DNA of 64,000 bases. Origin: a virus (Duplodnaviria; Caudoviricetes). The stretch is from positions 916 through 64,915 of IMG/VR virus record IMGVR_UViG_3300049982_000332; one strand, written 5' to 3'. The notes below the pieces were generated by a model. It worked only from the letters and a program-made list of their open reading frames with translations. It searched no databases and was not told where the DNA came from. This document shows positions 1-64,000 of this stretch, piece by piece. Each line of letters starts with the position of its first letter. The stretch's first letter is position 1. Made by a program: the position numbers and the translations under genes.

Positions 1-40
1 CGGCGGTGAGACGGCTGTGGGTCATCTCCATGGTTGCCAT
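1..40 (-). CDS. 5' end of leftward gene, probable immunity repressor (runs off window)
   Basis: ATG at 40 gives MATMEMTHSRLTA..., with AAGGAG SD upstream; divergent from the Cro-like gene. Repressor identity is positional inference. Confidence 0.5.
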   Translation of the reverse strand, partial: MATMEMTHSRLTA

Positions 41-185
41 CCTCGGCTCCTTGTCGGGCGGCAGTGGGTGCACTTTAGCGCACATGCGCACGTCAACGTA
101 CAGTTGATCATTTGCTGTGGACTTGACGAAAGTGTAAGGGCGCCGTCTATTGCTCATGAGCGCCCATGAGCGATAAAGTCGCCTC
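41..185. promoter_or_regulatory. Divergent promoter/operator region (genetic switch)
   Basis: TTGACG at 123-128 (+) and 91-96 (-); GCNCATGNGC boxes at 80-89, 152-161 (perfect palindrome) and 162-171. Confidence 0.65.
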
Positions 186-470
186 ATGGCTCGGACATCA
201 TTACCGGCTCGAACGCCACTACTCGACCTTCCCTTCGATGGAGAGCGACTGCGAGCGGTCCGCCGACAGGCGCGACTCACGCAAGAAGAGCTTGCGCAGC
301 TCTGCAGCACGCAAGGCACCCCCGTCTCCCGGTTCCAGGTAGTGCGGGCGGAGAGCGGCAAGTACATGCCGCACCCCGACGTGCTGGACGCGTTCGTGGC
401 AGCCCTCGACATCAGGGTTGACGACCTCCTGACACCGCGCGAAGAAATCAGGCAGGAGTCTGCCCGATGA
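186..470 (+). CDS. Cro-like XRE helix-turn-helix regulator
   Basis: LRAVRRQARLTQEELA...VVRAESG HTH_3 pattern; first gene of early operon. Confidence 0.85.
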   Translation: MARTSLPARTPLLDLPFDGERLRAVRRQARLTQEELAQLCSTQGTPVSRFQVVRAESGKYMPHPDVLDAFVAALDIRVDDLLTPREEIRQESAR

Positions 471-706
471 CCGCCGGAAAGATCAATGCCAGTCGCGACG
501 GGGTGACAGGTAACTATCCAGACGTAACGCCCGTCCGGCGCATTTGCCGCACCGTCGCAGAAACCGCACAAGCCGGATGGGACGACGGCGCGAACGACCC
601 GCCGCTCACCCCCGACCAGGTGACACGCCTGGCGGCGCTGCTCGGCCCCTACCTCCGCCCGGACGCGGCCTCCGTCGAGGACGCCGCAACCCGGAGGAGC
701 GCGTGA
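467..706 (+). CDS. Hypothetical protein
   Basis: ATGA overlap with upstream gene. Confidence 0.6.
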   Translation: MTAGKINASRDGVTGNYPDVTPVRRICRTVAETAQAGWDDGANDPPLTPDQVTRLAALLGPYLRPDAASVEDAATRRSA

Positions 707-807
707 TGCGCGGCCCGTGGCTGCCGCCGATGACCGGCTCGGTGTGGGTGTGCGAGCAGGGCCGCCCCCACCTGATCGGCGAGCCCTGCGCCTGCAAGCC
801 CCGCTGA
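706..807 (+). CDS. Small Cys-containing hypothetical protein (33 aa)
   Basis: TGATG coupling, GGAGGAG SD. Confidence 0.45.
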   Translation: MRGPWLPPMTGSVWVCEQGRPHLIGEPCACKPR

Positions 808-992
808 CCCCTGAGGAGATCCCCGTGCTGGCCGCTCACGAGCGCTACGTGAACTACCACAAGCAGAACGGCACCTACGACCGGGTCACCCCGCGTCAGC
901 GCAGCCGGATCCGCCACAAGGCGAACCACCAGTTGCTGGAGGCCGGGATCCGCCGCGAGCAGGCGTCCGCCGATCGAGCGAAGACCCGCTGA
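717..992 (+). CDS. Hypothetical basic protein (start uncertain, possibly near 804)
   Basis: ORF fills the gap in the operon. Confidence 0.45.
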   Translation: MAAADDRLGVGVRAGPPPPDRRALRLQAPLTPEEIPVLAAHERYVNYHKQNGTYDRVTPRQRSRIRHKANHQLLEAGIRREQASADRAKTR

Positions 993-1084
993 ACCCCCCG
1001 CATTGCTGCGGGCCCCAGCCGTGCACCCGGCCAGGACCCGCCGAACAGCCGCTCAACCCCTTTGATCAAGAGGAGCAGAAGTTC

Positions 1085-1393
1085 GTGGACACCACGGTAC
1101 ACAGCACCACCCACACCTCACAGATCTTGCGGCAGGCGGCCGACGCCTTGGGCGCGCTGCCCCACCCCCGGGTGAACGCCGTCGACCTGCACATGGCCCT
1201 GAACGGGGCCGCCCCCACCTACCGGGACGGGCAGACGGCCCTGGACGCCCTGGCCCGCCACCTGGACGCGACGGGCGGCGACGTGGAGTGGCTGAACTGC
1301 TGGACCGAGCCTCGTAGCCGTGACGTGGTCGCGGCCGAGGTGCGCGCCGCAGCCGAGTACGCCGACGACGGCGCCGTGGCAGGTGTCCGATGA
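1085..1393 (+). CDS. Hypothetical protein
   Basis: GAGGAG SD before GTG; coupled to next gene. Confidence 0.7.
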   Translation: MDTTVHSTTHTSQILRQAADALGALPHPRVNAVDLHMALNGAAPTYRDGQTALDALARHLDATGGDVEWLNCWTEPRSRDVVAAEVRAAAEYADDGAVAGVR

Positions 1394-1680
1394 GCGGCGA
1401 GCCGAAGGTGTCCGCGGATGGCTGGGGCGTCGAGGTCAACGAGTGCGCCATCAACGCGGTACACACCGCTGCTGAATGGTGGGCGATCTTCCGGATCCGC
1501 TTCGAGCCGACCGGCCGCATCACCACCCTGGTTGTCTCCCTCGGCGGCGATCGCGTCCATGTCGCCTGCGACGGCCGCACGCACGCCGACGAGCTGATGG
1601 CCATGTTCATCGAGCGCGGCATCCACAAGTCGGCGCTGAAGGTCAAGCAACTTCGGCAGGCGTCGGCGGTGACGAGGTGA
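1390..1680 (+). CDS. Hypothetical protein
   Basis: ATGA/GTGA coupling on both sides. Confidence 0.7.
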   Translation: MSGEPKVSADGWGVEVNECAINAVHTAAEWWAIFRIRFEPTGRITTLVVSLGGDRVHVACDGRTHADELMAMFIERGIHKSALKVKQLRQASAVTR

Positions 1681-1904
1681 CCGCCCCCGCGCCCACCTTC
1701 GGCGCCTCCCACCGGGGCAACCACATCCCGCACCCCGCCCAGCCCGGCCAGTGGCTGACCCTCATGGAAGAGCCCCGCCCCTGCCCGCACGGCTGCTGCC
1801 GTGTCGCCTACGCCTTCGCAGGGGTCGCCGGGCGCCCGGAGCTGGTGCACGTCCCCGCGTCCACTCCGATCACCGTGCTCGCCGCGCCGGGAGGTGCCCG
1901 ATGA
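1677..1904 (+). CDS. Hypothetical protein
   Basis: GTGA overlap. Confidence 0.6.
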   Translation: MTAPAPTFGASHRGNHIPHPAQPGQWLTLMEEPRPCPHGCCRVAYAFAGVAGRPELVHVPASTPITVLAAPGGAR

Positions 1905-2137
1905 AAATCGGCACCCGCACCGTGATCTTGGGGTGCGACCTTCGCGTCGGGGACGTGATCGTGATCCTCGGCGACGAGCACCGCGTTGACCGCTTGGAGC
2001 CGTACACCGGCGACCTGCTCGGCGAGCTCGGCAAGGGCACCCGGATCGCCTACAGCGGCGCCTCGTGGGGCATGACGGTCCCCCCGGATCAACTCGTCTA
2101 CATCCTCCCCCGGCTCGACGGGCAGGTGTCCGCATGA
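1901..2137 (+). CDS. Hypothetical protein (small beta-rich)
   Basis: ATGA overlap, GGAGG SD. Confidence 0.65.
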   Translation: MKIGTRTVILGCDLRVGDVIVILGDEHRVDRLEPYTGDLLGELGKGTRIAYSGASWGMTVPPDQLVYILPRLDGQVSA

Positions 2138-2295
2138 GCCTGACCAACCGTAAGCGGATCGACTTCTTCGACGCGATGACCCCCGCCGAACTGCGGGACG
2201 CGTGGATCTATCTGGTCGGTTCCTGGCCGGAGGCTGTCGACGACGCCATCGCCCAGGTCAAGCGGCTCCGCAAGCCGTCCGGCGGTGACCGATGA
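2134..2295 (+). CDS. Hypothetical protein
   Basis: ATGA overlap. Confidence 0.6.
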   Translation: MSLTNRKRIDFFDAMTPAELRDAWIYLVGSWPEAVDDAIAQVKRLRKPSGGDR

Positions 2296-2612
2296 CCGCC
2301 CAGCCGGCGACCGTCACCGACGTCCAGCGCCTCGAAGACCTGGCCGTCCGCCACCTCAACGGCGAATGGACCACCGCGTGCGAGATCGAGCTGACCGGCC
2401 TGGTGGCCATCCGCCCCGCCGAGGAGACGTGGGGCCTGTTCGAAGACTTGACGGAGGCCGTACGGCTCCGCGCCGGCCTCAACGACTCCACCGTGCATTG
2501 GTCCGAGGTCAACGACCGGCTGACCGGGTCTGACCGCTCCTACGACGCGTGGCAGATCGCCTGCCAGCGGGCCGACGAAGCCGCCCGCGCGCTGCTCAAC
2601 GGGAGGCACTGA
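2292..2612 (+). CDS. Hypothetical protein
   Basis: ATGA overlap. Confidence 0.7.
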   Translation: MTAQPATVTDVQRLEDLAVRHLNGEWTTACEIELTGLVAIRPAEETWGLFEDLTEAVRLRAGLNDSTVHWSEVNDRLTGSDRSYDAWQIACQRADEAARALLNGRH

Positions 2613-3589
2613 TGACCCTCCAGGAAGACGACACCCGCCGGGTGCGGCTGCTGTCGCTGATGGACCCGTTCGCCCCCGAAGAGGTCGGCAAACTCCCACG
2701 GATCACCTGCGGCGCATGCTCATCCGACCGGCGCAAATTCTGCGACGACCACAAGAAGGAACGCTGCAACACCTGCAACTCCTCCATCACCACCAAGCAC
2801 ATCCACCTGGACTACGTGGGCCACGCCGATGTGACCCGCCGCCTGCTGTCGGTGGACCCGGAGTGGACGTGGGAACCGGCCGCCGAGGACGACCAGGGCC
2901 TGCCGGTCCTGGACACCGACGACCGCGGCAACCCCGTCGGCATGTGGATCAAACTCACAGTGCTGGGCGTGACCCGCCGCGGATACGGCTCGTGCCCGTC
3001 CAACCAGGGCGACGCCGTGAAAGTGCTGATCGGCGACGCGCTGCGGAACGCGGCGATGCGGTTCGGCGTGGCCGTGGACTTGTGGGCGAAGGGCGACCGG
3101 GCCGACCCGTCCACGGAGAACGCGGTGGCAGCACCCGGCCGGCGCGCCCAACCGCAACGGCGGGAGGCCCAGCAGGCCCGCTCGCAGGTCGACGCGGGCG
3201 CGTCCGCGCAGGTGCTCGGCGAATACCAAGGCATGATCGCCGCCGCGACCACTGCCGATGAGGTGCGGGCCCTGATGAAGCGCGGCATCGACGACTTCAA
3301 GGTCGGGCGCCTGGACAACGCCGCCGCCAACCAGGTGCAGCAGGCGTGCAAGCAGCGGCTGGACCGGTTGGCCAACCAGACCGCCACCGGGCTCCCCGCG
3401 AACAAGGACGGCTCGGTGTCCCGGTCGAAGCTGACCGACGAGGAAAAGGCCGCGAACGGGCTCATGACCGACTCCCAGGTGCGCGAGCACAACAAGCTCG
3501 CCCGGGACACGGTGGCCAACCCCCGGGCGGCCGAGCGGATGGCCACCACCCCGCCTGACGACCCGTGGGTGAACGGGAGCGGGTCATGA
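2612..3589 (+). CDS. Rad52/Rad22-family single-strand annealing recombinase (Sak-like)
   Basis: LDYVGHADVTRRL...WTWEP...KLTVLGVTRRGYG...DALRNAAMRFGVAVDLW pattern; N-terminal Cys cluster. Confidence 0.8.
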   Translation: MTLQEDDTRRVRLLSLMDPFAPEEVGKLPRITCGACSSDRRKFCDDHKKERCNTCNSSITTKHIHLDYVGHADVTRRLLSVDPEWTWEPAAEDDQGLPVLDTDDRGNPVGMWIKLTVLGVTRRGYGSCPSNQGDAVKVLIGDALRNAAMRFGVAVDLWAKGDRADPSTENAVAAPGRRAQPQRREAQQARSQVDAGASAQVLGEYQGMIAAATTADEVRALMKRGIDDFKVGRLDNAAANQVQQACKQRLDRLANQTATGLPANKDGSVSRSKLTDEEKAANGLMTDSQVREHNKLARDTVANPRAAERMATTPPDDPWVNGSGS

Positions 3590-4008
3590 CGACGCCGCCG
3601 CCATCCGCGCCGCAGTTCCAGTTCATCGACGAGGACGCCGTCCTTACCCCGCCCGAGGCCGAGCGGTATCTCAAGCAGGTCAGCAACGAACTGGCCCGCG
3701 CGCAACTGGCCCTGCAGCGGCTCCGCTACCACGAGCTCAAGCTGGACCGGACCTTCACCGAAAAGCGCACCCAACTCCTGCTTTCCGAGGAGTGCCCGAA
3801 GGTCGGCCGTTCGGAGGGCTGCGTGACGGTCGACGAGCGGGACGCCTGGATCAACAGCCAGATCCCCGAGTACTGGCCGTTCCGGTCGGCCCAGGTGCAG
3901 ACGAAGAACGCCGAAGACCACCTGAAGAGGGTCAGCAAGCAGGCGTCGATTGCGCAGTCGCTGAACAACAGCGCCAGGGAGCTCTACGGCACCGGGGGGC
4001 GTTCGTGA
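3586..4008 (+). CDS. Coiled-coil hypothetical protein next to recombinase
   Basis: ATGA coupling; helical sequence. Confidence 0.7.
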   Translation: MTTPPPSAPQFQFIDEDAVLTPPEAERYLKQVSNELARAQLALQRLRYHELKLDRTFTEKRTQLLLSEECPKVGRSEGCVTVDERDAWINSQIPEYWPFRSAQVQTKNAEDHLKRVSKQASIAQSLNNSARELYGTGGRS

Positions 4009-4439
4009 AGCGCTCGCCTCTGCGTCGAGGCGGCCCCTTGCAGCGGCACAAGCCCCTCGAGGGCGGCCAGCCGCCGGCGCGTAGGACTCGGCTCCGCCAG
4101 CAGTCCACGAAGCGGCAGGCCGAGAACCGCGAGCGCCGGGCCATGGCCGACGAGCGGTTCCCCGACGGCCGACCGATGTGCATCGTCCCCCGGTGCGGCA
4201 AGCCTGCCGACGACCTGCACGAGCCGCTCACGAGGGCGCGAGGCGGGTCGATCACGGACCCGGACGCCAGCGAGCCGACCTGCCGCGACCACAACGATGA
4301 GCTGACCAAAGAGCCCGCCTGGGGCTACGAGCTGGACCTGCTCGTGCACTCGTGGGACCGGCGGACGGCCGCGCAGATCGCTGCTGACCGGCGCCGGAAG
4401 CTCGCGGCGTGGGCCGAGCTCCACCGGGAGGCGTCATGA
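4005..4439 (+). CDS. HNH-family endonuclease (NinG-like layout)
   Basis: MKRSPLRR N-terminus; C..PRC..DDLHEPLTRARGG...TCRDHN. Confidence 0.7.
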   Translation: MKRSPLRRGGPLQRHKPLEGGQPPARRTRLRQQSTKRQAENRERRAMADERFPDGRPMCIVPRCGKPADDLHEPLTRARGGSITDPDASEPTCRDHNDELTKEPAWGYELDLLVHSWDRRTAAQIAADRRRKLAAWAELHREAS

Positions 4440-4618
4440 GGCCCGAGGCCAGGGTGTGGCGCAAGGCCCGCCGTGCCGCTCTCAAGGGCATGGAGCATGG
4501 CCGCCGGTCGACGCACCAGGTGAAGACCCAGGAGCCCGTGCGCGGGTCCACGTGGACGCGTCGCCACCCGGGCGAGATGCCGCCGTGGCTGCGCCGCTAC
4601 TGGGCGAGGTCATCGTGA
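4436..4618 (+). CDS. Hypothetical protein
   Basis: ATGA coupling. Confidence 0.5.
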   Translation: MRPEARVWRKARRAALKGMEHGRRSTHQVKTQEPVRGSTWTRRHPGEMPPWLRRYWARSS

Positions 4619-4752
4619 CCGACGCCGGCGAGGAGCCGGAGCCCGGCCCGGTGGTGGAGATGGCTCGCTGCGACTACTGCCGCCAGACGCTCCCCGTCGA
4701 CCACCGCTGCCCTGGTGGCGCCCCCGTAGAAGACCCCGACGACGAGACCTGA
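4615..4752 (+). CDS. Small zinc-finger-like protein
   Basis: GTGA coupling; CDYC...HRC. Confidence 0.5.
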   Translation: MTDAGEEPEPGPVVEMARCDYCRQTLPVDHRCPGGAPVEDPDDET

Positions 4753-4809
4753 ACCGTGGCCCCGCGCCATGCCAGGCGCGGGGCGGCAACCACAAACGAG
4801 GAGAACGAA

Positions 4810-5271
4810 ATGCAGCAATACGCCAACCCTATAGACGCCCCCGTCGTCCCGCTGACCCGCAGCGGCGCCAAGTGGATGCAGGACCGGCTCGTCGAGGAAG
4901 AGGCCCACATCTTCACGCTGGAGCAGGAGATGGCCGTCATGGCGCTCCTGCGGGAGGAGCACGAGGAGACGGCGGCCCGGTACCGGGCGCGCTTGGGCGT
5001 AGCGGTGTCGCTGCTGCCGCCGCTCACCGAGGTCATCGGCGACCCGGAGCATCAGCTTCCGGTGGAGGCGCAGGCGTGCGAGGCGGCGAAAGAGCAGCAG
5101 CGGCGGGCTGAGCACCCGTACGGCCCTTCGACGCTGCCGGATCTGCCGCAGGCCACCGGGCATGTGGACGTGCCGGGCGAGTTCCCGTCGCTGGACCTGG
5201 CCGCCGCCCCGGTGCGTATCACGGCTCCGGGCTGGACCGGTCCCGCCGTTGACGAGGAGGCCGGGAAATGA
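4810..5271 (+). CDS. Hypothetical protein
   Basis: GAGGAG SD before ATG 4810. Confidence 0.7.
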   Translation: MQQYANPIDAPVVPLTRSGAKWMQDRLVEEEAHIFTLEQEMAVMALLREEHEETAARYRARLGVAVSLLPPLTEVIGDPEHQLPVEAQACEAAKEQQRRAEHPYGPSTLPDLPQATGHVDVPGEFPSLDLAAAPVRITAPGWTGPAVDEEAGK

Positions 5272-5441
5272 GCGTCAAGAACAAGGGCCACGAGGGCTTG
5301 TGGTGGACGGACCCCGAGCACCCAGACGAGAACCCCGAGGACCGCGCCAACTACGACGTGGCGTTCGCGAAGGTCCCGAAGCCGAGGGCCGTCGTCCCGT
5401 CCCGCGACCAGATCCTCGCCCGAGGAGACCGTCGTGGCTGA
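5268..5441 (+). CDS. Hypothetical protein (57 aa, not in ORF track)
   Basis: MSVKNKGHEGLWW...; ATGA coupling, GAGGAGG SD. Confidence 0.55.
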   Translation: MSVKNKGHEGLWWTDPEHPDENPEDRANYDVAFAKVPKPRAVVPSRDQILARGDRRG

Positions 5442-5973
5442 TCTCTTCGTCTTCCGCAGCACCCACCCCGACGCACTGGCCGCATGGCACACCGCCCACG
5501 AGCAGGCGCAGGAGATCGGCCGGCAGCGCCGCACCCTCCTCGACGACATGGGTTTCGCCGGCCGCCCTGCCTTGATCAACGAGGGACGCATGCTCGGTGT
5601 CGAGCACCGCGACGAGCACGGACCGATCCCGGAGGGGTGGCGTCGCGACCGGCACACCGATGGCGCGATCGTCCCCCACCGTCGCACCAAGACCGGCGCG
5701 GCGATCGGCAAGAAGCTCGACGCCCTCACCATGCCGGACGTGCGCAGAAAGCTCCCTGGCGGCATGCCGGAGATGGCGTGGGACCTGGGCAACGGCCGCG
5801 TCTACTACCCCGGTATCAGCCTGCACGGCGACGCACTGTACGTCCGCTGGGGCGGTGATCCGGAGAAGTCCGAGAGAAGCGTGCGCCTGGACCCCGGGGT
5901 GTGGGAGCGCCTGAAGCTCTCCGAGTACTACGCCGTCCTTGAGGCCGAGGCCCAGACGGGCGGTGCGTCGTGA
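5434..5973 (+). CDS. Hypothetical protein
   Basis: GAGGAG SD; 179-aa ORF in operon. Confidence 0.75.
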   Translation: MADLFVFRSTHPDALAAWHTAHEQAQEIGRQRRTLLDDMGFAGRPALINEGRMLGVEHRDEHGPIPEGWRRDRHTDGAIVPHRRTKTGAAIGKKLDALTMPDVRRKLPGGMPEMAWDLGNGRVYYPGISLHGDALYVRWGGDPEKSERSVRLDPGVWERLKLSEYYAVLEAEAQTGGAS

Positions 5974-6131
5974 AGAACACCGGCCCCGGGATCCTCTCCG
6001 TCGGCATCGGCACCCTCGTGGTCGCCCTCGGCCTGATCGCCGCGTCGCTGTCCCCGCTCCCCGCTGTCGGCACCACCCCGTCTCCTGCCCCCGGGCCTGT
6101 GGTCCATGACGTGCACGGAGGTGCGCGATGA
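5970..6131 (+). CDS. Small membrane protein (53 aa, not in ORF track)
   Basis: GTGA coupling; one hydrophobic segment. Confidence 0.55.
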   Translation: MKNTGPGILSVGIGTLVVALGLIAASLSPLPAVGTTPSPAPGPVVHDVHGGAR

Positions 6132-6628
6132 GCGCCGCAGAGCAGAGGGTCGTGTGCGCCAACGAGGACCACGGCCGCCCCACCACCGCTGTCGCCCGCT
6201 TGTCGTGGCCTGACGGCCGCTACAGCCCCACGACGGCCTGCGTCAGCCACCTGCAGTGGGCCGTCCGCGACTCGCTCGATGTGAGCCACGTCGTGCTAGT
6301 GGAGCCAGTCCACGAGCACGAGCGGACGGCCTACCGCAACTACGACGTCACCCACTCGATCAAGAAGGTCGCCGAACTCCACCGCCGCGCCTACTCCGAG
6401 CCGGTCAAGGCGATCCTCCTCGAAGCGCCAGACCACCCCCACTACGAGGAGATGCCCGAGACGCTGGAGGAGCGGGAGAAGTTGCCCGCACGCTTCCATA
6501 CTCCGGTCTGGATGGGTGACTCGCAGCCGACTGCGTGGCTCTGCGCCGTCTGCTGGGACGAGGGGACGGCCACCCGGTGGCCGTGCAAGGCGGCGTCGGA
6601 GCACGGCGGCGAGGTGTTCGCCCGATGA
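6128..6628 (+). CDS. Hypothetical Cys/His-containing protein
   Basis: ATGA coupling. Confidence 0.7.
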   Translation: MSAAEQRVVCANEDHGRPTTAVARLSWPDGRYSPTTACVSHLQWAVRDSLDVSHVVLVEPVHEHERTAYRNYDVTHSIKKVAELHRRAYSEPVKAILLEAPDHPHYEEMPETLEEREKLPARFHTPVWMGDSQPTAWLCAVCWDEGTATRWPCKAASEHGGEVFAR

Positions 6629-7008
6629 GCACTGCACGCGAGGCCAAGCACTGCTGGGAACTCGTCTACGGCAACGGAGCCGAAGTCGACACCGGGGACT
6701 GTGTCCCTCACTACAGGTCCGAAGACGAGGCCGCGAAGGAAGCCGGGGTCTACACGCTGCCGTCGCTGGGCGTGCCGCTGCCTCGCCAGCTCGACCACCC
6801 GTGCGTGGAGGTCGCGTCGTGCGGGTGCTGCGACGAGCAGTTCGGCGAAGACGCAGTGGAGCACTTCGACTCGCAGGCCGAGGCGGACCAGGCCGTGAAG
6901 GATGCGGGCTGGGTTCAGGCCGAGGACGGCGCGCTGACGTGCAATGTCTGCCTGGACGACTGCGACTGCCAGGACGAGGCTGCGACCGCCGAGACGGGCG
7001 GTGCGTGA
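6625..7008 (+). CDS. Acidic Cys-rich hypothetical protein
   Basis: ATGA coupling; CGCC and CNVC motifs. Confidence 0.65.
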   Translation: MSTAREAKHCWELVYGNGAEVDTGDCVPHYRSEDEAAKEAGVYTLPSLGVPLPRQLDHPCVEVASCGCCDEQFGEDAVEHFDSQAEADQAVKDAGWVQAEDGALTCNVCLDDCDCQDEAATAETGGA

Positions 7009-7238
7009 TGCCCTCCCTCGACATCCTCGGCGTGCTGGCCTGGTTCACCAACCCGGGCAGCCTGCGGACATTCACCGCGTTCGCCATCACTCTCGCCCTG
7101 CTCGCCAGCCTCGGCCTCGCCGTGCTGTACATCAACCGCCTCCCCAAGAGGCGCAGACGCCGCAGGCCGTCCGTGGACGAGCTGGCCGACCCCACCTACA
7201 ACCCCGACCTCGACGGACCCGGAAGGGGGAGACGGTGA
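7008..7238 (+). CDS. Small membrane protein
   Basis: TGATG coupling; TM segment followed by basic tail. Confidence 0.6.
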   Translation: MPSLDILGVLAWFTNPGSLRTFTAFAITLALLASLGLAVLYINRLPKRRRRRRPSVDELADPTYNPDLDGPGRGRR

Positions 7239-7561
7239 ACCGCGCCCAACGGAAGAGCGACCGCCGGAAGCTGATCGCCGACCTCGACGCCGCTCTCGCC
7301 CGCGAAACCGCGCTCAACGAGACCAACGCCCACCTGCGGCGCATCATCGGCGAACGAGACCGCGCCCACACCGACGAGGTCCGCCGCGTGCTGGACCGGA
7401 TCATCACCGAAGGCGCCTCCATCGAAGAGGTCGCCGAGGAACTGGCGGCGCTGACCGTCCCCGCACAGGTGGCCCGGGAGCTCCGGCTGGCCGACAACTA
7501 CGAGCCGCGCACGGGCCTGCACCTCATCCGCCAGCGCACCGGGGGAGGGGCGTCGTGCTGA
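7235..7561 (+). CDS. Coiled-coil hypothetical protein
   Basis: GTGA coupling. Confidence 0.65.
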   Translation: MNRAQRKSDRRKLIADLDAALARETALNETNAHLRRIIGERDRAHTDEVRRVLDRIITEGASIEEVAEELAALTVPAQVARELRLADNYEPRTGLHLIRQRTGGGASC

Positions 7562-9414
7562 CCCTCATGGATTGGTTTTGTGGGGCCGGCGGCTCCTCAC
7601 AGGGAGCCCACGCAGTCCCCGGCGTGGAAGTGACCCGGGCGGCGAACCACTGGCAGAAAGCCATCGAGTCCCACGCCGCGAACTTCCCCCAGGCCGACCA
7701 CTGGCGAGGGGACATCCGCGAAGCTCCCGTGCACCGCTGGCCCACCGCCGACCTGTTCTGGGCCTCACCCGAGTGCCCGCAATGGTCCAACGCCCGGGGC
7801 AAGCGGCGAGACTTCGCCTCCTCGCTACAGGACTCCCTGTTCGGCGAGGTGCGCGACGACGAGGCCGACCGGTCCCGGGCCCTCATGGAAGAGGTGCCGA
7901 CCTACCTGCGTGGCGCTCAGGACCGTGGCGGGCTGGTGCTGGCCGGCGTCGTCGAGAACGTGGTCGACGTGCGCGCCTGGGACCAGTGGGACCGGTGGAT
8001 CGGCGAGATCAAGAAGCTGGGTTACCGCACCCGGGTCATCGCGATCAACTCGATGCACGCCCACGCCACCCGCACCCCGACCGCCCCGCAGAGCAGGGAC
8101 AGGCTGTACGTCGCCTACTGGCACGAGAGCCTCGGCCGTGACCCGGACTGGGACAAATGGCTGCGCCCCAAGGCGTGGTGTGAGGCGTGCGGCCAGGTCG
8201 TCAACGCCCTGCAGGTGTTCAAGACGCAGGGCGCCGACGTGGGCCGCTACCGGCAGCAATACGTGTACCGGTGCCCCCGGTCCGCCTGCCGGAACGCGAT
8301 CGTCGAGCCCAACGTCCTCCCGGCCGCGGCCGCCATTGACTGGTCGCTGCCCGGACAGCGGATCGGCGACCGATCCAAGCCGCTGGCCGACAAGACCTTG
8401 GCCAGGATCCAGGCGGGCCTGAAGAAGTACGCCCGCCCCATCACTCTGGAAGCCGCGGGCAACACCTTCGAGCGACGCCCCGGAGTCCACACCTGGCCCG
8501 TGGACGGGCCGCTGACCACGCAGACCACCACGGCGACCAAGGCCATGGCCTACGAGCCGTTCACGGTCCCGGCCGGCGGCACGTGGCGCACCGACGCGAC
8601 CCCGGTGTCCGAGCCGATGCCGACCCGCACCACGCGGGAGAACGACGGCATCGCCATCCCGCCGTTCCTGGTGCCGCTCCGATCAGGCCGCAACCGCAGC
8701 CTGCGCGCCGACATCGACCCGCTCGCCACCGTCGTCGCCGACGGGGGTAACCACGGGCTCGTCGTCCCGCCGCTGCTGATCCCCGTCGAGGGGCGCGACG
8801 GCAAGGAGCCCAGCTCCGCCGAGCAACCCCTGCGCACCCAGACCGCGCGCAACGAAACCGGCCTGGCGTGGCTACCGTTCATCACCGAACTCCGAGGCGG
8901 CGGCAGCGACGCCCGCCCGGTCTCCGACCCGCTGGCAACGGTCACCGCCTCCGGCAACCACCACGGCCTGGTCGCCCCGGCCGCCATGGTGATGCGGAAC
9001 AACACCCCACGAGGCGACGCCGCCCAGATGTGCACCCCGGTCACCGAACCGGTCCGCACCCTCACCTCCGCCGGCCACCAGTCGCTCATCACCTGGGAGC
9101 ACCTGCTGGTGCCCTACTACGGCAACGGGGTGGCCCGACACGTAGCAGAGCCGATCGGCACCCTATCCACCCGCGACCGGTACGCCGTCGTCAACGGCCT
9201 GGCCGACATCGACATCGACGACGTGCTGTTCCGGATGCTCGAACCCCACGAGATCGGCCGGGCCATGGCGTTCGCCGCCGACTACACCGTGCTCGGCAAC
9301 AAGCGGGAGCGCGTCAGACAATACGGAAACGCCGTCACCCCGCCCGTGGCCGAGCTCATCGTCTCCGCCCTCGTGGAGGCCATCACGGGCGAGGCCCTGG
9401 AGGTGGCGGCCTGA
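7555..9414 (+). CDS. DNA (cytosine-5)-methyltransferase with expanded variable region
   Basis: Motif I DWFCGAGG, IV ASPEC, VI VENV, X RQYGNAVTP. Confidence 0.92.
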   Translation: MLTLMDWFCGAGGSSQGAHAVPGVEVTRAANHWQKAIESHAANFPQADHWRGDIREAPVHRWPTADLFWASPECPQWSNARGKRRDFASSLQDSLFGEVRDDEADRSRALMEEVPTYLRGAQDRGGLVLAGVVENVVDVRAWDQWDRWIGEIKKLGYRTRVIAINSMHAHATRTPTAPQSRDRLYVAYWHESLGRDPDWDKWLRPKAWCEACGQVVNALQVFKTQGADVGRYRQQYVYRCPRSACRNAIVEPNVLPAAAAIDWSLPGQRIGDRSKPLADKTLARIQAGLKKYARPITLEAAGNTFERRPGVHTWPVDGPLTTQTTTATKAMAYEPFTVPAGGTWRTDATPVSEPMPTRTTRENDGIAIPPFLVPLRSGRNRSLRADIDPLATVVADGGNHGLVVPPLLIPVEGRDGKEPSSAEQPLRTQTARNETGLAWLPFITELRGGGSDARPVSDPLATVTASGNHHGLVAPAAMVMRNNTPRGDAAQMCTPVTEPVRTLTSAGHQSLITWEHLLVPYYGNGVARHVAEPIGTLSTRDRYAVVNGLADIDIDDVLFRMLEPHEIGRAMAFAADYTVLGNKRERVRQYGNAVTPPVAELIVSALVEAITGEALEVAA

Positions 9415-9923
9415 TGTACGCCACCCAGGACCGGGACCACGACGCCCTGTGGCTGCTCCAGGGAGAACTGAAAGTCAACGACGCCATCGTGGCCAAGCAG
9501 CGCACCAAGAAGCAGTCGCCCCGTAAAACGCGCAGCGTGGCGACCCCGATCTCAAGCATCCCCGCAACCGACGATCAGCAGCGCAAAACGCTGCGGGTGA
9601 TGTGCCGCCTGGCCGACAACCACGGATGCTCGGCCATGCGCAAAGACCCGGGGCCGTGCACAGACCCGCGGCACAACGCCGACGCCGCGCTGGCCCGGGA
9701 AGCCCTGCTCGCCCTCGGCATCCTGCAGTCCGCGATCACCATGCCCGTCCGGGTCAACGGAGCCGCCGCCAAGGCCACCGGGGTGTGCGCCCAGTGCGGC
9801 CGGATCGCCAACCTCCGCAAAGACCGGACGGTGATCGCCCACACCCGCTCCAAGAGCGCGCCCGCCGGGTCGCCGCACTGCCCTGGCACCCACATGCAGC
9901 CCCGATCGGAGGCCACCCCGTGA
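9414..9923 (+). CDS. Zinc-finger hypothetical protein
   Basis: TGATG coupling; CAQC...H...C. Confidence 0.65.
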   Translation: MYATQDRDHDALWLLQGELKVNDAIVAKQRTKKQSPRKTRSVATPISSIPATDDQQRKTLRVMCRLADNHGCSAMRKDPGPCTDPRHNADAALAREALLALGILQSAITMPVRVNGAAAKATGVCAQCGRIANLRKDRTVIAHTRSKSAPAGSPHCPGTHMQPRSEATP

Positions 9924-10879
9924 CCGCGCTGTTCCCGGTCTCCGAGGCGTACACCGAAGACCCGCTCAATCCGGGGCTTGAAAACCCCACGCCCGTCGAG
10001 GTAGTCGCAGAACTCACCCCGCAGCAACGCAGGCTGCGCGTCAAAGGTCTAACCGCCCAAGCCTGGGAGATCATCGACACCGCCCTAGGGGAGCGCCTGC
10101 GCGGCCGACAGCTCGTCGCCCGATGCCTGCTGTGGTCCGGCGGCAAAGACTCCAACACCCTGGCCCACCTGATGCGCGGCTACGCCACACACGCGATCCA
10201 CGCCAACACCGGGATCGGCATCGAGGAAACCCGGCAGTTCGTGCGCGACACCGCCGCCGCGTGGAATCTGCCGCTCATCGAAAAGTGTCCGCCGCCCGGT
10301 AGCACTTACCGCGAGCAGGTGCTCGAGCACGGATTCCCCGGGCCCGCCTTCCACTACAAGATGTACCAGCGGCTCAAAGAGCGGGCCCTTGACGAGGCCC
10401 GCCACGACCTGGGCGTGGCCAACTCGCGCACCAAAGCCGCCCTGTACATCGCCGGGCGTCGCCGCCAGGAAAGCAAACGGCGCGAGAAGGTGCCGCTGCA
10501 TGAGGACGACGGCTCGGTGATCTGGGCGTCGCCCATCGCCATGTGGACGTCCCTGGACTTGAACACCTACCGAGACCTGCACGCCGACGTTCCGCACAAC
10601 CCTGTCACCGACAAGATCCACATGTCCGGCGAGTGTCTATGCGGTAGCTACGCCCACGAGGGCGAGCGGGAAGAACTCGAATTCTGGTTCCCCGAAGTGG
10701 TCGCCGACATCGCCGCCCTTGAAGCGGACGTACGTGCGGCCGGACACGAACAGCCCCGATGCGTCTGGGGCTGGGGTGCCGACAGCGACGAGATGCCCTC
10801 AGAAACCGGTCGTCTGTGCAACAACTGCCCCGCGCCGAAGAGAAACCAGAACGCCATATTCGAGGCAGGTGCCCTGTGA
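9920..10879 (+). CDS. Phosphoadenosine phosphosulfate (PAPS) reductase-family protein
   Basis: PP-loop SGGKDS, NTG, RRQES..R, C-terminal SGECLCG cluster. Confidence 0.85.
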   Translation: MTALFPVSEAYTEDPLNPGLENPTPVEVVAELTPQQRRLRVKGLTAQAWEIIDTALGERLRGRQLVARCLLWSGGKDSNTLAHLMRGYATHAIHANTGIGIEETRQFVRDTAAAWNLPLIEKCPPPGSTYREQVLEHGFPGPAFHYKMYQRLKERALDEARHDLGVANSRTKAALYIAGRRRQESKRREKVPLHEDDGSVIWASPIAMWTSLDLNTYRDLHADVPHNPVTDKIHMSGECLCGSYAHEGEREELEFWFPEVVADIAALEADVRAAGHEQPRCVWGWGADSDEMPSETGRLCNNCPAPKRNQNAIFEAGAL

Positions 10880-11274
10880 CCGTCACGTTCCCCGCCGACC
10901 TGATCCGCCCTTGGTACCCGGCCGGGCGCGAAGGCCACATCTACGCCGACTGTGAGCACCTGCTCCGCGACGTCCCCGAGCCCGCGAAAGGCGCCGGGTG
11001 GTTGGACCCGCGCGGCCCCGGCGTGTGCAAGCCCTGCCTGATCCGCCACATCCCACCGTGGGACGCCGAATGCGGCACCTGCAAAGCCTCCATCGCCGAC
11101 GACCGTGGTTTCAGCGGCGCCCCGTACAGCGAGGACGACGCCAAACGGTGGCAGGCCGAGCACCAGTGCCAGCCCAAGATCCGGCTGATCCCGCCGCCCC
11201 GCAAGCCCGCCCCGGCCGTCTCCGCCGGTCAGACCGCCCTGTTCCCCTCCGACCTTGAGGACGCCGCAGCATGA
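10876..11274 (+). CDS. Cys-rich hypothetical protein
   Basis: GTGA coupling; CKPC and CGTC. Confidence 0.65.
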   Translation: MTVTFPADLIRPWYPAGREGHIYADCEHLLRDVPEPAKGAGWLDPRGPGVCKPCLIRHIPPWDAECGTCKASIADDRGFSGAPYSEDDAKRWQAEHQCQPKIRLIPPPRKPAPAVSAGQTALFPSDLEDAAA

Positions 11275-12374
11275 AACTCTCCGTCAACCGTGACGTCTTG
11301 GCCGACGCTGTCGCCTGGGCCGCCCGCGCCATCTCCCAGCGCCCCACCACCCCCGTCCTGGCCGGTCTCGTCCTCGACGCCCGAGACGACACGCTCACCC
11401 TGTCCGCGTTCGACTACGACGTGTCCGCGCGGGCCACCGTCGAGGCCACCGTCGCCGAACCCGGGCGGGCGCTGATCCCCGGACGCGTCCTCGCCGAGCT
11501 CGCCAAAAACCTGCCCAACCAGGACGTCTACATCGCAGCGTCCGAAACCGTCCACGAAGTGGAGATCAGGTGCGGGGGCGCCGAGTTCGGGCTGCCCACC
11601 ATGCCGCTCGACGACTACCCGACGCTCCCCGAGTCGCCGAAACTGCTCGGCACCGTCGACGCCGGACTGTTCCGCGCGGCGATCAGCCAAGTGTTCCCGG
11701 CCACATCCCACGACGACACGCTGCCGATGCTCACCGGCATCCGCTTCGACATCGACGGCGCCGACGTGTCCCTCGGGGCCACCGACCGGTACCGCATCGC
11801 CGACCGCGCCTTCACCTGGGACCCAGAGGAGAAGGCGCAAGCCGGGATCGTCATCCCCGGGAAGGCCCTGCACGAGATCAGCCGAGGCCTCGGCACCGGG
11901 CCCGTCCAGGTGGGCCTCGACAAGAACATGGCGTCATTCGCCTGCGACGGCCGCACCACAACGGTGCGACTCCTGGACGACCAGTTCGTCGACTACCGCT
12001 CCCGGCTCGACGTCGAATGCCCGATCTGGGCCGAGGTGGACATCGCGCCGTTCCTGGCCGCGACGAAACGAGTCGCGCTCATGGCCGAGAAGAACACCGC
12101 GGTACGGCTCGCCTTCACCGACGGCGAACTCACCATCCGGGCAGGCGGAGGCGACATCGGGCGCGGATCGGAAACCATCCCCGCCGAGCTCGACGGCGAG
12201 CCGATCGAGATCGCGTTCCAGCCGCAGTACCTGCTCGACGCCCTCGCCGCCGCGGTGGTGGACGCCGAGCGGGTGCGCATCGGCATGGACGCGCCGAACA
12301 AGCCCGCCCTGGTCGTCCCCGCCGGTGACGCACCCGCGTTCCGCGAGTTGGTCATGTCGCTGAGGTTGTCCTGA
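11271..12374 (+). CDS. dnaN: DNA polymerase III beta sliding clamp homolog
   Basis: 367 aa; MKLSVNRDVLADAVAW, FDYDVSA, ATDRYR, IAFQPQYLLDAL, LVMSLRL. Confidence 0.92.
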   Translation: MKLSVNRDVLADAVAWAARAISQRPTTPVLAGLVLDARDDTLTLSAFDYDVSARATVEATVAEPGRALIPGRVLAELAKNLPNQDVYIAASETVHEVEIRCGGAEFGLPTMPLDDYPTLPESPKLLGTVDAGLFRAAISQVFPATSHDDTLPMLTGIRFDIDGADVSLGATDRYRIADRAFTWDPEEKAQAGIVIPGKALHEISRGLGTGPVQVGLDKNMASFACDGRTTTVRLLDDQFVDYRSRLDVECPIWAEVDIAPFLAATKRVALMAEKNTAVRLAFTDGELTIRAGGGDIGRGSETIPAELDGEPIEIAFQPQYLLDALAAAVVDAERVRIGMDAPNKPALVVPAGDAPAFRELVMSLRLS

Positions 12375-14878
12375 TGACCGCCACCTACACCGAGTTCCTG
12401 TCGGCCAAGGCCTCGCTCGCCGTCCCCGCAGGGCTCGACGTCGACCCGTCCGACGTGCACCCCATCCTCAAACCGCACCAGCGGGACGCCGTGGTGTGGG
12501 CGGTCCGCGGCGGCCGCCGCGCCGTGTTCGCCTCGTTCGGCCTCGGCAAGACCCTGATCCAACTGGAGATCCTGCGGCTCGTCCTCGCGAAGCTGGGAGG
12601 CGGCCGCGGCCTGATCGTGCTGCCCCTCGGGGTGCGGCAGGAATTCACCCGCGACGCGCGGCTCCTCGGCCTCGAGGTGAGGTTCATCCGCGACGCCGGC
12701 GACGCGGCCGCGGACGGCATCTACATGACCAACTACGAGACCGTCCGGGACGGCAAGCTGGACCCTCGGGAGTTCGACGCGGTCAGCCTGGACGAGGCGG
12801 CGATCCTGCGCGGGTTCGGCGGCTCCAAGACGTTCCGTGAGCTGATGCGCCTGTACGAAGGCAGCGGAAACTACCGGTTCGTGGCCACGGCCACCCCGAG
12901 CCCGAACGAGTACATCGAACTGCTCGCCTACGCGGCGTTCCTCGACGTCATGGACGTCGGACAGGCCAAAACCAGGTTCTTCAAACGCGACTCCACCAAG
13001 GCCGACAAGCTGACGTTGCACCCGCACAAGGAAGCGGAGTTCTGGCTGTGGGTCGCCTCGTGGGCGATGTTCCTGCAGCGGCCGTCCGACCTCGGGCATT
13101 CCGACGAGGGTTACGTGCTGCCGCCGTTGGACGTGCACTGGCATGAGGTGTCCACCGTCCAAGCCGAAGCGGTGTTCGACCGGCGCGGCCGCGCCCCCCT
13201 GTTCCGGGACGCATCCCTCGGCGTCCAGGAGGCGGCCGGCGAGAAGAGGGACAGCCTCGAGGCGCGGGTCGCCAAGATGGCCGAGCTCGTCAACGAGGCC
13301 CCCGACGACCACTTCCTGCTGTGGCACGACCTGGAGGCAGAGCGGCACGCCATCGCGGCCTCGCTACCGGATGCGGTCGCCGTGTGGGGGTCGCAGGACC
13401 TCGAGGAGCGGGAACGCCGGATCGTCGGATTCTCCGACGGGGAGTTCCGGCTGCTGGCCACCAAACCGGTGATCGCCGGGTCCGGATGCAACTTCCAGCG
13501 GCACTGCCACCGTGCCGTCTTCGTGGGCATCGGATTCAAGTTCGCCGACTTCATCCAGGCCATCCACCGGATCCACCGTTTCCTGCAGGGGAAGCCTGTG
13601 CGCATCGACCTGATCTACACCGAGGCCGAGCAGGGGATCCGCACCGGCCTGGAACGCAAATGGGCCCAGCACGAGCAGCTGGTCGCCCGCATGGGGGAGA
13701 TCATCCGCGAGTACGGCCTGTCGCAGGAAGCCATGTCGGCGACCTTGCAGCGGTCGATCGGGGTGGAGCGTGTCGAGGTCGCCGGCGAAGGCTACCGCCT
13801 GGTCAACAACGACACGGTGCCCGAAACGGCAGCCATGGAGACGGAGAGCGTCGACCTGATCGTCACGTCCATTCCGTTCGCAACCCAGTACGAGTACACC
13901 CCGTCCTACAACGACTTCGGGCACACCGACGACAATGACCACTTCTGGCGGCAGATGGCCTACCTCACCCCCGAGTTGCTGCGGGTGCTGCGCCCCGGCC
14001 GGGTCGCCGCCATCCACGTCAAAGACCGGGTAGTGCCCGGCGGGATGACCGGGTTGGGCTTCCAGACGGTGCACCCGTTCCACGCTGAAGCGATCGCGCA
14101 CTTCAACCGGCATGGGTTCGCCTTCCTCGGCATGAAGACGATCGTCACCGACGTGGTGCGGGAGAACAACCAGACCTACCGGCTCGGCTGGACCGAACAG
14201 TGCAAGGACGGCAGCAAGATGGGCGCCGGGCTCCCCGAATACCTACTGCTGTTCCGCAAGCCGCCCACCGACGCGAGCAACGGGTACGCCGACACTCCGG
14301 TGGTGAAGTCCAAGGCGGAGTTCACGCGAAGTCGCTGGCAGGTCGACGCTCACGGGTTCGCCCGCTCCAACGGCAACCGGCCGCTGATGCCCGAGGACCT
14401 CGCCGGGCTGCCCGCCGACCAGGTGTTCAAGCTGTTCCGCGGCCACTACCTGGACAATGTCTACGACTACGAGGACCACGTCCGCGCCAGCGAGGCGCTC
14501 GAGGACTCGCGGCGCCTGCCCAGCGGGTTCATGCTGCTGCAACCCCCGTCGTGGCATCCGGATGTGTGGACCGACGTCGCCCGGATGCGGACGCTCAACA
14601 TGATGCAGGAGCGCAAAGGCCAGCAACATCATTTGTGTCCGCTCCAGTTCGACATCGTCGACCGGCTCATCGCCCAGTTCTCCATGCCCGGGGAGACGGT
14701 GTACGACCCGTTCGCCGGGCTGATGACCGTCCCGTACTGCGCGCTGAAGGCGGGCCGGCGAGGCCTCGGCGTGGAGCTCAACCCCGGGTACTTCCGCGAC
14801 GGCGTGGCCTACGTGGAGGGGGCCGCGCGGGAGGCGTCGATGCCGACGCTGTTCGACCTCATCGAGGAGACGGCGTGA
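12374..14878 (+). CDS. SNF2-like helicase fused to N4/N6 DNA methyltransferase
   Basis: GLGKT, DEAA, ATATP and GCNFQ helicase motifs; C-terminal VTSIPF and YDPFAGLMT methyltransferase motifs. Confidence 0.88.
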   Translation: MTATYTEFLSAKASLAVPAGLDVDPSDVHPILKPHQRDAVVWAVRGGRRAVFASFGLGKTLIQLEILRLVLAKLGGGRGLIVLPLGVRQEFTRDARLLGLEVRFIRDAGDAAADGIYMTNYETVRDGKLDPREFDAVSLDEAAILRGFGGSKTFRELMRLYEGSGNYRFVATATPSPNEYIELLAYAAFLDVMDVGQAKTRFFKRDSTKADKLTLHPHKEAEFWLWVASWAMFLQRPSDLGHSDEGYVLPPLDVHWHEVSTVQAEAVFDRRGRAPLFRDASLGVQEAAGEKRDSLEARVAKMAELVNEAPDDHFLLWHDLEAERHAIAASLPDAVAVWGSQDLEERERRIVGFSDGEFRLLATKPVIAGSGCNFQRHCHRAVFVGIGFKFADFIQAIHRIHRFLQGKPVRIDLIYTEAEQGIRTGLERKWAQHEQLVARMGEIIREYGLSQEAMSATLQRSIGVERVEVAGEGYRLVNNDTVPETAAMETESVDLIVTSIPFATQYEYTPSYNDFGHTDDNDHFWRQMAYLTPELLRVLRPGRVAAIHVKDRVVPGGMTGLGFQTVHPFHAEAIAHFNRHGFAFLGMKTIVTDVVRENNQTYRLGWTEQCKDGSKMGAGLPEYLLLFRKPPTDASNGYADTPVVKSKAEFTRSRWQVDAHGFARSNGNRPLMPEDLAGLPADQVFKLFRGHYLDNVYDYEDHVRASEALEDSRRLPSGFMLLQPPSWHPDVWTDVARMRTLNMMQERKGQQHHLCPLQFDIVDRLIAQFSMPGETVYDPFAGLMTVPYCALKAGRRGLGVELNPGYFRDGVAYVEGAAREASMPTLFDLIEETA

Positions 14879-15053
14879 CCGGGTCGGCCGGGGGCAGCGT
14901 GATCGTGCCGTCCACGTATCCGAGCAGCAGTTCGCGGACGACCGCGACCAGCGGCAGGCCGTCGCCCGCGGCGCGTTCCTTCGCGGCCGCCCACAGGTCC
15001 TCGTGGATGGGAATGCCCAGCGTTTTCACGCCCTCGGCGCGCTTGCCTGGCAT
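14859..15053 (-). CDS. Ribbon-helix-helix-like DNA-binding protein
   Basis: KTLGIPIHEDLWAAAKERA..DG.PL..VVRELL pattern. Confidence 0.6.
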   Translation of the reverse strand: MPGKRAEGVKTLGIPIHEDLWAAAKERAAGDGLPLVAVVRELLLGYVDGTITLPPADPVTPSPR

Positions 15054-15054
15054 G

Positions 15055-15273
15055 TCAGGCCACCCACGCAGCCGGGCACATGATGTGGGCGTTCTGGGCG
15101 TCCCTGGGGGCGTCGGCGAAGTGGTGGCGGATCCACGCGCGGCCGGCGAACGTGACCGGCTCCACCTCGGCCTCCGGGACGTGCACGGTGACGCGGCCGT
15201 CGGGGTCGACGGTGCCGCCGTTGCGGGTGATCCACGCCTGGTCGGTGGTCCTGAGCACGAACTTGGTGGTCAT
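15055..15273 (-). CDS. Small hypothetical protein co-transcribed with RHH gene
   Basis: SD-like purine run upstream; own promoter at 15293-15332. Confidence 0.65.
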   Translation of the reverse strand: MTTKFVLRTTDQAWITRNGGTVDPDGRVTVHVPEAEVEPVTFAGRAWIRHHFADAPRDAQNAHIMCPAAWVA

Positions 15274-15292
15274 CTCCGGTCCCTTCCCTTTG

Positions 15293-15332
15293 GGTATAGC
15301 TACACCGTAGCTCGGTATAGCTACACCGTCAA
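15293..15332 (-). promoter_or_regulatory. Leftward promoter overlapped by tandem 16-bp operators
   Basis: GGTATAGCTACACCGT at 15293-15308 and 15314-15329; TTGACG-17-TACGGT on minus strand. Confidence 0.75.
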
Positions 15333-15464
15333 GCCTGGCCGATTACAGGCCCCGCCCTCGCCCTGACCCCGTATGCCGATCAGCTCTGCTGGTCGATTCG
15401 GGGCCGATCCTCCTTGAACCCCGCCGTCCCCGATTCCCTGAGCACACCCCCGAAAGCGAGAGAC

Positions 15465-16541
15465 ATGGCCCGGATTCGATCCCTCAAGCCCGAGGCGTTC
15501 CAGTCGGAGACGTTGGCCAGCGTCTCGCTCGCCGCCGAGCGGACATTCTTCGGCCTATCCACTCAAGTCGACGACCGCGGCCGGATCGCTGACAAGCCGG
15601 CCGTCATCAACGGGGCGATCTGGGCTGTACGAGCCGAACGCGAACTCCACACCGCCAAGGATCTGGAGGCCGAGCTCGACGAGCTTGTCGCCGAGGAGGC
15701 GGTGTGTCGCTATGTCGGCTGCGACGGGAAGCGGTATCTGCACCTGGTGCGCTGGGACGACCACCAGAAGGTGGATCGGCCTGGGAAATCCCGACTGCCC
15801 CGTTGCTCGATGCACTCTCGCGAGGACTACTGCGGAAAGCACGAGGGTCCGTGCTCTCCTCGCGAGAGTCTCGCGAGGACTCGCGAGAGTGCATCGAGCC
15901 CTCGCGGCAGTGACGATGCGAACTCGCGAGCCCTCGATTCGCACCAAACCGGACAAAGCGAAGACACCCCTCCGTTGGGTGCTACTGGCGATCTGTCCAG
16001 GGAGGGCGAAATATCACGAGACGATAACGCCCCTAACGTTCACCTACTTGACCAGCAGAAAGAGTCAGCCTCGCGAGAGTCTCGCGAGCCCTCGATGCTG
16101 GATCTAGGATCTAGGACCTTGGATCGTGGATCTACTACTCCACCGACTCCTGCGGAGTCTGCCGCCTCCGGCGACGGAGTCTTGATCCACCTCCCGGTGT
16201 CGGAACCCGGCAACGACCGGAAGCCACCCGAGCTCGGGTCCGATCAAGACCTCGGCTTCGTCGCGTTCTGGGACGTCTACCCGCGCAAGGTGGGCAAACC
16301 CAGCGCCCGCGCCGCCTGGAAGAAAGCCGTCGGCAAAGCCCGAGCAGACCCGGCCGTCGTCATCGACGCCGCCAAGCGGTACGCCGCCAACCCGATGCGC
16401 CGCGCCCGCGGCCTGGAGTACACCGCGCACCCGGCCACCTGGCTGAACGACGAGCGCTACAACGACCAACCCGACCAGGACGAAGCCCGCGGCTGGGACG
16501 ACGTCGAAGAGACCACGCCAGGGGAGTTCAACCGCCGATGA
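15465..16541 (+). CDS. Phage replication initiator (theta, lambda O/DnaD-like organisation)
   Basis: MARIRSLKPEAF N-terminus; C-terminal FWDVYPRKVGK..A..AW...HPATWLN; directly upstream of helicase. Confidence 0.85.
   Translation: MARIRSLKPEAFQSETLASVSLAAERTFFGLSTQVDDRGRIADKPAVINGAIWAVRAERELHTAKDLEAELDELVAEEAVCRYVGCDGKRYLHLVRWDDHQKVDRPGKSRLPRCSMHSREDYCGKHEGPCSPRESLARTRESASSPRGSDDANSRALDSHQTGQSEDTPPLGATGDLSREGEISRDDNAPNVHLLDQQKESASRESREPSMLDLGSRTLDRGSTTPPTPAESAASGDGVLIHLPVSEPGNDRKPPELGSDQDLGFVAFWDVYPRKVGKPSARAAWKKAVGKARADPAVVIDAAKRYAANPMRRARGLEYTAHPATWLNDERYNDQPDQDEARGWDDVEETTPGEFNRR
15817..16135. repeat. Iteron-like CTCGCGAG array (putative replication origin) inside initiator gene
   Basis: Seven perfect CTCGCGAG at 15817, 15859, 15870, 15880, 15923, 16070 and 16081, followed by GGA(T/C)C(T/G) units at about 7-bp period near 16100-16135. 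Confidence 0.7.
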
Positions 16542-17791
16542 ACGACGACCACCTGCGGATGCTGCCGCACGACATCGAGCACGAGCAGTGCGTCCTCGGC
16601 GCGATGATGCTCTCGCCTGCCGCCGCCGCCCACGCCCTGGCCGAGCTGGGGACGCTGGACTTCTACCGGCCTGCCCACCAGGAGATTTTCGACGCCGCGT
16701 CGCGGCTGGTGCAGCGGGGCGAGCCGCTGGACGTGCAAACCCTGCGCGCCGAACTGGAACGCTCAGGCAAGACCAAGCAGGCGGGCGGAGCCATCTACCT
16801 GGTCGAACTGTCGGCGATCGTGCCGACCGCGTCCAACGCCCGCTACTACGTCGGCCACGTCCAGGAGCTGGGCACCAAGCGTGCCGCGATCGAGTCGGTC
16901 ATCCGGATCGGCGAGATGGGGTACAACGCCTCCACCAGCGCCGAAGACCTGATCGCCGCCGTGGAGGACACGGCCCGCCGGCTGCGACGCCTCACCGACG
17001 AGGGCATTTCGGAGCTGTCCACCCTGGGCTCGTTCGTCGACCAGCCCGACAGCGACTACGACTGGCTGATCCCCGGAGTGCTCGAGCGGATGGACCGCGT
17101 CATCGTGGTGGCGTCCGAAGGCGCCGGGAAAACCACGCTGGCCCGCCAGGTCGCGGTGATGCTCGCCGCGGGGGTGCACCCGTTCGCCCCGGCCACCTTG
17201 ATCCGTCCGGTGCGGTCGCTGTACGTCGACCTGGAGAACCCGCCGTCGCTGGTCCGCCGCAAAGCCCGCCACCTGGTGGATCTCGGCCGGCGCGTTGAGG
17301 GCTGGGACGACGCCCGCTGCTGGCGGTGGACCCGCCCGGGCGGGATCGACCTGCGTAAGCCGCACGATCAGCACCTGCTCGACCGGGTGATCTCCGACTC
17401 CCGGGCCGAGTTCCTGGCGATCGGCCCGCTGTACAAGGCGTTCACCGCGTCGGGGGACGCCGCCGAGCAGGTCAACGGGCAGGTGTCGCAGGTGTTGGAC
17501 CGGATGCGGGAACGGCACGGCATCGCGTTGTGGCTGGAAACCCACGCCCCGATGGAACAGAACGGGCAACGCTCCCTGCGGCCCCTCGGCTCGGGTGTCT
17601 GGTCGCGGTGGCCGGAGTTCGGGCTGGCGCTGCGCAAGTCGAAGGAACGCCCCGACCAGGTGTTCGTGGAGCGGTTCCGCGGCGACCGTGACGAGCGGGC
17701 GTGGCCGCACCGCCTGCAGCGGTCGTCGCCGTGGCCGTGGGCGGCTGTGTGGGACGGCGGCTACCCGGTGGAGGAGGCGACGTCCGCGTGA
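16538..17791 (+). CDS. Replicative helicase: DnaB N-terminal domain plus RecA-type ATPase
   Basis: LPHDIEHEQCVLGAMML DnaB-like N-terminus; Walker A ASEGAGKT. Confidence 0.85.
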   Translation: MNDDHLRMLPHDIEHEQCVLGAMMLSPAAAAHALAELGTLDFYRPAHQEIFDAASRLVQRGEPLDVQTLRAELERSGKTKQAGGAIYLVELSAIVPTASNARYYVGHVQELGTKRAAIESVIRIGEMGYNASTSAEDLIAAVEDTARRLRRLTDEGISELSTLGSFVDQPDSDYDWLIPGVLERMDRVIVVASEGAGKTTLARQVAVMLAAGVHPFAPATLIRPVRSLYVDLENPPSLVRRKARHLVDLGRRVEGWDDARCWRWTRPGGIDLRKPHDQHLLDRVISDSRAEFLAIGPLYKAFTASGDAAEQVNGQVSQVLDRMRERHGIALWLETHAPMEQNGQRSLRPLGSGVWSRWPEFGLALRKSKERPDQVFVERFRGDRDERAWPHRLQRSSPWPWAAVWDGGYPVEEATSA

Positions 17792-18012
17792 ACGATCCCG
17801 AGTTGCAGGCGGCCCTGGAGGCACGCGACATCGGCGCCGTGGTGGACCGCCTGTCCGACCTCCTAGCCCCACCTTCCGACCATGACGGCTGGGTGGTGGA
17901 CATGCTCGCCGACGGCATCCCCGAAGACGTGGACGACGAGTCCCGGGCTCGTATCCGCGAGGAGTTGCGTGACCGCCTCCCCGGCATCGCCGAAAGGACC
18001 ACCCATGCCTGA
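17788..18012 (+). CDS. Hypothetical protein
   Basis: GTGA coupling. Confidence 0.6.
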   Translation: MNDPELQAALEARDIGAVVDRLSDLLAPPSDHDGWVVDMLADGIPEDVDDESRARIREELRDRLPGIAERTTHA

Positions 18013-18316
18013 CCGCCGCCCTTCGCCGGAGTTCATGCAGACGATCAGCGAGGCCTTGGCGCAGCCCACGCAGGCGAGCACCTGCGGCCACGGCTACAAG
18101 CCGCGTTTCTGCCGCGTATGCCATGGCGAGGTGTGCACGTTCCCGCACAACGGGCCGCGCGGGAACGGCTGCGACGACTGGAAGTACCACGAGACCTGCA
18201 CTGGTTTCACGCCGGGCTACGAGACGTACCGCTGCGACTGCATCTGCTGCTGCTCGTACTGGCCGACGGCCAAGCCCGCTCGCATCGCCGCCGAAAGGAC
18301 CACCCGCAATGCCTGA
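18005..18316 (+). CDS. Cys-rich hypothetical protein
   Basis: AAAGGA SD; flanked by 17-bp direct repeats. Confidence 0.6.
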   Translation: MPDRRPSPEFMQTISEALAQPTQASTCGHGYKPRFCRVCHGEVCTFPHNGPRGNGCDDWKYHETCTGFTPGYETYRCDCICCCSYWPTAKPARIAAERTTRNA

Positions 18317-18707
18317 CCTGAGCCACCTCGCGCAGCTCGACTGCGACCCCACCCGCCTGTACCGGGTCCTGCGCCGCTCGGGGCTCCGTCCCTGGCCGCC
18401 AGAGCCGTACGGCCCGGCGGGCATCGTCGTCACCTTCCGAGACCGCGCAGGGTCGGTGATCGTTAGTCAGTGCGAGGTAGACGGCGCCCAGTGGATTCAC
18501 GCCTCGATCGCATGGGCAGACCGGACGCCGTCCTACGACGACCTGGTGACGTTGAAGGCCGGAGTGTTCGGCGACGACCGTGAGGCGTACCAGGTGTTCC
18601 CGTCGCGGGCCCGGCACGTGAACATCCACGCCCACGCCCTGCACCTGTGGGGCCGTGCGGACGGCGAGCAGGTGCTGCCGGACTTCGGCGCTGCGGGGAC
18701 GATCTGA
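18309..18707 (+). CDS. Conserved-looking phage hypothetical protein
   Basis: WIHASIA...PSYDDLVTLK...HVNIH.HALHLW. Confidence 0.7.
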   Translation: MPDLSHLAQLDCDPTRLYRVLRRSGLRPWPPEPYGPAGIVVTFRDRAGSVIVSQCEVDGAQWIHASIAWADRTPSYDDLVTLKAGVFGDDREAYQVFPSRARHVNIHAHALHLWGRADGEQVLPDFGAAGTI

Positions 18708-18934
18708 TGGCCGAGCGCTGCGAGCTGACCGAGCTGATCAAAGACCAGTGCGGCCACTGCCGCCCGAAACCGCCGCCCGCGCCCCGCGAGAACACCGGCT
18801 ACGGCCCGTGGTTCCCCGCGAACTTCCCCGGCTGGTGCTCCGGGTGCGGCGGCGAGTTCGGAACGGGCGATGAGATCCGTTCTGACGGGTGTGGCGAATG
18901 GCTGGCCGAGTGCTGCGGAGGCGTCGATGCCTGA
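18707..18934 (+). CDS. Small zinc-finger protein
   Basis: CGHC, CSGC, ECC. Confidence 0.65.
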   Translation: MAERCELTELIKDQCGHCRPKPPPAPRENTGYGPWFPANFPGWCSGCGGEFGTGDEIRSDGCGEWLAECCGGVDA

Positions 18935-19667
18935 GATCCCGTCTCAAGCCGTACAAGCCGCCTCGACGCCCGCTGCGGTGATCGTCCAGTACGAACACGA
19001 ACGGTTCTGCCAGGGCCGTGCTCCCGACGACCTTGGCGAGCCGCAGGACCGCAAACGGCACGAGCGCGACGCGGGCCGACTGCTGGCCGCTCTCGCGGAG
19101 CACGGCTACCGGTTCTGGCGGGAGGTGACCCCAGAGGAGGAGCAGGCCGACACCGACGCGTGGCCTGACAGCACCACCGAGCCTCCAGCCCCTGATGCGC
19201 CTGCGCGAGCCTCCACGCCCCCGTACGCGCCTTTGACGGCCGATCCGGGAGTCGTTGGGTCAGCGGATGATCCGATCTCTTTAGAAACGCCTACAGCGCT
19301 TCGTGAGGCGATTGCCGACCGGCTGCTCGCCGAGGACGCCCGATCGTGGGGCTACGGCATGTTCGAGGGGAGCCGCAACACCGCTCTGGCCGTAGCCGAC
19401 GTGATGCTCTCCGTAGGAGACGACGAACTGGAGCGGGCGCAGGATCTCGCCCGCAAGCGTGGTGGCCACGCGCTGCTCATCGGCCAAGCGCTCGACCTGA
19501 GCCAGGCGAAGCTGGGGCATGCCGAGGCCGCCGTCGCCCGCGTGCGTGAACGCCTCGATGCGCTGATTGCCGATGGATTCGGGGCGACAACTCCAACCCT
19601 TCGCGATCTCCGCGACCTCTTGGACGTCCCCGCCGACGGCGAGCAGACCGGAGGCGGCCGTGCCTGA
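18927..19667 (+). CDS. Hypothetical protein
   Basis: 8-nt overlap start with GGAGG SD. Confidence 0.6.
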   Translation: MPEIPSQAVQAASTPAAVIVQYEHERFCQGRAPDDLGEPQDRKRHERDAGRLLAALAEHGYRFWREVTPEEEQADTDAWPDSTTEPPAPDAPARASTPPYAPLTADPGVVGSADDPISLETPTALREAIADRLLAEDARSWGYGMFEGSRNTALAVADVMLSVGDDELERAQDLARKRGGHALLIGQALDLSQAKLGHAEAAVARVRERLDALIADGFGATTPTLRDLRDLLDVPADGEQTGGGRA

Positions 19668-20022
19668 CACGCTCGCCCCGCTCCAGGTGTTCGACGTCCG
19701 CGACGACGACCTCTGGTACGGGCTGAAGGGCCAGAAGGCGTACTGCGACACCCTTCGCGCCTGGTTGCGCGCCAACGGCATCGAGCCGTGGGAAACCTAC
19801 CGGTGGGAGCTGTACCTGCTGGACACGCCGTTCCTTAAGGTCTTCACCTACGCCCGCGACGACCAGGGGAAACTCCGCTTCCGGCCCGTCGAGGACGCCG
19901 AGGAGCGGCAGCGCACGGGCCGCTGGTGGCTGCCCGTGGAGCGCGAGCCGTTCCTGGTGCCCGTGTCCTCCCTGCCGCCCGCTCCCGTCTCCCTCGACCA
20001 GCCCCAGGAGCCGACACCGTGA
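19660..20022 (+). CDS. Hypothetical protein
   Basis: GGAGG SD before GTG. Confidence 0.65.
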   Translation: MPDTLAPLQVFDVRDDDLWYGLKGQKAYCDTLRAWLRANGIEPWETYRWELYLLDTPFLKVFTYARDDQGKLRFRPVEDAEERQRTGRWWLPVEREPFLVPVSSLPPAPVSLDQPQEPTP

Positions 20023-20279
20023 CGTTGTGGAACGCCGACCTCGCCGAACTCTCCGAGATCGAACTCAGGCAAATGGCCGACGCCCTCGCCGCCCGAGGAG
20101 ACGCAGCCGACGCCGCCCGCGAAACCGAAGAACTCCTGGTCATGCTCCGCCAGTGGAAGATACGCGCCGACGTCCGCGTGGCACGCCTCGCAGACGTGTG
20201 GCGGGCCGTGCACAGGGACAGCTCCGAGAAAAGCATCCTCGACGCGCTGGCTTCCTACCGGGGGGAGCCGACACCGTGA
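20019..20279 (+). CDS. Hypothetical protein
   Basis: GTGA coupling; flanked by 17-bp direct repeats. Confidence 0.65.
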   Translation: MTLWNADLAELSEIELRQMADALAARGDAADAARETEELLVMLRQWKIRADVRVARLADVWRAVHRDSSEKSILDALASYRGEPTP

Positions 20280-20494
20280 CCAGTAAAACCGGCGTGTGGA
20301 GATCCGTCGCCTCCGGGTTCGCCCTCACCTCAGCCGCAGCCTGGAACCTCTTCTCCGGCTCCGGCGACGCGGCCTTCTTCGCAGGGATAGCGGCCCTCTG
20401 GGCGTTCCTGTACGCCACCCGAACCACCCAGATCAGGGAGACGGAAGCCCAGCTCGCCGCCTTCCGCAAGAGCGTGGGATGTGACGACACGTGA
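20276..20494 (+). CDS. Small two-TM membrane protein
   Basis: GTGA coupling; two hydrophobic segments. Confidence 0.6.
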   Translation: MTSKTGVWRSVASGFALTSAAAWNLFSGSGDAAFFAGIAALWAFLYATRTTQIRETEAQLAAFRKSVGCDDT

Positions 20495-21167
20495 CCTGGA
20501 TCCGTCGCCAGGAGCCGACCCCTTGACCTCCGACGACCCCATGACCGGGGCGTTGTGGTGCGAACACCACGGACGCTGGGAGTGTTCGAAACGGTCCCGC
20601 CGCCGCCCGGGGGAGCGCTGCCACGGCTCGCCGATCAAGGGCACCGACGCCTGCTACAGCCACGGCGGGCAGCCCCGCGAAGTGCTGAAAGCGAAAGGCG
20701 AAGCGTTGTCGGCGTGGCGTGCCGAGGTCGGCCGGTCGGATGTGACGCCGGCGGACGCGGTGATGGCGATGCTGCAGATGTCGTGGGCCCGGGTGCACGT
20801 GTACGCCTCGCTGCTGGAACGGCAGGTCTCCGACGCGGACCCGGACGCCGGCGTGGGCCTGGGGGAGGGGCTGGTCGGCCACACCCGTGGCGCGGTGAAG
20901 GGCATCGGCATCTACGAGACCGGTGAGGCGATCCGGGGGCTGGCGCTGCTGGAGGCGCAGGAACGGGACCGGTGCGTCAAGTTCGCGAAGGTGGCGCACG
21001 ACATGGGGATCGCTGACCGGGAGATCCGCCTGGCGGAAGGCCAGGGCCTGCTGTTGGCGCAGGCCATCAGCCGCATTTTGGACGGCTTGGAGTTGTCGGC
21101 GGCGCAGCGTGCGCGGGTGCCTGAAGTGGTGCCCGGGGTGCTGCTCGCGATCGGGAGCCAGGCGTGA
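20481..21167 (+). CDS. Terminase small subunit-like protein (HGG-motif zinc finger plus helical C-terminus)
   Basis: C...C...CYSHGG N-terminus and ERDRCVKFAKVAHDMGIADREIRLAE coiled coil typical of actinophage TerS. Confidence 0.6.
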   Translation: MTTRDLDPSPGADPLTSDDPMTGALWCEHHGRWECSKRSRRRPGERCHGSPIKGTDACYSHGGQPREVLKAKGEALSAWRAEVGRSDVTPADAVMAMLQMSWARVHVYASLLERQVSDADPDAGVGLGEGLVGHTRGAVKGIGIYETGEAIRGLALLEAQERDRCVKFAKVAHDMGIADREIRLAEGQGLLLAQAISRILDGLELSAAQRARVPEVVPGVLLAIGSQA

Positions 21168-21529
21168 ACGCAAAACCGCAGGTCGCTGTGATGCCACCTG
21201 CGGCGATACCGGCACTCGTACCGGTCGGTAACAACGGAGGGAACCGTATGACCCAGCACCTCGACCAGCAGGCCGAGATCAACCAGCTCCGCGCCGATCT
21301 CGAACTCGAAGACGCGCGGTTCGACAAGCTCACCGACGTGGCAGGGCGGCTCCTCGGCCGCGCCGAGCAGGCCGAGGCGGCGCTGTCTGGCACCCGCGCG
21401 GCAGTGGCCGAGGAGATCGCGCGAGCGTTGCTGGCCGCCTGCCCGTTCCCGGATACGGACCACCTCGGCGACCACTGCGATTTCCGCATCGCCGCCGACA
21501 TCGCACGCAAGATCGGAGCCGAGGGTTGA
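21164..21529 (+). CDS. Hypothetical protein (alternative start 21248)
   Basis: ORF in operon. Confidence 0.6.
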   Translation: MNAKPQVAVMPPAAIPALVPVGNNGGNRMTQHLDQQAEINQLRADLELEDARFDKLTDVAGRLLGRAEQAEAALSGTRAAVAEEIARALLAACPFPDTDHLGDHCDFRIAADIARKIGAEG

Positions 21530-22365
21530 CCCACGCCGAAGACCTCGCCGAACTCGTCCACGAACTCCTCGACGAAGTAACCGTCCGACCCGAGTGGACC
21601 GAATACCGCACCGGCGCCCGAGGCCGCCGCGCCGAACAGCGAGCCGCCACCCGCCGCGACCCCGGTCTGCTGTGGCAGCTCGGCTCCGTCGCCGGGCGTA
21701 CCGGGGAGGTGTGGGCGCGGGTCGACATCATCGAGGTTCACCCCGTCCACGGGGAGAAGCGGGTCGGCCACCGGTCTGTCCGCAGGGCAGGCGCCGGCGC
21801 GGCCCTGGTGGGTGCGACCGTGCCGTCCGGGTCTCCGGGGTGGGACGCCGACGGGGCGTTGTCGCCGATGCGCGGCGGCGGGTGGGAGTCGTCCGAGCCG
21901 ACGACGCAGGCGCTGGAGCTGGAGGACCGGATCGCCTCCGAGGTGGCGGGAGTGCACGTCTACGTGGCCCGCGCCGCAGGGGTGGTGTCGACGCGGCGCA
22001 CGGTGGGCGGTCGGCTCCGCGAACTGGTGGCCTTGGTGGGTGAGGTGGATGACGACACCGGGCGTTGGGCGGTGGGCCGGGTCCGGTCGTGGGTGTCAGC
22101 GGCCCGCGTGCTGCTCACCTACGAGGCCCGGACGATCGAGCTGGCCCGGTGGCATTGCCCGGAGTGTTCCGGCCGGGTGCGGACCCGGGTGGATGGGGAC
22201 ACGCAGGTGTGGTGCGCCGGGCTGGGCGCGGTGTACGGGCCGCCGGTCAGCGAGGACGCGCCGTTCCCGGTGGTGTACGGGCCGTGCGGGGCCAGGTGGG
22301 GGAAGGGCGAGTGGGTGGATTTCATGCAGCGGCAGACGCCGCGCGGCGGGAGGATGGCGTCATGA
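21526..22365 (+). CDS. Hypothetical protein with CxxC motif, possible late-gene regulator
   Basis: TTGA coupling; WHCPECSG; position at end of early region. Confidence 0.6.
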   Translation: MTHAEDLAELVHELLDEVTVRPEWTEYRTGARGRRAEQRAATRRDPGLLWQLGSVAGRTGEVWARVDIIEVHPVHGEKRVGHRSVRRAGAGAALVGATVPSGSPGWDADGALSPMRGGGWESSEPTTQALELEDRIASEVAGVHVYVARAAGVVSTRRTVGGRLRELVALVGEVDDDTGRWAVGRVRSWVSAARVLLTYEARTIELARWHCPECSGRVRTRVDGDTQVWCAGLGAVYGPPVSEDAPFPVVYGPCGARWGKGEWVDFMQRQTPRGGRMAS

Positions 22366-22756
22366 GCGACGTTGACGGCCTCGTGGCCTTCCTGCATGCC
22401 CGCCTGGGCGAAGATGAGGCGGTAGCGCGCGCCGCCGCTCCAGGGCCGTGGCGCATGGATGAGGGGCAGCGGATCTACGCGGAGAACGGCTCTTACGTCA
22501 CTTCGCCCTGACTGACGATGAGCGTGATGACGACCTGCCGCACATTGTCCGCCATGACCCTGCTCGCGTGCTCCGCGACGTCGCGTCCGGCAGGAAGCTC
22601 ATCGCCGCCTTCGAGGAAGCCCGCGCCTTCTACGACGCGCACACCTCGGCGCCCGCTGGTGAACTGCACGGTCTACTAACCGCGCTGAAAATCTACGCTG
22701 AGCGGTACGCCGACCACCCCGGCTTCGGACTCTCATTCTCGATCGGAGCATCATGA
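22362..22756 (+). pseudogene. DUF6221-like gene split by a -1 frameshift near 22500
   Basis: LVAFLHARLGEDEAVARAA in frame 1 stops at 22511; HIVRHDPARVLRDVA...YADHP continues in the -1 frame. Confidence 0.7.
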
Positions 22757-22929
22757 CCGTCAGCACCAACCTCAAGGCCGAGGCCGCCGACCTCAAGGCG
22801 GGCATGACCCTCGACGAGCTCGCGTCGTTCGTCCAAGCCGCCATGACCGCTGGACTGCCCGGCGGCACCCGCATCCACGGTGCCGTCAACATCCGCACCG
22901 GCATCAAACGACTGGAGACCAGGGCATGA
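22753..22929 (+). CDS. Small hypothetical protein (58 aa, not in ORF track)
   Basis: ATGA coupling at both ends. Confidence 0.6.
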   Translation: MTVSTNLKAEAADLKAGMTLDELASFVQAAMTAGLPGGTRIHGAVNIRTGIKRLETRA

Positions 22930-23135
22930 CCCGGCGCGAGCGCAGCATCTACAGGGTCCTGCTGATCGGTGTGATCATAGGCGTCCCCGCCTTCGTGGTC
23001 CTTGGTGTCGTCGGGTCTCTAACCCACGCAGGCTGGACCGGAACTATGGCCGTGGTGTTCACGGCCTGGTTCTTCACGTTCTGGTACTGGGAAGGGCTGC
23101 GACGCGAACGGGAGCGAGAGGAGACCAGGACGTGA
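22926..23135 (+). CDS. Small two-TM membrane protein
   Basis: Hydrophobic segments; coupled. Confidence 0.65.
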   Translation: MTRRERSIYRVLLIGVIIGVPAFVVLGVVGSLTHAGWTGTMAVVFTAWFFTFWYWEGLRREREREETRT

Positions 23136-23386
23136 CCGACCAGCAGCAACCCGACTGGGCCAAGGCTCTCGCGCACGCGGCCACGGAGTTCCAGCAAGGA
23201 CTCCAGCAGGCGGGGCGGATTCTGTCCGCCCAAGGCGCGATGGGCTGGGCATATAGGGGCGACCTCGAACAGCTCCGCGCCACACTCGAAGCACTCCCCG
23301 CAGGGCAGGTGCGGGAGATCTCCGCCGCCGCCGCGCTGCTCGCCTCCACCGCCGACCAGGTGCTCACCGGGGGGCCGACGCAATGA
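23132..23386 (+). CDS. Hypothetical protein
   Basis: GTGA coupling. Confidence 0.6.
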   Translation: MTDQQQPDWAKALAHAATEFQQGLQQAGRILSAQGAMGWAYRGDLEQLRATLEALPAGQVREISAAAALLASTADQVLTGGPTQ

Positions 23387-23655
23387 ACCCCATCCCCCCG
23401 GAGACCCGAGCCGCAGTCACCGCGCAGCTCGCCGCCACGCACAACATCACCCAGACCTCAGCTCGCGCCATGGTGGACGACGTGTGCGAACGTTGGCGCG
23501 ACAGCCCGTTCGCCCATGACGTCGAACTAGTCGTCATGGCCATGCTCCGGCCCCTCGTCGACGCCATCGCATCCGGTGAGGCAGTAGCCGGTGTGAAGAC
23601 CACCGACCTACGCGCCTCCACCGCCGATGACGTGCTCGCGGGGGGACAAGCATGA
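23383..23655 (+). CDS. Hypothetical protein
   Basis: ATGA coupling. Confidence 0.6.
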   Translation: MNPIPPETRAAVTAQLAATHNITQTSARAMVDDVCERWRDSPFAHDVELVVMAMLRPLVDAIASGEAVAGVKTTDLRASTADDVLAGGQA

Positions 23656-23837
23656 GATGGCCCTGGACGCGGACGACCGATCCCGAGCACCGGTCGACCC
23701 TCAGTCAAGCCGAAGTTGAGACCCTCGGCCGCTACAACGCCGAGAAGGCGCGAGGCATCCGACACGCCCCCGAATGGCAGGAGCGGATGGCTGAACTGCA
23801 GCGTCGCTTCAACTACGACGCAGCGCACCGACCCTGA
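23652..23837 (+). CDS. Hypothetical protein
   Basis: ATGA coupling. Confidence 0.6.
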   Translation: MRWPWTRTTDPEHRSTLSQAEVETLGRYNAEKARGIRHAPEWQERMAELQRRFNYDAAHRP

Positions 23838-23880
23838 CCCCACTCGAATAGACGTTCGACCAGCCGGGTACCGTCCCAAT

Positions 23881-24111
23881 ATGGGCCGCCAACCAGTCAT
23901 CTACGTGACCACCCTCGGCCACAGCGCCCACCTCATCGAATGGTTCCACCGCCCCGACGGCTGGTGGGCACACATCCACTGGCTCGACTTCGCAGACAAC
24001 CCCGGCTGGTCCAAACGCCGCGACACCTTCGAAGAACACGAACTGTGGGTCCACGCCAGCCTCACCCAGCCCCGCACCGGATGGGACTACAGCCAGGTGC
24101 CACGACGCTGA
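23881..24111 (+). CDS. Hypothetical protein
   Basis: Trp-rich 76-aa ORF. Confidence 0.5.
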   Translation: MGRQPVIYVTTLGHSAHLIEWFHRPDGWWAHIHWLDFADNPGWSKRRDTFEEHELWVHASLTQPRTGWDYSQVPRR

Positions 24112-24135
24112 TCGTCTGGGAGGATCAGGGGCACC

Positions 24136-24297
24136 GTGAACACCACCACCCCCCTCCCATGCGACGTCCTGCTGTGCCCCCGCACCCGGGACGTCATCCT
24201 CATCCCGCGCGGCATGCTGTGCATCCGGCTCACACCCGACCAGCAGCAAGCGTTGATCGAACAGTTACGCGCAGTGCCACACCAGCACCAGCCGTGA
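24136..24297 (+). CDS. Hypothetical protein (not in ORF track)
   Basis: GTG start with AGGGG SD. Confidence 0.45.
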   Translation: MNTTTPLPCDVLLCPRTRDVILIPRGMLCIRLTPDQQQALIEQLRAVPHQHQP

Positions 24298-24313
24298 CCG
24301 GCATCCTGGGGGT

Positions 24314-24580
24314 ATGCACCAAACGGCCGACGACGACCCCTTCTACATCCCAATCTGGGCAGCTGCTCGCTATGTCGGCCGTTCGCCGGCCACGATCCGC
24401 GAATGGGCCCGCCACGCGAAGGTCCGATCGCTCCGTGGCGCCGAACTCCGCGTCCACTTCCTTGACGTCAACGCCTTGGATGAGGCCACGCCGCGCCGCA
24501 ACGGGGGGCGTAACCAGCACGCCGCCCGCGCCTGCAGTGAATGGATGGTTGACAGGCTCCACGGTCTTAACAGACACTAG
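24314..24580 (+). CDS. MerR/excisionase-like HTH protein
   Basis: IWAAARYVGRSPATIREWARHAKV winged-HTH pattern. Confidence 0.7.
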   Translation: MHQTADDDPFYIPIWAAARYVGRSPATIREWARHAKVRSLRGAELRVHFLDVNALDEATPRRNGGRNQHAARACSEWMVDRLHGLNRH

Positions 24581-24621
24581 GCCGCGTCTTCGTGCTGCCC
24601 GAAAACGGTGCGCAGGTCGAG

Positions 24622-24647
24622 AAACCCCTATTCTGTAGGGGTTTTTT
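24622..24647 (+). terminator. Intrinsic terminator closing the early operon
   Basis: AAACCCCTA-ttctg-TAGGGGTTT followed by T run. Confidence 0.75.
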
Positions 24648-24693
24648 CATGCCCTCGAAGTGGTCGACGTGGGACAATTGAGCACGTAAGAGA

Positions 24694-24750
24694 CCCCGGC
24701 GAGTGCGCTAACACTCCCGGGGCATGGCCGACCTGAAAGAGCAGGCTGAC
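24694..24750 (+). promoter_or_regulatory. Structured 5' leader, copy 1
   Basis: CCCCGGCGAGTG-cgctaa-CACTCCCGGGG hairpin, then GGCCGAC...GAAAGAG...GCTGAC-GTG; matches leader at 52106-52166. Confidence 0.65.
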
Positions 24751-25224
24751 GTGCCAAAGCCTAGAGGCTTCTCCGTCCCCGATTCCCTCGACCCCGCCGA
24801 GCGCGGACCTTCTGGGATCCTCCCGCCGCCAACGATGACCGAGGCCGAAGTGCGGGCACATCTCCTCGCCTTCCTCGGCCCCGACCTCGATCCCGCAGCC
24901 GTCCCCGGAGATGTCCGGGCGGAACTCCTCGAACAGGCGCGTCGCCGTGCGGACCACGGTGGGGTGCCAAAGACCCGCAAGTATGACCCGGTCGTCTACT
25001 ACATGCGCGTCGGCAACCGGATCAAGATCGGCTTTACGGGCGATCTCATTCGGCGCACACAGGCCGTCGGCCCGGAAGAAGTGCTCGCCACCGAGCCCGG
25101 CTCGTTCGCAATCGAGAAGCGGCGGCACAACGAGTTCGGCGAGTACCACGTCATCAACGAGTGGTTCGCCCAAGGGCCGCGCCTACTGGAGCACATTGTG
25201 AAGCTCCGAGGCGGTAGGGCGTAG
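24751..25224 (+). CDS. GIY-YIG/T5orf172-like domain protein (moron)
   Basis: VVYYMR...IKIGFT...RR...EKRRHNEF...EWF. Confidence 0.75.
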   Translation: MPKPRGFSVPDSLDPAERGPSGILPPPTMTEAEVRAHLLAFLGPDLDPAAVPGDVRAELLEQARRRADHGGVPKTRKYDPVVYYMRVGNRIKIGFTGDLIRRTQAVGPEEVLATEPGSFAIEKRRHNEFGEYHVINEWFAQGPRLLEHIVKLRGGRA

Positions 25225-25238
25225 AAGTGTCCAAGGGG

Positions 25239-25262
25239 GGCCCGGCCGCGTGCCGGGCCTTT
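25239..25262 (+). terminator. Intrinsic terminator
   Basis: GGCCCGGC-cgcgt-GCCGGGCC-TTT. Confidence 0.7.
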
Positions 25263-25280
25263 CGCATGTCAGGAGCCCCC

Positions 25281-25433
25281 ATGTCCGCCCTGATCCTCGT
25301 CTTGCTGATCGCCGGGTTCATCTGCTTCGCGCTCGCCACCTTCGGCGTCAGCGTCCCGCGCATCAACCTGCTCGCCCTCGGCCTCGCCCTGTGGGTGCTC
25401 GCCGAACTGATCCCCGCCATCGGCGGAGCCTGA
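25281..25433 (+). CDS. Small two-TM membrane protein
   Basis: AGGAG SD; fully hydrophobic. Confidence 0.7.
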   Translation: MSALILVLLIAGFICFALATFGVSVPRINLLALGLALWVLAELIPAIGGA

Positions 25434-25440
25434 CCCGCAG

Positions 25441-25650
25441 ATGAGCCAGCGCGCCCGCCGCATCCGCGTCATCGCCGCCTGGATCCTGCTCGTCGGCTCC
25501 CTCGTCGGCTGGCCGGTCAGCATGCTGACGTTCGCCCGCGACGAACCACCCGCCGTGCTGTCCCTGTCGTGGATCGCGCTGATCATCTCTTCCGCCGAGT
25601 TGCTCACCACCTCCCAGGTGCATCAAGAGCAAGGCGAAAACTCGAACTGA
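25441..25650 (+). CDS. Small two-TM membrane protein
   Basis: Basic N-terminus, two TM segments. Confidence 0.7.
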   Translation: MSQRARRIRVIAAWILLVGSLVGWPVSMLTFARDEPPAVLSLSWIALIISSAELLTTSQVHQEQGENSN

Positions 25651-25693
25651 CCCGCCCCAGGGCGGCATTCACACGCCCAGGGAGGGCAGAGCC

Positions 25694-26359
25694 GTGCCGT
25701 TCAACGACCTCGCCAAGAACGCCGCACTCACTGGCCTCGCAGCCAGCATCACCCACATCGGCGTCAACACCCTGGTCACCGCGCCCCCCACCGACGGCAC
25801 CCCGGGAACCGGTGCGACAGCCGCCGCCACCGAGGCCACCGGCGGATCTCCCGCCTACGGACGCCTGGCAGCGACCTGGGCCACTGCGGCGACCGGACAG
25901 GACGCCAACTCGGCCACGCTCCTGTTCGACGTCCCGGCCGGCACGTACGGATTCCTCACCTTCTGGAATGCCTCCACAGGGAACACCGGTACCCAGTACC
26001 GCGGGTACGTGCCCATCAACGGCGGCGTCAAGGGGTTCGGAACGGTCGACGCAGCCGACCTGACCGCGAACACGATCACGAGCAACGCGCACGGGTTGGT
26101 CAACACCGACAGGGTGATCGTCTTCAACGTGTTCGCTGAGACGATTCCGGGAGGGTTGACCGAGGGCGCCGTCTACTTCGTGGTGGGCGCGACCACAGAC
26201 ACGTTCCAGGTGTCGCTCACCTCCGGCGGGTCGGCGGTTGACCTGGTCACGACCCAGGGGGAGCTCTACTACCAAAAGATCATTCCCGAGGTTTTCGGGG
26301 CGCAAGGTCAGATCTCCGTGGCGATCGGCGCCATCGTTCTGGACGCGACGGGCATCTGA
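25694..26359 (+). CDS. Putative virion structural protein (fibre/appendage module)
   Basis: Thr/Ala/Gly-rich beta-type sequence; GGGAGG SD. Confidence 0.6.
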   Translation: MPFNDLAKNAALTGLAASITHIGVNTLVTAPPTDGTPGTGATAAATEATGGSPAYGRLAATWATAATGQDANSATLLFDVPAGTYGFLTFWNASTGNTGTQYRGYVPINGGVKGFGTVDAADLTANTITSNAHGLVNTDRVIVFNVFAETIPGGLTEGAVYFVVGATTDTFQVSLTSGGSAVDLVTTQGELYYQKIIPEVFGAQGQISVAIGAIVLDATGI

Positions 26360-26362
26360 CCC

Positions 26363-26749
26363 GTGGCCGACAGCTCGGTGGCGGTGACGCCCGGCACAGG
26401 CGCCAACGTTGACACGTTCGCGGTCAGCGGCGGCGACCACCAGCAGGTGGTGCGCGAAGCTCGCGCAACCGCGGTCGGCACGCTCAACTCGTGGACCGTG
26501 TCCACCACGGCGTCCACCTCGCAGATCGCTGCGGACGCTGGCCGGGTGATGGTGCTGATGGTGTCCAACGCCTCCGGCAGGGTGTATCTGCGGTTCGACT
26601 CCACTGCGCCCACGGCGACGGCGTTCCACTGGTTCCTTGACCCTGGCGACCGGTGGGAGGTGCCCGTGCAACTGTCCACCCTGGCGGTGTCCATGCTGGG
26701 CGCGTCCGCCGGCGGCACCGTGCTGTCGACTCTTGCGACGGCGAGCTGA
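26363..26749 (+). CDS. Putative virion structural protein
   Basis: Beta-rich; in operon. Confidence 0.55.
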   Translation: MADSSVAVTPGTGANVDTFAVSGGDHQQVVREARATAVGTLNSWTVSTTASTSQIAADAGRVMVLMVSNASGRVYLRFDSTAPTATAFHWFLDPGDRWEVPVQLSTLAVSMLGASAGGTVLSTLATAS

Positions 26750-26750
26750 C

Positions 26751-28478
26751 ATGCCCCTGACGTCGCGCACCCAGTACCCGACCCCGGACATGTGGAACAC
26801 GTTCGGGCACTCCTACCTGGCGTTCACGGGCGGCTCGGTCGACCAAACCGGTCGGTTCGACGCCCTGTTCCGCGCCTCGCTGGACATCGAATACACCAAC
26901 TGGCGGAACAGGGCGGTCAGCGGCGCACAGCTGATCCTGCAGGGCCGCAAACTGGGCGGGTTCAGCCGCATCTTGCAGGAGAGCGGCAAGAACACCTTCC
27001 GGGGTGCCCCCTACACCGCCGACGGCGGTGCGCTGCTCATGTGCTACGGCATCAACGACCTCGGCAACAGCGGCCCCGGCGCCACGTTCGCCTCGCTGAA
27101 CACCACGTACGGGCACGTGCTGCGGGCGGCTATCTCGCTGTGGCGTGCCGCCCGCGTGTTCGACGACACCGACGCCTCGATCAGCTACGGCGCCGGGTTC
27201 ACCCAAGGGGTTGGCACCGCGGACTGGTCGTTCGGCAACAGCACCCGCAATGCCACGGCCCTGACGAACGCGACGTTCACGATCACGCTGCCCGCCGACT
27301 ACGACGGCTCGCCGATCTCCATCTGCCTCGACGGGAACAGCACCAACGGCGGCACCGTCACCTGGTCGGGAACAGCCGGGGTCACCGGGACCACGTCCAC
27401 GTCGGGGGTTGTCGCCGCCGCCCTGTTCACCCACTCCAAAATGGTGAAGCGGATCACCAACCTGACCTCGGCCAACGCCGGGCAGACCATCATCGGCACT
27501 GTCACCCAACTGGACGCCGGCGGGTCGGTGTCGTTCGACTGCTGGTGGATCGAAGCGAAAGCAGCGCCTCCGATCATCGTGTGCAACGTGGCCCGGCTGG
27601 TTACCGCCGGATACGCCTTGTACGCGGCGTGGACGGGCACCGAGGCGGCCAAGGACCAGCAGGTGCTGGACTTGAACGCGGTCATCGCCGGGATCGTCGC
27701 CGAGTTCGACGCGATGGTGCAGATCGCCGATATCGACAGCGCCATGAACAAGACCGCCGCCTACTACTGGGACGGTCTACACCCCAACGAGCTCGGCGCG
27801 GCGCGGTGCGCCGACGCGTGCATGGTCGCGCTGCGCCGCATGACCCCGACGACAGACGTGGGTATCGCTGCGAACTTCAACGTCCCCTCGCCGCGGCAAG
27901 GTGCCGTCATACGGTCACGCCGGAATGGCGTGTACTACACGGCGGAACACCGGGCCAACGGCACCGCTGCCGCCATGGTGGTCCAGACGCAGTACTGGCT
28001 TCCCTGGGTGGTCTGCCAGGGCAGGGAGCGGTGCGTGCGGATGGCGCTGGCTACTGCGGCGGCCGGTTCGACCCAGAGCACCATCCGGTGGGGCATCTAC
28101 GATGACGTCGGCTGGACCGGGTACCCGCAATGCCTGGTGCAGGAGTTGACCACGGCGGGCGCCTTCTCGGTTCCTAACACCGCGAACGTGCTGGCTCAAT
28201 GTCCGGCGTCGGGCACCGGGTCGATGAATCTGACCTTGGACCCCGGTCTGTACTGGCTGTCGGTCAAGTGCATCACCGCAGGAACCAGCCAGACCTTCGT
28301 GAACCTCGCCGGCCCGGGGGCGTTTCTGATGCCGAACTTGAACCAGACCAGCGGGCTGAGTCTCCCCGGGCTCGGCTGGTCGCTGGCGAGCCAGGGCACG
28401 GGGGCGTTGGCCGATGTCGCGGCGTCCGGTGCGACGCAGGCCGACAACATTCCGATGATGGCGCTCCAGCTCTTCTAA
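26751..28478 (+). CDS. SGNH/GDSL-hydrolase-domain virion protein
   Basis: FGHSY (block I), YGIND (block III), DGLHP (block V) plus beta-rich inserted and C-terminal domains. Confidence 0.75.
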   Translation: MPLTSRTQYPTPDMWNTFGHSYLAFTGGSVDQTGRFDALFRASLDIEYTNWRNRAVSGAQLILQGRKLGGFSRILQESGKNTFRGAPYTADGGALLMCYGINDLGNSGPGATFASLNTTYGHVLRAAISLWRAARVFDDTDASISYGAGFTQGVGTADWSFGNSTRNATALTNATFTITLPADYDGSPISICLDGNSTNGGTVTWSGTAGVTGTTSTSGVVAAALFTHSKMVKRITNLTSANAGQTIIGTVTQLDAGGSVSFDCWWIEAKAAPPIIVCNVARLVTAGYALYAAWTGTEAAKDQQVLDLNAVIAGIVAEFDAMVQIADIDSAMNKTAAYYWDGLHPNELGAARCADACMVALRRMTPTTDVGIAANFNVPSPRQGAVIRSRRNGVYYTAEHRANGTAAAMVVQTQYWLPWVVCQGRERCVRMALATAAAGSTQSTIRWGIYDDVGWTGYPQCLVQELTTAGAFSVPNTANVLAQCPASGTGSMNLTLDPGLYWLSVKCITAGTSQTFVNLAGPGAFLMPNLNQTSGLSLPGLGWSLASQGTGALADVAASGATQADNIPMMALQLF

Positions 28479-28490
28479 CGGGGGGCTGCG

Positions 28491-30404
28491 GTGCCGCTTC
28501 TGCTGCTCCCCAGGTCTGCTGTCGCCGCTGGGACGTCGCCGCCGACGCTGGTCGCCGACTACGTCACCTCGTGGGGCACCGCCACCAGCCCGCAGACCGG
28601 ATCGGTCACGGTGGGTGTCGGCGACCAGCTCGTGGTCGTCGCCGGGTCGGAAGACGCGGCCAACACGATTTCCACCCCCACGGGTGGCGGCCTCACCTAC
28701 ACCCTGCGGCAGTCGGTGGTGGTGGCCAGCAACTCCACCGCCTACGGGTGGACGGCCCCCTCCGCGTCCGCGCAGACGTTCACCCTGTCGGCGACCAAAG
28801 CCTTGGCCGGATTCTGGGGCTGGGACGCGCTGCGGTTCTCCGGATCCGACGGCATCGGCGCCTCCAGCAAGACCAACAGCACGGGCGCTCCGTCCCTGTC
28901 GATCACGACGACGCAGGCCAACAGCGCGATCGTCGTCGTGGTCACCGACTGGAACGCCACCGACGGCGCGTCCCGCGTCTGGCGCACCGTCAACGGGATC
29001 GCCCCGACGGCGGGCAACGGCTTCGAGCGGATGTACTTCCGCAACACCACGAACTACGCCGCCTACGTCGCCTACTACCCCGACGCCGGAGCGGCTGGCG
29101 CCAAAACGGTGGGCCTGTCGGCGCCCACCACAACCCCGAAATATTCGATCGTCGCCATCGAGGTGCTGGGATCGTCCAGCACGCCGCCAACAAGCGTCGC
29201 CGGTCTGGCTGCGCTCGCGCTCGGCGGGACGGGCACGGTCAGCAAGAAGGCGGTAGCCGCCGGCACGTCGCCTCTCGCGGGGGCCGCATCTGCTACGACG
29301 CGGAAAGTCGTGTCGGTCGCGGGTGTGGCCGCGATGGGGCTCGCCGGCTCCGTGGCGGTCCGCAAGGCGGCGCCTGCAACAGGCGTCGGGCCGGTGCTCG
29401 TGTCGGCCGCAGGGACGGCCCGCAAGTCGGCCCCTGCCGTAGGAGCGGGCACGCTGGCCGCCTCCGCGGTGGCCACGGCCCGCAAGACGGCACCCGCCGG
29501 AGGCGCCTCACCTCTCGCAACTGCTGCGCAGTCGACGGCCCGCAAGGTCGTCACCGAGACCTACAGGTCCGCGGTTGCGCTGACAGGCACCTCGAGCGGA
29601 CGGAAAACCGCGGTCACCTCCTCCAGGGGTGTGCTCGCGCTGGCCTCGGCGGCTGTCGCACGCAAGTCGGCGCCCGCCACAGGCCGAAGCGCGCTGGCCC
29701 TGTCCGGGACGGTCGCACTCGGCAACATCGTCGCCGTCACGGGCATCGCCTCGCTCGCCTTCACCGGCGCTTCGACCATCAGGAAGACCGCGCGGCCTGT
29801 CGCCGTCGCCCCGCTGCCTCTGGCCGGCCTGGCGACCGCGGCGAAGAAAGCACCGGTGACGGGGCGATCCGCGCTGCTGCTCACCGGGTCGCGGTCGTCC
29901 ACCCCGACCCGCGCCGTAACGGCTCTGGCCGTGCTGGCGCTCACGGGCACCGGTTCCAGCACCAAGACCGCCAAGGCGGCGCCGATCGCGCCCATAGCGC
30001 TCACAGGCGCGGGAACGGCACGGCATGTAGCCCGAGTAAGCGGCTCGTCGGCGGCGCTGCTCGCCTCCACCTCCGCTGCGCGGCACATCGCGTCCGGCAC
30101 CGGCTCCAGCGCCCTGGCCCTCACAGGCGCAGGAACTGTCCGCCACCTGGCATCCGTGTCAGGCCGCGGCGTGCTCGCCCTCGCCGGGGCCCTGACGGCG
30201 CAGCATCGGGCCGTCGTCACAGGCAGGGGCTTCCTGGCGCTCGCCGCGTTCCATCTGGAGATGCCGCCGCCGGACATCGAGTTCACGGTCGGCCCTCCGC
30301 GTCTCGGCTGGCCTACGGGCCCCACAGAGCTCCGCTGGCCGTCAGGTGGCGTCCGCGTGGGGTGGCCGTCAGGAACCTTGAGGATCGGCCGGGGAGGGTC
30401 CTGA
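28491..30404 (+). CDS. Fibre-like protein: N-terminal beta domain plus 17 tandem 20-aa repeats
   Basis: Repeats at 29229-30248, see findings. Confidence 0.7.
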   Translation: MPLLLLPRSAVAAGTSPPTLVADYVTSWGTATSPQTGSVTVGVGDQLVVVAGSEDAANTISTPTGGGLTYTLRQSVVVASNSTAYGWTAPSASAQTFTLSATKALAGFWGWDALRFSGSDGIGASSKTNSTGAPSLSITTTQANSAIVVVVTDWNATDGASRVWRTVNGIAPTAGNGFERMYFRNTTNYAAYVAYYPDAGAAGAKTVGLSAPTTTPKYSIVAIEVLGSSSTPPTSVAGLAALALGGTGTVSKKAVAAGTSPLAGAASATTRKVVSVAGVAAMGLAGSVAVRKAAPATGVGPVLVSAAGTARKSAPAVGAGTLAASAVATARKTAPAGGASPLATAAQSTARKVVTETYRSAVALTGTSSGRKTAVTSSRGVLALASAAVARKSAPATGRSALALSGTVALGNIVAVTGIASLAFTGASTIRKTARPVAVAPLPLAGLATAAKKAPVTGRSALLLTGSRSSTPTRAVTALAVLALTGTGSSTKTAKAAPIAPIALTGAGTARHVARVSGSSAALLASTSAARHIASGTGSSALALTGAGTVRHLASVSGRGVLALAGALTAQHRAVVTGRGFLALAAFHLEMPPPDIEFTVGPPRLGWPTGPTELRWPSGGVRVGWPSGTLRIGRGGS

Positions 30405-30700
30405 TGGCGTACATGGCCGCGTCCAGCCGGGAAGACCTGTACGTGAAATGGGGCGTCGAAGCCGTCGGCCTGCCGGTGCAGATCGCGGTCATCCCGCGGA
30501 CGACACCCGAGGAAGAGCCCGACGACATCGCGTACATGACCGCGTCGTGGGACGGCGTATCGGGTTGGGCGACGCTGCTCGTCGGCGCAGGATCCGCCCT
30601 GGTCCTGACCCCGGACGAGTACGTGGTGTGGAGCCGGGTCACCGCCGGCTCGCAACGCCCGGTGCGACGTCATGGGTTTCTCACCGTCGGCGTGTCATGA
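30404..30700 (+). CDS. Small beta-sandwich structural protein
   Basis: TGATG coupling; coupled to terL. Confidence 0.6.
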   Translation: MAYMAASSREDLYVKWGVEAVGLPVQIAVIPRTTPEEEPDDIAYMTASWDGVSGWATLLVGAGSALVLTPDEYVVWSRVTAGSQRPVRRHGFLTVGVS

Positions 30701-32247
30701 CCGCAGTGCTTTCGCCGTGGGAGCACGCCGCCTCCCTGTTCGCCCCCAAGGTCCGCAAATGGGCGACCCCGGGCGTCATGGCCACTCAGCTGGACCGCAA
30801 CCACAGGCAGACCGCAGCTCTCGACCTCATTGACGCCGAGCTGGTCGCCCTGTTCGACGGCGACGACCACGACCGGCTCATGGTCTTCCTTCCGCCCCAG
30901 GAAGGAAAGTCCCAGAAGATCAGCCGTCGTACCCCGGCGTGGCTGCTCGCCCACGAACCGACACTGCGGATCGCGATCGTCTCCTACGCCGCGAACAAGG
31001 CGGAGCGGTGGGGCCGGCAGATCCGCCGCGACATCCTCTCCCACCCGCAGCTCGGCATCACATTGCGGCAGGACTCCAGGGCCGCCGGCCGATGGGAAAC
31101 CGAACAGGGTGGCCAGCTCGTCTGTGTCGGCATCGCGGGCGGGCTTGTCGGCGAGCCCGCCGACGTGCTGATCATCGATGACCCGGTGCAAGGCCGCGCC
31201 GAGGCGGAGTCCGTTACCTACCGCGAGGCGGCCTGGGACTGGTGGGAGTCCAATGGCTCCACACGCTTATCCTCGCGCGCCCGGGTGATTCTTATGGTTA
31301 CCAGGTGGCATGAGGACGACCTTCCGGGCAGGCTGCTCAAAAACGAGCCGGGCGACTGGCGTGTGGTGTCCATCCCCGCGATCGCCGGCGCGGGCGACCC
31401 GCTCGGCCGACGACCGGGCGAGGAACTGGCGTCCGTGCAGAACCGGAAGCCGGGGCACTTCGCCTACCTGAAATCGGTCCGCTCCTCCTACGTCTTCAAC
31501 TCGATCTACCAGCAGACCCCGGTGGCGAGCGAGGGCAACCTGTTCAAGCGCCCAGATTTCCGCTACTGGCAGGGCATGCCCGCCGACACTGCACGGCACG
31601 GCGTCCTCAACGGGCAGCGGGTCGACCTGGCCGGCCGGGTCGTCATGCTTGACGACTGCTGGCGGTTCATCACCGTCGACCTCGCCGCATCCAAACGCAC
31701 CTCAGCGGACTGGACGGTCGCCTCCGCGTGGGCCATCAGCCCCGACGGAGACCTGGTGTTGCTGGGCCGCAACCGTGGCCGGCTCGCGGAGGCCGAGCAT
31801 TGGGATCACGTCCGCCCACTGCAGCAACGCTGGGCTGCGGACACGGTGTTCATCGAACAATCGTTCATCTCCACCACTCTGGCGATCGACGCCACAGCCG
31901 CCGGGATCCCCGTGCAACCCCTTGCCGCGGATACCGACAAGGTGACCCGGGCGATCCCTGCGACGGCCCGGGTTCGGCAGCACCGCGTGTGGTTCCCCGC
32001 CGGGGTCGACTGGCTGGACGAATGGTGCGACGAGCTCGCGTCCTTCCCCTCGGCCGCACATGACGACCAGGTGGACACCCTGTCGTACGCCGCCCGGGTG
32101 GTGTCGGCGCACTGGCTGCCCATGGAGTCGGGCGAGGCCGTACGAGCGCGCCGCTCGGCGCACCCCGACGACGGGGTGATCGAACAGGCGTACACCGCGG
32201 CCACCGGCACCGGATCCGGCGTGGACCTGATGACCGTCAACTACTGA
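30697..32247 (+). CDS. terL: Terminase large subunit
   Basis: Walker A PPQEGKS, Walker B LIIDDP, TRWHEDD, nuclease TVDLA and HDDQVD. Confidence 0.95.
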   Translation: MTAVLSPWEHAASLFAPKVRKWATPGVMATQLDRNHRQTAALDLIDAELVALFDGDDHDRLMVFLPPQEGKSQKISRRTPAWLLAHEPTLRIAIVSYAANKAERWGRQIRRDILSHPQLGITLRQDSRAAGRWETEQGGQLVCVGIAGGLVGEPADVLIIDDPVQGRAEAESVTYREAAWDWWESNGSTRLSSRARVILMVTRWHEDDLPGRLLKNEPGDWRVVSIPAIAGAGDPLGRRPGEELASVQNRKPGHFAYLKSVRSSYVFNSIYQQTPVASEGNLFKRPDFRYWQGMPADTARHGVLNGQRVDLAGRVVMLDDCWRFITVDLAASKRTSADWTVASAWAISPDGDLVLLGRNRGRLAEAEHWDHVRPLQQRWAADTVFIEQSFISTTLAIDATAAGIPVQPLAADTDKVTRAIPATARVRQHRVWFPAGVDWLDEWCDELASFPSAAHDDQVDTLSYAARVVSAHWLPMESGEAVRARRSAHPDDGVIEQAYTAATGTGSGVDLMTVNY

Positions 32248-32259
32248 GCGGGAGGTGTC

Positions 32260-32493
32260 GTGGCGAATCTGCTCCCGATCACGATCCCGGTGATGCTCGG
32301 CGTCAGCGAGTCGAACGCCGAGATCGGCCGCGTCGACGTCCCCTTCAGTAAGCGGCAGATCGTCCGCGACGACGACGGCTCGCTGCATCTGGAGCTCACC
32401 GTCGACCATGGCGAACTCCGCCGTCGCCTCGCCGGGCTGCTTCGCGAGGCCGCCGACCAGTTTGAGAGGGGCCCCCTCGATGCCGATCGGTGA
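32260..32493 (+). CDS. Hypothetical protein
   Basis: GGAGG SD; lies between terL and portal. Confidence 0.65.
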   Translation: MANLLPITIPVMLGVSESNAEIGRVDVPFSKRQIVRDDDGSLHLELTVDHGELRRRLAGLLREAADQFERGPLDADR

Positions 32494-33763
32494 CGCCCCA
32501 CGCACCACCTCCGGATACATGTCCGACCATTTCGGGTACGGCGCCACGTTCGCCGACGTCACCGAAACCGTCGCCGACCTGATGTGGCCCGCCTCCATCG
32601 CCACCTACTCCAAGATGCGGACCGACCCGCAGCTCACTGCGATCCTCAACGCCTACACCCTGCCGATCCGGTCGGGAACGTGGGCGGTCGACCCGGCCGG
32701 GTGCCGCGACGAGGTCGCCGCGCTGGTCGCCGACGACCTCGGCCTGCCCATCCTCGGCGCAACCGACGGCCCCGGCCCGGCGCGGCGGAGGGGCGTGAAA
32801 TGGGACCAGCATCTGCGCCTTGCGTTGCTGATGCTGGTGTGGGGGCACATGCCGTTCGCGCAGCGCTACGAGATCCGCGACGGTCAGGCCCGGCTGGCGG
32901 AGCTGGCGGAGCGGATGCCGTCGACCATCACCGAGATCGACGTCAACGACGACGGGACGCTGAAAGGCATCGTCCAGTTCGGCGGCGACAAGGTGATCCC
33001 GGCATCCCGCCTGGTGTGGTACGCCCGGGAGCGTGAGGGCGCCGCCTGGCAGGGCCGCTCCATGCTCCGCCCCGCCTACGGCGCCTGGCTGCTCAAGCAC
33101 GACGCGTGGCGAGTCCTGGCCACGAGCAGCCGCAGGTTCGGCGCCGGTACCCCCGTCGTCCACCCGCCGCCCGGCGCAACCCCGGCGCAGGTGAACGAAG
33201 CCGCACGGCTCGCCTCGGCGGTGCGGGTGGGCGACCAGGGCGGGATTGGCCTGCCTCCCGGGTGGAGCCTGGAGCTCGCCGGGATCTCCGGCGGGGTGCC
33301 CGACACCTTGGAATTCGTGCGCTACCTCGACGGCCAAATGGCGCAGAGCGTGCTGGCCAGCGTGCTCAACCTGGACTCCTCGGCGAATGGGTCTCGCGCC
33401 CTCGGGGACACCCTGGTCGGGCTGCTGGAAATGTCGTGGATGGCGACCGCCAAAGAGATCGCCGACCCTGCCACCGCATTGTCGGTGCAGATCGTTGACT
33501 ACAACTTCGGTGAGGACGAACCCGCACCCCGGGTGGTGGCCACCGACATCAACCGTCCGGAGGTCACCGGGGAGGCCATCGCGCAGCTGATGGCGGCGGG
33601 CGCGATCACGCCCGATCCGGCGCTGGACGCCTGGCTGCGGGACCGCTACCGGCTCCCCGAGCGGGACCCGCAAGCCCCCCCGCCGGCCCCGGCGCCGCCT
33701 CCGAACCCTGCCCCCGCGCCGACGCCCGGGGTTCCCGTGCCGGTGGGCCAGCCCAATGGTTGA
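32480..33763 (+). CDS. Portal protein (Mu gp29/DUF935-like)
   Basis: YSKMRTDPQL, GRSMLRPAYGAWLLK; size and position. Confidence 0.88.
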   Translation: MPIGDAPRTTSGYMSDHFGYGATFADVTETVADLMWPASIATYSKMRTDPQLTAILNAYTLPIRSGTWAVDPAGCRDEVAALVADDLGLPILGATDGPGPARRRGVKWDQHLRLALLMLVWGHMPFAQRYEIRDGQARLAELAERMPSTITEIDVNDDGTLKGIVQFGGDKVIPASRLVWYAREREGAAWQGRSMLRPAYGAWLLKHDAWRVLATSSRRFGAGTPVVHPPPGATPAQVNEAARLASAVRVGDQGGIGLPPGWSLELAGISGGVPDTLEFVRYLDGQMAQSVLASVLNLDSSANGSRALGDTLVGLLEMSWMATAKEIADPATALSVQIVDYNFGEDEPAPRVVATDINRPEVTGEAIAQLMAAGAITPDPALDAWLRDRYRLPERDPQAPPPAPAPPPNPAPAPTPGVPVPVGQPNG

Positions 33764-35138
33764 CCTGGTCGTCCCGACGGCCCCCGCCCTGGTCACCATC
33801 CCGGGTGTGGAGTTGTGCGCGGTCGGCACGTGGAACGCCTCCACGGGCACCACGACGTTCACCCGCGAGGACCTCGCCGAATGCGTCGGCGCCCTGGACT
33901 GCCCGGGGGTGCGCAACCCCGTCTTGAAGCTGGGGCACGACGAAGCCGACGGTGCCGGGCTGCGATGGGACGGGGAGCCGACCGTCGGGTGGATCGCCAA
34001 CATGCGGATCTCCAACGACGACGCCAAGGTGATCGGCGACTACACGGGCATGCCGGGCTGGTTGGCCGGGATCCTTCCGTCGGCGTACCCGGACCGTTCG
34101 ATCGAGATGTACCGGCCGTTCGTCTGCCAGATCGGGCACACCCACCCGGCGGTCATCACCGCCGTGGCGCTGCTCGGCGTCTCCCACCCCGCGGTGGGGG
34201 TGCTGCAGTCCCTGCAGGACGTGGCCGCCCTGTACGAGGTGCAGACGGCCTCCGCTGTGCGGGCGGTTGCCCTACGCCACGGCGAGGTCGCCTACCTGAC
34301 CACCACCTCCGGGAACACTCCCTCGGGACGCCGCGCCCTGACGCCCACCGAAGCCGCCTCCGGCATGGACCCGGATGCGATCCACGCGATCTGGCAGTCC
34401 GCCCTCGACAAGCTGCTCGCCGCGTGGGACACCATCGTGCAGGCGTGGCGTGACGCCCTCGCCGCGCTCATCGCCGCCGCTGTAGGCGCAGGCGACACCG
34501 CGGCCCTCGCCGCCCTGCAGGTCGACACGGCCGAGGCCGAGAGCCTGCTCACCGACACGATGGTGACGGTCGCCGGGCTGGCCGCCGCGCAGATGGCCGC
34601 CGAAGCCGCCTCCCAGGGCGTCACGGTCGACCTGCCCGAGGTCGACGAGGCTCAGCTTGCCGACGTGGCCGTCACGGTTGTCCGGCTGCTGGCGTCCTCC
34701 ACTTCGGCTGCGGCTGGCCGCGAGGCGCTCCGTCAGGCCGTCCCCGGTGCCACGGGGGAGGACGTCGCCGCAGCGGTGACGGCCTACCTCGAGGGGCTGT
34801 CCGACCAGTGGCTGAAAGACCAGCTCGGCGGCGCGCTGAGCACCGCGCAAGCCTCCGGAAGGTTCGGCGTGCTGGACGTGGCGCCTGACGCCGTGTACGC
34901 GGCATCGGAAGTGCTCGACCAGGGCACATGCCGGCCCTGCCTGGACGAGGACGGCCACATCTTCGACTCGCTCGAGGCGGCGAAGGCCGCGTATGCCAAC
35001 GGCGGGTTCATCGACTGCCAGGGCGGACTCCGCTGCCGAGGCATCATCACCGCCCTGTGGAACCACACCTCGGCCGCCGCGCCGGGATGGCGAAGCGTGC
35101 GGGTCGGGGCGGACCGGGCCGTGTTCCTTCGCGCCTGA
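33756..35138 (+). CDS. Capsid maturation protease fused to MuF-like minor head domain
   Basis: N-terminal GTW...LKLGH...YPDRSIE...VALLG (Mu I protease-like); C-terminal VLDQGTCRPC...CQGGLRCRG (MuF-like). Confidence 0.75.
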   Translation: MVDLVVPTAPALVTIPGVELCAVGTWNASTGTTTFTREDLAECVGALDCPGVRNPVLKLGHDEADGAGLRWDGEPTVGWIANMRISNDDAKVIGDYTGMPGWLAGILPSAYPDRSIEMYRPFVCQIGHTHPAVITAVALLGVSHPAVGVLQSLQDVAALYEVQTASAVRAVALRHGEVAYLTTTSGNTPSGRRALTPTEAASGMDPDAIHAIWQSALDKLLAAWDTIVQAWRDALAALIAAAVGAGDTAALAALQVDTAEAESLLTDTMVTVAGLAAAQMAAEAASQGVTVDLPEVDEAQLADVAVTVVRLLASSTSAAAGREALRQAVPGATGEDVAAAVTAYLEGLSDQWLKDQLGGALSTAQASGRFGVLDVAPDAVYAASEVLDQGTCRPCLDEDGHIFDSLEAAKAAYANGGFIDCQGGLRCRGIITALWNHTSAAAPGWRSVRVGADRAVFLRA

Positions 35139-35194
35139 TCGCCACGCCCGTGCAGGTCAGCACGGCTACCACCGCTACACCGAAGGGTCCGACT

Positions 35195-36127
35195 ATGGCC
35201 ACGAAGGTCTCTGCCACGGCCTCAACCGAGGACATCCGCAGGGCGTACTACGAGACGGCCGGGTACTCGCTGTGGATCACCGAGTTTCAGCTTGACCCCC
35301 TACAGCTCATCGTCTGCGACGACGCCACCGGAAAGTACTTCCGGGTCGGGGTCAACCTGTCCGGCGACAACTTCACCTTCGACGACGCCGTCGAGGTGGC
35401 CGTGCAGTACGCCGACGTGCCCGCCGGAACCAAGGCGGCCCGCAGCGCCATCGCGTGGGCGTCCCGCGACGTGTCCCGCCAGGGCATGCCCGCGCCCGCT
35501 GCGAAACCTGCGGCGAAGGTGACCCCGGCGCAGGCCGCCCAGCAAATCCACAATGCTCCCGTCGCCGGTCAGGCGAACGGGCCTCACAAGAAGGAGGGAC
35601 CCGCAATGGATCCTGCCAAGATCCGGGAGGCCCTCGGTCTGACGGCCGAAGCCCCCGACACAGAGGTGCAGGCGGCGCTCGCCGCTGCCGGGCTGGCCCC
35701 GGCGCCCGCATCCACGGAGCCCGCGCCCGCGCCGACCGGCGGCGTCAACGCGGACGAGGTGCTGCCCCCGGTGCAGCCGACCGCGGCGAGCGGTGACGCG
35801 GTCCTGCTCGACCCGGTGCAGTACAACGCGCTGCGCACCTCCGCCGCCCGCGGCGAGGAGGCGTGGCGCAAGATGCGCGAGGCCGAGTGCGGCGCCGTCC
35901 TGGACGCCGCGATCAAGGCCGGGAAGTTCCCGCCGGCCCGCCGCGAGCACTACGAGAAGCTGTGGGCCGCCGACCCCGACGGCACCAAGGACATGGTGGA
36001 GAAGCTCGCCGCCAACGTCATCCCCATCATGACCTCCGGCTATCCGGGCGTCGGCGACGAGACCGAGCAGGAAATGGCGTACGCCGCGATGTACCCGACT
36101 TCGAAGGTGGGTGGCGGCCGTGGCTGA
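35195..36127 (+). CDS. Capsid scaffolding protein
   Basis: Ala/Pro-rich; AIKAGKFPPARR...P motif; position before capsid genes. Confidence 0.75.
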   Translation: MATKVSATASTEDIRRAYYETAGYSLWITEFQLDPLQLIVCDDATGKYFRVGVNLSGDNFTFDDAVEVAVQYADVPAGTKAARSAIAWASRDVSRQGMPAPAAKPAAKVTPAQAAQQIHNAPVAGQANGPHKKEGPAMDPAKIREALGLTAEAPDTEVQAALAAAGLAPAPASTEPAPAPTGGVNADEVLPPVQPTAASGDAVLLDPVQYNALRTSAARGEEAWRKMREAECGAVLDAAIKAGKFPPARREHYEKLWAADPDGTKDMVEKLAANVIPIMTSGYPGVGDETEQEMAYAAMYPTSKVGGGRG

Positions 36128-36497
36128 TTACACCCCGGTCTTCCCGCTCGCACCGGGCCCGTTCACCTCGCAGGCGTCGGGCACCATCACCGGCGGCGAC
36201 CTGGTCGCGGTGTCCGGTTCGGGCACCGTCGCCTCCGCAGCCGCCGGCGCATCCGCGATCGGCGTCGCCGCGCACGACGCGGTCACCGGCCAGAAGGTGG
36301 CCGTGCACCCGCTCAAGCAGGTCCACGAGACGCTCGCCGGCGTTGCCGGTGTCACGGCCGGGAACCCGCTGAAGGTGGGTGCCAGCCCGAGCAAGCTCGT
36401 TTTGTGGGTGACCGGCACCGACGGCGCGGAGAAGTGGGTCGGCGTCGCGCTGACCACGGCCGCCGCGGACGCCACTCTTCGCTGGATTGGACGCTGA
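36120..36497 (+). CDS. Capsid cement/decoration protein
   Basis: ITGGDLVAV...GVAAHDAVTG DUF2190-like pattern. Confidence 0.75.
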   Translation: MADYTPVFPLAPGPFTSQASGTITGGDLVAVSGSGTVASAAAGASAIGVAAHDAVTGQKVAVHPLKQVHETLAGVAGVTAGNPLKVGASPSKLVLWVTGTDGAEKWVGVALTTAAADATLRWIGR

Positions 36498-36498
36498 C

Positions 36499-37467
36499 AT
36501 GCCGCACACGTATCCACCGGCCGCTCCCACCATCAGCGGCGACACGATTACGATCAGCCGGTTCCTCAACAGCCCGGCTGCTGTGCAGCGGCGGCTGCGC
36601 ACCCTGACCGAGAACCGGTTCATCGCCGACGTTCTGCTGTCGGGCCGCTTCCAGGTCAGCGGCGGCAGCATCCTGTACGAACAGTCCGAGTCGATCTACA
36701 CCAGCAAGGCGCCGGAAGCGGTCGCCCCGGGCACCGAGTACCCCATGTCGACGGCCACCCCTGGTACGGCGGCGCTGGCCGCGGTCACCAAGTGGGGCCA
36801 GGACGTGCCGGTCACCGACGAGCATGTCGGCCGGTACGGGGGCCGCGCCGTCGAGATCGCCCTCATCAAGATCGCCAACAACATCATCAAGCAGGTCGAC
36901 AGTGTCGCTCTGGCGACGATCGCCGCGGCGGTCACCCAGACCCGCGCCGCCGGTTCCCCCGGCGGTGTCGGCACGGCGCGCGCCTGGTCGGTCATCACCA
37001 ACGACCCGGCCACCTCATCGGCGCCGCTGATGGACCTGATGGGCGCGGCGGCCGAGATCCGGGCGCTGGACCAGGGCTATGAGCCTGACATCGCGGTCAT
37101 GAACGACATGAGCCTGGCGCGGGTGGTCGGCAACGCCGCCATCATCGCCGGTCTGCCCCGCGAGGACCGCAACAGTGTCACCGCTGCCGGTCTGGCCGCG
37201 TTCCGGGAGATCGCCGGGCTGATGCCGTTGCCGACCAACAACCTGCCGGTCTCCTCCACGGTGTTCGTGCTGGACTCCACGATGCTGGGCGGGCTCGGTT
37301 ACGAGCGCATCCCCAGCCCGGAGTACCAGGGCGACCCTGCCAACGGCGTGGAGTCGTTCTCTCGGCGCGACCCGGCCGCCACCGACAAGTGGCTCATCCG
37401 TGGTCGCCGCCCGGTGGTGCCGATCGTGCAGGAGCCCGGCGCAGGCTTCAAGATCACGGGGGTGTGA
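36499..37467 (+). CDS. Major capsid protein
   Basis: 322 aa; position; HK97-like features. Confidence 0.85.
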   Translation: MPHTYPPAAPTISGDTITISRFLNSPAAVQRRLRTLTENRFIADVLLSGRFQVSGGSILYEQSESIYTSKAPEAVAPGTEYPMSTATPGTAALAAVTKWGQDVPVTDEHVGRYGGRAVEIALIKIANNIIKQVDSVALATIAAAVTQTRAAGSPGGVGTARAWSVITNDPATSSAPLMDLMGAAAEIRALDQGYEPDIAVMNDMSLARVVGNAAIIAGLPREDRNSVTAAGLAAFREIAGLMPLPTNNLPVSSTVFVLDSTMLGGLGYERIPSPEYQGDPANGVESFSRRDPAATDKWLIRGRRPVVPIVQEPGAGFKITGV

Positions 37468-37469
37468 CG

Positions 37470-37835
37470 GTGGAACACCAGGTCGTATGGGCCAAATGCT
37501 CCGTCACCAACCCGGAGAACGACCAGGAGAAGATCCTGCTCAAGGGGGACATGCTCCCCGACTGGGTCACCGAGTTCACCAAGTTCGTGCTCACCACCTC
37601 CGGCGCCGTCAAGGTCGTAGAGGACCGCGACCCGGCCCTCGTGCCGGAGGACGCCGGCCCTGAGCCGGTGCGCCTGGCCGAGCATGCTCCGCCGCCGGTT
37701 CCGCAGGTCAACTACCGCTCCTCCAAGGCCGAGCTCGTCGACCACGGCGTCGCCAAGGGCGGCAGCCGTACAGAGCTGGAGGCGCTCAACATCAAGGAAC
37801 TGCAGGCCAAGTACGTCAAGGCCGAGCAGTCGTAG
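37470..37835 (+). CDS. Small protein with C-terminal helical (Rho-N/HeH-like) motif
   Basis: SSKAELVDHGVAKG..RTELEALNIKEL. Confidence 0.6.
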   Translation: MEHQVVWAKCSVTNPENDQEKILLKGDMLPDWVTEFTKFVLTTSGAVKVVEDRDPALVPEDAGPEPVRLAEHAPPPVPQVNYRSSKAELVDHGVAKGGSRTELEALNIKELQAKYVKAEQS

Positions 37836-37839
37836 TCGT

Positions 37840-37878
37840 GGCCCGGCCCGGGGGTGCCCCCGACACCCCGGCCGGGCC
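37840..37878 (+). terminator. GC-rich hairpin after capsid genes
   Basis: GGCCCGGC...GGGGTG / CACCCC...GCCGGGCC. Confidence 0.6.
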
Positions 37879-37903
37879 GCTCACAACCGCATAGGGAGGG
37901 CCG

Positions 37904-38353
37904 GTGGCCACCGTCTCCTGGGAGCCGTCGCTGGAGCAGGTGGCGGACATCATCCCGACCCGCACCAGAGATCCATCTACCCCCGGCTCGGACGTGATGC
38001 TCGGCACGTTCACCGCGGCCACGACGCCATCGGGTGAGCAGGCTTCCCGGAAGATCCGGGCGGCCGTGTCCGAGGTGCTGTCCGCCGTCGTAGGCGTCAT
38101 CCCTGCCGTCCCCACGTATCTGGCCGAGTTCGCCTCGGAGGCCGCCGCGTTGCGTGCTGCCGCCGACATCGAACTGGCTTACCCGCAGCGCGACGCCGAC
38201 GTGTCGGTGTACGAGCAGCTCAACCAGCGCGCCAACGATGCCCTGACCCGGCTGATCGGCGCGGTGGACGACGTCGGCTCGGGCCCGGAGGGGTCTCTGC
38301 TGCCCGCGTACGCGTTCCCTGAGCCCGGCTGGCCGGGCGACTACCCGATCTGA
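37904..38353 (+). CDS. Head-to-tail adaptor
   Basis: Position; P...VADIIPTRT...AAADIELAYP. Confidence 0.7.
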   Translation: MATVSWEPSLEQVADIIPTRTRDPSTPGSDVMLGTFTAATTPSGEQASRKIRAAVSEVLSAVVGVIPAVPTYLAEFASEAAALRAAADIELAYPQRDADVSVYEQLNQRANDALTRLIGAVDDVGSGPEGSLLPAYAFPEPGWPGDYPI

Positions 38354-38364
38354 GGGAGGACGCC

Positions 38365-38826
38365 GTGGCCATCGGCAGCGGCGGCAGAGGATTCCGCCTC
38401 GACTTCGACGAACGCGAACTGGACCACCTGCTGCACGCCCCCGACGGGGCGGTCGGCCGGAAGATGGCCCGCATCGGCGAGGTCGTCACCCAAGGCGCGA
38501 AACGCCGGGCCCCCGTGTCCAAACGCGGATCCGGCGGGCGGCCGTCGGGCTATCTCCGCTCGAAAATCGGGTGGGAGATGCACCGCGACGCCCTCGGGCT
38601 GTACGTGGACATCGCCTCCCCGGCCCGCACCGTGCACGGCGAACCGATCGGACTCTTCGCTGAGGTGGGTACGCAGCCGCACACCATCCGCCCGAAAAAT
38701 CCGAACGGGTGGCTCCGCTGGACCGGCCCGGATGGGAAGGTCCACTTCGCCAAGGTGGTGCACCACCCCGGAACCCGAGCACAACCCCATCTCAGGCCAG
38801 CCCTCGATGACATCCGAGGCGCTTAG
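38365..38826 (+). CDS. HK97 gp10-like tail completion protein
   Basis: AKRRAPV...GYLRSKI...EVGT...HPGTRAQPHLRPAL. Confidence 0.8.
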   Translation: MAIGSGGRGFRLDFDERELDHLLHAPDGAVGRKMARIGEVVTQGAKRRAPVSKRGSGGRPSGYLRSKIGWEMHRDALGLYVDIASPARTVHGEPIGLFAEVGTQPHTIRPKNPNGWLRWTGPDGKVHFAKVVHHPGTRAQPHLRPALDDIRGA

Positions 38827-39449
38827 CGGCGCGCGGCCCTGTCCTGTCGACAGGTCCTGCACTGTCGGCGCAGGGTGGCGTCGTCCTTCGACCGCCGAAC
38901 CCAGTACGTGTTCTCCTCGGTCCACGGGTGGCCGTTCTTGCAAGTGGGACGGTCGGCGCGGAGAGGTGCGTCGACCGGGACGCCATTGGCGGCGCGCCAA
39001 CGCTCACGGTCGCAGGCTCGGCATTCGCGCCCTTCGGCGCCGTATCCGTTGTACGTCTTCGTACGGCGGGTGTTGGTTTCGTCGTACGGGTGCCCCCGGG
39101 GACAGTGGGTCCTCGCTCCATTCACCAGGCTCACGTCACCGCGTGCGATGTTCTGCGCGTTGCTCACGTCTTCAAGGTGCGCCGCTGCCCCGCAGCGACG
39201 GACACGGCAGAGATGGTCGGTGACCCCTACAGGGGGTGAGCCGCGAGCGATTTCGTAGGCAACCCGGTGCACCTTTCGGTTGTTGCGGATGGAACTGTCC
39301 CAGATGACGCCGTACCCGTCGGCGTCAATGGCGCCACTCCATAGCAGGCAGGGGCCGATGATCGGCCTCCCGAGACGGTCTTCCGTAGTGGGCGGCTCAG
39401 CCTCCACCAACTTGGCGAAGAGCCGCTTTGCGACGGTTGGTCCAAGCAC
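38823..39449 (-). CDS. Free-standing HNH homing endonuclease, antisense to tail operon
   Basis: CLLWSGA..DGYG...VHRVAYE...DHLCRVRRC..AAHLEDVSNAQN plus two C(P/K)(R/N)GHP..E.NT repeats. Confidence 0.85.
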   Translation of the reverse strand: MLGPTVAKRLFAKLVEAEPPTTEDRLGRPIIGPCLLWSGAIDADGYGVIWDSSIRNNRKVHRVAYEIARGSPPVGVTDHLCRVRRCGAAAHLEDVSNAQNIARGDVSLVNGARTHCPRGHPYDETNTRRTKTYNGYGAEGRECRACDRERWRAANGVPVDAPLRADRPTCKNGHPWTEENTYWVRRSKDDATLRRQCRTCRQDRAARR

Positions 39450-39478
39450 CGTATGAATTTAACAGGAGTTGGGAACTG

Positions 39479-39895
39479 ATGCCCGCTGTTCCTGCTATCG
39501 CGGCTGTCGTCGCCTGGGTCAACAGCCGCACCGACCTGATCGGCAAGGGCAACCCGATCGCCCTCGGCGCGTTCCGCCGTAGCCACCGCCCCCGTTCCCC
39601 CGGCCAAGGCGCCTACCTGCTGCTCTCCCAGGTCGGCGGATCCCCGGATCTGCTGGCCGAGGGGGGCGCGAGCAGGGCGCGCATCTCCGCATCTGTGTAC
39701 GCCGGCACCGAAGAGGCCGCCGAAGCCGCAGCGGTCGCCTACGCCGGCGCGGTGGAGGCGCTGACAGGCGAGCCGGTGCAGATGGGCGCGGTCGCCCGCT
39801 GCCTGGTCGCCGACAACATCACGGGCCCGCTGCAGGTGGACGCCCCTGACGAGCACCTGTTTCTCGTAGACGCCGACTTCTATCTCACGACGTAA
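39479..39895 (+). CDS. Tail terminator-like protein
   Basis: Position; ARISASVYAGT pattern. Confidence 0.65.
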   Translation: MPAVPAIAAVVAWVNSRTDLIGKGNPIALGAFRRSHRPRSPGQGAYLLLSQVGGSPDLLAEGGASRARISASVYAGTEEAAEAAAVAYAGAVEALTGEPVQMGAVARCLVADNITGPLQVDAPDEHLFLVDADFYLTT

Positions 39896-39904
39896 GGACA
39901 CCTC

Positions 39905-40231
39905 ATGGCGGCACTCACGACGCAGGTCGTCTCGGCCAGCGGCATCGCCCCCACGTATACGCAGGTCGCGGCGGCGGACACTTTTTCGCCGGGTGATCAC
40001 GTTTTTCTGCACATCAAGAACGGCGGCGGGTCGCCCACCACGGCGACCATCACCACGCCGGGCACGGTGGACGGTCTCGCGATCGCCGACCTTCCGGTGA
40101 CGGTCCCGGCGGCCGGAGAGCGGATGATCGGCCCGCTGCCCGCGCGGACGTTCGCCAAGTCCGACGGGCAGGCCGACCTGGTGTGTTCGCCGACGACCAC
40201 GGTCACGGTCGCCGTGCTGAGGGTGGGCTGA
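39905..40231 (+). CDS. Small structural protein
   Basis: AAGGA SD; beta-rich. Confidence 0.65.
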   Translation: MAALTTQVVSASGIAPTYTQVAAADTFSPGDHVFLHIKNGGGSPTTATITTPGTVDGLAIADLPVTVPAAGERMIGPLPARTFAKSDGQADLVCSPTTTVTVAVLRVG

Positions 40232-40233
40232 TC

Positions 40234-40491
40234 ATGGCGACGCGCAGGCAGGACCAGAAGCCGGCCGAGAAGACCCCCCCGGCGTACTACATCGCCGACC
40301 AGGCGCTTTTCATCGACTACGTCAGGGCCCACAACCCGGGCGACCAGGTGCCGGTCGACCACGTCGAGAAGTACGGGTGGGCCGATCTGGTTCACGACCC
40401 CAACCCGCCCGCGACCGGCGAGCAGGACAAGAAGACCAAGCCTGAGACCGCCGAAGGCCAGGCCAGCACCCAGAAGGAAGGGGACGCCTGA
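40234..40491 (+). CDS. Hypothetical protein
   Basis: In operon; coupled to tail tube gene. Confidence 0.6.
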   Translation: MATRRQDQKPAEKTPPAYYIADQALFIDYVRAHNPGDQVPVDHVEKYGWADLVHDPNPPATGEQDKKTKPETAEGQASTQKEGDA

Positions 40492-41048
40492 TGCCTCGCG
40501 GAAACGCCGGAGGGCTCTCGCTCGGCCCGGGATACCTGTACATCGCCGTGCTCGGCACCACCGAACCGACCGACCTCGCCACAGCGTGGGCGACGGTCAG
40601 CGCGTCCTGGATCCAGTTGGGTTACACCGACGACGGATCCGAGTTCACCTACGACATCTCCTCCGACAAGGTGGAGGTCGCCGAAGAGCTCGACCCGATC
40701 CGGGTCGCGCTCACCGCTCGCGACCCCAAGTTGGCGTTCGACCTGGCCGAGGTGACCGCCAGCAACCTGAAGAGGGCGCTCAACGGTGGCACCATAACCT
40801 CGGGCACGGGCATCGTGACGTTCGAACCCCCAGACCTGGGGTCCGAGGTGCGGACGATGATCGGGTTCGAGTCGGAGGACCACACCGAACGCTGGGTGTA
40901 CCGGCAGTGCCTGCAGACCGGCGGGCTCGGCATGGCCCGCAAGAAGGGCGCCGACAAGACCACGATCGCGTGCGAGTTCTCCCTGGAGAAGCCGGCGTCG
41001 GGCCTGCCCATCTTCAAGGCGATCTTCGCGTCGCCGGCCCGAGGCTAG
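40491..41048 (+). CDS. Major tail (tube) protein
   Basis: W.QLGYTDDGSEF...VAEELDPI pattern. Confidence 0.85.
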   Translation: MPRGNAGGLSLGPGYLYIAVLGTTEPTDLATAWATVSASWIQLGYTDDGSEFTYDISSDKVEVAEELDPIRVALTARDPKLAFDLAEVTASNLKRALNGGTITSGTGIVTFEPPDLGSEVRTMIGFESEDHTERWVYRQCLQTGGLGMARKKGADKTTIACEFSLEKPASGLPIFKAIFASPARG

Positions 41049-41056
41049 GGGTAGCG

Positions 41057-41521
41057 ATGACACGCAAGTACACATCCAAGAAACGTGCCGCCACCGGAGA
41101 GGTCCCCACCTTCGAGCTGGACGGGGTGACATTCGAGTGCCCGGGACGGCCCAACGCGCTGGACCTGGCGGAGCTCGCACGGCTGGCCGAGCAGGGCGCC
41201 GATTCCGTCGACCCCGAAGCGCTCGCCGCGATCGCCGACTTCATGACCTCGGTGATGGGCAAGCGGGAGTATGCCCGGTTCCGCACACACTGCCGCACCC
41301 ATGAGACCGACGAGGAAACCATGATGGGGATCCTCGCGGGCATCGTGGAGGACATGTCGGCACGCCCTACGCCGCGGCCGTCCAGCTTGCCGGATGGGCC
41401 GCCGAACACGCCGGGTACCTCGACGGTCGTCTCGTTCTCGCGGGGCACCGTGCAGACGGTCGACCTGCCGGACCGGGACAGCCAGTCGACACCGACAGAG
41501 GGGCTAGTTTCCTACGGCTGA
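41057..41521 (+). CDS. Tail assembly chaperone (G)
   Basis: Lies between tube and tape measure; C-terminal RPT motif. Confidence 0.8.
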   Translation: MTRKYTSKKRAATGEVPTFELDGVTFECPGRPNALDLAELARLAEQGADSVDPEALAAIADFMTSVMGKREYARFRTHCRTHETDEETMMGILAGIVEDMSARPTPRPSSLPDGPPNTPGTSTVVSFSRGTVQTVDLPDRDSQSTPTEGLVSYG

Positions 41522-41745
41522 CGGACCTGCCGCTGGCTGACGCGCTCGACTTCACTCACGCTCTGCTGGTTGAACGCCGTGACACCACGCTCGCCAACGC
41601 CGCGGCGTTCGCCCTGGCCGGAGTCAAGGACGTCAACCCCGACTCGCTGGACGAGGTCGCGGAGGCGTTCGCCGAAACCGGCCCCCACCAGTCCAAGCGT
41701 GACAGGCAAGCCGAGATCGACGCGTTCCTCGCCATATCCACATAG
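41305..41745 (+). CDS. Frameshift extension of tail assembly chaperone (GT, -1 frame; not in ORF track)
   Basis: -1 frame open 41305-41745 with no ATG start: PYAAAVQLAGWAAEHAGYLDGRL...LTDLPLADALDFTHALL. Confidence 0.7.
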   Translation, partial: DRRGNHDGDPRGHRGGHVGTPYAAAVQLAGWAAEHAGYLDGRLVLAGHRADGRPAGPGQPVDTDRGASFLRLTDLPLADALDFTHALLVERRDTTLANAAAFALAGVKDVNPDSLDEVAEAFAETGPHQSKRDRQAEIDAFLAIST

Positions 41746-41757
41746 GTAGCGCGGGGG

Positions 41758-44700
41758 GTGTCCATGGCCCCCCTGGCCGAGGCGTTCGTCCGCGTCCGCG
41801 CAGACACCACCGGCGTCCGCGACGACGTGCGCAACGAGTTCGGCCGGTCCGGAGGCGACGCGGGCGACGAGTTCAGCACCCGCTTCTCCAAGGACGCGGA
41901 AAGTCGTATCCGCTCCGAGCGCGGCCGGTTCACAGCCGAAGGCCGAAACCTCGGGGAAGGCCTCGGCGACGGCGCCGGGAACGGCATGGCGGAGACGCTC
42001 CGCCGTAGCCTGCCCAGTCTCCTGGCCGGGCTGACCCCCAGTTTCCGCACCATGTCGCTCACCCTGTTCTCGGGGCTCACCTCCGGCGCGGCATCGGCGG
42101 CATCCGGGCTCGGCACCCTGGCTGTGACCATGGGGTCGCTGGCCACCAGCGCCGTGCTGACGGCCGCGAAACTGTCGCTTCTGGCCGGCGCCGCGGCCAC
42201 TGCGGCCATGCAAGCAGGCCAGCTCGTGGTGGCTCTTGCCCCAGCTGCGGGCGCCCTGGCCGCGCTGCCCGGCGGGGTGCTGCTCGGCGCCGCCGCGCTG
42301 GGCACCCTCAAGCTGGCGCTGAACGGCGTCGGCGACGCCTTCGCCGCCGCCATTTCCGGCGACATGGACAAGTTCCTGGCGGCCGCCGCCGGGCTGGGCC
42401 CCGCGGCCTCCAACGTGGCCTACGAGCTTTTCCAGATGTCCGGGGCTTTTCAGGGCCTCAAGTTCGCCGCTCAGGACGCCCTGTTCGGGCCGCTGGTCGG
42501 ACAAATGTGGTCGCTGCTGCCCGTTCTCAACGCCCTGACCGACGGGGTGGAGAGTGTGGCCGGCCAGTTCGGCCAGGCCGCGCTGAAGGTCCTGGAGTTC
42601 GCCCGGTCATCGGAGTCGATCTGGGCCATCCGCAGCGTGTTCACCTCCCTGCACGACGCGGTGGCCGCCTTCACCCCCGCCCTGACGCCCCTGCTCAACG
42701 GCTTCAGAGACCTCGGCGTGGTCGGCGCCGGGTGGCTGGCCGACCTGGCGCCCGGGATCGCCGCGGTGGCCCAGCGGTTCGGCCTGTTCATGTACAACGC
42801 CGCCGCTTCCGGCAAGGCGCTGGAGTGGATGGACAACGCGCTGGCGGTGTTCAAGCAGCTCGGGTCGATCGTCGGCGATCTCGGCGGCATCCTCAAGTCG
42901 GTCTTCACCGCCATGCAGACCTCGGGCGCGAGCGCGCTCGGCGTCATAGGCCAGCTGCTCGACGGGATGAACCAGTTCCTCAAGTCGGCGCAAGGCCAGT
43001 CGACGCTGGTCGCGGTGTTCACCGCGCTCAGCGCCATCGCCAAATCGTTCCTGCCCGTGATCACAGCCGTCGTCGGCGTCGTCGCCCAACTCGCCCCCGT
43101 CGTCGCACAGCTGGCTCAAATGGTCGGCCCGGTGCTCACCGCGGCGATCACCGCGCTCGGTCCTGCCGTCGCGGCGATCGGCCCGGGGATGATCGCGGTG
43201 TTCGCCGGCATCGGCGACGCGGTCAAGGCCCTGGCGCCCGCTCTGCAGCCGCTCGGCCAGACCATCGGTTCGGCGTTCGCGACGCTGAGGCCGCTGATCG
43301 CCGCCATCGGCCCGGCCATCGCCGCACTCATGCCCGGATTGCAGGCGTTCATCGGTGCCGTGGCCACGGGTTTCGCGTCGCTCGCACCGGCTCTGCTGCC
43401 TGTGGGGCAGGCCATAGGGCAGACGTTCGCCGCTCTGGCGCCCATCTTCGGCCCCATCGGTCGGGCCATCGCAGGCGTGGTGACCGCCGTGGCGCCGCTG
43501 CTGCCCGTGCTCGGCCAGCTGGTCGCGCTCATCGCCACGAGCCTCGCGTCCGGCGTGACCGCGATCCTGCCGTCGCTCCAGGTGATGGTCCGCGTCTTCG
43601 GCGAAATTCTGCAGTCCCTGTCCCCGCTGCTGCCGGTGATCGTTCAACTGGCGACGGTGATCGCCTCCAGCCTCGCCGCCGGGATGCAAGCCCTGCTCGG
43701 CCCCGTCCAGGTCCTGGTCGGCGGGCTGGCCTCGATGCTCACCGCGCTCACGCCGATCATCCCGCTGCTGATCGGCTTGGCCACGACGCTCATCAACGCC
43801 CTGGTGCCGGCGCTGGCTCCGTTGCTGCCGCAGATCGCCACGCTGGTCACCCAGCTGATTCAGGGCCTGGTCCCGGCGATCACACCGCTGATCCCGATCA
43901 TCACGCAGATCGCCGGGATCATCGCGCAAAACTTCGTGACCGGCCTCGCGTTGCTGGTGCAGGCCGTCGTGCCGCTGCTGCCGATGCTGTCGGAGCTCGC
44001 GCAAACCATCGGGTTGGCGCTGGTGAAGTACCTGCAGGAGCTCTCGCCGCTGCTGCCCGGCCTGATCGGCGCGTTCCTGTCGCTGATCACAGCGCTCACG
44101 CCGATCCTGCCGGTGGTGGGTGAGCTCGTGAGAGCGCTGCTGCCGGTCATGGCCGAGTGGATCAAGGTGTTGGCGCCGGCCGTGGTCCAGCTGGCAGGCG
44201 CCGCCGTCCAGCTCATCACCGCGATGACGCCGATGCTGCCGATGGTCGCCGAGCTGATCAGGCTGTGGTCGCCGGTCCAGGTCATGTTCGTGAAACTCGT
44301 CGGCGTGATCCTCGGGGTGGTCATCCCGGCCATCACGACCTTCGCCGCCGACATCTCCGACAAGATCCACACCATTGTCGGCTGGTTCCAATGGCTGTAC
44401 GACATGCTGATCGGGCACTCGATCATCCCGGATCTGGTCAACGGGATCACCCGGTGGCTGTCGGACCTGCCCGCCAAGTTCGCCGAATGGTTCGGCAAGG
44501 CCAAAGACTGGGCGGTGCAGAAGTTCAACGAGCTCGTCGACTGGGTGAGAGGCGTCCCCAACCAGATCGTTACGGCGCTCGGTGGCCTCGGGGACACCCT
44601 GGTCACCGCTGGGAAGAACCTGATCACCGGCCTGTGGAACGGCGTGGTGAGCATGTGGCAGTGGTTCAAGGACCAGATCTACAGCTTCTTCTCCGGGATC

Positions 44701-45075
44701 ATGCCCGACTGGGTGAAGCAGGCCCTCGGCATTTCCTCCCCGTCGAAGGTGTTCGCGGCACTCGGCCGCCAGTTGCCCGCCGGTCTGGCCATGGGCATGG
44801 ACGGCGCACAGGGCTTGGTGAAGGCGGCGGCCGAGCGGATGGCCGGCGCCGCAGCCAAGTTCGCCGTGCCGTCGCTATCCCCATCCCTGACGGTAGGCGG
44901 CCAAACGCTCGCCGGGTCGGCCGCCGCAGCCGGCGGCACGTCTGGGGTGACCATCCAGGGTGACCTGGTGGTCCCCATCACCGGCGTCCTGGACTTCACC
45001 AAACCCGACGCGATCCGCGCCCTCATGGTCCGCCTCCGCGAGGAGCTCGCCAACCTGGAGCGTGAGTACGCGTGA
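41758..45075 (+). CDS. Tape measure protein
   Basis: 1105 aa; LAEAFVRVRAD N-terminus; amphipathic repeats. Confidence 0.95.
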   Translation: MSMAPLAEAFVRVRADTTGVRDDVRNEFGRSGGDAGDEFSTRFSKDAESRIRSERGRFTAEGRNLGEGLGDGAGNGMAETLRRSLPSLLAGLTPSFRTMSLTLFSGLTSGAASAASGLGTLAVTMGSLATSAVLTAAKLSLLAGAAATAAMQAGQLVVALAPAAGALAALPGGVLLGAAALGTLKLALNGVGDAFAAAISGDMDKFLAAAAGLGPAASNVAYELFQMSGAFQGLKFAAQDALFGPLVGQMWSLLPVLNALTDGVESVAGQFGQAALKVLEFARSSESIWAIRSVFTSLHDAVAAFTPALTPLLNGFRDLGVVGAGWLADLAPGIAAVAQRFGLFMYNAAASGKALEWMDNALAVFKQLGSIVGDLGGILKSVFTAMQTSGASALGVIGQLLDGMNQFLKSAQGQSTLVAVFTALSAIAKSFLPVITAVVGVVAQLAPVVAQLAQMVGPVLTAAITALGPAVAAIGPGMIAVFAGIGDAVKALAPALQPLGQTIGSAFATLRPLIAAIGPAIAALMPGLQAFIGAVATGFASLAPALLPVGQAIGQTFAALAPIFGPIGRAIAGVVTAVAPLLPVLGQLVALIATSLASGVTAILPSLQVMVRVFGEILQSLSPLLPVIVQLATVIASSLAAGMQALLGPVQVLVGGLASMLTALTPIIPLLIGLATTLINALVPALAPLLPQIATLVTQLIQGLVPAITPLIPIITQIAGIIAQNFVTGLALLVQAVVPLLPMLSELAQTIGLALVKYLQELSPLLPGLIGAFLSLITALTPILPVVGELVRALLPVMAEWIKVLAPAVVQLAGAAVQLITAMTPMLPMVAELIRLWSPVQVMFVKLVGVILGVVIPAITTFAADISDKIHTIVGWFQWLYDMLIGHSIIPDLVNGITRWLSDLPAKFAEWFGKAKDWAVQKFNELVDWVRGVPNQIVTALGGLGDTLVTAGKNLITGLWNGVVSMWQWFKDQIYSFFSGIMPDWVKQALGISSPSKVFAALGRQLPAGLAMGMDGAQGLVKAAAERMAGAAAKFAVPSLSPSLTVGGQTLAGSAAAAGGTSGVTIQGDLVVPITGVLDFTKPDAIRALMVRLREELANLEREYA

Positions 45076-46259
45076 CGATGAGCGACCTCACCATTGGACG
45101 GCTGCTGCTGCGGGAAACCTTCCGGCTGTCGGAATCGGCCGGAGACGCGCGGACCCTTGCGCTGCAGGGCCGCGAAGTCGCCCCGCTGATCACTCGCGCC
45201 CAGGTGGTGGACCGGCACGAGAACCTGCTGGGCCTGACCGGATCCCTGGTGCAAGCCGTGTGGACGGAGAAGCCGGAACGCAACGGCTACTACACGATCA
45301 CCTCGGCGACCAGTGATTACACCGACCGGCGCGGCGACCCGGTGTGGGCGGATTGGAAAATGGATCTGCTCAAACACGGCACCGACACCGAGGTTGACCT
45401 GGAGTCCCGTCTGACCGGTGCGGTGCGCGTCAACGACTTCACCCTGACAGGGGAGCGGTGGCACGCCCCGCCGATCGGCCACTACGCCTACCACACCGGG
45501 TCCACCCTGCCGACGACGATGACCCGCACCGGCGCCGACGGGGCGATGACCGTGTACCGGGGCGTGCCGGCCGGGGTGTCGCCACGGTGGGGGTGCGCGG
45601 TCGCCAACTACATGAAGGGCCGCTCCCGCGTCCTGTCTGCCACGGTTGAACGGGTGGGCACCGGCTACACGGTGAACGCGGCCAACTGGGAGATCTCCAA
45701 CGCCCTGGTGCGTGTGCGCCCCCTCGCCTCGGGCGGCACCTTGGAAATCTCCGCCTACACCGGCGGGGCGTGGCGCCCCAAGAACTGGTGGATCGACTTC
45801 GGCGGCACCCAGATCGCGGCGTTCGACACGGTCACGATCCTGCGCAACGACCCCGAGCAGTGCGCGCTCCGGTTGACCGAGACCCGGTCCCCGGTGGGCC
45901 GGATCACCCTGGATTTGACGCTGCGGCGCGGTTCACGCTTCGTGGAGGGCTACCTGCAGCGTGGCGACTCCGGGACGCTCAGCGCGTATCTGGGCACCGC
46001 GGAGGCGTACACCAACAACACCTCCTACCTGGTGAAGACAGCAGACGACGCAGACGGCAACCGGTTCACCGCCGGGTCGGCCCGCACGTTCACCGCGCAC
46101 GCCAACGGCGGGGTCACCAAGGCGTCGGTGACGGCACTGGACTTCTTCGTAGGCGTGACCGCGGGCGGCGGGTCGGCGGTGTCGGGGGACCAGGCGGTGA
46201 ACCTTCGCGACCAGTACGTGGCGGCGATGCCCGAGACGACGGCCGCGGTGAGACGCTGA
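45072..46259 (+). CDS. Minor tail protein (distal tail-like)
   Basis: GTGA coupling after tape measure. Confidence 0.75.
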   Translation: MTMSDLTIGRLLLRETFRLSESAGDARTLALQGREVAPLITRAQVVDRHENLLGLTGSLVQAVWTEKPERNGYYTITSATSDYTDRRGDPVWADWKMDLLKHGTDTEVDLESRLTGAVRVNDFTLTGERWHAPPIGHYAYHTGSTLPTTMTRTGADGAMTVYRGVPAGVSPRWGCAVANYMKGRSRVLSATVERVGTGYTVNAANWEISNALVRVRPLASGGTLEISAYTGGAWRPKNWWIDFGGTQIAAFDTVTILRNDPEQCALRLTETRSPVGRITLDLTLRRGSRFVEGYLQRGDSGTLSAYLGTAEAYTNNTSYLVKTADDADGNRFTAGSARTFTAHANGGVTKASVTALDFFVGVTAGGGSAVSGDQAVNLRDQYVAAMPETTAAVRR

Positions 46260-48940
46260 TGGCGGTAACCGAGGTTGTCCAGGCGCTCGGCTCGTGGAGT
46301 GTCACTCTGGCCGAGGAAACCCCGCGCGAGGTGCTGGATCAGCTCGACTTTTTCGGTCACGTCGCCTTGGTTCCGGGCCGGGTCAACCCCGCCGAGTACG
46401 GGGACACGCTGCTCACCATGGCCCGGTATGTGGGTGTGCTGACCGGACGGGATTTCGACCAGGTCAAACGGGTCGGCGGGCAGGGAATGGCGGTGTGGCT
46501 GGGTGACGCCGACGACAAGGGCGAGGTGCTGGAGTCGCCGGTCACCATCACTGGGCAGACCTTCGCCAACGCCATCCGGGCGCTGCTCGGCACGTCCACG
46601 GCGGTGGTGGAGGGCACCCTGTTCTCGGTGGCCGGCTCCTATACCGGGATCCACCAGTGGCAGTCACGCCGCAAGGCCATCGACTACGTCTGCGCGACGA
46701 TGGGCGCGGAATGGCGGGTCAACGGCAACGCCACCTTGGACGCCGGGCCGATCGCCAACCTGTATGCCACCACCCCGGCGTGCGTGATCGTGCGAAAGGG
46801 CAGCGCGGGCCGGGATATGGCGCTCACCGCGCTGCCGGGCGATATGGATTTGCAGCGTGACGTCGAGGATTTCACCACCCGCGTGGTGCTGCTGGCCGAG
46901 GGGGAGGGGCCGAGCATCTCGACGGGGTCGGCGAACATCATCACCAACCCCTACCTGGACATCCGGGGAAACGCGGTCAAACGGACCCGGCTGATCTCCG
47001 AGTCGGGGACGGCGACGAGCAACGCGGCGGCGCGGGCGCAGTTGCAGCTCAACCGGTTTTCGGGGACCCGCAACGCGTTGCGGCTGTCGGCCGACGACTA
47101 CGAGGTGCGGGGCACGTTCAAGGTCGGCGACTACGTGTGGGTGTATGACCCGGACGCGGGTCTGTTCGACACTGCCAACGAGGTGACGTTCCGGGGGCAG
47201 CGGTTCAACCCGGTCAAGCTGCGGGTGGTGGAGTCGTCGTGGCCTGTGGTCGCGGAGATGACGGTGGCCTACCGGGCGAAGACGGGCGCGTGGGTGGATT
47301 TGACCGCGTTCGTGGTGCCGGAGGCGTCGACGACGTCGATCACGGTCGGCGAGTTGTCGAGGTCGTTGACGAACGCGGGCACCGAGCCGGTGGGGGACCG
47401 CCCGGCGGGGGACGCCACGGTCCCAGGCACGGTGTCTTGGGTGCTGCCGTTCGGCACGTCGGTGTATTTGGACGCTCTGGGCGGGACGCTGGCCCGCATC
47501 TTGGTGGCGTGGCTGCTGCCGCTCAACGCCGACGGCAGCACGATCCTCGACGGCGACCACTACGAGATCTCCTACGGGGTGTCCCCGGCTTCGTCGTGGC
47601 AGACGGAGTACGCGCCGTGGGGAACTTTGCAGGCGATGGTGAACGGCCTTGCCCCGGGGGTGGCCTACGACTTCCGGATCCGCGCGGTGGACCTGGCGGG
47701 CAACGTGGGGGCGTGGTCGGCGACGACGACTGCGACGGCGAACCCGGACACGATCGCCCCGTCGACACCCGCCCCGCCGACGGTGGCGGCGTCGCGGATC
47801 GCATTCCAGATCACGCACACGCTGGGCAAAGCCTCGGGTGGCACCTACAACCTTGAGCTGGACCTGGACCACCTTGAAGTGCACGTCGGCGCGACGTCGG
47901 GGTTCACCCCGGACGCGACGACGCTCAAGGGCAAGGTGGCGGCCAACTCGGGGATGATTCGCGCGACGATCCCTGCTGTCGGGTCGGTGGGCGTGGAGCA
48001 GACGACGGCGATGTTCATCAAGGTGATCGCGGTCGACGAGTCCGGCAACAAGAGCTCGCCGAGCACGTCGGCCACAGCGACGGCGCTGCTGATCGACGAC
48101 CTGCACATCTCCGACCTGACGGTCACCAAGGTGACCGCTGGCACGATCTCGGCGAACTGGCTGATCGGCGCGTCCATTCGCACCGCCAGTTCGGGCCAAC
48201 GGGTGGAGTTGAACGCCACCGGGTTGCACGGGTTCAACGGGTCTGGCGTGGAGACGGTCTCCCTGCTCAACACGGGTGCGTTCACGCTGCGCTCGGCCTC
48301 ATCGGGTGCGCGGATCGAGTTGGACGCCAGCGGCTTCCGTGCGTTCAACTCCGGAGGCACCCAGACCGTGGACGTCGCCTCAACCGGAAACGTGCTGATC
48401 ATCGGTGAGATCCGGACGGCCAACACGGGAAGACGGCTGATCTTCAACCCTTCCGGATCATCCGATCCGGAGATCCGGTTCTACGCTGACCTGGGCTCCA
48501 ACTACGTGCGGATGTTCAGCAACCCGACGGGCACCGGTGAGCCGGAGCTGAAGGTTCTGGGAGCCGTCGGAGCGAACGGCCGGACTCCTGAGCTTTTCAT
48601 GGGATCGGGATATGCCTACCTCCGCAATACGGGGGGGGCCAATCCGAACGCGGAAGTCTGGACGAGCGGGGACGGCAGTATCTACGTGAACGGCAAGTTC
48701 GCGGCCATCTTCACCAATTCGGCGATGACCAGTGGGTCGCCTACCGTCTCGGGGACGGCGGGCATCATCGTCTATCCGACGACCTACAACGACACGTTTC
48801 GCGTGGTAGCGACGCCTCAAGCGGGAAACGGGGTGCCGTTCAGCGTGAACAACCCAAGTACGACGGGCTTTACATGGCTGAACGGCGGACCCGGGTTCTC
48901 CGGTTCCGACAGAGTCACTTATTGGGCTATGAGGATGTGA
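46259..48940 (+). CDS. Minor tail/host-specificity protein with fibronectin-III-like domains
   Basis: GLAPGVAYDFRIRAVD..GN.GAWS FN3 motif; start moved to TGATG at 46259. Confidence 0.8.
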   Translation: MAVTEVVQALGSWSVTLAEETPREVLDQLDFFGHVALVPGRVNPAEYGDTLLTMARYVGVLTGRDFDQVKRVGGQGMAVWLGDADDKGEVLESPVTITGQTFANAIRALLGTSTAVVEGTLFSVAGSYTGIHQWQSRRKAIDYVCATMGAEWRVNGNATLDAGPIANLYATTPACVIVRKGSAGRDMALTALPGDMDLQRDVEDFTTRVVLLAEGEGPSISTGSANIITNPYLDIRGNAVKRTRLISESGTATSNAAARAQLQLNRFSGTRNALRLSADDYEVRGTFKVGDYVWVYDPDAGLFDTANEVTFRGQRFNPVKLRVVESSWPVVAEMTVAYRAKTGAWVDLTAFVVPEASTTSITVGELSRSLTNAGTEPVGDRPAGDATVPGTVSWVLPFGTSVYLDALGGTLARILVAWLLPLNADGSTILDGDHYEISYGVSPASSWQTEYAPWGTLQAMVNGLAPGVAYDFRIRAVDLAGNVGAWSATTTATANPDTIAPSTPAPPTVAASRIAFQITHTLGKASGGTYNLELDLDHLEVHVGATSGFTPDATTLKGKVAANSGMIRATIPAVGSVGVEQTTAMFIKVIAVDESGNKSSPSTSATATALLIDDLHISDLTVTKVTAGTISANWLIGASIRTASSGQRVELNATGLHGFNGSGVETVSLLNTGAFTLRSASSGARIELDASGFRAFNSGGTQTVDVASTGNVLIIGEIRTANTGRRLIFNPSGSSDPEIRFYADLGSNYVRMFSNPTGTGEPELKVLGAVGANGRTPELFMGSGYAYLRNTGGANPNAEVWTSGDGSIYVNGKFAAIFTNSAMTSGSPTVSGTAGIIVYPTTYNDTFRVVATPQAGNGVPFSVNNPSTTGFTWLNGGPGFSGSDRVTYWAMRM

Positions 48941-48944
48941 TGCG

Positions 48945-49475
48945 GTGAGCGGGTGGGAAGTTGTAAACGTGCACGAGGACCTCGACGCCGACGACGGGCA
49001 CCGCTGGCTGATCGTCTACAGCGTTCCCGTCGAATACGCCCCGGACGGGGTCTACTCGGTGTCGCTGCCGAAAGACATCTTCAACAACTGGGCAGCGGTA
49101 TACGGCTACGACGTGGACGACCCGCAGGACGTTGATGCGTTGTTCAACCACGTCACCTATCACGCGTACATCAACGAGGTGCTGCGCAAGGAAGGCCGGG
49201 CCGACGAGATCGTGGCCAACCCGTTCGAACTCGGGGCCGACGAAGCGCGGGCTCGCGTCCAGGCGCACGTGGCCGAATTCAAGGCGTCCCGCCCTCTCGG
49301 CACAGCCTCGGCTGCGACGTCGCCGGGCGGGCGTTCCTCCGACCCGCACGACGTGATCCGCGCCGACATGGCGACCCGCCTCGACCGGGCTGCGGTGGAC
49401 AAGCACATGGACGCCGTCAAGCAGGCTCGCAAGACCGTCATGGCGAAGGTCGCGGCACGGAAGGCCAGACGATGA
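48945..49475 (+). CDS. Hypothetical tail-region protein
   Basis: In operon. Confidence 0.65.
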   Translation: MSGWEVVNVHEDLDADDGHRWLIVYSVPVEYAPDGVYSVSLPKDIFNNWAAVYGYDVDDPQDVDALFNHVTYHAYINEVLRKEGRADEIVANPFELGADEARARVQAHVAEFKASRPLGTASAATSPGGRSSDPHDVIRADMATRLDRAAVDKHMDAVKQARKTVMAKVAARKARR

Positions 49476-49642
49476 CGGACGACCAGGCGGCGCTGACCGT
49501 CGACCTGAACCGCTACGCCGAGCAGCTTTCGCGGCAACGCAACGCCGCCCTTGACGAAGCCGCCCAGCTCCGCGCCGTCGTCGAGGATCTCGTGGCCGAA
49601 CGCGACCAGCTCAAGGCGCAGCTCGCACAGCCCGAGGAGTAG
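49472..49642 (+). CDS. Small coiled-coil protein (not in ORF track)
   Basis: ATGA coupling; MTDDQAALTVDLNRYAEQL... Confidence 0.65.
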   Translation: MTDDQAALTVDLNRYAEQLSRQRNAALDEAAQLRAVVEDLVAERDQLKAQLAQPEE

Positions 49643-49739
49643 CCCTCCGGTTGCCCCGTGTCCGAGATCGGACTTCTGATCGTGCCGCCCGTGACCTCCG
49701 GCGGGCGGCACCCGACGTTGCAAAGGAGACGCGCAGCCG

Positions 49740-50159
49740 ATGAGCCGACGCTGGGGGGACCTACTGCACCAGGTCGGTCGCCGCGGCGCGTCCCTCATCT
49801 TCTTCGCCCTAGTGGACCTGGTGTGGGCCTACGGGCTGACCGCCGCACCCGCCAACCCCGGCAACGAGTTCGTCGCCCACCTGCTGCCACTACCGGTGTG
49901 GGCGGCCCTGTGGGCAGCCGTCGGCGGGCTGTGCCTCATATACGCCTTCAGGAGCTCCGACCGGGTGGCGTTCGCCGCCGCGTCCCTGCTCAAAGTGGCA
50001 TGGGGCACCCTCTACCTGCTCGGGTGGGCGCTGGGGGAGATCCCGCGCGGATATCTGGCGACGGTGATCTGGCTCGCCTTCGCCGGGTTCGTGCAGGTCA
50101 TAGCCGGATGGATGGAAAACAGGGGACCTGAGTGGACGCCACCGTCTACGTCGCCGTAA
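49740..50159 (+). CDS. Four-TM membrane protein, holin-like
   Basis: Four hydrophobic segments; upstream of lysin. Confidence 0.6.
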   Translation: MSRRWGDLLHQVGRRGASLIFFALVDLVWAYGLTAAPANPGNEFVAHLLPLPVWAALWAAVGGLCLIYAFRSSDRVAFAAASLLKVAWGTLYLLGWALGEIPRGYLATVIWLAFAGFVQVIAGWMENRGPEWTPPSTSP

Positions 50160-50482
50160 TCAGCGGTCTGGCCGCCGTGGTGTCCGCCGTATACAGCGCC
50201 CGGTCGGCGGGCCGGACCACCCAGAAAAGGACCGAGACCGAAGCGCAGGCGGTCAAGCAGAAGGCCGAGGCTGAGGAAAGGGCGGCGCTCCGCCAAATCG
50301 AAGCCGGCGCCTATGACCGGGCCAGGCAGTTCTACGAGGGCACCCTGACGCGGATGCAGGGGGAGATCGACCGGCAGTCCAGGCAGATCAACAACCTGCA
50401 ACACCAGGTGACCCGGCTGTCCCGGCAAGTACGTGACGCCGGGCTGGTGCCGGTGACCAGCAGCGAAGAGGAGGGGCTGTGA
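50132..50482 (+). CDS. TM plus coiled-coil lysis-cassette protein
   Basis: N-terminal TM, C-terminal coiled coil. Confidence 0.65.
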   Translation: MDATVYVAVISGLAAVVSAVYSARSAGRTTQKRTETEAQAVKQKAEAEERAALRQIEAGAYDRARQFYEGTLTRMQGEIDRQSRQINNLQHQVTRLSRQVRDAGLVPVTSSEEEGL

Positions 50483-50640
50483 CCGAACCACAACCACCCG
50501 GCAACGAGGCGGACCTGGTCCACGAGGGCGTCGACCGTCGCCCCTGGGAGGCCACCGAGGCCGACGAGGAGGCCGTGCTGCGCGAGCTGTACGGGCCGCC
50601 GGACGCGAACGGGATCTACCGGGGCGAGGGGGCACAGTGA
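50479..50640 (+). CDS. Small acidic protein coupled to endolysin (not in ORF track)
   Basis: GTGA coupling at both ends. Confidence 0.55.
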   Translation: MTEPQPPGNEADLVHEGVDRRPWEATEADEEAVLRELYGPPDANGIYRGEGAQ

Positions 50641-51377
50641 GCGCGTCAGCGATGCTCGCCGCGGCACGCAAATCCCTGGGGCTGGCCGGCAGGCCCAACT
50701 ACATCACCCGCGAGTACGCGTCCCGGAACGGCAACGTCTTCCTGGCCGCGCCATGGTGCGACCAGGCGGTGACGTACTGGGCCCGGCACAGCGGCAACGC
50801 CGCGGCGGTCCTTCCGAAGGGGGACCGGGCGTTCACAGTGTGGCATGCCGGGGACGGGCAGGCGCTGGGCCGATGGCACGCCGGGACCGTGGAGAACATC
50901 AAGGCGCACGCCACCCCCGGGTGCCCGATCTTCTTCGACTGGGACGGCAGCAACACCATCGGGGCGATCGACCACATCGGGGTCATCGAGAAGGTCCTGT
51001 CGGATGGCCGGGTGCAGACCATCGAGGCCAACACCGGGGACGCGGTCAAACGGCGTGTCCGCTCGGCCAGCGTCATCGCCGGCTTCTGGAACCCCGACTA
51101 CGGCGACGTGACCGCCGCCGCCGCGCACGCGAAAACCTGGATGGAGGAGCTCGTGGACAAGCTGCCCTTGTTGAAGCCGGGCGCGAAGGGCTGGGCGGTG
51201 AAGCGGGCGTTCTACCTGCTGATCGCCAACGGCTTCGCCCTGGACCCGAAGGTCGTGAAGGACACCGAGTACACCAAGGCGATGCAGGCGAAGGTCGCCG
51301 AGTTCCAGAAGGCCAAGAAGTTGAAGGCCGATAAAGAGATCGGCTCCCTGACGTGGACGGCCCTGATCGTTCCCTGA
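50637..51377 (+). CDS. Endolysin: CHAP domain plus peptidoglycan-binding domain
   Basis: PWCDQAV (Cys), DHIGVIE (His), IEANT; C-terminal LKPGAKG..VK...FQ..KKL.AD.EIG..TW.AL. Confidence 0.88.
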   Translation: MSASAMLAAARKSLGLAGRPNYITREYASRNGNVFLAAPWCDQAVTYWARHSGNAAAVLPKGDRAFTVWHAGDGQALGRWHAGTVENIKAHATPGCPIFFDWDGSNTIGAIDHIGVIEKVLSDGRVQTIEANTGDAVKRRVRSASVIAGFWNPDYGDVTAAAAHAKTWMEELVDKLPLLKPGAKGWAVKRAFYLLIANGFALDPKVVKDTEYTKAMQAKVAEFQKAKKLKADKEIGSLTWTALIVP

Positions 51378-51469
51378 CCTGGCCCGCGTGGATCCCCTGA
51401 TCTCCGGCGCGCAACTCCCGTCGCTGCGCCGAGCGCTCCACCACCTCGAGGGAGTGGAGCACCCCCAAG

Positions 51470-51492
51470 AGCCCCCGCGTGTCGGGGGCTTT
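51470..51492 (+). terminator. Hairpin between lysin and holin
   Basis: AGCCCCCG/CGGGGGCT stem followed by TT. Confidence 0.5.
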
Positions 51493-51513
51493 GTCATGCA
51501 ACGGAGGTTGCGC

Positions 51514-51876
51514 ATGTCCAACAACGAACTCACAGGCGAGCCCGCCATCTGGGCTGCGCTCGCAGGCAGCTTCGTCCAGTTCCTCGCGGCGTTCTGGCTG
51601 CCCCTGGCGGACACTCAGGTCGCTGTCATCAACGCGGTCGTCATCGCCGCCGCAGGCGTGTGGGTGGCCTTCACCACGAAGAGCCTCGACAACGGCGGCA
51701 GCATCAAGTCCGCCCTGCTCGGCTTCACCAACGCCGGCATCTCCCTGGCGGTGACATTCGGCTGGCACGCCACAAACGCGCAGACGGCGGCACTCATGGG
51801 GTTCGTCGGCATGGCGACGGCGGTGTTCATCCGGCAGACGTCGCGCCCGAAGAGCGCGTACGGCTTGGCTGCCTGA
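51514..51876 (+). CDS. Holin
   Basis: GGAGG SD; four TM segments with an internal duplication; basic C-terminus. Confidence 0.7.
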   Translation: MSNNELTGEPAIWAALAGSFVQFLAAFWLPLADTQVAVINAVVIAAAGVWVAFTTKSLDNGGSIKSALLGFTNAGISLAVTFGWHATNAQTAALMGFVGMATAVFIRQTSRPKSAYGLAA

Positions 51877-51933
51877 CCTCTGGTCGCGAACTCGCGTACG
51901 AGGTAGCCTACGAGATCCGACAAGCGGTAAGCG

Positions 51934-51974
51934 AACGGCCTCACCCTCTTCCCCTGCGGGAGGGTGGGGCCGTT
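51934..51974 (+). terminator. Terminator ending late operon
   Basis: AACGGCCTCACCCTC / GAGGGTGGGGCCGTT. Confidence 0.7.
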
Positions 51975-52105
51975 TCGTCATGTCCGCATGCGCCGGGAAA
52001 TCTGGGGCCCCAGGGGCGGGAGTTGGAACACTTCGCCCGACACGCCCGTTGGGGTGGTCAATGTCCCGATCCTGCCGGTTGGATCGTGACACGATCTAGA
52101 CATAG

Positions 52106-52166
52106 CCCCGGCGAGCGCTGAAGACGCTCCCGGGATCGGCCAACCCCTATCTGGGAAAGAGTTGAC
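52106..52166 (+). promoter_or_regulatory. Structured 5' leader, copy 2
   Basis: CCCCGGCGAGCG-ctgaaga-CGCTCCCGGG, then GGCCAAC...GAAAGAG-TTGAC-GTG. Confidence 0.65.
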
Positions 52167-52946
52167 GTGCCCGAAACTACCATTGACCTGCCAAGCAACC
52201 CCGGCGGGTCCCCCTTTGATGCGATCCGTCACGAAGAAGACGGCGTCGAGTACTGGCTGGCCCGCGAACTCCAGTCGGTCATGGGCTACGAGAAGTGGGA
52301 ACGCTTCGAAGGCGTGATCGACAGAGCCATCCGGTCCGCCGAGAACACGGGAACGTACTCCGACCAGGCGTTTTCCCGGATCCGGGAAGTCGGACAAATC
52401 GGACAGTCGACGGGTGCACGGATCGACTACCGTCTGAGCCGCTACGCCGCCTACCTCGTGGCCATGAACGGCGACCCCAACAAGCCCCAGGTGGCCGCTG
52501 CTCAGGCGTACTTCGCCATTCGCACCCACGAGGCCGAGGCCGCCACCACCAAGCCGATGTCCGAGCTGGAGGTGGCGCGGAAGTACGTCGCCGTCCTGGA
52601 GCGCGAGCAACTGCTCTCTCGCGAGCTGGAGGTGGTCAAGCCGAAGGCCAGCAAGTGGGACGCCTACATCAACAGCGACGGCCTCATCGGCATGCGCGAG
52701 CTCGCCGACATCCTGAAGACCAGCGTGAACGCCCTCACTAGCTGGCTGGTGGAAGTCAACCTGTTCCGCCGGGCGGTCTCCCGGGGTGGCGGCGGACGGA
52801 ACCTCCCGCGGACGACCAGTCAGAACTCCGGGCACTTCGAGGTGAAAACCGAGACGGCCAACGGCGTGGTCTTCCCTGTCGCATACGCCACACCGCAGGG
52901 GGTAGACCTCGTGGTCGACCTGTGGGGGCGTCGCACCGACGCCTGA
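52167..52946 (+). CDS. Phage antirepressor (BRO/DinD-like N-terminus plus KilAC/ANT C-terminus)
   Basis: SPFDAIR...EYWLARELQSVMGY.KWERF...LSRYAAYLVAMNGDP; KPKASKWDAYINSDG...MRELA. Confidence 0.88.
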   Translation: MPETTIDLPSNPGGSPFDAIRHEEDGVEYWLARELQSVMGYEKWERFEGVIDRAIRSAENTGTYSDQAFSRIREVGQIGQSTGARIDYRLSRYAAYLVAMNGDPNKPQVAAAQAYFAIRTHEAEAATTKPMSELEVARKYVAVLEREQLLSRELEVVKPKASKWDAYINSDGLIGMRELADILKTSVNALTSWLVEVNLFRRAVSRGGGGRNLPRTTSQNSGHFEVKTETANGVVFPVAYATPQGVDLVVDLWGRRTDA

Positions 52947-52958
52947 CCGATCCGTCCG

Positions 52959-52994
52959 AGCGCCCGCGTTCACCTTCGGGTGGGCGGGGGCGCT
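52959..52994 (+). terminator. Hairpin terminator after antirepressor
   Basis: AGCGCCC...CACC-TTCG-GGTG...GGGCGCT. Confidence 0.6.
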
Positions 52995-53173
52995 TCCTCG
53001 TGTTCGCGGGCGAGCCGTTCGGCCTCGGCGTGGAGCGCCCACGTCAGGAGCAAGGCCAGGCGCAGATCAGGGTCTTCGGGAGCGTGCATGGTGGTGCCTC
53101 CACCAAATGGGACGCACCGGAAACCCGGGAAGTTGCCCGCCCGAACCGAACCGCTATCGCAGGGCACGACAAC

Positions 53174-53201
53174 GCCCCGCCACCCGGAGCGGTGACGGGG
53201 C
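53174..53201 (-). terminator. Hairpin ending the leftward transfer/resolvase transcript
   Basis: GCCCCG(C/T)CACC stem downstream of resolvase stop. Confidence 0.55.
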
Positions 53202-53285
53202 TGTACGAAAACGCTCGGCTGCGGACTCCCGGACACCTGCCGTACCTGTCTTGCGGCGCGACCCGTGCGGAACCCGTGACCGGAA

Positions 53286-53882
53286 TCAAGCTCGCACCGA
53301 ACCCGCAGGCGACGGCATGCGAGACTCCCGGTTGGCCAGCTCCCGGTACACGGTCGCCCTCGAGGTCCCCAGCGTCTCGGCGACCTCGGCCACCGTGTGC
53401 TCGCGCGAGTCGTACATCCGGTACAGCGTCAGCACCTGCCGCGGGGTGAGCGACTTGCGCCGGCCGCCGTGACGGCCGCGAGCTCGCGCCGCGGCGAGAC
53501 CCGCCTGCGTCCGTTCGATGATGCGGTCCCGCTCGAACTCGGCCAGCGCGGCGAAGATGTGGAACACCAGCTTCCCGGTCGGGGTCGCGGTGTCGATGCC
53601 CTCGGTGAGACTGCGGAAGTGCACCCCCCGCTCGCGGAGCATCCCGACCGTGTCGATGAGGTGCTGCATCGACCGGCCGAGCCGGTCGAGCTTCCACACC
53701 ACCAGGGTGTCGCCGGGCCGGATCTGGTCGAGCAGGTTGTCCAGGTCCGGGCGCGCGGTCTTCGCCCCGGAGGCCACGTCGCTGAACGTCTTGTAGCACC
53801 CGGCCGCGTCCAGCGCGTCATGCTGCAGCGCCAGCTCTTGGTCAGGGGTGCTGACGCGCGCGTAGCCGAGCAGGTGGCCCAT
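53286..53882 (-). CDS. Serine resolvase/invertase (Tn3/Hin-type) with C-terminal HTH
   Basis: GYARVST..Q, VVWKLDRLGRS, AEFERDRIIERTQAGL.AARARG..GGR, GTSRATVYR. Confidence 0.95.
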   Translation of the reverse strand: MGHLLGYARVSTPDQELALQHDALDAAGCYKTFSDVASGAKTARPDLDNLLDQIRPGDTLVVWKLDRLGRSMQHLIDTVGMLRERGVHFRSLTEGIDTATPTGKLVFHIFAALAEFERDRIIERTQAGLAAARARGRHGGRRKSLTPRQVLTLYRMYDSREHTVAEVAETLGTSRATVYRELANRESRMPSPAGSVRA

Positions 53883-53999
53883 GGTGCTCCTTCGGGTGGG
53901 TTGGCCGACGTTGATTCCCGACGCGGGATACCGACGGCGGGGTCTTGCGGATTCTCTACGGGATCAGGGGCGTCGTCAGGGGATCGTTTGCCGACAGCG

Positions 54000-54308
54000 T
54001 CAAATCGCTGCGCCGACGGCGACCTCGAGGGAGCGGGCCGCCTGCGCCGGGTGGACCGGGATCACCGCCACCTCATCCCCCGGGCGGGCGCCGTACCCGG
54101 AGTCGCCCATGCCGTCGGCGATGACGAGCGCCTCCCGCGGGCCGGGGTCGACGGCCCAGCACGCCTCGACGATGAGCGGCCACTGACCGGCTACCTTCGT
54201 CGGCGTGGTGGCGGGGCGGGTGTAGAGCAGGCGCACCAGGCGGAAGCGGTTGCCGGACTCGAAGCGCATCACCAGTTCGTCGACCGTCATCACGATCGTG
54301 TCGGTCAT
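54000..54308 (-). CDS. Hypothetical protein
   Basis: Overlaps upstream stop; start moved to 54308. Confidence 0.55.
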   Translation of the reverse strand: MTDTIVMTVDELVMRFESGNRFRLVRLLYTRPATTPTKVAGQWPLIVEACWAVDPGPREALVIADGMGDSGYGARPGDEVAVIPVHPAQAARSLEVAVGAAI

Positions 54309-54532
54309 GACGATCCACCCAGGATCCGGCGCACGGCTCGCGCACGCGGTGTGCCCGCGGCGGCCTGCATGATCTCCTCGGCCCGCCCCGGCGGGAGGGT
54401 GCGGTGGTGGTGCCACTCGTCGAGTTCGTCGCTGGCCGCCGCGTACGCCTCATCGGTGGTGTCGCGGCAGCGGGCCTCGAGGTGGTCGATGATGAACGCT
54501 TCGCCGGCGTCAACGCCGGGGCGGGTTGCCAT
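54305..54532 (-). CDS. Hypothetical protein
   Basis: AAGGAG SD. Confidence 0.65.
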   Translation of the reverse strand: MATRPGVDAGEAFIIDHLEARCRDTTDEAYAAASDELDEWHHHRTLPPGRAEEIMQAAAGTPRARAVRRILGGSS

Positions 54533-54604
54533 GGTTCGCTCCTTGGGTCTTGAGGGAAGGGTGTCCCGCCCGCGGGGAAGACGGACGGGACGCGGGGGGA
54601 TGGG

Positions 54605-54781
54605 TCAGTCCTCGTAGTCGCCGCGGTTCAACTTGCTCGTGATGAGGTCGGCGTGGGCCTCGTACTGGCGGGCTGCGACGCGGTCACCCTTCTTGGCCGC
54701 TTTGGCGGCCTTGCCCTTGATCTCTCGCAGGGTCTTCTGGGCTTCGCTCTTCTTGGGGAGTCCGGACTGGAACAGCGGCAT
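54605..54781 (-). CDS. Small basic protein (58 aa, not in ORF track)
   Basis: AAGGAG SD; MPLFQSGLPKKSEAQK... Confidence 0.7.
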   Translation of the reverse strand: MPLFQSGLPKKSEAQKTLREIKGKAAKAAKKGDRVAARQYEAHADLITSKLNRGDYED

Positions 54782-54873
54782 GTTGTTCTCCTTCTAGGTG
54801 GGTTGTTCGTAGCGTCCTCCTCTGGGCCCGAGCGGGCGAGGCGGGACGCGGGGGATGGGTCAGGCGCGGGTGG

Positions 54874-54996
54874 TCATTCGTCGCCTGCGTCGACGTCGGT
54901 GACCACGATGGTGGCGCCGAGGCCGACGACGCAGCCGTCCATGACGAGCTCGCCGCCGAGGTTCACGACTCCGCCGTTGTTCACGATCCTGGGCAT
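54874..54996 (-). CDS. Small protein (40 aa)
   Basis: AAGGAG SD; MPRIVNNGGVVNLGG... Confidence 0.55.
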   Translation of the reverse strand: MPRIVNNGGVVNLGGELVMDGCVVGLGATIVVTDVDAGDE

Positions 54997-55082
54997 TCGG
55001 TTCTCCTTCAGGTTGGTGGAGCAGACGCTCCGGGCACCCGCGCGACCTTCCGGCCGGGCGAGTATCCGCAACAGCCGCACCG

Positions 55083-55313
55083 TCAGCGGGTCAGACCGGC
55101 CGCGTCACGCCAGCGCTGACCGGCACGCCCGTCCAAGGCGGTCGCCCGGTTGCTGACCTTCCGCAGGAACTCGGCGGCATCGACGTGCATCTGCGCCGCG
55201 GCGGCCAGGGCGTGCAGGCGCGGCCAGTCCTGGTCGTGGTACGCCTTCGGCATGTCGTCCATGTACGCCTGCATCGCGTCCAGGTGGTCGACGCAGTCGG
55301 GAAGCTTCGGCAT
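55083..55313 (-). CDS. Small helical protein
   Basis: GGAG SD; directly after translocase. Confidence 0.6.
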   Translation of the reverse strand: MPKLPDCVDHLDAMQAYMDDMPKAYHDQDWPRLHALAAAAQMHVDAAEFLRKVSNRATALDGRAGQRWRDAAGLTR

Positions 55314-55327
55314 GGCGTCTCCAGAGT

Positions 55328-57274
55328 TCACGGGGCGATGAGCTGGTAGAGGTCGCCGCGCTGCTGCACGACGTCGGCGCGGATCAGCGTGCGGAGCGCG
55401 GCGGGGACTTCGGCGAGCTGGACGTCGCCGATGGCACGCTGGACGGCCACGCAGACGGTGCCGACCTCCAGCGGTTTGCCGGCCGAGGCGAGGACCTGCT
55501 CGACGGCGGCCTGCACGTCGCCGGAGGTGTGGCGTGGCGTGCTCGGCTGGGCCGCGGTCTCGGGCGTGCGGCCGCGGGCGCTCTTGCGGCGCCACTCCTC
55601 CATGTAGCCGAGGGTCCGGTCGCCGAGCAGGCCGGCGGCCGGGGTGGAGGCGATGCCGAACGCGTCGCGGACCGGCATCATGCGCAGCGTCGCGGCGGGT
55701 CGCCGGTCGACGCCGGCGGTGTAGCCCAGGCCGTGGGTCTTGGAGCCGTCGCGGAAGTACTCGGGCAGTTTGGACGGGTCGGCGGGCAGGCCGACCATCT
55801 GGTGGTCGGTGCTGGACCCGGTGCGCAGCGCGGTGAGGCTGCCGCCGGAGATCAGGTTGGAGCGGAACGACTGGGAGTTGGCGAAGTTGTCCAAGCCGAG
55901 GTTCTGGTTGACCACCAGCAGGCTGCCGCCCGCCTTGCGCCAGGTGCGGACGCCGGTGGACAGCAATTCGAAGCCGAGTTTGCCGTACGGCCCGTCGAGG
56001 AACAGTTTCAGCTCCTCCGCGCACACCATGAGCATGCTCATGCCGCCCATGTCGGCATCGCCGGGCAGCAGGAACGGCTTGCCGCGTCGTTCCCGGCCTT
56101 GGGTGTCGGCCCAGGGGGCGTGGGCGACGTAGTCGGCGCGGCGAACCATGACGTAGTCGAGCATCTGCAGGTAGGCGTAGGTGGCCTCGTGGCCCTCGCC
56201 GTAGATCGGGGTGCGGCCCGACCAGTCCGGCTGGGAGCTGCCCGACTGCGGGTCCAGCAGCGCCGTGGCCACCAGCGGGCAGCGGTGGGCCAGCGCCAGC
56301 AGCCCGGAGACGTGGTTCGACTTACCGGACCCGGTGTCGCCTGCGATGACGCCCATCTGCGCCCCGCTGGACGTGGTCCAGAACTGCCGGTGGGCTGGGG
56401 CCAGGTCGAAGTAACGGCCGATCTGCGCGATGCCGGTCTGCGGGTCGATGGCCGCGCCGGAGTCCTCCAGCCATGCCGTGGCTGTCAGGTTCTGGTCGGA
56501 GCGGATCACGGTGACCCGCGCCCGGGAGGCGTCGCCGTCGTCGACCTCTTCGACGGCGACTTGGGATGGGCGCACACGGTTGGCCGAGGCGATCGTCTCC
56601 ATGGCGTCGGCCGCCGACATCTTGCTGTACTTGGTGGGGCCCGGCTCGCCGACGATGATCCCGGTGTAGCCGTCGGGGACGGGCTCCACCTCGGCCAGGT
56701 GGGTCAGCTTGTACGCGGGGTTGTTGGGCACGACCCGCTCGGCCCACAGCGCCGCCTCGCGGCTGACCCTGGCCGAGGGTGCCTCGATCTCCCGCTGCGG
56801 GGCGCGGGCCGGGCGTCGCAGGACCCGCACCCAGAACGGGACCGAGGCGGCGAGCCCGACCGCCCACAACACCAGGACCACCCAGCCGTGTGGGCCGAGC
56901 AGGCTGGCCGTGGTCATCCACGCCGCCCCGGCGCCGACCGGAACCCACGGAAGGTCCCGGCCCGCGCGCTCGGCCCGGCCGAGCACCACCGCGGCTGCGG
57001 CGAGGATCAGCCCGGCGCGGATCAGCGGGTGCAGGCCCAACGCGAACAGCCACGCCGCGGCGTGAAGGGCGGCCAGCCACGCCACCGGCACCAGCAGGAC
57101 GGCTTTGCCCCGCTCGTGGTGGGCGATCTGCCGGGTCATGCGCCGGGCCGTCTCCGTGTGCCTGGCACGTCGGACTTCGGCCGCGGCTTCCGCCTTGACG
57201 CGGGCATCGCGCACCTCATCGGCCAGCACGCGGGCCGCGTACTGCTCGATGAAGTCGGTGTCGTGGCTGGACAT
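55328..57274 (-). CDS. traB: FtsK/SpoIIIE-family DNA translocase, TraB/Tra-like conjugation protein
   Basis: N-terminal TM cluster, Walker A GDTGSGKS, Walker B-like VCAEE, RKAG, C-terminal winged-helix-like domain; spd-like gene context. Confidence 0.8.
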   Translation of the reverse strand: MSSHDTDFIEQYAARVLADEVRDARVKAEAAAEVRRARHTETARRMTRQIAHHERGKAVLLVPVAWLAALHAAAWLFALGLHPLIRAGLILAAAAVVLGRAERAGRDLPWVPVGAGAAWMTTASLLGPHGWVVLVLWAVGLAASVPFWVRVLRRPARAPQREIEAPSARVSREAALWAERVVPNNPAYKLTHLAEVEPVPDGYTGIIVGEPGPTKYSKMSAADAMETIASANRVRPSQVAVEEVDDGDASRARVTVIRSDQNLTATAWLEDSGAAIDPQTGIAQIGRYFDLAPAHRQFWTTSSGAQMGVIAGDTGSGKSNHVSGLLALAHRCPLVATALLDPQSGSSQPDWSGRTPIYGEGHEATYAYLQMLDYVMVRRADYVAHAPWADTQGRERRGKPFLLPGDADMGGMSMLMVCAEELKLFLDGPYGKLGFELLSTGVRTWRKAGGSLLVVNQNLGLDNFANSQSFRSNLISGGSLTALRTGSSTDHQMVGLPADPSKLPEYFRDGSKTHGLGYTAGVDRRPAATLRMMPVRDAFGIASTPAAGLLGDRTLGYMEEWRRKSARGRTPETAAQPSTPRHTSGDVQAAVEQVLASAGKPLEVGTVCVAVQRAIGDVQLAEVPAALRTLIRADVVQQRGDLYQLIAP

Positions 57275-57286
57275 GGGTCGTCTCTC

Positions 57287-57979
57287 CTAGTTGTTGGCGA
57301 CTTCGAGCGCCCGCGCGGCGGTCCGCTGGGCCACCCCGGCCGCCTGGTTGAGCAGGTCCTGCATCACGGCGGAGTTGCCGATCAGATCGGAGTGCCCGGC
57401 GAGCACGTCCCGCATGGACGCGGCGAGGTTCTCGATGCCGGCCATTCGGGACTGCAGTTCGCCTGCCAGGTCGGAGTGGGCGGCGGCGTAGCTGGTGAGG
57501 CCTGCGGCTTCGGTTTGCACTTCGGGTTCCTCCTGATGGATTTCCGGCTCGGGTTCGGGCCGGGTGTTCTCGGGTTCCGGCCGGGGCTCAGGCTCCGGCT
57601 CGGGTCTGGGGGCGGACTCCGGTTCCGGGTCGTCGGCGATGACCTCGGCGTCGATCGGCTGGGCGTCCTGCCACTCGCGGTACCGCTGCCGTCCCGCCTG
57701 CCACGCTTCGCGGCGGATCCGGTTGGCCGCGGCGACCGTCTTGCCGGCCCCGTACGCCCCGGCCAGCGCCCACGACAACCACCGGCGCGGGTTCTTCCAC
57801 GACGGGTCACCCCGGCGCAGGCGTTCCTGGGCGAAGGTGTAGCCGTCGCGGAACTCGCGCACCGCCTGGGCTTTGCCCGCCTCCCACGCTCCGCCGGCGA
57901 ACGCGCGGGCGTCCGGACGGCGCCACAAGATGCCGCAGATGATCGCGGCGACGACCAGGGCGAACAGCAGCGCGGCCAT
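57287..57979 (-). CDS. Membrane-anchored protein with PE-rich linker and helical C-terminus (TraA/Spd-like position)
   Basis: TGATG coupling; N-terminal TM; directly upstream of traB-like gene. Confidence 0.7.
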   Translation of the reverse strand: MAALLFALVVAAIICGILWRRPDARAFAGGAWEAGKAQAVREFRDGYTFAQERLRRGDPSWKNPRRWLSWALAGAYGAGKTVAAANRIRREAWQAGRQRYREWQDAQPIDAEVIADDPEPESAPRPEPEPEPRPEPENTRPEPEPEIHQEEPEVQTEAAGLTSYAAAHSDLAGELQSRMAGIENLAASMRDVLAGHSDLIGNSAVMQDLLNQAAGVAQRTAARALEVANN

Positions 57980-58377
57980 CACCGGCTCACACGGGAGCTG
58001 ATGGTGTCGGCGTTGGTCTGGATCTGGTCGCCGATGTAGTTGAACGTCTGCGAACCGGTCAGCAGCAGCACCGCGATCAGCGAGGGGAGCGCGAACACGA
58101 ACCACGGGTAGTCGATCTTCCCGTCGCTGAGGTCGGCGACGACACCGATGCCGAACCCCGCGGTCAGAACCAGCGCGACGCCTCCGACGATGAGGACCAG
58201 GGTGAGGTTGCCGGCGAGCAGACCGGTCAGCCAGAAGGCGATGCCGACCAGGCCGAGCCCGGCGAGCACCATGAGGATCCCCTGGAGGATCGACCATTTG
58301 CGGCGCTTCTTGAGCTGCACCGCGGGATACAGGAAGACGGCAGTGACCAGCAGCCCCCCGAAGATGATTCCGATCAT
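57979..58377 (-). CDS. Four-TM membrane protein (Spd-like)
   Basis: Strongly hydrophobic; in transfer operon. Confidence 0.75.
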   Translation of the reverse strand: MIGIIFGGLLVTAVFLYPAVQLKKRRKWSILQGILMVLAGLGLVGIAFWLTGLLAGNLTLVLIVGGVALVLTAGFGIGVVADLSDGKIDYPWFVFALPSLIAVLLLTGSQTFNYIGDQIQTNADTISSRVSR

Positions 58378-58389
58378 GGCTGTGACCTT

Positions 58390-58848
58390 TCACATGAACA
58401 GGCTGATGACGAAGACGAGCAGGGCGCTCCCGGCCAGCAAGGACGGGTAGCTGATGACCAGCAGCAGCAGATGCGCGGCGGCGGTGACGGCGATGACGGG
58501 CGCCCCGTACAGGGCGTAGGGGACGCGCAGGATCAGGGCGTCGCGGATGTAGGGCTTGGGGTCGGTCCAGTACTGGCGGGCCAGGTCGGCGACCGGGCGG
58601 GGCCGCATGCCGAACGCGCCGTCTCCGATCCACGCCGCACGCCAGGTGGAGGTGAGACGCTCCTGCGCCGGCCGCAGCCGGTCGAACAGCCCCAGCCGTT
58701 CCAGAGCCTCCTCGGCCGTCTCGATGGCCGGATCCGATGCAGGGGGCGTCTCGACGGCGCCGCCCCTGAACGGCACCACGACATCGCTGGGCGCCGATTC
58801 CTCGTCGGCGGGGAGCTGTAGCTTGAACAGCCGGTCAGGCGCTGACAC
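58390..58848 (-). CDS. Membrane protein with two C-terminal TM segments (Spd-like)
   Basis: Hydrophobic C-terminus; in transfer operon. Confidence 0.7.
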   Translation of the reverse strand: MSAPDRLFKLQLPADEESAPSDVVVPFRGGAVETPPASDPAIETAEEALERLGLFDRLRPAQERLTSTWRAAWIGDGAFGMRPRPVADLARQYWTDPKPYIRDALILRVPYALYGAPVIAVTAAAHLLLLVISYPSLLAGSALLVFVISLFM

Positions 58849-59107
58849 GGGACCTGCCTCCTCTCTGCCCCATCAACTGGGCGTGGTGCTTGTCGTTGAG
58901 TTCGCCTGCGAAGTCGATGAGCTGCTGGGCGAGGGCGACCCCCTGCTCGTGCGCCCTGGCGGGGTCCCGGCGGTCCAGCGACTTGAGCTCGGCCGTCACC
59001 CACCAGGCCGCCCACCAGAACCGCAGGACGCCGTTGCGCTGGGCGCGGATGCGGTTCAGGTGGAAGGCCTTGCGGGTCTGGGGGCCGGTCTGACGCTTCT
59101 CGGACAA
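58835..59107 (-). CDS. Hypothetical protein
   Basis: GAGGAG SD before TTG. Confidence 0.65.
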   Translation of the reverse strand: MSEKRQTGPQTRKAFHLNRIRAQRNGVLRFWWAAWWVTAELKSLDRRDPARAHEQGVALAQQLIDFAGELNDKHHAQLMGQRGGRSRVSA

Positions 59108-59233
59108 CGACGCTCCTCGGTTACGGAAAGTGGTGACGGTGGCGGCTGGTTATACTCGCGCGCGCGTTACGCTCCGGTGCGCGTTACGTAACGCATCTGC
59201 GCGTTGGAGGCGCTCGGAGGCGTCCGGCGGCCA

Positions 59234-59692
59234 TCACGCACCTCCACGGACGATCAGCACGGTCGACACGAGGGAGACGGCCAGCGCGCCGAGCAGCAGA
59301 TCCACGGCGACCTGGATGACCCGGTGTTTGGTGCGGGCCAGCCTCGACAGGACGACCAGCTCGGCGATCCGGTCCCGCTCGTATTCGACGGCGGGCCGCC
59401 CGGCCAGTAGGTCGGGGGAGGTGTGGGCGTAGACGACCCACCCGGCGCCCTCGCCGCGCCGGGGGAGGGAGGGGCGGACGGCGTACAGGAGTACGGCGAC
59501 GCCGGCGACGAGCAGGATGACGGCCGCCCACAGCGTGTACTGCGCCGGGGATGGCAGGTGGGGGGTGCCGAGGGCGGCGGCTGCGGCGCCGACGCTGGCC
59601 GCGGTCCCGGCGATACCGAGCAGGGTCGCTGCTTTGGTGTCGGCGCGGCCCAGTTCGGTGCGAACCGAGGCGAGCTCGTGGGGGACGTCCAT
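59234..59692 (-). CDS. DUF5706/Pycsar-effector-like three-TM membrane protein
   Basis: ELGRADTKAATLL...TM...AVRPSL...LSRLARTKHR...TM pattern. Confidence 0.75.
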   Translation of the reverse strand: MDVPHELASVRTELGRADTKAATLLGIAGTAASVGAAAAALGTPHLPSPAQYTLWAAVILLVAGVAVLLYAVRPSLPRRGEGAGWVVYAHTSPDLLAGRPAVEYERDRIAELVVLSRLARTKHRVIQVAVDLLLGALAVSLVSTVLIVRGGA

Positions 59693-59835
59693 CAGGTGGT
59701 CCTCCTGCAGGGGATGAGGGCGAACACCCGGACACACTCGGCGCAGTTGCGGGCAGAACCGGAGCCGTGGATGGGGCAGCGGGGGGTGTTCTCGGTGGTG
59801 TGGCGGCAGCCGCAGAGGGGGCACTGGTAGCGCAT
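59692..59835 (-). CDS. Small Cys-rich zinc-finger protein (47 aa)
   Basis: TGATG coupling at both ends; CPLCGC...C.H...CAEC. Confidence 0.65.
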   Translation of the reverse strand: MRYQCPLCGCRHTTENTPRCPIHGSGSARNCAECVRVFALIPCRRTT

Positions 59836-60836
59836 CAGGAGTCGCCTCCGGCCATGAACCTCTGGACCTCGCGCGCCTTGTCGACGCCGACACCGAGGGC
59901 CGTACGGATCTTGTGGACGCCCGGATTTTGGGTCAGCGCACCGGCGGCGATCATGTCGCGGACGTGGTCGGCGAGGACCTGTACCGGGGCTGTACTGAGG
60001 GTGTACCGGTCCGGGCCGTTGTCCCTGTACGCGGGGTGTACCGGGGGTGTACCGAAGGGTGTACTGCGCCACGGCACCGGAAGGTCGGCGATGATCTTCC
60101 AGAGGGTGGGCAGAACCCACACGGCGAGCACCGCGGCGACTGGGCCGAGGGAGTGCACGATCAGGCCGAGCGGGTCGAACGGGAGGACGAACGCTGGCCA
60201 GCAGTTCAGGGTCAACGTGAGGCCGAGGAGAACCAGCTCGACGCGGAACAGGCGCCGGCCCTCGTGGCTTTTGCGGTCCACGACCTTGCCACGGATCGCC
60301 GAGTACGCCTGCACGCCGACGGCGGCGAGCAGGGGGAGCGACAGAACGGCTTCGACACCGTAGGCGGCCCACCAGCCCAGGTCGGCCTGCTCGATGTCGA
60401 GGGCTTTGACGACGCTGGCCTGCACGCCGATGGAGGAGACCGCGAGGGCGATGCCCGCGGCGGCCATCGTCATGCGGGTGGTGATGCGCCGCACCTGGGC
60501 GTCGCGGTAGGCGAGCGCCGCGGGGTGCTGGGCGAGCTCGTGCAGTCGGGCGGCTTCCCAGGTGCGGCGGCGCAGCTTGCGGACCTTGGTGGTGTCGAGG
60601 GTGAACGGCGTCTCGTCGTCCTGCAGCTCGGCCAGAAGGTGCGCCTCGGCGACCTCCTCGCGTAGGGCGCGGACGCGTTTGGTCTCGCCGTCCATCTCGG
60701 GCTGCTCACGCACCGCGGGGAGGGAGGCAGACGTTACGGCGGCGGCTTCGGCCAGGTGGCCTTCGATCGCTGCCAGGCCCTGCTCGACCTCCCCGGGGGT
60801 GGGCTCGGGCTGCGGCTCTGGGGTGTCGCACGTCAT
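59835..60836 (-). CDS. DUF2637/SpdB-like multi-TM protein with C-terminal HTH
   Basis: ATGA coupling at 60836; four TM segments; PGVHKIRTALGVG.DKAREV HTH-like end. Confidence 0.7.
   Translation of the reverse strand: MTCDTPEPQPEPTPGEVEQGLAAIEGHLAEAAAVTSASLPAVREQPEMDGETKRVRALREEVAEAHLLAELQDDETPFTLDTTKVRKLRRRTWEAARLHELAQHPAALAYRDAQVRRITTRMTMAAAGIALAVSSIGVQASVVKALDIEQADLGWWAAYGVEAVLSLPLLAAVGVQAYSAIRGKVVDRKSHEGRRLFRVELVLLGLTLTLNCWPAFVLPFDPLGLIVHSLGPVAAVLAVWVLPTLWKIIADLPVPWRSTPFGTPPVHPAYRDNGPDRYTLSTAPVQVLADHVRDMIAAGALTQNPGVHKIRTALGVGVDKAREVQRFMAGGDS
59980..60064 (-). repeat. 11-bp-phased GTACACCC/GTACA array, candidate clt (TraB recognition sequences)
   Basis: Seven TGTAC cores at 59980, 59991, 60002, 60026, 60037, 60048 and 60060; four are perfect GGGTGTAC. 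Confidence 0.7.
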
Positions 60837-61036
60837 GCGATCTGCTCCGCTTCGATCTCGCGGCATGCCCGCAACAGGGGAAGGTGGTCGGCGAGGAAGT
60901 CCAGCACGGCGCGCTCCTGCTCCTCGGTCAGGTTGTCGAGAAACTCGCAGAACTGGGCGCGAGGGTTGTCGCTGGAGAGGACCAGGGACACGACCCTTCG
61001 ACCGTCCGCCTGGTCTTCTGGCTGCGGGGCGAACAT
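60833..61036 (-). CDS. Small acidic protein
   Basis: TGATG coupling. Confidence 0.6.
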   Translation of the reverse strand: MFAPQPEDQADGRRVVSLVLSSDNPRAQFCEFLDNLTEEQERAVLDFLADHLPLLRACREIEAEQIA

Positions 61037-61269
61037 CAGGACCTCGCCCGGTCAGGCAGGTCGATGGGCGCATCGGCGCGGGTTGTGAGGACAACAAGGA
61101 CATCAAGGAAGCGTTCAAAGGCCGCGATCTTCCGGGCCTGAACCGCGCGGTTTCGCTTCGAGCGGTCGCGCTTGCACGCCTTGCACTCCGAACAGCCCGT
61201 GTAGAAGGCGCTCTGCTCCCAGGGGCGCGAGCACGTGCGGCACGGGTCCTTCACTGGCGAACTCGACAT
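61036..61269 (-). CDS. Zinc-finger protein, first gene of leftward operon
   Basis: AGGAG SD before ATG 61269; CRTC...CSECKAC. Confidence 0.65.
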   Translation of the reverse strand: MSSSPVKDPCRTCSRPWEQSAFYTGCSECKACKRDRSKRNRAVQARKIAAFERFLDVLVVLTTRADAPIDLPDRARS

Positions 61270-61294
61270 CCCATCTCCTGACCATGAACGTTCC

Positions 61295-61336
61295 TTCATC
61301 TATGCGCATCTTCACGCATCAAGACGCATCCGTCAA
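61295..61336 (-). promoter_or_regulatory. Transfer-operon promoter with phased operator repeats
   Basis: TTGACG-17-GAAGAT on minus strand; CGCATC at 61305, 61315 and 61325 (10-bp period). Confidence 0.7.
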
Positions 61337-61482
61337 TGGTCAGTCAGGGGACAGGAGGGCGGTGCGCTTGCATAGACGCTGGTCAAGCGGAGATCGGGAA
61401 CGTTCTTGACCGCAATGCCGGATCGGGAGATCCTTGCAAGTGCACGCCTACGTGCGAATACTTACGCCTAAGGAGTACGCCC

Positions 61483-61707
61483 ATGGAGCGGTTCCGGAAG
61501 CTAGCTGGATCCCCCGGCAGCGACGGCCTCAACACCTGCCCGACCATCATCGAGGTGGTCGACAGCGAGGACCTCATCATCGTTCAAGGTCAACAGCTCG
61601 ACGCGGAGACGCGACGCAAGCTGAACATCCCGGACGGTGAAGACGCCGTCGTCGTACCGAAGGATCTCTACCTCCGAGGGGCGCACAGGCTGACGGAGGA
61701 TGAATGA
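61483..61707 (+). CDS. Small acidic partner protein of DUF6879 gene
   Basis: AAGGAG SD; CPTI...IIVQG...IPDGEDAVVVP. Confidence 0.75.
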   Translation: MERFRKLAGSPGSDGLNTCPTIIEVVDSEDLIIVQGQQLDAETRRKLNIPDGEDAVVVPKDLYLRGAHRLTEDE

Positions 61708-62231
61708 CGCCAGGAGATCTCTACCGCACGTGCCGAGCCTCGGCCTACCGGCTTGAGGTTCGGCAGCACTACATCGTCTCTGGGGACGCGGAGCGTCAGC
61801 GCGCCTTCCGCGCCGGGGAGCCGCTGCCGCCGCCACGGCAAGACAAGCAGGACGACCTTCGCCTCGTCGCCGGGCTACGGCAGGCGGGCAAGCAGATCGG
61901 CCGGGTGCACGTCGTATCCTGGCCGCTGTCCGACTACGTCCGCTACGAGCTCGCCGTGTACTCCGAGAACGTGGCGGCCGGCGAAGATGTGGCCATCGCC
62001 GATGTGTCGGCTCACCCTGACCTGGCCAGGCTGGACACGGACTTCGCCATCTTCGACGGCGAGACCGACGAACCCAGCGTGATCCTCTTCGACTACTCGC
62101 CAGAGGGTCGGCTGCTCGGCTATGGGCTTACCCGGGATCCTGGGGTCGTCAATCGCTGCTTGCGGCAGTACCAACTCGCCCGCGAGCATGCGGTCGCCCT
62201 GCAGGAGTTCACGGCGGCGCACCAGCAATGA
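61704..62231 (+). CDS. DUF6879-like protein
   Basis: SAYRLEVRQHY...RVHVVSWPLSDYVRYEL...GEDV...DFAIFD. Confidence 0.75.
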   Translation: MTPGDLYRTCRASAYRLEVRQHYIVSGDAERQRAFRAGEPLPPPRQDKQDDLRLVAGLRQAGKQIGRVHVVSWPLSDYVRYELAVYSENVAAGEDVAIADVSAHPDLARLDTDFAIFDGETDEPSVILFDYSPEGRLLGYGLTRDPGVVNRCLRQYQLAREHAVALQEFTAAHQQ

Positions 62232-63091
62232 GCGCCTTTCAGGACCGGCAGCGCGAGGAGCTCGCCGACGCGCTCAAACGGCTGCGAATCGCGTCGGGCC
62301 TGACCGGGTACCAGCTCGCCGAGCGGCTCAGCGTCGACCAAAGCACGGTCTCGAAGATCGAACGCAACAGGCAGCGGATCTCCCTCGCTCAGGTGGAATT
62401 GTGGTGCGACGCCACCGGCGCGCCCGCGGAACGTCGCAGTGAACTCCTGGCGCTGGCCGAGAACGTGCTCATGCGGCCCTCATCGTGGAACGCTGTGTCA
62501 ACTACGGGCTCGACGAATTTCCAGAGCGAGACGCAGCAGATGGAAGCCGAAGCCGGCGCGCTCAGCTTCTACCAGCCGGCCGCCATCCCGGGCCTGCTGC
62601 AGACGGCGACGTACGCCCGCCAGATCTTCTCCTCGGGGCCAGATGGGGTCCCGGCTGACGTGGCGGAGCGAGTCCTGGGGCGCTTGGAGCGTCAGCGCAT
62701 CCTCTACGACGAGCGGAAGCGGCTGCGGTTCGTCGTGCCGGAGGCCGTTCTCCGCTGGCCTTTCGGCCCGGTCGACGAGCACGCCGAGCAACTGGACCGG
62801 CTCGGCGAGATCCTCGGCCGGCCCAACGTCGATCTCCGGTTCCTGCCCATGGAGTCGAACCCGTACTGGCGGCTCGGCGGGTTCGTCCTGTTCGAGGACT
62901 TCGACGACCGGCCGCCGCTGGTGCACCTGGAACTGCTGAGCGGGCCGATCAACGTTGATGATCCGGATCAGGTCGGCATGTATCAACGGGTGTTCGGCAA
63001 GCTATTCGACGGGGCGGCGTCGGGTGACGCGGCCAAGGCGCTGCTGGCCCGCGTCATCGAGGACATGCGGCGAGGTAAACCCGAACTGTAG
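62228..63091 (+). CDS. XRE HTH plus DUF5753 transcriptional regulator (Scr1/WhiJ-like)
   Basis: LKRLRIASGLTGYQLA...STVSKIE; IPGLLQTATYARQIF...RLERQRIL. Confidence 0.9.
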   Translation: MSAFQDRQREELADALKRLRIASGLTGYQLAERLSVDQSTVSKIERNRQRISLAQVELWCDATGAPAERRSELLALAENVLMRPSSWNAVSTTGSTNFQSETQQMEAEAGALSFYQPAAIPGLLQTATYARQIFSSGPDGVPADVAERVLGRLERQRILYDERKRLRFVVPEAVLRWPFGPVDEHAEQLDRLGEILGRPNVDLRFLPMESNPYWRLGGFVLFEDFDDRPPLVHLELLSGPINVDDPDQVGMYQRVFGKLFDGAASGDAAKALLARVIEDMRRGKPEL

Positions 63092-63111
63092 AAGCCGCGT
63101 CTCACTTACCG

Positions 63112-63147
63112 GCGCCCCGTACCCCACCTTCCTGGGGTGCGGGGCGC
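63112..63147. terminator. Bidirectional hairpin between convergent genes
   Basis: GCGCCCCGTACCCCA-ccttcc-TGGGGTGCGGGGCGC. Confidence 0.75.
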
Positions 63148-63156
63148 TCGCACGTC

Positions 63157-63738
63157 CTACGGCAGGTCCACGGCTGTGATCTTCCAGGCGCACGGCGAGG
63201 TGACCTCGAGGTGGAAGGTGCCGGCCGAGTAGAGCGGCGTCTTGTCCTCCCCCTTGTCTGCGAGCACGTTGACCGCGACATCAACCATGTTGTTCTGCGC
63301 GTCTTGGATGGCGACGATGAAATTGCCTTTGATGCCGAAGTTCGCGCAGTCGAAGGTGTAGCGCAGCTCCCACGTCGCGTCGGCGGTGAACTGTGCGGTG
63401 TTCTTGGTGCCCGACCCCTCGGCGGATATCAGGACGACGGGCTCGGCCGGCTTGGACTGCTCCGTCTGCTGGGCGGGCTGCTCCGCGGGCTGCTCGGCCG
63501 CCTTGGGCTGATGCGAGGTGCGGGTCTCGGCTGGCGCGGCCACGGGCTGGGGGGTTCCGCTGCTGCCGATGACGGCGACGGCGGCTGTGCAACTGAGCAG
63601 AATCGCCAGGGGAAGGCCGACCACGAAGATCCAGAACAGCGGGCTCTTGCCATTCTTGGGCGGCGGGGAAGGATAGCCATACCCGGGAGGCGGGCCGTAG
63701 TGGGGTGGCTGACCGGGAGGACCTTGCTGGTACGCCAT
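63157..63738 (-). CDS. Membrane-anchored extracellular protein (Pro-rich N-terminus, TM, beta domain)
   Basis: PPG/YG-rich cytoplasmic tail, one TM, QP linker. Confidence 0.75.
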   Translation of the reverse strand: MAYQQGPPGQPPHYGPPPGYGYPSPPPKNGKSPLFWIFVVGLPLAILLSCTAAVAVIGSSGTPQPVAAPAETRTSHQPKAAEQPAEQPAQQTEQSKPAEPVVLISAEGSGTKNTAQFTADATWELRYTFDCANFGIKGNFIVAIQDAQNNMVDVAVNVLADKGEDKTPLYSAGTFHLEVTSPCAWKITAVDLP

Positions 63739-63910
63739 GGCTGACTCCGGGGGTGGCTGGCTGTGTCGTACCGTTGACGGATAGTGCGCCCCTGCGGGTT
63801 ACCGTGGTCACGGTCGGAAATCGGATCGTTAACGTTCCACTCCCGGGCAGTGTTGGTGGTATCCGTACATAGAGTGACCTAAATGTCAAGAACACACCTA
63901 TACTCCTGGT

Positions 63911-64000
63911 ATGCCTAAAGCTGCGATCTACTGTCGGCTCAGCTACGCCCCTGACGGCTCGGTGGAGAAGGTGGAACGCCAGGAAGCCGACTGCCGCCGG
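63911..64000 (+). CDS. int: Large serine integrase, N-terminal fragment (runs off window)
   Basis: MPKAAIYCRLS......VERQEADCR catalytic N-terminal motif. Confidence 0.8.
   Translation, partial: MPKAAIYCRLSYAPDGSVEKVERQEADCRR

Follow-up and report, generated by a model that had tools for sequence, protein, structure and literature searches.

A TraB-like DNA translocase operon in temperate phages of filamentous actinomycetes, with a possible role in virion-independent spread

The closest described counterparts of the locus analysed here are the double-stranded DNA transfer systems of actinomycete plasmids and integrated elements. The TraB/Tra proteins of Streptomyces plasmids (KilA; pSVH1 TraB, pIJ101 Tra; NCBIfam NF041214) combine an N-terminal membrane part, an FtsK fold and a C-terminal winged helix, they are encoded with small translationally coupled membrane proteins, and TraB loads on direct 8-bp repeats in a nearby locus, clt (PMC4447253, PMC4170104). 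AICEs of the pSAM2, SLP1 and pMEA300 type are integrated actinomycete elements that also transfer by a single FtsK-like Tra acting on double-stranded DNA; they are 9-24 kb in size and are defined by Int, a Rep (RepSA, RepAM or Prim-Pol) and Tra (PMC3218068). Phage-like carriers of such genes are known as well. The initial annotation named pZL12 as a partial precedent for a phage with tra genes. In pSLE1 of S. leeuwenhoekii, a relative of pZL12, the Tra gene adjoins terminase and capsid genes. A RepA locus is reportedly present in pZL12, which like pSLE1 is an autonomous plasmid of roughly 86-90 kb. pSLE1 has ParA/ParB (PMC4487206). PhiNon1 of Nonomuraea gerenzanensis, a 59,257-bp circle with portal, terminase and lysin genes, is filed as a plasmid (PLSDB 'plasmid III', NZ_LT559120.1); the published description treats it solely as a plasmid-phage that has an ssgA-like gene, its main text naming neither TraB nor transfer genes, and by PCR it was found both circular and integrated, at a copy number of 17 (PMC5431353). 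Together with SpdB2 homologues on actinophages, pZL12 and PhiNon1 are precedents that place the present locus among an already known kind.

The window, that is the whole stretch of 64,000 nucleotides that was analysed, belongs to an IMG/VR 'provirus' record of 64,915 bp rated 89% complete. It is high-GC DNA in which the genes from 825 to 52946 all run rightward and include DnaN, DnaB, methylases, a Mu-type portal, capsid, tape measure, a CHAP lysin and an Ant/Bro antirepressor. The operon follows as a leftward string of genes from 53286 to about 61300, and had been placed between the lysis/antirepressor genes and a serine integrase in an otherwise complete phage genome. The former neighbours are present, but six-frame searches for PF07508 and PF00589 revealed no integrase, neither a tyrosine integrase nor a large serine recombinase, across the window and the full record, and the single PF00239 match in the record was the small resolvase. 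The left end of the record matches the gene adjoining the integrase in a relative, and therefore the record stops just short of its integrase end; the phage record is not complete. The earlier statement that AICE-type replicon genes are lacking agrees with six-frame searches of the record, in which no AICE-type Rep, Prim-Pol, ParA or ParB was found; the locus thus differs from the AICEs, its carrier being a 65-81 kb phage that has genes for head, tail and lysis, and from pSLE1 with its ParA/ParB. The features of the operon and its flank are given below, the small genes being called from the open reading frame list and GC3 phase and membrane topology from TM prediction; percentages are identities to counterparts in prophages of Nonomuraea terrae (G001) and Streptosporangium (G002) and in further relatives.

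53286 to 53882, minus strand: small serine recombinase of resolvase/invertase type, 198 aa, with a C-terminal HTH (PF00239, 9e-48; HTH_7); last gene of the operon, behind a 117-bp gap
54000 to 55080, minus strand: four small ORFs (54874-55080, 54605-54781, 54305-54532, 54000-54308) without family match
55083 to 55313, minus strand: 76-aa protein directly downstream of the ATPase; 42-44% identical at the same position in G001 and G002
55328 to 57274, minus strand: putative TraB-like double-stranded DNA translocase, 648 aa, with N-terminal TM helices, FtsK-fold ATPase and C-terminal winged helix
57287 to 57982, minus strand: 231-aa protein with N-terminal TM anchor, Pro/Glu-rich linker and C-terminal domain; 59-60% in G001 and G002, 34-38% in G266, G016, G048 and G306
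57979 to 58377, minus strand: 4-TM protein, 132 aa; 56-67% in G001 and G002, 36% in G266
58390 to 58848, minus strand: protein with C-terminal TM, 152 aa; 52-60% in G001 and G002
58835 to 59107, minus strand: conserved soluble protein, 90 aa, no family match found; 61-70% in G001 and G002
59234 to 59692, minus strand: membrane protein with PycTM-type domain, 152 aa, 3 TM (PF18967, 7.7e-10; PADLOC PycTM, 1e-8); 61% in G002
59835 to 60836, minus strand: SpdB2/DUF2637-like integral membrane protein, 333 aa, four predicted TM, named from topology, position and positional homologues
59975 to 60064, minus strand: candidate clt, seven same-strand 8-mers GTACAsss, four of them exact GTACACCC
60833 to 61036, minus strand: acidic protein, 67 aa, its start overlapping the stop of the preceding gene; no family match found
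61036 to 61269, minus strand: first gene, small Cys-rich protein of about 77 aa with CxxC...CxxC; no family match found
61291 to 61330, minus strand: candidate operator read from the sequence, four 10-bp-phased direct repeats (GATGCG.... three times, then GATGAA)
61308 to 61336, minus strand: putative promoter TTGACG-17-GAAGAT upstream of the first gene, read from the sequence
61704 to 63091, plus strand: divergent pair of DUF6879 and XRE/DUF5753 genes (PF21806, 1.9e-42; PF19054, 1.3e-40; HTH_31)

The description of a leftward, tightly coupled operon is borne out, as 10 of its 14 junctions overlap or are no more than 14 nt apart. The promoter attributed to it is indeed readable at 61336-61308 on the minus strand, but its -10 element is weak (GAAGAT agrees with TATAAT at three of six positions) and was not called in a promoter scan. 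The direct repeats at 61291-61330, which span the spacer and the -10 region, may bind a regulator, and the divergent XRE/DUF5753 pair, a homologue of which adjoins the operon in G016, is a possible regulator that stands here instead of the GntR-type TraR/KorA neighbour of TraB plasmids. The small ORFs and the resolvase reported earlier were recovered too. The four ORFs at 54000-55080 are not conserved in G001 and G002; the resolvase has a counterpart of 49% identity in the corresponding position of G002 and none in G001 or in the PhiNon1 annotation, and therefore is a variable component of the module.

The ATPase has three predicted N-terminal TM helices, a Walker A motif GDTGSGKS and a Walker B motif ending in AEE, and its catalytic motifs and invariant residues are intact. 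It is too diverged for Pfam, having no match with PF01580, and its single match in NCBIfam is plasmid_TraB (2.8e-8), with 33 bits against an equivalog cut-off of 800. Among 72 members of its family plasmid_TraB is matched by 50 (best 3e-40), EccC by 26 and FtsK by five. An hhalign comparison with pIJ101 Tra, which is also 648 aa long, gave a probability of 98.8% (E 4e-17) over residues 175-646, from the pre-ATPase domain to the winged helix; homology is thus nearly full length, at an identity of about 20% that leaves the protein below the PF01580 and NF041214 thresholds. In a profile search of PDB the best match was EccC (2e-17), followed by FtsK (1e-13), and residues 563-621 matched winged-helix proteins. 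The AlphaFold model (pLDDT 91.5) placed FtsK motor domains on top in Foldseek (E about 1e-12), with EccC and the coupling protein TcpA also found. By these comparisons the closest named relatives are the Streptomyces plasmid TraB/Tra proteins, and the ATPase groups with these and not with FtsK or EccC; TM prediction, profile and structure model together confirm the membrane-anchored FtsK-type ATPase with a C-terminal winged helix first proposed. A tblastn search over 50,697 sequenced phages detected no homologue in any of them.

Five membrane proteins lie beside the ATPase in translationally coupled order. Four of them (57287-57982, 57979-58377, 58390-58848 and 59234-59692) correspond to the further membrane proteins noted at the outset, and the fifth is the supposed DUF2637/SpdB-like protein. 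For the latter the four TM, the position and the three of nine positional homologues that match PF10935 (best 2.9e-7) are favourable, as is the DUF2637 annotation of the PhiNon1 counterpart, but the protein has no DUF2637 match of its own in Pfam, its similarity to the positional homologue in G001 is weak (25% over 141 aa, E 9e-7), none to pIJ101 SpdB was found and the label is only indirect. In G001 and G002 five genes accompany the ATPase at 42-70% identity (58835-59107, 58390-58848, 57979-58377, 57287-57982 and 55083-55313). Strong divergence from the named families and the want of Pfam matches could also mean that the operon is what is left of a captured plasmid transfer region, decaying and without function. 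This is already unlikely and we give it hardly any weight, since the ORFs are all intact with a third-position GC of 0.83-0.94, the catalytic motifs are preserved, the structure model is confident and the gene order is kept, with six genes at 42-71% amino acid identity, across three prophages.

The operon might instead serve lysogenic conversion, for example superinfection exclusion, defence, EccC-type protein secretion or envelope remodelling, without any movement of phage DNA. It lies in a moron-rich arm between lysis genes and att, in the orientation opposite to the late genes, and one of its proteins carries an effector-type domain, PycTM; an AbiJ-like gene stands behind the ATPase in G016 and EccC is the best PDB sequence match. 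Such a function is nevertheless improbable, as the ATPase has a single ATPase domain and a DNA-binding winged helix where EccC has three domains, its best family is TraB and not EccC, PADLOC matched neither it nor the partners other than the PycTM-type protein, and the oriented 8-mer arrays would have no role.

These arrays lie in the 3' part of the spdB2-like gene, unlike in TraB/Tra systems, where the repeats are not within that coding sequence. The GTACAsss copies of the window are spaced 12, 11, 11, 24, 11 and 11 bp apart; four exact GTACACCC copies fall in the array against two in the other 64 kb (Poisson P about 3e-13). Copies are found in each of the three codon phases, without repeats in the encoded peptide, and in soil variants exactly one 12-bp unit is missing at 60044. 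At the same gene position relatives have 6-40 repeats: six to nine GCGACCG in G001, eight repeats in G297, and 30-40 copies of GCGGACGG in G016, G266, G048 and G306 (P 1e-28 to 1e-43). Since GCGGACGG is read in all three frames in these four genomes, giving ADG, GR and RTDG peptides, selection acts on the DNA. The array is weak in G002, and a comparable one was not detected in either PhiNon1 or G289. The ATPases of the window, G001 and G002 have similar winged helices while the repeat motifs differ, and therefore there is no clear co-variation of motif and reader. By analogy with clt, which likewise is a direct 8-bp repeat array near the pump gene, the array at 59975-60064 is a candidate cis site to which the pump may bind.

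The operon is an integral part of the phage and not a neighbouring element. G002 is syntenic with the window in replication and structural genes (40-76% amino acid identity), and its operon lies inside an insert of about 81 kb bounded by two dprA halves and a large serine integrase, within which no internal att copy or second integrase was found. The backbone of G001, with an SPP1-type portal, capsid E and a tyrosine integrase, is unrelated, and the same module stands behind its lysin; tail or lysin genes also adjoin the module in G266, G016 and G289. In PhiNon1 the same module occupies the same place between lysin and integrase, with an ATPase 35-36% identical to that of the window, a DUF2637 protein and small membrane proteins. 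Its host is of the same bacterial family as that of the window phage, with which it shares DnaN, a PAPS-reductase-like gene, tape measure and a lysis-region gene; it differs in integrating at tRNA-Val and in the undetected 8-mer array. pZL12 and pSLE1 are more remote: the pSLE1 Tra is distantly homologous, at 27% over 254 aa, their Tra proteins fall in different clades from that of the window, no other operon gene is shared and G002, unlike these autonomous plasmids, is integrated in dprA. At least three unrelated phage backbones carry the module behind their lysis genes, and it therefore moves by recombination. It could be argued from this that the operon is an element in its own right that happens to lie next to or within the prophage, such as a satellite, an AICE remnant or a resolvase-using mobile cassette, the more so as record boundaries are computational provirus calls, a resolvase ends the module in the window and G002, in G048 no phage gene was seen within 20 kb of the module and the contig depth of the flanks in two soil metagenomes is far above that of 53.2-59.2 kb. 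We regard this as quite improbable, because the dprA halves enclose phage and module together, the PhiNon1 circle holds both, a search of the window gave no att-like direct repeats on either side of the operon, its position relative to the lysis genes is the same under three different integration systems and the resolvase is not general. The computational checks named in the initial annotation, namely profile and structure searches with the ATPase at 55328-57274, retention of the operon in a constant position between the att ends of related (and here also unrelated) prophages and a search between operon and lysis genes, where no att site or host gene was found, all favoured its reading; its observations are partly confirmed and its interpretation is partly supported.

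The explanation that we prefer, with a probability of about 0.6 for the whole, is that the carrier is a temperate siphovirus-like prophage of Streptosporangiaceae (relatives of Nonomuraea and Streptosporangium) and that its module is a diverged form of the Streptomyces plasmid/AICE double-stranded DNA transfer apparatus, moving the phage genome without virions. The module would comprise a hexamer-type, membrane-anchored, TraB-like FtsK-fold pump with a C-terminal winged helix, Spd-like membrane proteins including the 4-TM SpdB2/DUF2637-like protein, and the direct 8-mers phased at about one helical turn within the spdB2-like gene. Infection, or excision followed by phage-driven replication, would provide the phage genome as circular double-stranded DNA, the winged helix would load the pump on the array, and pump and membrane proteins would carry the unprocessed double-stranded genome across hyphal membranes or septal cross-walls, resulting in spread into neighbouring compartments or mating hyphae. 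Export of double-stranded DNA is non-conservative, and the excised phage has to be replicated first, a step that usually ends in lysis; this counts against the explanation. So do the low plasmid_TraB score and the missing PF01580 match, the indirect SpdB2 label, the weak array of G002 and its want in PhiNon1 and G289, the unclear co-variation of motif and reader and the negative search of sequenced phages; among RNA runs, too, none was found to cover the stretch.

A narrower role would confine the pump to a single mycelium, acting at septal cross-walls after infection or induction or in partition of an episomal copy into spores, with no mating between mycelia. The Spd proteins and TraB of pSVH1 drive intramycelial spreading, PhiNon1 is a multicopy episome (PMC5431353) and SsgA-like septation/sporulation genes occur in the operons of G001 and PhiNon1. 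In the window, however, the slot held by the SsgA-like gene of G001 contains the PycTM-type gene, and plasmid TraB performs both steps, which the sequence offers no means of separating; we consider the restriction to one mycelium unlikely. The hosts of these phages are filamentous soil actinomycetes, and by analogy with plasmid mating virion-free transfer of the phage genome is plausible: the phage has the pump, the membrane proteins and the putative pump-recognition repeats of that process and therefore may spread without virus particles. If this is true, the phage would spread between or along hyphae without making virions.

Gene flow by phages and gene flow by conjugative elements are commonly regarded as two distinct processes. 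We put at a little under even odds (roughly 0.45) the reading that lineage-spanning temperate actinophages such as this one are 'conjugative prophages', which would use a TraB/Spd pump and an 8-mer array in coding sequence to hand their dsDNA genome from hypha to hypha or along a hypha, adding a third mode of transmission to lysis and vertical lysogeny; host DNA with similar repeats could be mobilised by this pump as well. The record, 64,915 bp long with the window at its positions 916-64915, is classed as a provirus in IMG/VR and originates from a soil metagenome. Given the G+C content of the window (~69%), genes were called by third-position GC; there is no tRNA in the window.

Principal features of the window
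825-52946, all genes rightward: C5 methylase, N6/N4 methylase, DnaN, DnaB-type helicase, Mu-type portal, capsid protein, 1105-aa tape measure, tail genes, CHAP plus PG-binding lysin, Ant/Bro antirepressor
15814-16081: seven copies of the palindromic 10-mer TCTCGCGAGA
53286 to ~61300, leftward: operon of 15 ORFs
55328-57274, in the operon: TraB-like ATPase, 648 aa
59234-59692, in the operon: product matching the PycTM domain
59835-60836, minus strand: SpdB2-like gene
59975-60064, minus strand: 8-mer array, candidate clt (the DNA site read by TraB)
61336-61308: putative promoter motif, TTGACG-17-GAAGAT
61291-61330: four direct repeats
61704-63091, divergent from the operon: DUF6879 plus XRE/DUF5753 pair

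The initial annotation had described an otherwise complete phage genome with a serine integrase, and neither statement could be upheld. A six-frame search of the whole record gave a single PF00239 match, which is the resolvase of the operon, and none to PF07508 or PF00589, and the record, with a CheckV completeness of 89%, ends short of the integrase side. Its left end matches the integrase-adjoining gene of a relative, so that the record stops just short of that end, and a 20,410-bp contig from the probable source sample covers 55012-64000 and continues 11.4 kb past the window, so that the right end is a computed provirus boundary and not a contig end. The TCTCGCGAGA copies, which fall within 265 bp between a leftward two-gene cassette and a gene pair ending in the DnaB-type helicase, are probably a phage replication origin or operator array.

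The leftward operon is as tightly coupled as had been proposed, 10 of its 14 junctions being overlaps or gaps of no more than 14 nt. The last gene encodes the expected resolvase (198 aa; PF00239, 9e-48) and five products besides the ATPase are predicted membrane proteins with 1-4 TM helices each. The proposed promoter is present as a motif, but its -10 is weak and it was not called by a consensus scan. Among the sequencing runs listed as containing the stretch there is no RNA run. The four direct repeats (GATGCG three times, then GATGAA) stand at an exact 10-bp phase over its spacer and -10. The divergent DUF6879 plus XRE/DUF5753 pair is a candidate regulator of the operon, and a homologous pair also adjoins the operon in G016, one of the Streptosporangiaceae genomes carrying it.

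Plain searches with the single ATPase sequence gave no match in Pfam (none to PF01580 at E <= 0.1), PHROGs or PDB; it is placed solely by NCBIfam, profile and fold methods. Its one NCBIfam match is the plasmid transfer protein TraB (plasmid_TraB, NF041214; 2.8e-8), at 32.8 bits against an equivalog cut-off of 800, and since it lies below the thresholds of both NF041214 and PF01580 it represents a distant clade and not an equivalog. A search of 1.84 billion representatives returned 373 clusters at E <= 0.001. The close homologues, in 35 clusters, are proteins of Nonomuraea or Streptosporangium that carry neither a name nor a precomputed Pfam assignment. In an alignment of 72 family members G312, G317, K318, E421 and R446 are invariant, and both Walker A (GDTGSGKS, 312-319) and the acidic pair of Walker B (E420-E421) are intact in the window protein; at position 420, 46 members have D and 26 have E. 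TraB was matched in NCBIfam by 50 of the 72 (best 3e-40), EccCa by 26 and FtsK by five, and PF01580 was reached by 35. When the family profile was compared by hhalign with Tra of pIJ101 the probability was 98.8% (E 4e-17, 401 columns, residues 175-646, winged helix included), and against PDB sequences it matched EccC (2e-17), FtsK (1e-13), TcpA and HerA, its last 60 residues matching winged-helix domains (563-621). Three TM helices are predicted in an N-terminal anchor (residues 59-143), and the AlphaFold model (pLDDT 91.5) has a helix-helix-helix-hairpin at 584-645; Foldseek of this model retrieved FtsK motor domains first (E about 1e-12), followed by EccC and TcpA. The protein thus unites a P-loop domain of FtsK/HerA fold, an N-terminal anchor with a C-terminal winged helix, and homology to a characterised Tra, and the comparison of HMMs and structures that had been suggested for it groups it with plasmid TraB/Tra. 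By sequence and model this is an FtsK-fold pump with a single domain, a membrane anchor and a winged helix of the DNA-reading kind, which is the TraB architecture, in a clade missed by standard domain models. Among 50,697 phage records there was no match to the operon by megablast or to the ATPase by tblastn.

Comparison with relatives shows that the module belongs to the phage. Related and unrelated prophages keep the operon at the same place, in line with the reading of the initial annotation: it follows the lysis or lysin genes in Streptosporangium sp. DT93 (G002), in Nonomuraea terrae (G001 and G003) and in PhiNon1, the phage-plasmid of Nonomuraea gerenzanensis (PLSDB 'plasmid III', NZ_LT559120.1). 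The G002 prophage is syntenic with the window (portal 62% identical, terminase 52%, tail proteins 67-69%, DnaN 58%), and after its lysis region come an ATPase 71% identical to that of the window and the partner genes and resolvase in the same order. Its ends lie in the host competence/recombination gene dprA, which is broken at the SGG|AHGID motif into a 3' half (82.2-82.8 kb) and a 5' half (163.9-164.6 kb), with junctions at C7:82,837 and 163,911 (loci L017 and L016). The 5' half runs directly into a large serine integrase starting 16 nt from the junction, and the two junctions bear imperfect inverted arms, as expected for the attP of a serine integrase; the ~81-kb insert holds the operon. 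In Nonomuraea terrae the same module, at 55-70% identity, follows the lysin of a different phage, whose portal is of SPP1 type, whose capsid is of E type and whose lysin is an Amidase_2, and which has a fragment of a tyrosine integrase at its far end. PhiNon1 is a 59,257-bp circle with portal, terminase, DnaN and lysin genes, in which an SsgA-like gene, a DUF2637 gene, small genes and an ATPase (654 aa, 35-36% identical to that of the window) stand between the lysin and an integrase remnant. By PCR it was found both circular and integrated at tRNA-Val, with a copy number of 17, and was likened to pZL12 (PMC5431353); that paper's main text makes no mention of TraB. An ATPase homologue occurs in 12 of 401 Streptosporangiaceae genomes, and six further contexts were read: tail or lysin genes adjoin the module in G266, G016 and G289, a lysin-type amidase lies 12 kb from it in G306 and a tyrosine integrase 7 kb from it in G297, and in G048 no phage gene was found within 20 kb.

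That the operon might be a separate element nested within the phage is unlikely. Att-like direct repeats around it in the window are at chance level only, as the initial annotation's reading required, no internal copy of the junction (att) sequences was found in the G002 insert, and the PhiNon1 circle and the dprA-bounded insert each hold phage genes together with the module. One Logan contig, from the probable source sample, runs across 51008-55041. Nor is it likely to be a decayed remnant, as its motifs are intact and its gene order is conserved. In two soil metagenomes the flanks (46-53 kb, 59.2-59.8 kb and 63.4-64 kb) are on contigs of several hundred-fold depth, and for 53.2-59.2 kb the sole coverage is a 5.2-kb contig of ~94% identity at 13-23x; the cassette may differ or be missing in an abundant variant, which contig depths cannot prove.

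The membrane partners are less easily named. The SpdB2-like protein has four predicted TM helices (residues 125-241) and its gene is upstream of that for the ATPase, so that topology and operon position fit the DUF2637/SpdB-like label, but the window protein itself has no PF10935 match; that family is matched by only three of nine positional homologues. Neither alignment of the protein with SpdB of pIJ101 (hhalign, 5% probability) nor comparison of KilB with the PycTM-like protein revealed similarity. That the operon serves exclusion, defence, secretion or another function apart from transfer is less likely, since the PycTM-type gene is its one match in PADLOC and the ATPase is closest to TraB. 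What lies between the SpdB2-like gene and the conserved small genes varies among relatives, with a PycTM-type protein in the window and G002 (L012:12706-13149), joined in G002 by a RapZ C-terminal-like protein, and an SsgA-family sporulation/septation protein in G001 (L009:5755-6162); the SsgA gene of PhiNon1 (L031:31201-31662) is upstream of the DUF2637 gene. In G016 a 507-aa AbiJ N-terminal-domain protein (L022:1418-2941) directly follows the ATPase, at the prophage edge beside host genes, and is defence cargo on the same arm. Overall, the anatomy described in the initial annotation is confirmed except on three points (the integrase, whether the record is complete, and a direct DUF2637 label), and its interpretation passes all the computational tests set for it.

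A possible site of action for the pump was found by k-mer clustering, with four exact copies of GTACACCC within 66 bp (59999-60064) on the minus (coding) strand and only two elsewhere in the window. With the variants GTACAGGG, GTACAGCC and GTACAGGT the array has seven units at spacings of 12, 11, 11, 24, 11 and 11 bp, on one strand but in all three codon phases, the encoded peptide being non-repetitive; the Poisson P of the clustering in the window is about 3e-13. Its position is conserved in six relatives, which carry repeats in the 3' part of the gene at the equivalent place.

Repeats in the equivalent gene of six relatives
G001: GCGACCG, 6-9 copies
G016, G266, G048 and G306: GCGGACGG (one mismatch allowed), 30-40 copies over about 650 nt
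G297: GTCCGAGA (either strand), 8 copies
Tails built of GCGGACGG, 30-40 copies each: L021:15600-16277, L020:3595-4260, L023:15880-16519, L026:3443-4170

In the four genomes with GCGGACGG, nearly every copy lies on the coding strand and the copies follow one another every 11-13 or 22-24 bp (P 1e-28 to 1e-43); their translation in three frames as ADG, GR and RTDG yields a low-complexity tail of the SpdB2-like protein. Since one repeat is read in all three frames to make a protein tail, selection acts on the DNA, and in these genomes it is the repeat array that dictates the composition of the tail. TraB loads onto direct 8-bp repeats in plasmid clt (PMC4447253; PMC4170104), and by analogy the array at 59975-60064 is a candidate cis recognition site for the ATPase. 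No comparable array was found in PhiNon1 or G289 and that of G002 is weak; a candidate in PhiNon1 was rejected as two terminator-like hairpins. No clear co-variation was seen among relatives between winged-helix sequences and repeat motif. A strand skew of GTACAsss outside the array (26 vs 9) was set aside as likely strand composition. At position 60044 contigs of two soil metagenomes from another study lack exactly 12 bases, which is one unit, so that array copy number varies in nature with the reading frame kept.

The known precedent in Streptomyces for a phage reported to have working tra genes is pZL12 (PMC3583192, citing Zhong 2010). In its relative pSLE1, which has ParA/ParB (PMC4487206), a 774-aa Tra gene, a distant homologue of the window ATPase, adjoins terminase and capsid genes. 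The same distant Tra match as in pSLE1 is given by at least 15 PLSDB plasmids of 88-94 kb from Streptomyces and Kitasatospora; public plasmid records suggest a widespread family of pZL12-like plasmid-phages. The window resembles these in holding portal, capsid, tape measure, lysin and a TraB-like ATPase on one contig. It differs from them as an integrating prophage without partition genes, its syntenic relative in G002 being integrated in dprA via a serine integrase, and in that its ATPase belongs to a TraB clade of its own that lacks annotation, its set of membrane partners is full, its candidate clt lies inside coding sequence and its module is exchanged among unrelated phage backbones. The phage falls outside the definition of an AICE, in which Int, an AICE-type Rep (RepSA, RepAM or Prim-Pol) and Tra occur together on a small integrated element (PMC3218068): the carrier here is a phage with portal, capsid and tail, and the window record has no integrase. 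The initial annotation had seen no rep genes of AICE type, and a six-frame search of the record finds no Prim-Pol, ParA (AAA_31) or ParB_N.

Transfer of phage DNA by the module is what we infer from these observations. The phage genome would be circular and replicated by its own DnaB/DnaN-linked machinery, the winged helix of the pump would bind it at the 8-mer array, and the pump would drive double-stranded phage DNA through a channel to which the Spd-like membrane proteins contribute. The purpose may be mating between mycelia, septal spread, or both; TraB of pSVH1 is described in the literature as doing both, and SpdB2 homologues on actinophages have already been suggested to spread phage DNA (PMC4447253).

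As the ATPase family is invisible to Pfam and PHROGs, and hence to AICE and conjugation finders built on PF01580, such hybrids are likely to be under-counted. The arrays show clearly how the disordered region of a protein can be shaped, in each of the three reading frames, by putative DNA-binding repeats, and with PhiNon1 a cultured strain is at hand as a direct experimental system. In a group of antibiotic-producing actinomycetes, integrating phages thus share, as a conserved and exchangeable part of their genomes, a complete dsDNA transfer module of plasmid type together with a candidate recognition site. If the proposed transfer is real, such phages could colonise a mycelium or its neighbour without particles, receptors or lysis, which would alter views of host range, lysogenisation and phage-mediated gene transfer in filamentous bacteria.

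Follow-up and report, generated by a model that had tools for sequence, protein, structure and literature searches.

The window, that is, the whole stretch of 64,000 nt analysed here, belongs to a provirus record of IMG/VR and carries tailed-phage genes (terminase, portal, protease, major head protein, tape measure and endolysin) in the region from 1 to 52 kb. A Tra/Spd-like operon has the lysis cassette on one side and, on the other, a serine integrase gene (63911-64000) that is cut by the end of the record. Within the codons of the first gene of this operon lies an array of short, regularly spaced words. The array and a TraB-like gene share the minus-strand operon, with the array 2.7 kb upstream of traB (Table 1).

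Table 1. The word array, the gene that carries it and the further genes of the operon (positions in the window).
Feature	Position	Strand	Remarks
SpdB/DUF2637-like membrane protein gene, 333 aa	59835-60836	-	GC3 frame; >120 homologues
Array of seven 10-bp words	59977-60066	-	Consensus C(G/A)GTACA(C/G)CC on the coding strand
Central unit GTACAGGGACAAC	60018-60030	-	Codes for a Y-R-x-N motif
Disordered-linker codons carrying the array	59985-60083	-	Residues about 252-284, from the AF2 model and the codon alignment
Codons of the C-terminal three-helix HTH, proposed array reader	59853-59984	-	Residues 285-328
Five genes between the array gene and the TraB-like gene	57287-59692	-	Operon
PycTM-like gene	59234-59692	-	First of the five intervening genes
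Four further intervening genes	58835-59107, 58390-58779, 57979-58377, 57287-57982	-	Also conserved in L001, together with the TraB orthologues
TraB-like membrane-anchored P-loop ATPase, 648 aa	55328-57274	-	Walker A GDTGSGKS; C-terminal winged-helix-like tail
Small gene, 82 aa	55083-55331	-	Overlaps the TraB stop codon

The earlier note had described seven TGTAC cores at defined spacings together with four perfect 8-mers, and all of these elements were found again. On the plus strand, TGTAC starts at 59980, 59991, 60002, 60026, 60037, 60048 and 60060, with start-to-start steps of 11, 11, 24, 11, 11 and 12 bp (59980-60064); read 5' to 3' on the minus strand, the GTAC starts are separated by 12, 11, 11, 24, 11 and 11 bp. 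Exact copies of GGGTGTAC are located at 59999, 60034, 60045 and 60057, and two further copies occur in the window outside of the array (13894 on the minus strand and 40894 on the plus strand), compared with 1.33 expected. The statistics of word density are based on the full IMG/VR provirus record of 64,915 bp. Elsewhere in this record, no 90-bp segment contains more than two TGTAC or more than four GTAC, and at least seven GTAC in a segment of this length have a Poisson probability of 1.2e-8 per segment. The longer word GG[CG]TGTAC[CT]G is present in six copies in the whole record, five of which are inside the array. Across the 39 non-central units of seven loci, the C at position -2 and GTAC are invariant, and R is kept at position -1. 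The central unit is conserved differently, as TACAG(G/C)GNAAAC at the DNA level, in most of the family (about 45 loci); its arginine is always encoded by the rare codon AGG, and where serine replaces arginine, the codon is AGC. An Rfam search over 53000-64000 matched no RNA family, and no promoter-like or terminator-like sites were found close to the array. Very probably, the array is bound by a protein, and it clearly illustrates how a DNA code with a regulatory or structural function can be written over the codons of a disordered linker. Such overprinted arrays in linker codons escape gene-centred annotation.

The further claim that the encoded peptide is not repetitive, and that it is the DNA on which selection acts, was corroborated by the reading frames, the codon choice and the recoding trials. 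Read in order, the words of the array are split into codons as AGT-ACA, GGT-ACA, GTA-CAC, G-TAC, G-TAC, AGT-ACA and GTA-CAG, so that three codon phases are used. Nine rare codons are present in the array, with AGT at 3.5%, ACA at 4.1%, GGT at 7.5%, GTA at 1.5% and AGG at 4.4%. In 200,000 trials of synonymous recoding of the 36-residue segment with the codon usage of the same record, the mean number of GTAC was 0.94 and the maximum was 5, and the observed number of 7 was reached in none of the 200,000 recodings. When the codons of seven loci were aligned, the third-position identity of the array region (0.81-0.88) was the highest of the gene, whereas its amino-acid identity (0.65-0.71) is below average; in the HTH codons, the third-position identity is back down to 0.56-0.67. 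Selection thus acts on the array as DNA, a conclusion in which our confidence is very high.

The 333-aa protein encoded by the array-bearing gene is a polytopic membrane protein in the traB operon of an actinomycete mobile element. In its AF2 model, which was built from an alignment of 32 sequences, helices at the N-terminus are followed by four long membrane helices (residues 105-251), and a disordered linker (pLDDT below 50 at residues 257-279) leads to a C-terminal HTH. The array codes for this linker, immediately before the HTH. When the C-terminal domain was modelled alone, a pLDDT of 91.6 was obtained. The best Foldseek matches of the HTH, which is small and lacks a wing, were GntR-type wHTH DNA-binding domains (probability 0.9, TM 0.6-0.7); the E value of about 0.3 is not significant, as expected for a query of only 51 residues. 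Pfam gave hints only, at E values of about 0.02-0.03, to FtsK_gamma and HTH_23 in 2 of 28 members. Homology of the HTH to FtsK-gamma (E about 0.03, 2 of 28 members) was set aside as an unproven resemblance. A PDB profile search with the HTH yielded spurious matches to armadillo repeats.

The assignment of the whole protein draws on several lines. The Pfam families DUF2637 (PF10935) and SpdB_N (PF27080) did not match it at E <= 0.01, and similarity to SpdA was not detected. Look-alike clusters of the ESM Atlas pointed to DUF2637 (0.91) and SpdB_N (0.77), which is to be taken as a lead only, and UniRef gives some of the homologues the name DUF2637 or 'conjugal transfer protein'. Its gene is syntenic with TraB-like genes in AICEs, in plasmids (pRL1 and Nonomuraea p1) and in prophages.

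The 648-aa TraB-like protein of the same operon has visible hydrophobic helices at its N-terminus. It matched the NCBIfam model plasmid_TraB with an E value of 2.8e-8, but with 33 bits compared with a cut-off of 800, and Pfam FtsK_SpoIIIE with an E value of 0.14. In an hhalign comparison with TraB-like proteins that bear FtsK_SpoIIIE, a probability of 88% and an E value of 2.7e-6 were obtained over 287 columns. A PDB sequence search with this protein returned no match. The gene tables of the loci L067 to L070 contain ORFs that match in size the four intervening genes of 57287-59107.

The array is conserved among relatives. Seven relatives with 73-95% protein identity keep the cores and their spacing, five of them with all seven cores and two lacking one unit. 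The GTAC spacing of 12, 11, 11, 24, 11 and 11 bp is intact in a Sphaerisporangium prophage (L042), a Streptosporangium AICE (L043, identical to L002), Microbispora (L044), a metagenome contig (L047) and Spongiactinospora (L003), the last with words of the form GTACG(G/A)CC. The two loci L048 and L071, which are 96.8% identical, are each without exactly one unit. In the locus L004, the HTH is seemingly frameshifted, and six GTAC words are still present. All array-bearing loci belong to one host clade, the Streptosporangiaceae.

Between clades, the geometry of the array is conserved while the word differs. The loci L005 (identical to L046), L055 and L056 carry GAGTCGGGGG at offsets 0, 12, 58 and 70, compared with offsets of 0, 12, 23, [34], 58, 69 and 80 in the window. 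Two reading frames are used for the word in these loci (SRGA and ESGV), and in L005 it consists mostly of common codons, with the geometry unchanged. Words of the form GGTA(A/C)CCCC were found in L038 and L029. If a protein and its DNA site co-evolved, the word would be expected to switch in this way while the geometry stays fixed. In the loci L066 and L069, the first gene is an unrelated DUF2637-like gene, the linker codons of which contain 8-10 GCGACCG/CGGTCGC words that are 11-13 bp apart. Many distant members of the family contain weak in-frame C(C/T)TAC repeats with a spacing of 12 bp, which could partly reflect a peptide motif.

The earlier note had taken the array for the clt of the element, composed of TraB recognition sequences to which the winged helix at the C-terminal end of the TraB-like protein would bind. 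One part of this proposal holds: a real, DNA-selected array of phased words is present in one operon with a TraB-like ATPase. The winged helix of TraB as the reader is not supported, and we consider this reading improbable. The traB operons of pSVH1, pJV1 and pWTY27 indeed contain direct repeats of about 8-10 bp in cis (PMC4447253, PMC3583192), and a wHTH-like tail is conserved at the C-terminus of the window's TraB type. Furthermore, no other candidate clt was seen near TraB in the window's element: no repeat array follows TraB there, k-mer scans revealed no other array in the rest of its module or in that of the closest whole-module relative, L001, and L001 likewise has GTAC words. However, L042, L043 and L044 keep the identical array together with TraB-like proteins that are only about 20% identical to that of the window and that end in a different, DUF3631-like C-terminal domain. 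Conversely, TraB orthologues with 57-70% identity keep the C-terminal wHTH, including a putative recognition helix E[IV]PAALRxL, yet their array differs or is absent. The earlier note had named, as an outcome that would refute its proposal, the absence of the array from homologous operons with a near-identical winged helix, and the TraB reading fails on this point: the orthologous TraB operons contain GCGACCG arrays (L066 and L069) or no GTAC array (L067, with the central GTAC only). Other TraB types have variable repeats of their own right after traB while the linker array is unchanged, for example CCGCACA in ten copies in L046, TGTCAC in seven copies in L045, CCGCTACC in L042, GTCTAGTT in L043 and CTAACT in L044. 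The CCGCACA of L046 is the clt word of pJV1 (PMC3583192). A word common to TraB was also sought among six loci of the window's TraB type, and this search returned GC-rich noise only. The window array hence is a repeat cluster in cis, as a TraB recognition array would be, but its word does not co-vary with the cognate TraB. The array follows the membrane-protein gene, independent of the TraB type. A clt-like function with a reader other than TraB is possible, and the array may also be used twice, with TraB among the users.

Another protein might read the array as an operator or recruitment site, for example a GntR repressor of the KorA/TraR type, an Xis/BldC-like HTH_17 protein or a conserved host factor. 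The task of this reader would be to control the tra operon or to organise the DNA, and an HTH_17 candidate would multimerise on direct repeats. The TraR operator of pSVH1, TTTGGTACACAACT, includes GGTACAC (PMC4447253), GntR proteins are encoded in L043 and L046, HTH_17 proteins are encoded upstream in L042 and L043, and all array-bearing loci share one host clade. Against this, no such accessory gene is common to all array-bearing loci, no promoter-like site is close by, and one host factor would hardly account for words that switch from clade to clade; we therefore regard this reading as unlikely, although less so than recognition by TraB. A GntR/KorA operator was rejected for the window, as the provirus record is without any GntR gene, and an Xis/BldC-like reader was rejected because the small upstream ORFs gave no match to HTH_17 or any other Pfam DNA-binding family. 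Two recombination sites were also considered and dismissed. A res site does not fit the resolvases, of which one is shared by the window and L044 (90%), L042 has one of its own and the array-bearing L043 has none; attP arm sites do not fit the integrases of L042 and L043, which are 5-6 kb distant. Finally, the array might not be a binding site at all, but a by-product of a peptide repeat, of tandem DNA prone to slippage, of a recombination junction or of a rare-codon pause that separates the membrane domain from the tail. The clustering of rare codons between these two domains, the indels of unit length in L071 and L048, the in-frame xTGx peptide repeats of distant relatives and the variation among loci of the modules downstream of the gene would all be compatible with this. 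Nevertheless, it is very improbable. The use of three frames and the non-repetitive peptide speak against a peptide repeat, and a rare-codon pause needs no exact 10-bp word at an 11-bp phase and is at odds with the mostly common codons that encode GAGTCGGGGG at the same geometry in L005. Peptide repeats and rare-codon pausing were thus rejected on account of the frame changes and the exactness of the words. The peak of third-position identity is local and falls again in the HTH codons, so that it does not represent a (recent) recombination tract or junction.

The candidate that we favour is the C-terminal HTH encoded by the array-bearing gene itself. The membrane-protein gene is present in every array-bearing locus, and a BLAST comparison of the window's element with five loci with GTAC arrays revealed no other called ORF common to all of them. 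As the sole gene common to the array loci, it makes its own HTH the most economical predicted reader. From comparative data, we infer the identity of the binder, and oligomeric binding and a role of the array in transfer are proposed in addition; that the array serves as a docking site for the HTH of the same gene, with a clt-like role, has in our judgement about an even chance of being correct. Since the array and the HTH reside in one gene and are inherited together, the fact that they co-vary does not count as independent evidence. The six words that persist beside the seemingly frameshifted HTH of L004 speak against this reading, as do the small size of the HTH, its missing wing and its non-significant fold matches.

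The mechanism that we propose would operate as follows. Seven helically phased binding words and a conserved central core would be overprinted on the linker codons of the first gene of a Tra/Spd-type dsDNA-transfer operon, and the most likely reader would be the three-helix HTH in which the product of the same gene ends. This protein is predicted to be a polytopic, SpdB/DUF2637-like and probably oligomeric membrane protein. A phasing of about 11 bp makes successive words point to nearly the same side of the helix, which would suit a membrane-anchored oligomer. Several tails could then bind words spaced by about 11 bp and thereby hold the dsDNA of the element at the membrane beside the TraB-like pump. 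The array would thus act like a clt, serving in cis for transfer or for spreading within the mycelium and perhaps also for stability, with the specificity supplied by the Spd-like protein rather than by TraB.

Parts of this arrangement are familiar from the conjugative plasmids of Streptomyces. TraB binds to clt loci that consist of direct 8-bp repeats (PMC4447253, PMC4170104, PMC12857230), and the words differ, being the 8-bp TRS in pSVH1, nine copies of CCGCACA[C/G][C/G] in pJV1 and four copies of TGACACC in pWTY27 (PMC4447253, PMC3583192). A clt word is specific to its cognate TraB, which recognises it through helix alpha3 of the wHTH. Like a Streptomyces clt, the window array is composed of short direct repeats in cis in or near a traB operon, it occurs together with an FtsK-like dsDNA pump, and its word varies by element. 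Unlike a clt, it lies inside the codons of another gene at a distance from traB and does not co-vary with the TraB type; in addition, its relatives have a separate set of repeats right after traB, and its probable reader is an Spd-like membrane protein.

The placement of the array has a parallel in pIJ101, where SpdA2 binds to the palindromic sps within its own coding region and plasmid stability is affected (Thoma et al. 2014, PMC4170104). In the window, too, the motif is located inside the gene of its candidate reader, a protein of a spread/stability module, and in both cases a nucleotide motif constrains the peptide. The sps, however, is a 12-bp palindrome in one to three copies that is bound by the small soluble SpdA2, whereas the window contains seven phased direct words with a 4-bp palindromic core, and the candidate reader is the 333-aa polytopic protein with its C-terminal HTH. 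The combination of a 12-bp palindrome with a protein of the SpdA family, which is characteristic of sps, is absent from the window array. A third parallel concerns the protein. The membrane protein SpdB2 of pSVH1 forms oligomers, interacts with TraB and shows non-specific binding to dsDNA (Tiffert 2007, as cited in PMC4170104; Thoma 2015, PMC4447253). The window protein is likewise an integral membrane protein with an N-terminal helical/coiled part and a C-terminal soluble part, encoded together with traB. The specific DNA binding proposed for it differs from the non-specific binding reported for SpdB2, and the likeness of the two comes from language-model and structure look-alikes only. Altogether, the feature in the window combines clt-like phased direct repeats, an sps-like placement in the gene of its probable reader and an SpdB2-like membrane protein. 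We found no description of arrays in the linker codons of Spd-like genes in the searchable literature.

Phased direct repeats are also used in plasmid partition. In parC of R1, a type II partition site, two blocks of direct iterons of about 11 bp flank a core, and the cooperative binding of ParR results in a superhelical scaffold. The window array is similar in having two blocks of repeats of about 11 bp around a central core, but it lies in a coding region and in the context of a transfer operon, and ParM and ParR genes are absent.

The literature recognises as an open question how Spd membrane proteins and TraB cooperate in intramycelial spreading and in dsDNA conjugation of the Streptomyces type (PMC12857230, PMC4447253). 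A candidate sequence-specific docking array that is independent of the TraB type offers a testable handle on it, in the form of a 90-bp site and a candidate reader domain of 50 residues. Natural specificity variants are available for swaps, namely GTACACCC, GTACGGCC, GAGTCGGGGG and GCGACCG. More generally, a widespread class of actinomycete Tra/Spd modules, some of them borne by tailed prophages, might have delegated DNA recognition from TraB to a membrane adaptor with a docking array in its own gene, the words of which switch like specificity alleles, and might thereby give temperate phages a lysis-free, conjugation-like route. We put this forward as a speculative generalisation, conceivable but doubtful.

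As the module is located inside a tailed prophage, spreading in a plasmid-like manner may also be open to some actinophages; if the reading of the protein as a membrane adaptor is true, temperate phages could move between hyphal compartments or cells without lysis, in a conjugation-like way. A search of the phage collection returned no DNA or protein match to the module, and the matches in the plasmid collection were restricted to Nonomuraea p1 and Streptomyces pRL1. The Sphaerisporangium prophage L042 has the same layout as the window, with a different TraB type. Therefore, the module appears to be part of this prophage lineage and not a chance neighbour.

The GTAC array of the membrane-protein gene is not constant in length among relatives. 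In L071, a copy of this gene with 96.8% identity from a sequencing-run assembly, the array (2659-2730) is short of exactly one 12-nt unit, and that of the relative L048 has six units; thus, array copy number varies by whole units. In a third relative, L004, the C-terminal HTH of the homologue can be read correctly only in another frame (AIRAALRGATDTARDV, 8712-8837), which points to a sequencing error or a frameshift; this homologue nevertheless retains six GTAC words.

Linker arrays also occur in a second family. At L066 and L069, orthologues of the window's TraB adjoin arrays of 8-10 GCGACCG/CGGTCGC words, in both orientations and 11-13 bp apart, in linker codons of the first gene. This gene is likewise DUF2637-like, but it comes from an unrelated family whose C-terminal DNA-binding domain is a different one.

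A distinct repeat set lies immediately downstream of each TraB-like gene in L042-L046 (a Sphaerisporangium prophage, a Streptosporangium AICE, a Microbispora locus and two further loci, respectively). The repeats of L042 and L044 have a common spacing (7-8, 55-57, 19) but different words, and the word of L046 is that of the pJV1 clt. These sets are probably canonical clt sites or operators. Many AICE-like loci additionally carry triplets of tandem 8-9-bp words, with about 66 bp between them and often as inverted pairs, several kb away from the membrane-protein gene; these could serve as iterons or as arm sites for a recombinase.

Repeat arrays and genes of the window and the compared loci
Feature	Locus	Position	Strand	Remark
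GCGACCG/CGGTCGC array	L066	2013-2135		
GCGACCG/CGGTCGC array	L069	818-903		
CCGCACA x10	L046	12342-12581		directly after TraB-like gene
TGTCAC x7	L045	12383-12506		same
CCGCTACC	L042	14187-14275		same
GTCTAGTT	L043	13402-13500		same
CTAACT	L044	4905-5004		same
Tandem-word triplets	L011	16606-16830		
Tandem-word triplets	L025	2651-2880		
Tandem-word triplets	L030	14156-14366		
Tandem-word triplets	L031	15984-16193		
Tandem-word triplets	L032	14194-14293		
Terminase	window	30697-32247		
Portal	window	32408-33763		
Major head protein	window	36487-37467		
Tape measure	window	41758-45075		
Endolysin	window	50637-51377		
Small serine resolvase	window	53286-53882	-	90% identity to resolvase of L044
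PycTM-like (Pycsar effector transmembrane) protein	window	59234-59692	-	Pfam E 7.7e-10; inside tra operon

The record is a tailed-phage provirus (phage genes in 1-52000). Its plasmid/AICE-type Tra/Spd operon (in the region 53286-64000) separates the lysis cassette from the integrase, an arrangement that also occurs, with another type of TraB, in the Sphaerisporangium prophage L042. The record breaks off in the N-terminal part of a serine recombinase/integrase (MPKAAIYCRLSY..., 63911-64000); it therefore has an artificial provirus boundary and lacks the attachment sites and any other genes beyond it.

The PycTM-like gene has counterparts in L068 and the Streptomyces plasmid pRL1 (L064), and its product may be a spread protein instead of a defence effector. 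Because the window element and the Microbispora locus differ outside the small serine resolvase, the sequence identity of the latter points to a recently exchanged cassette.
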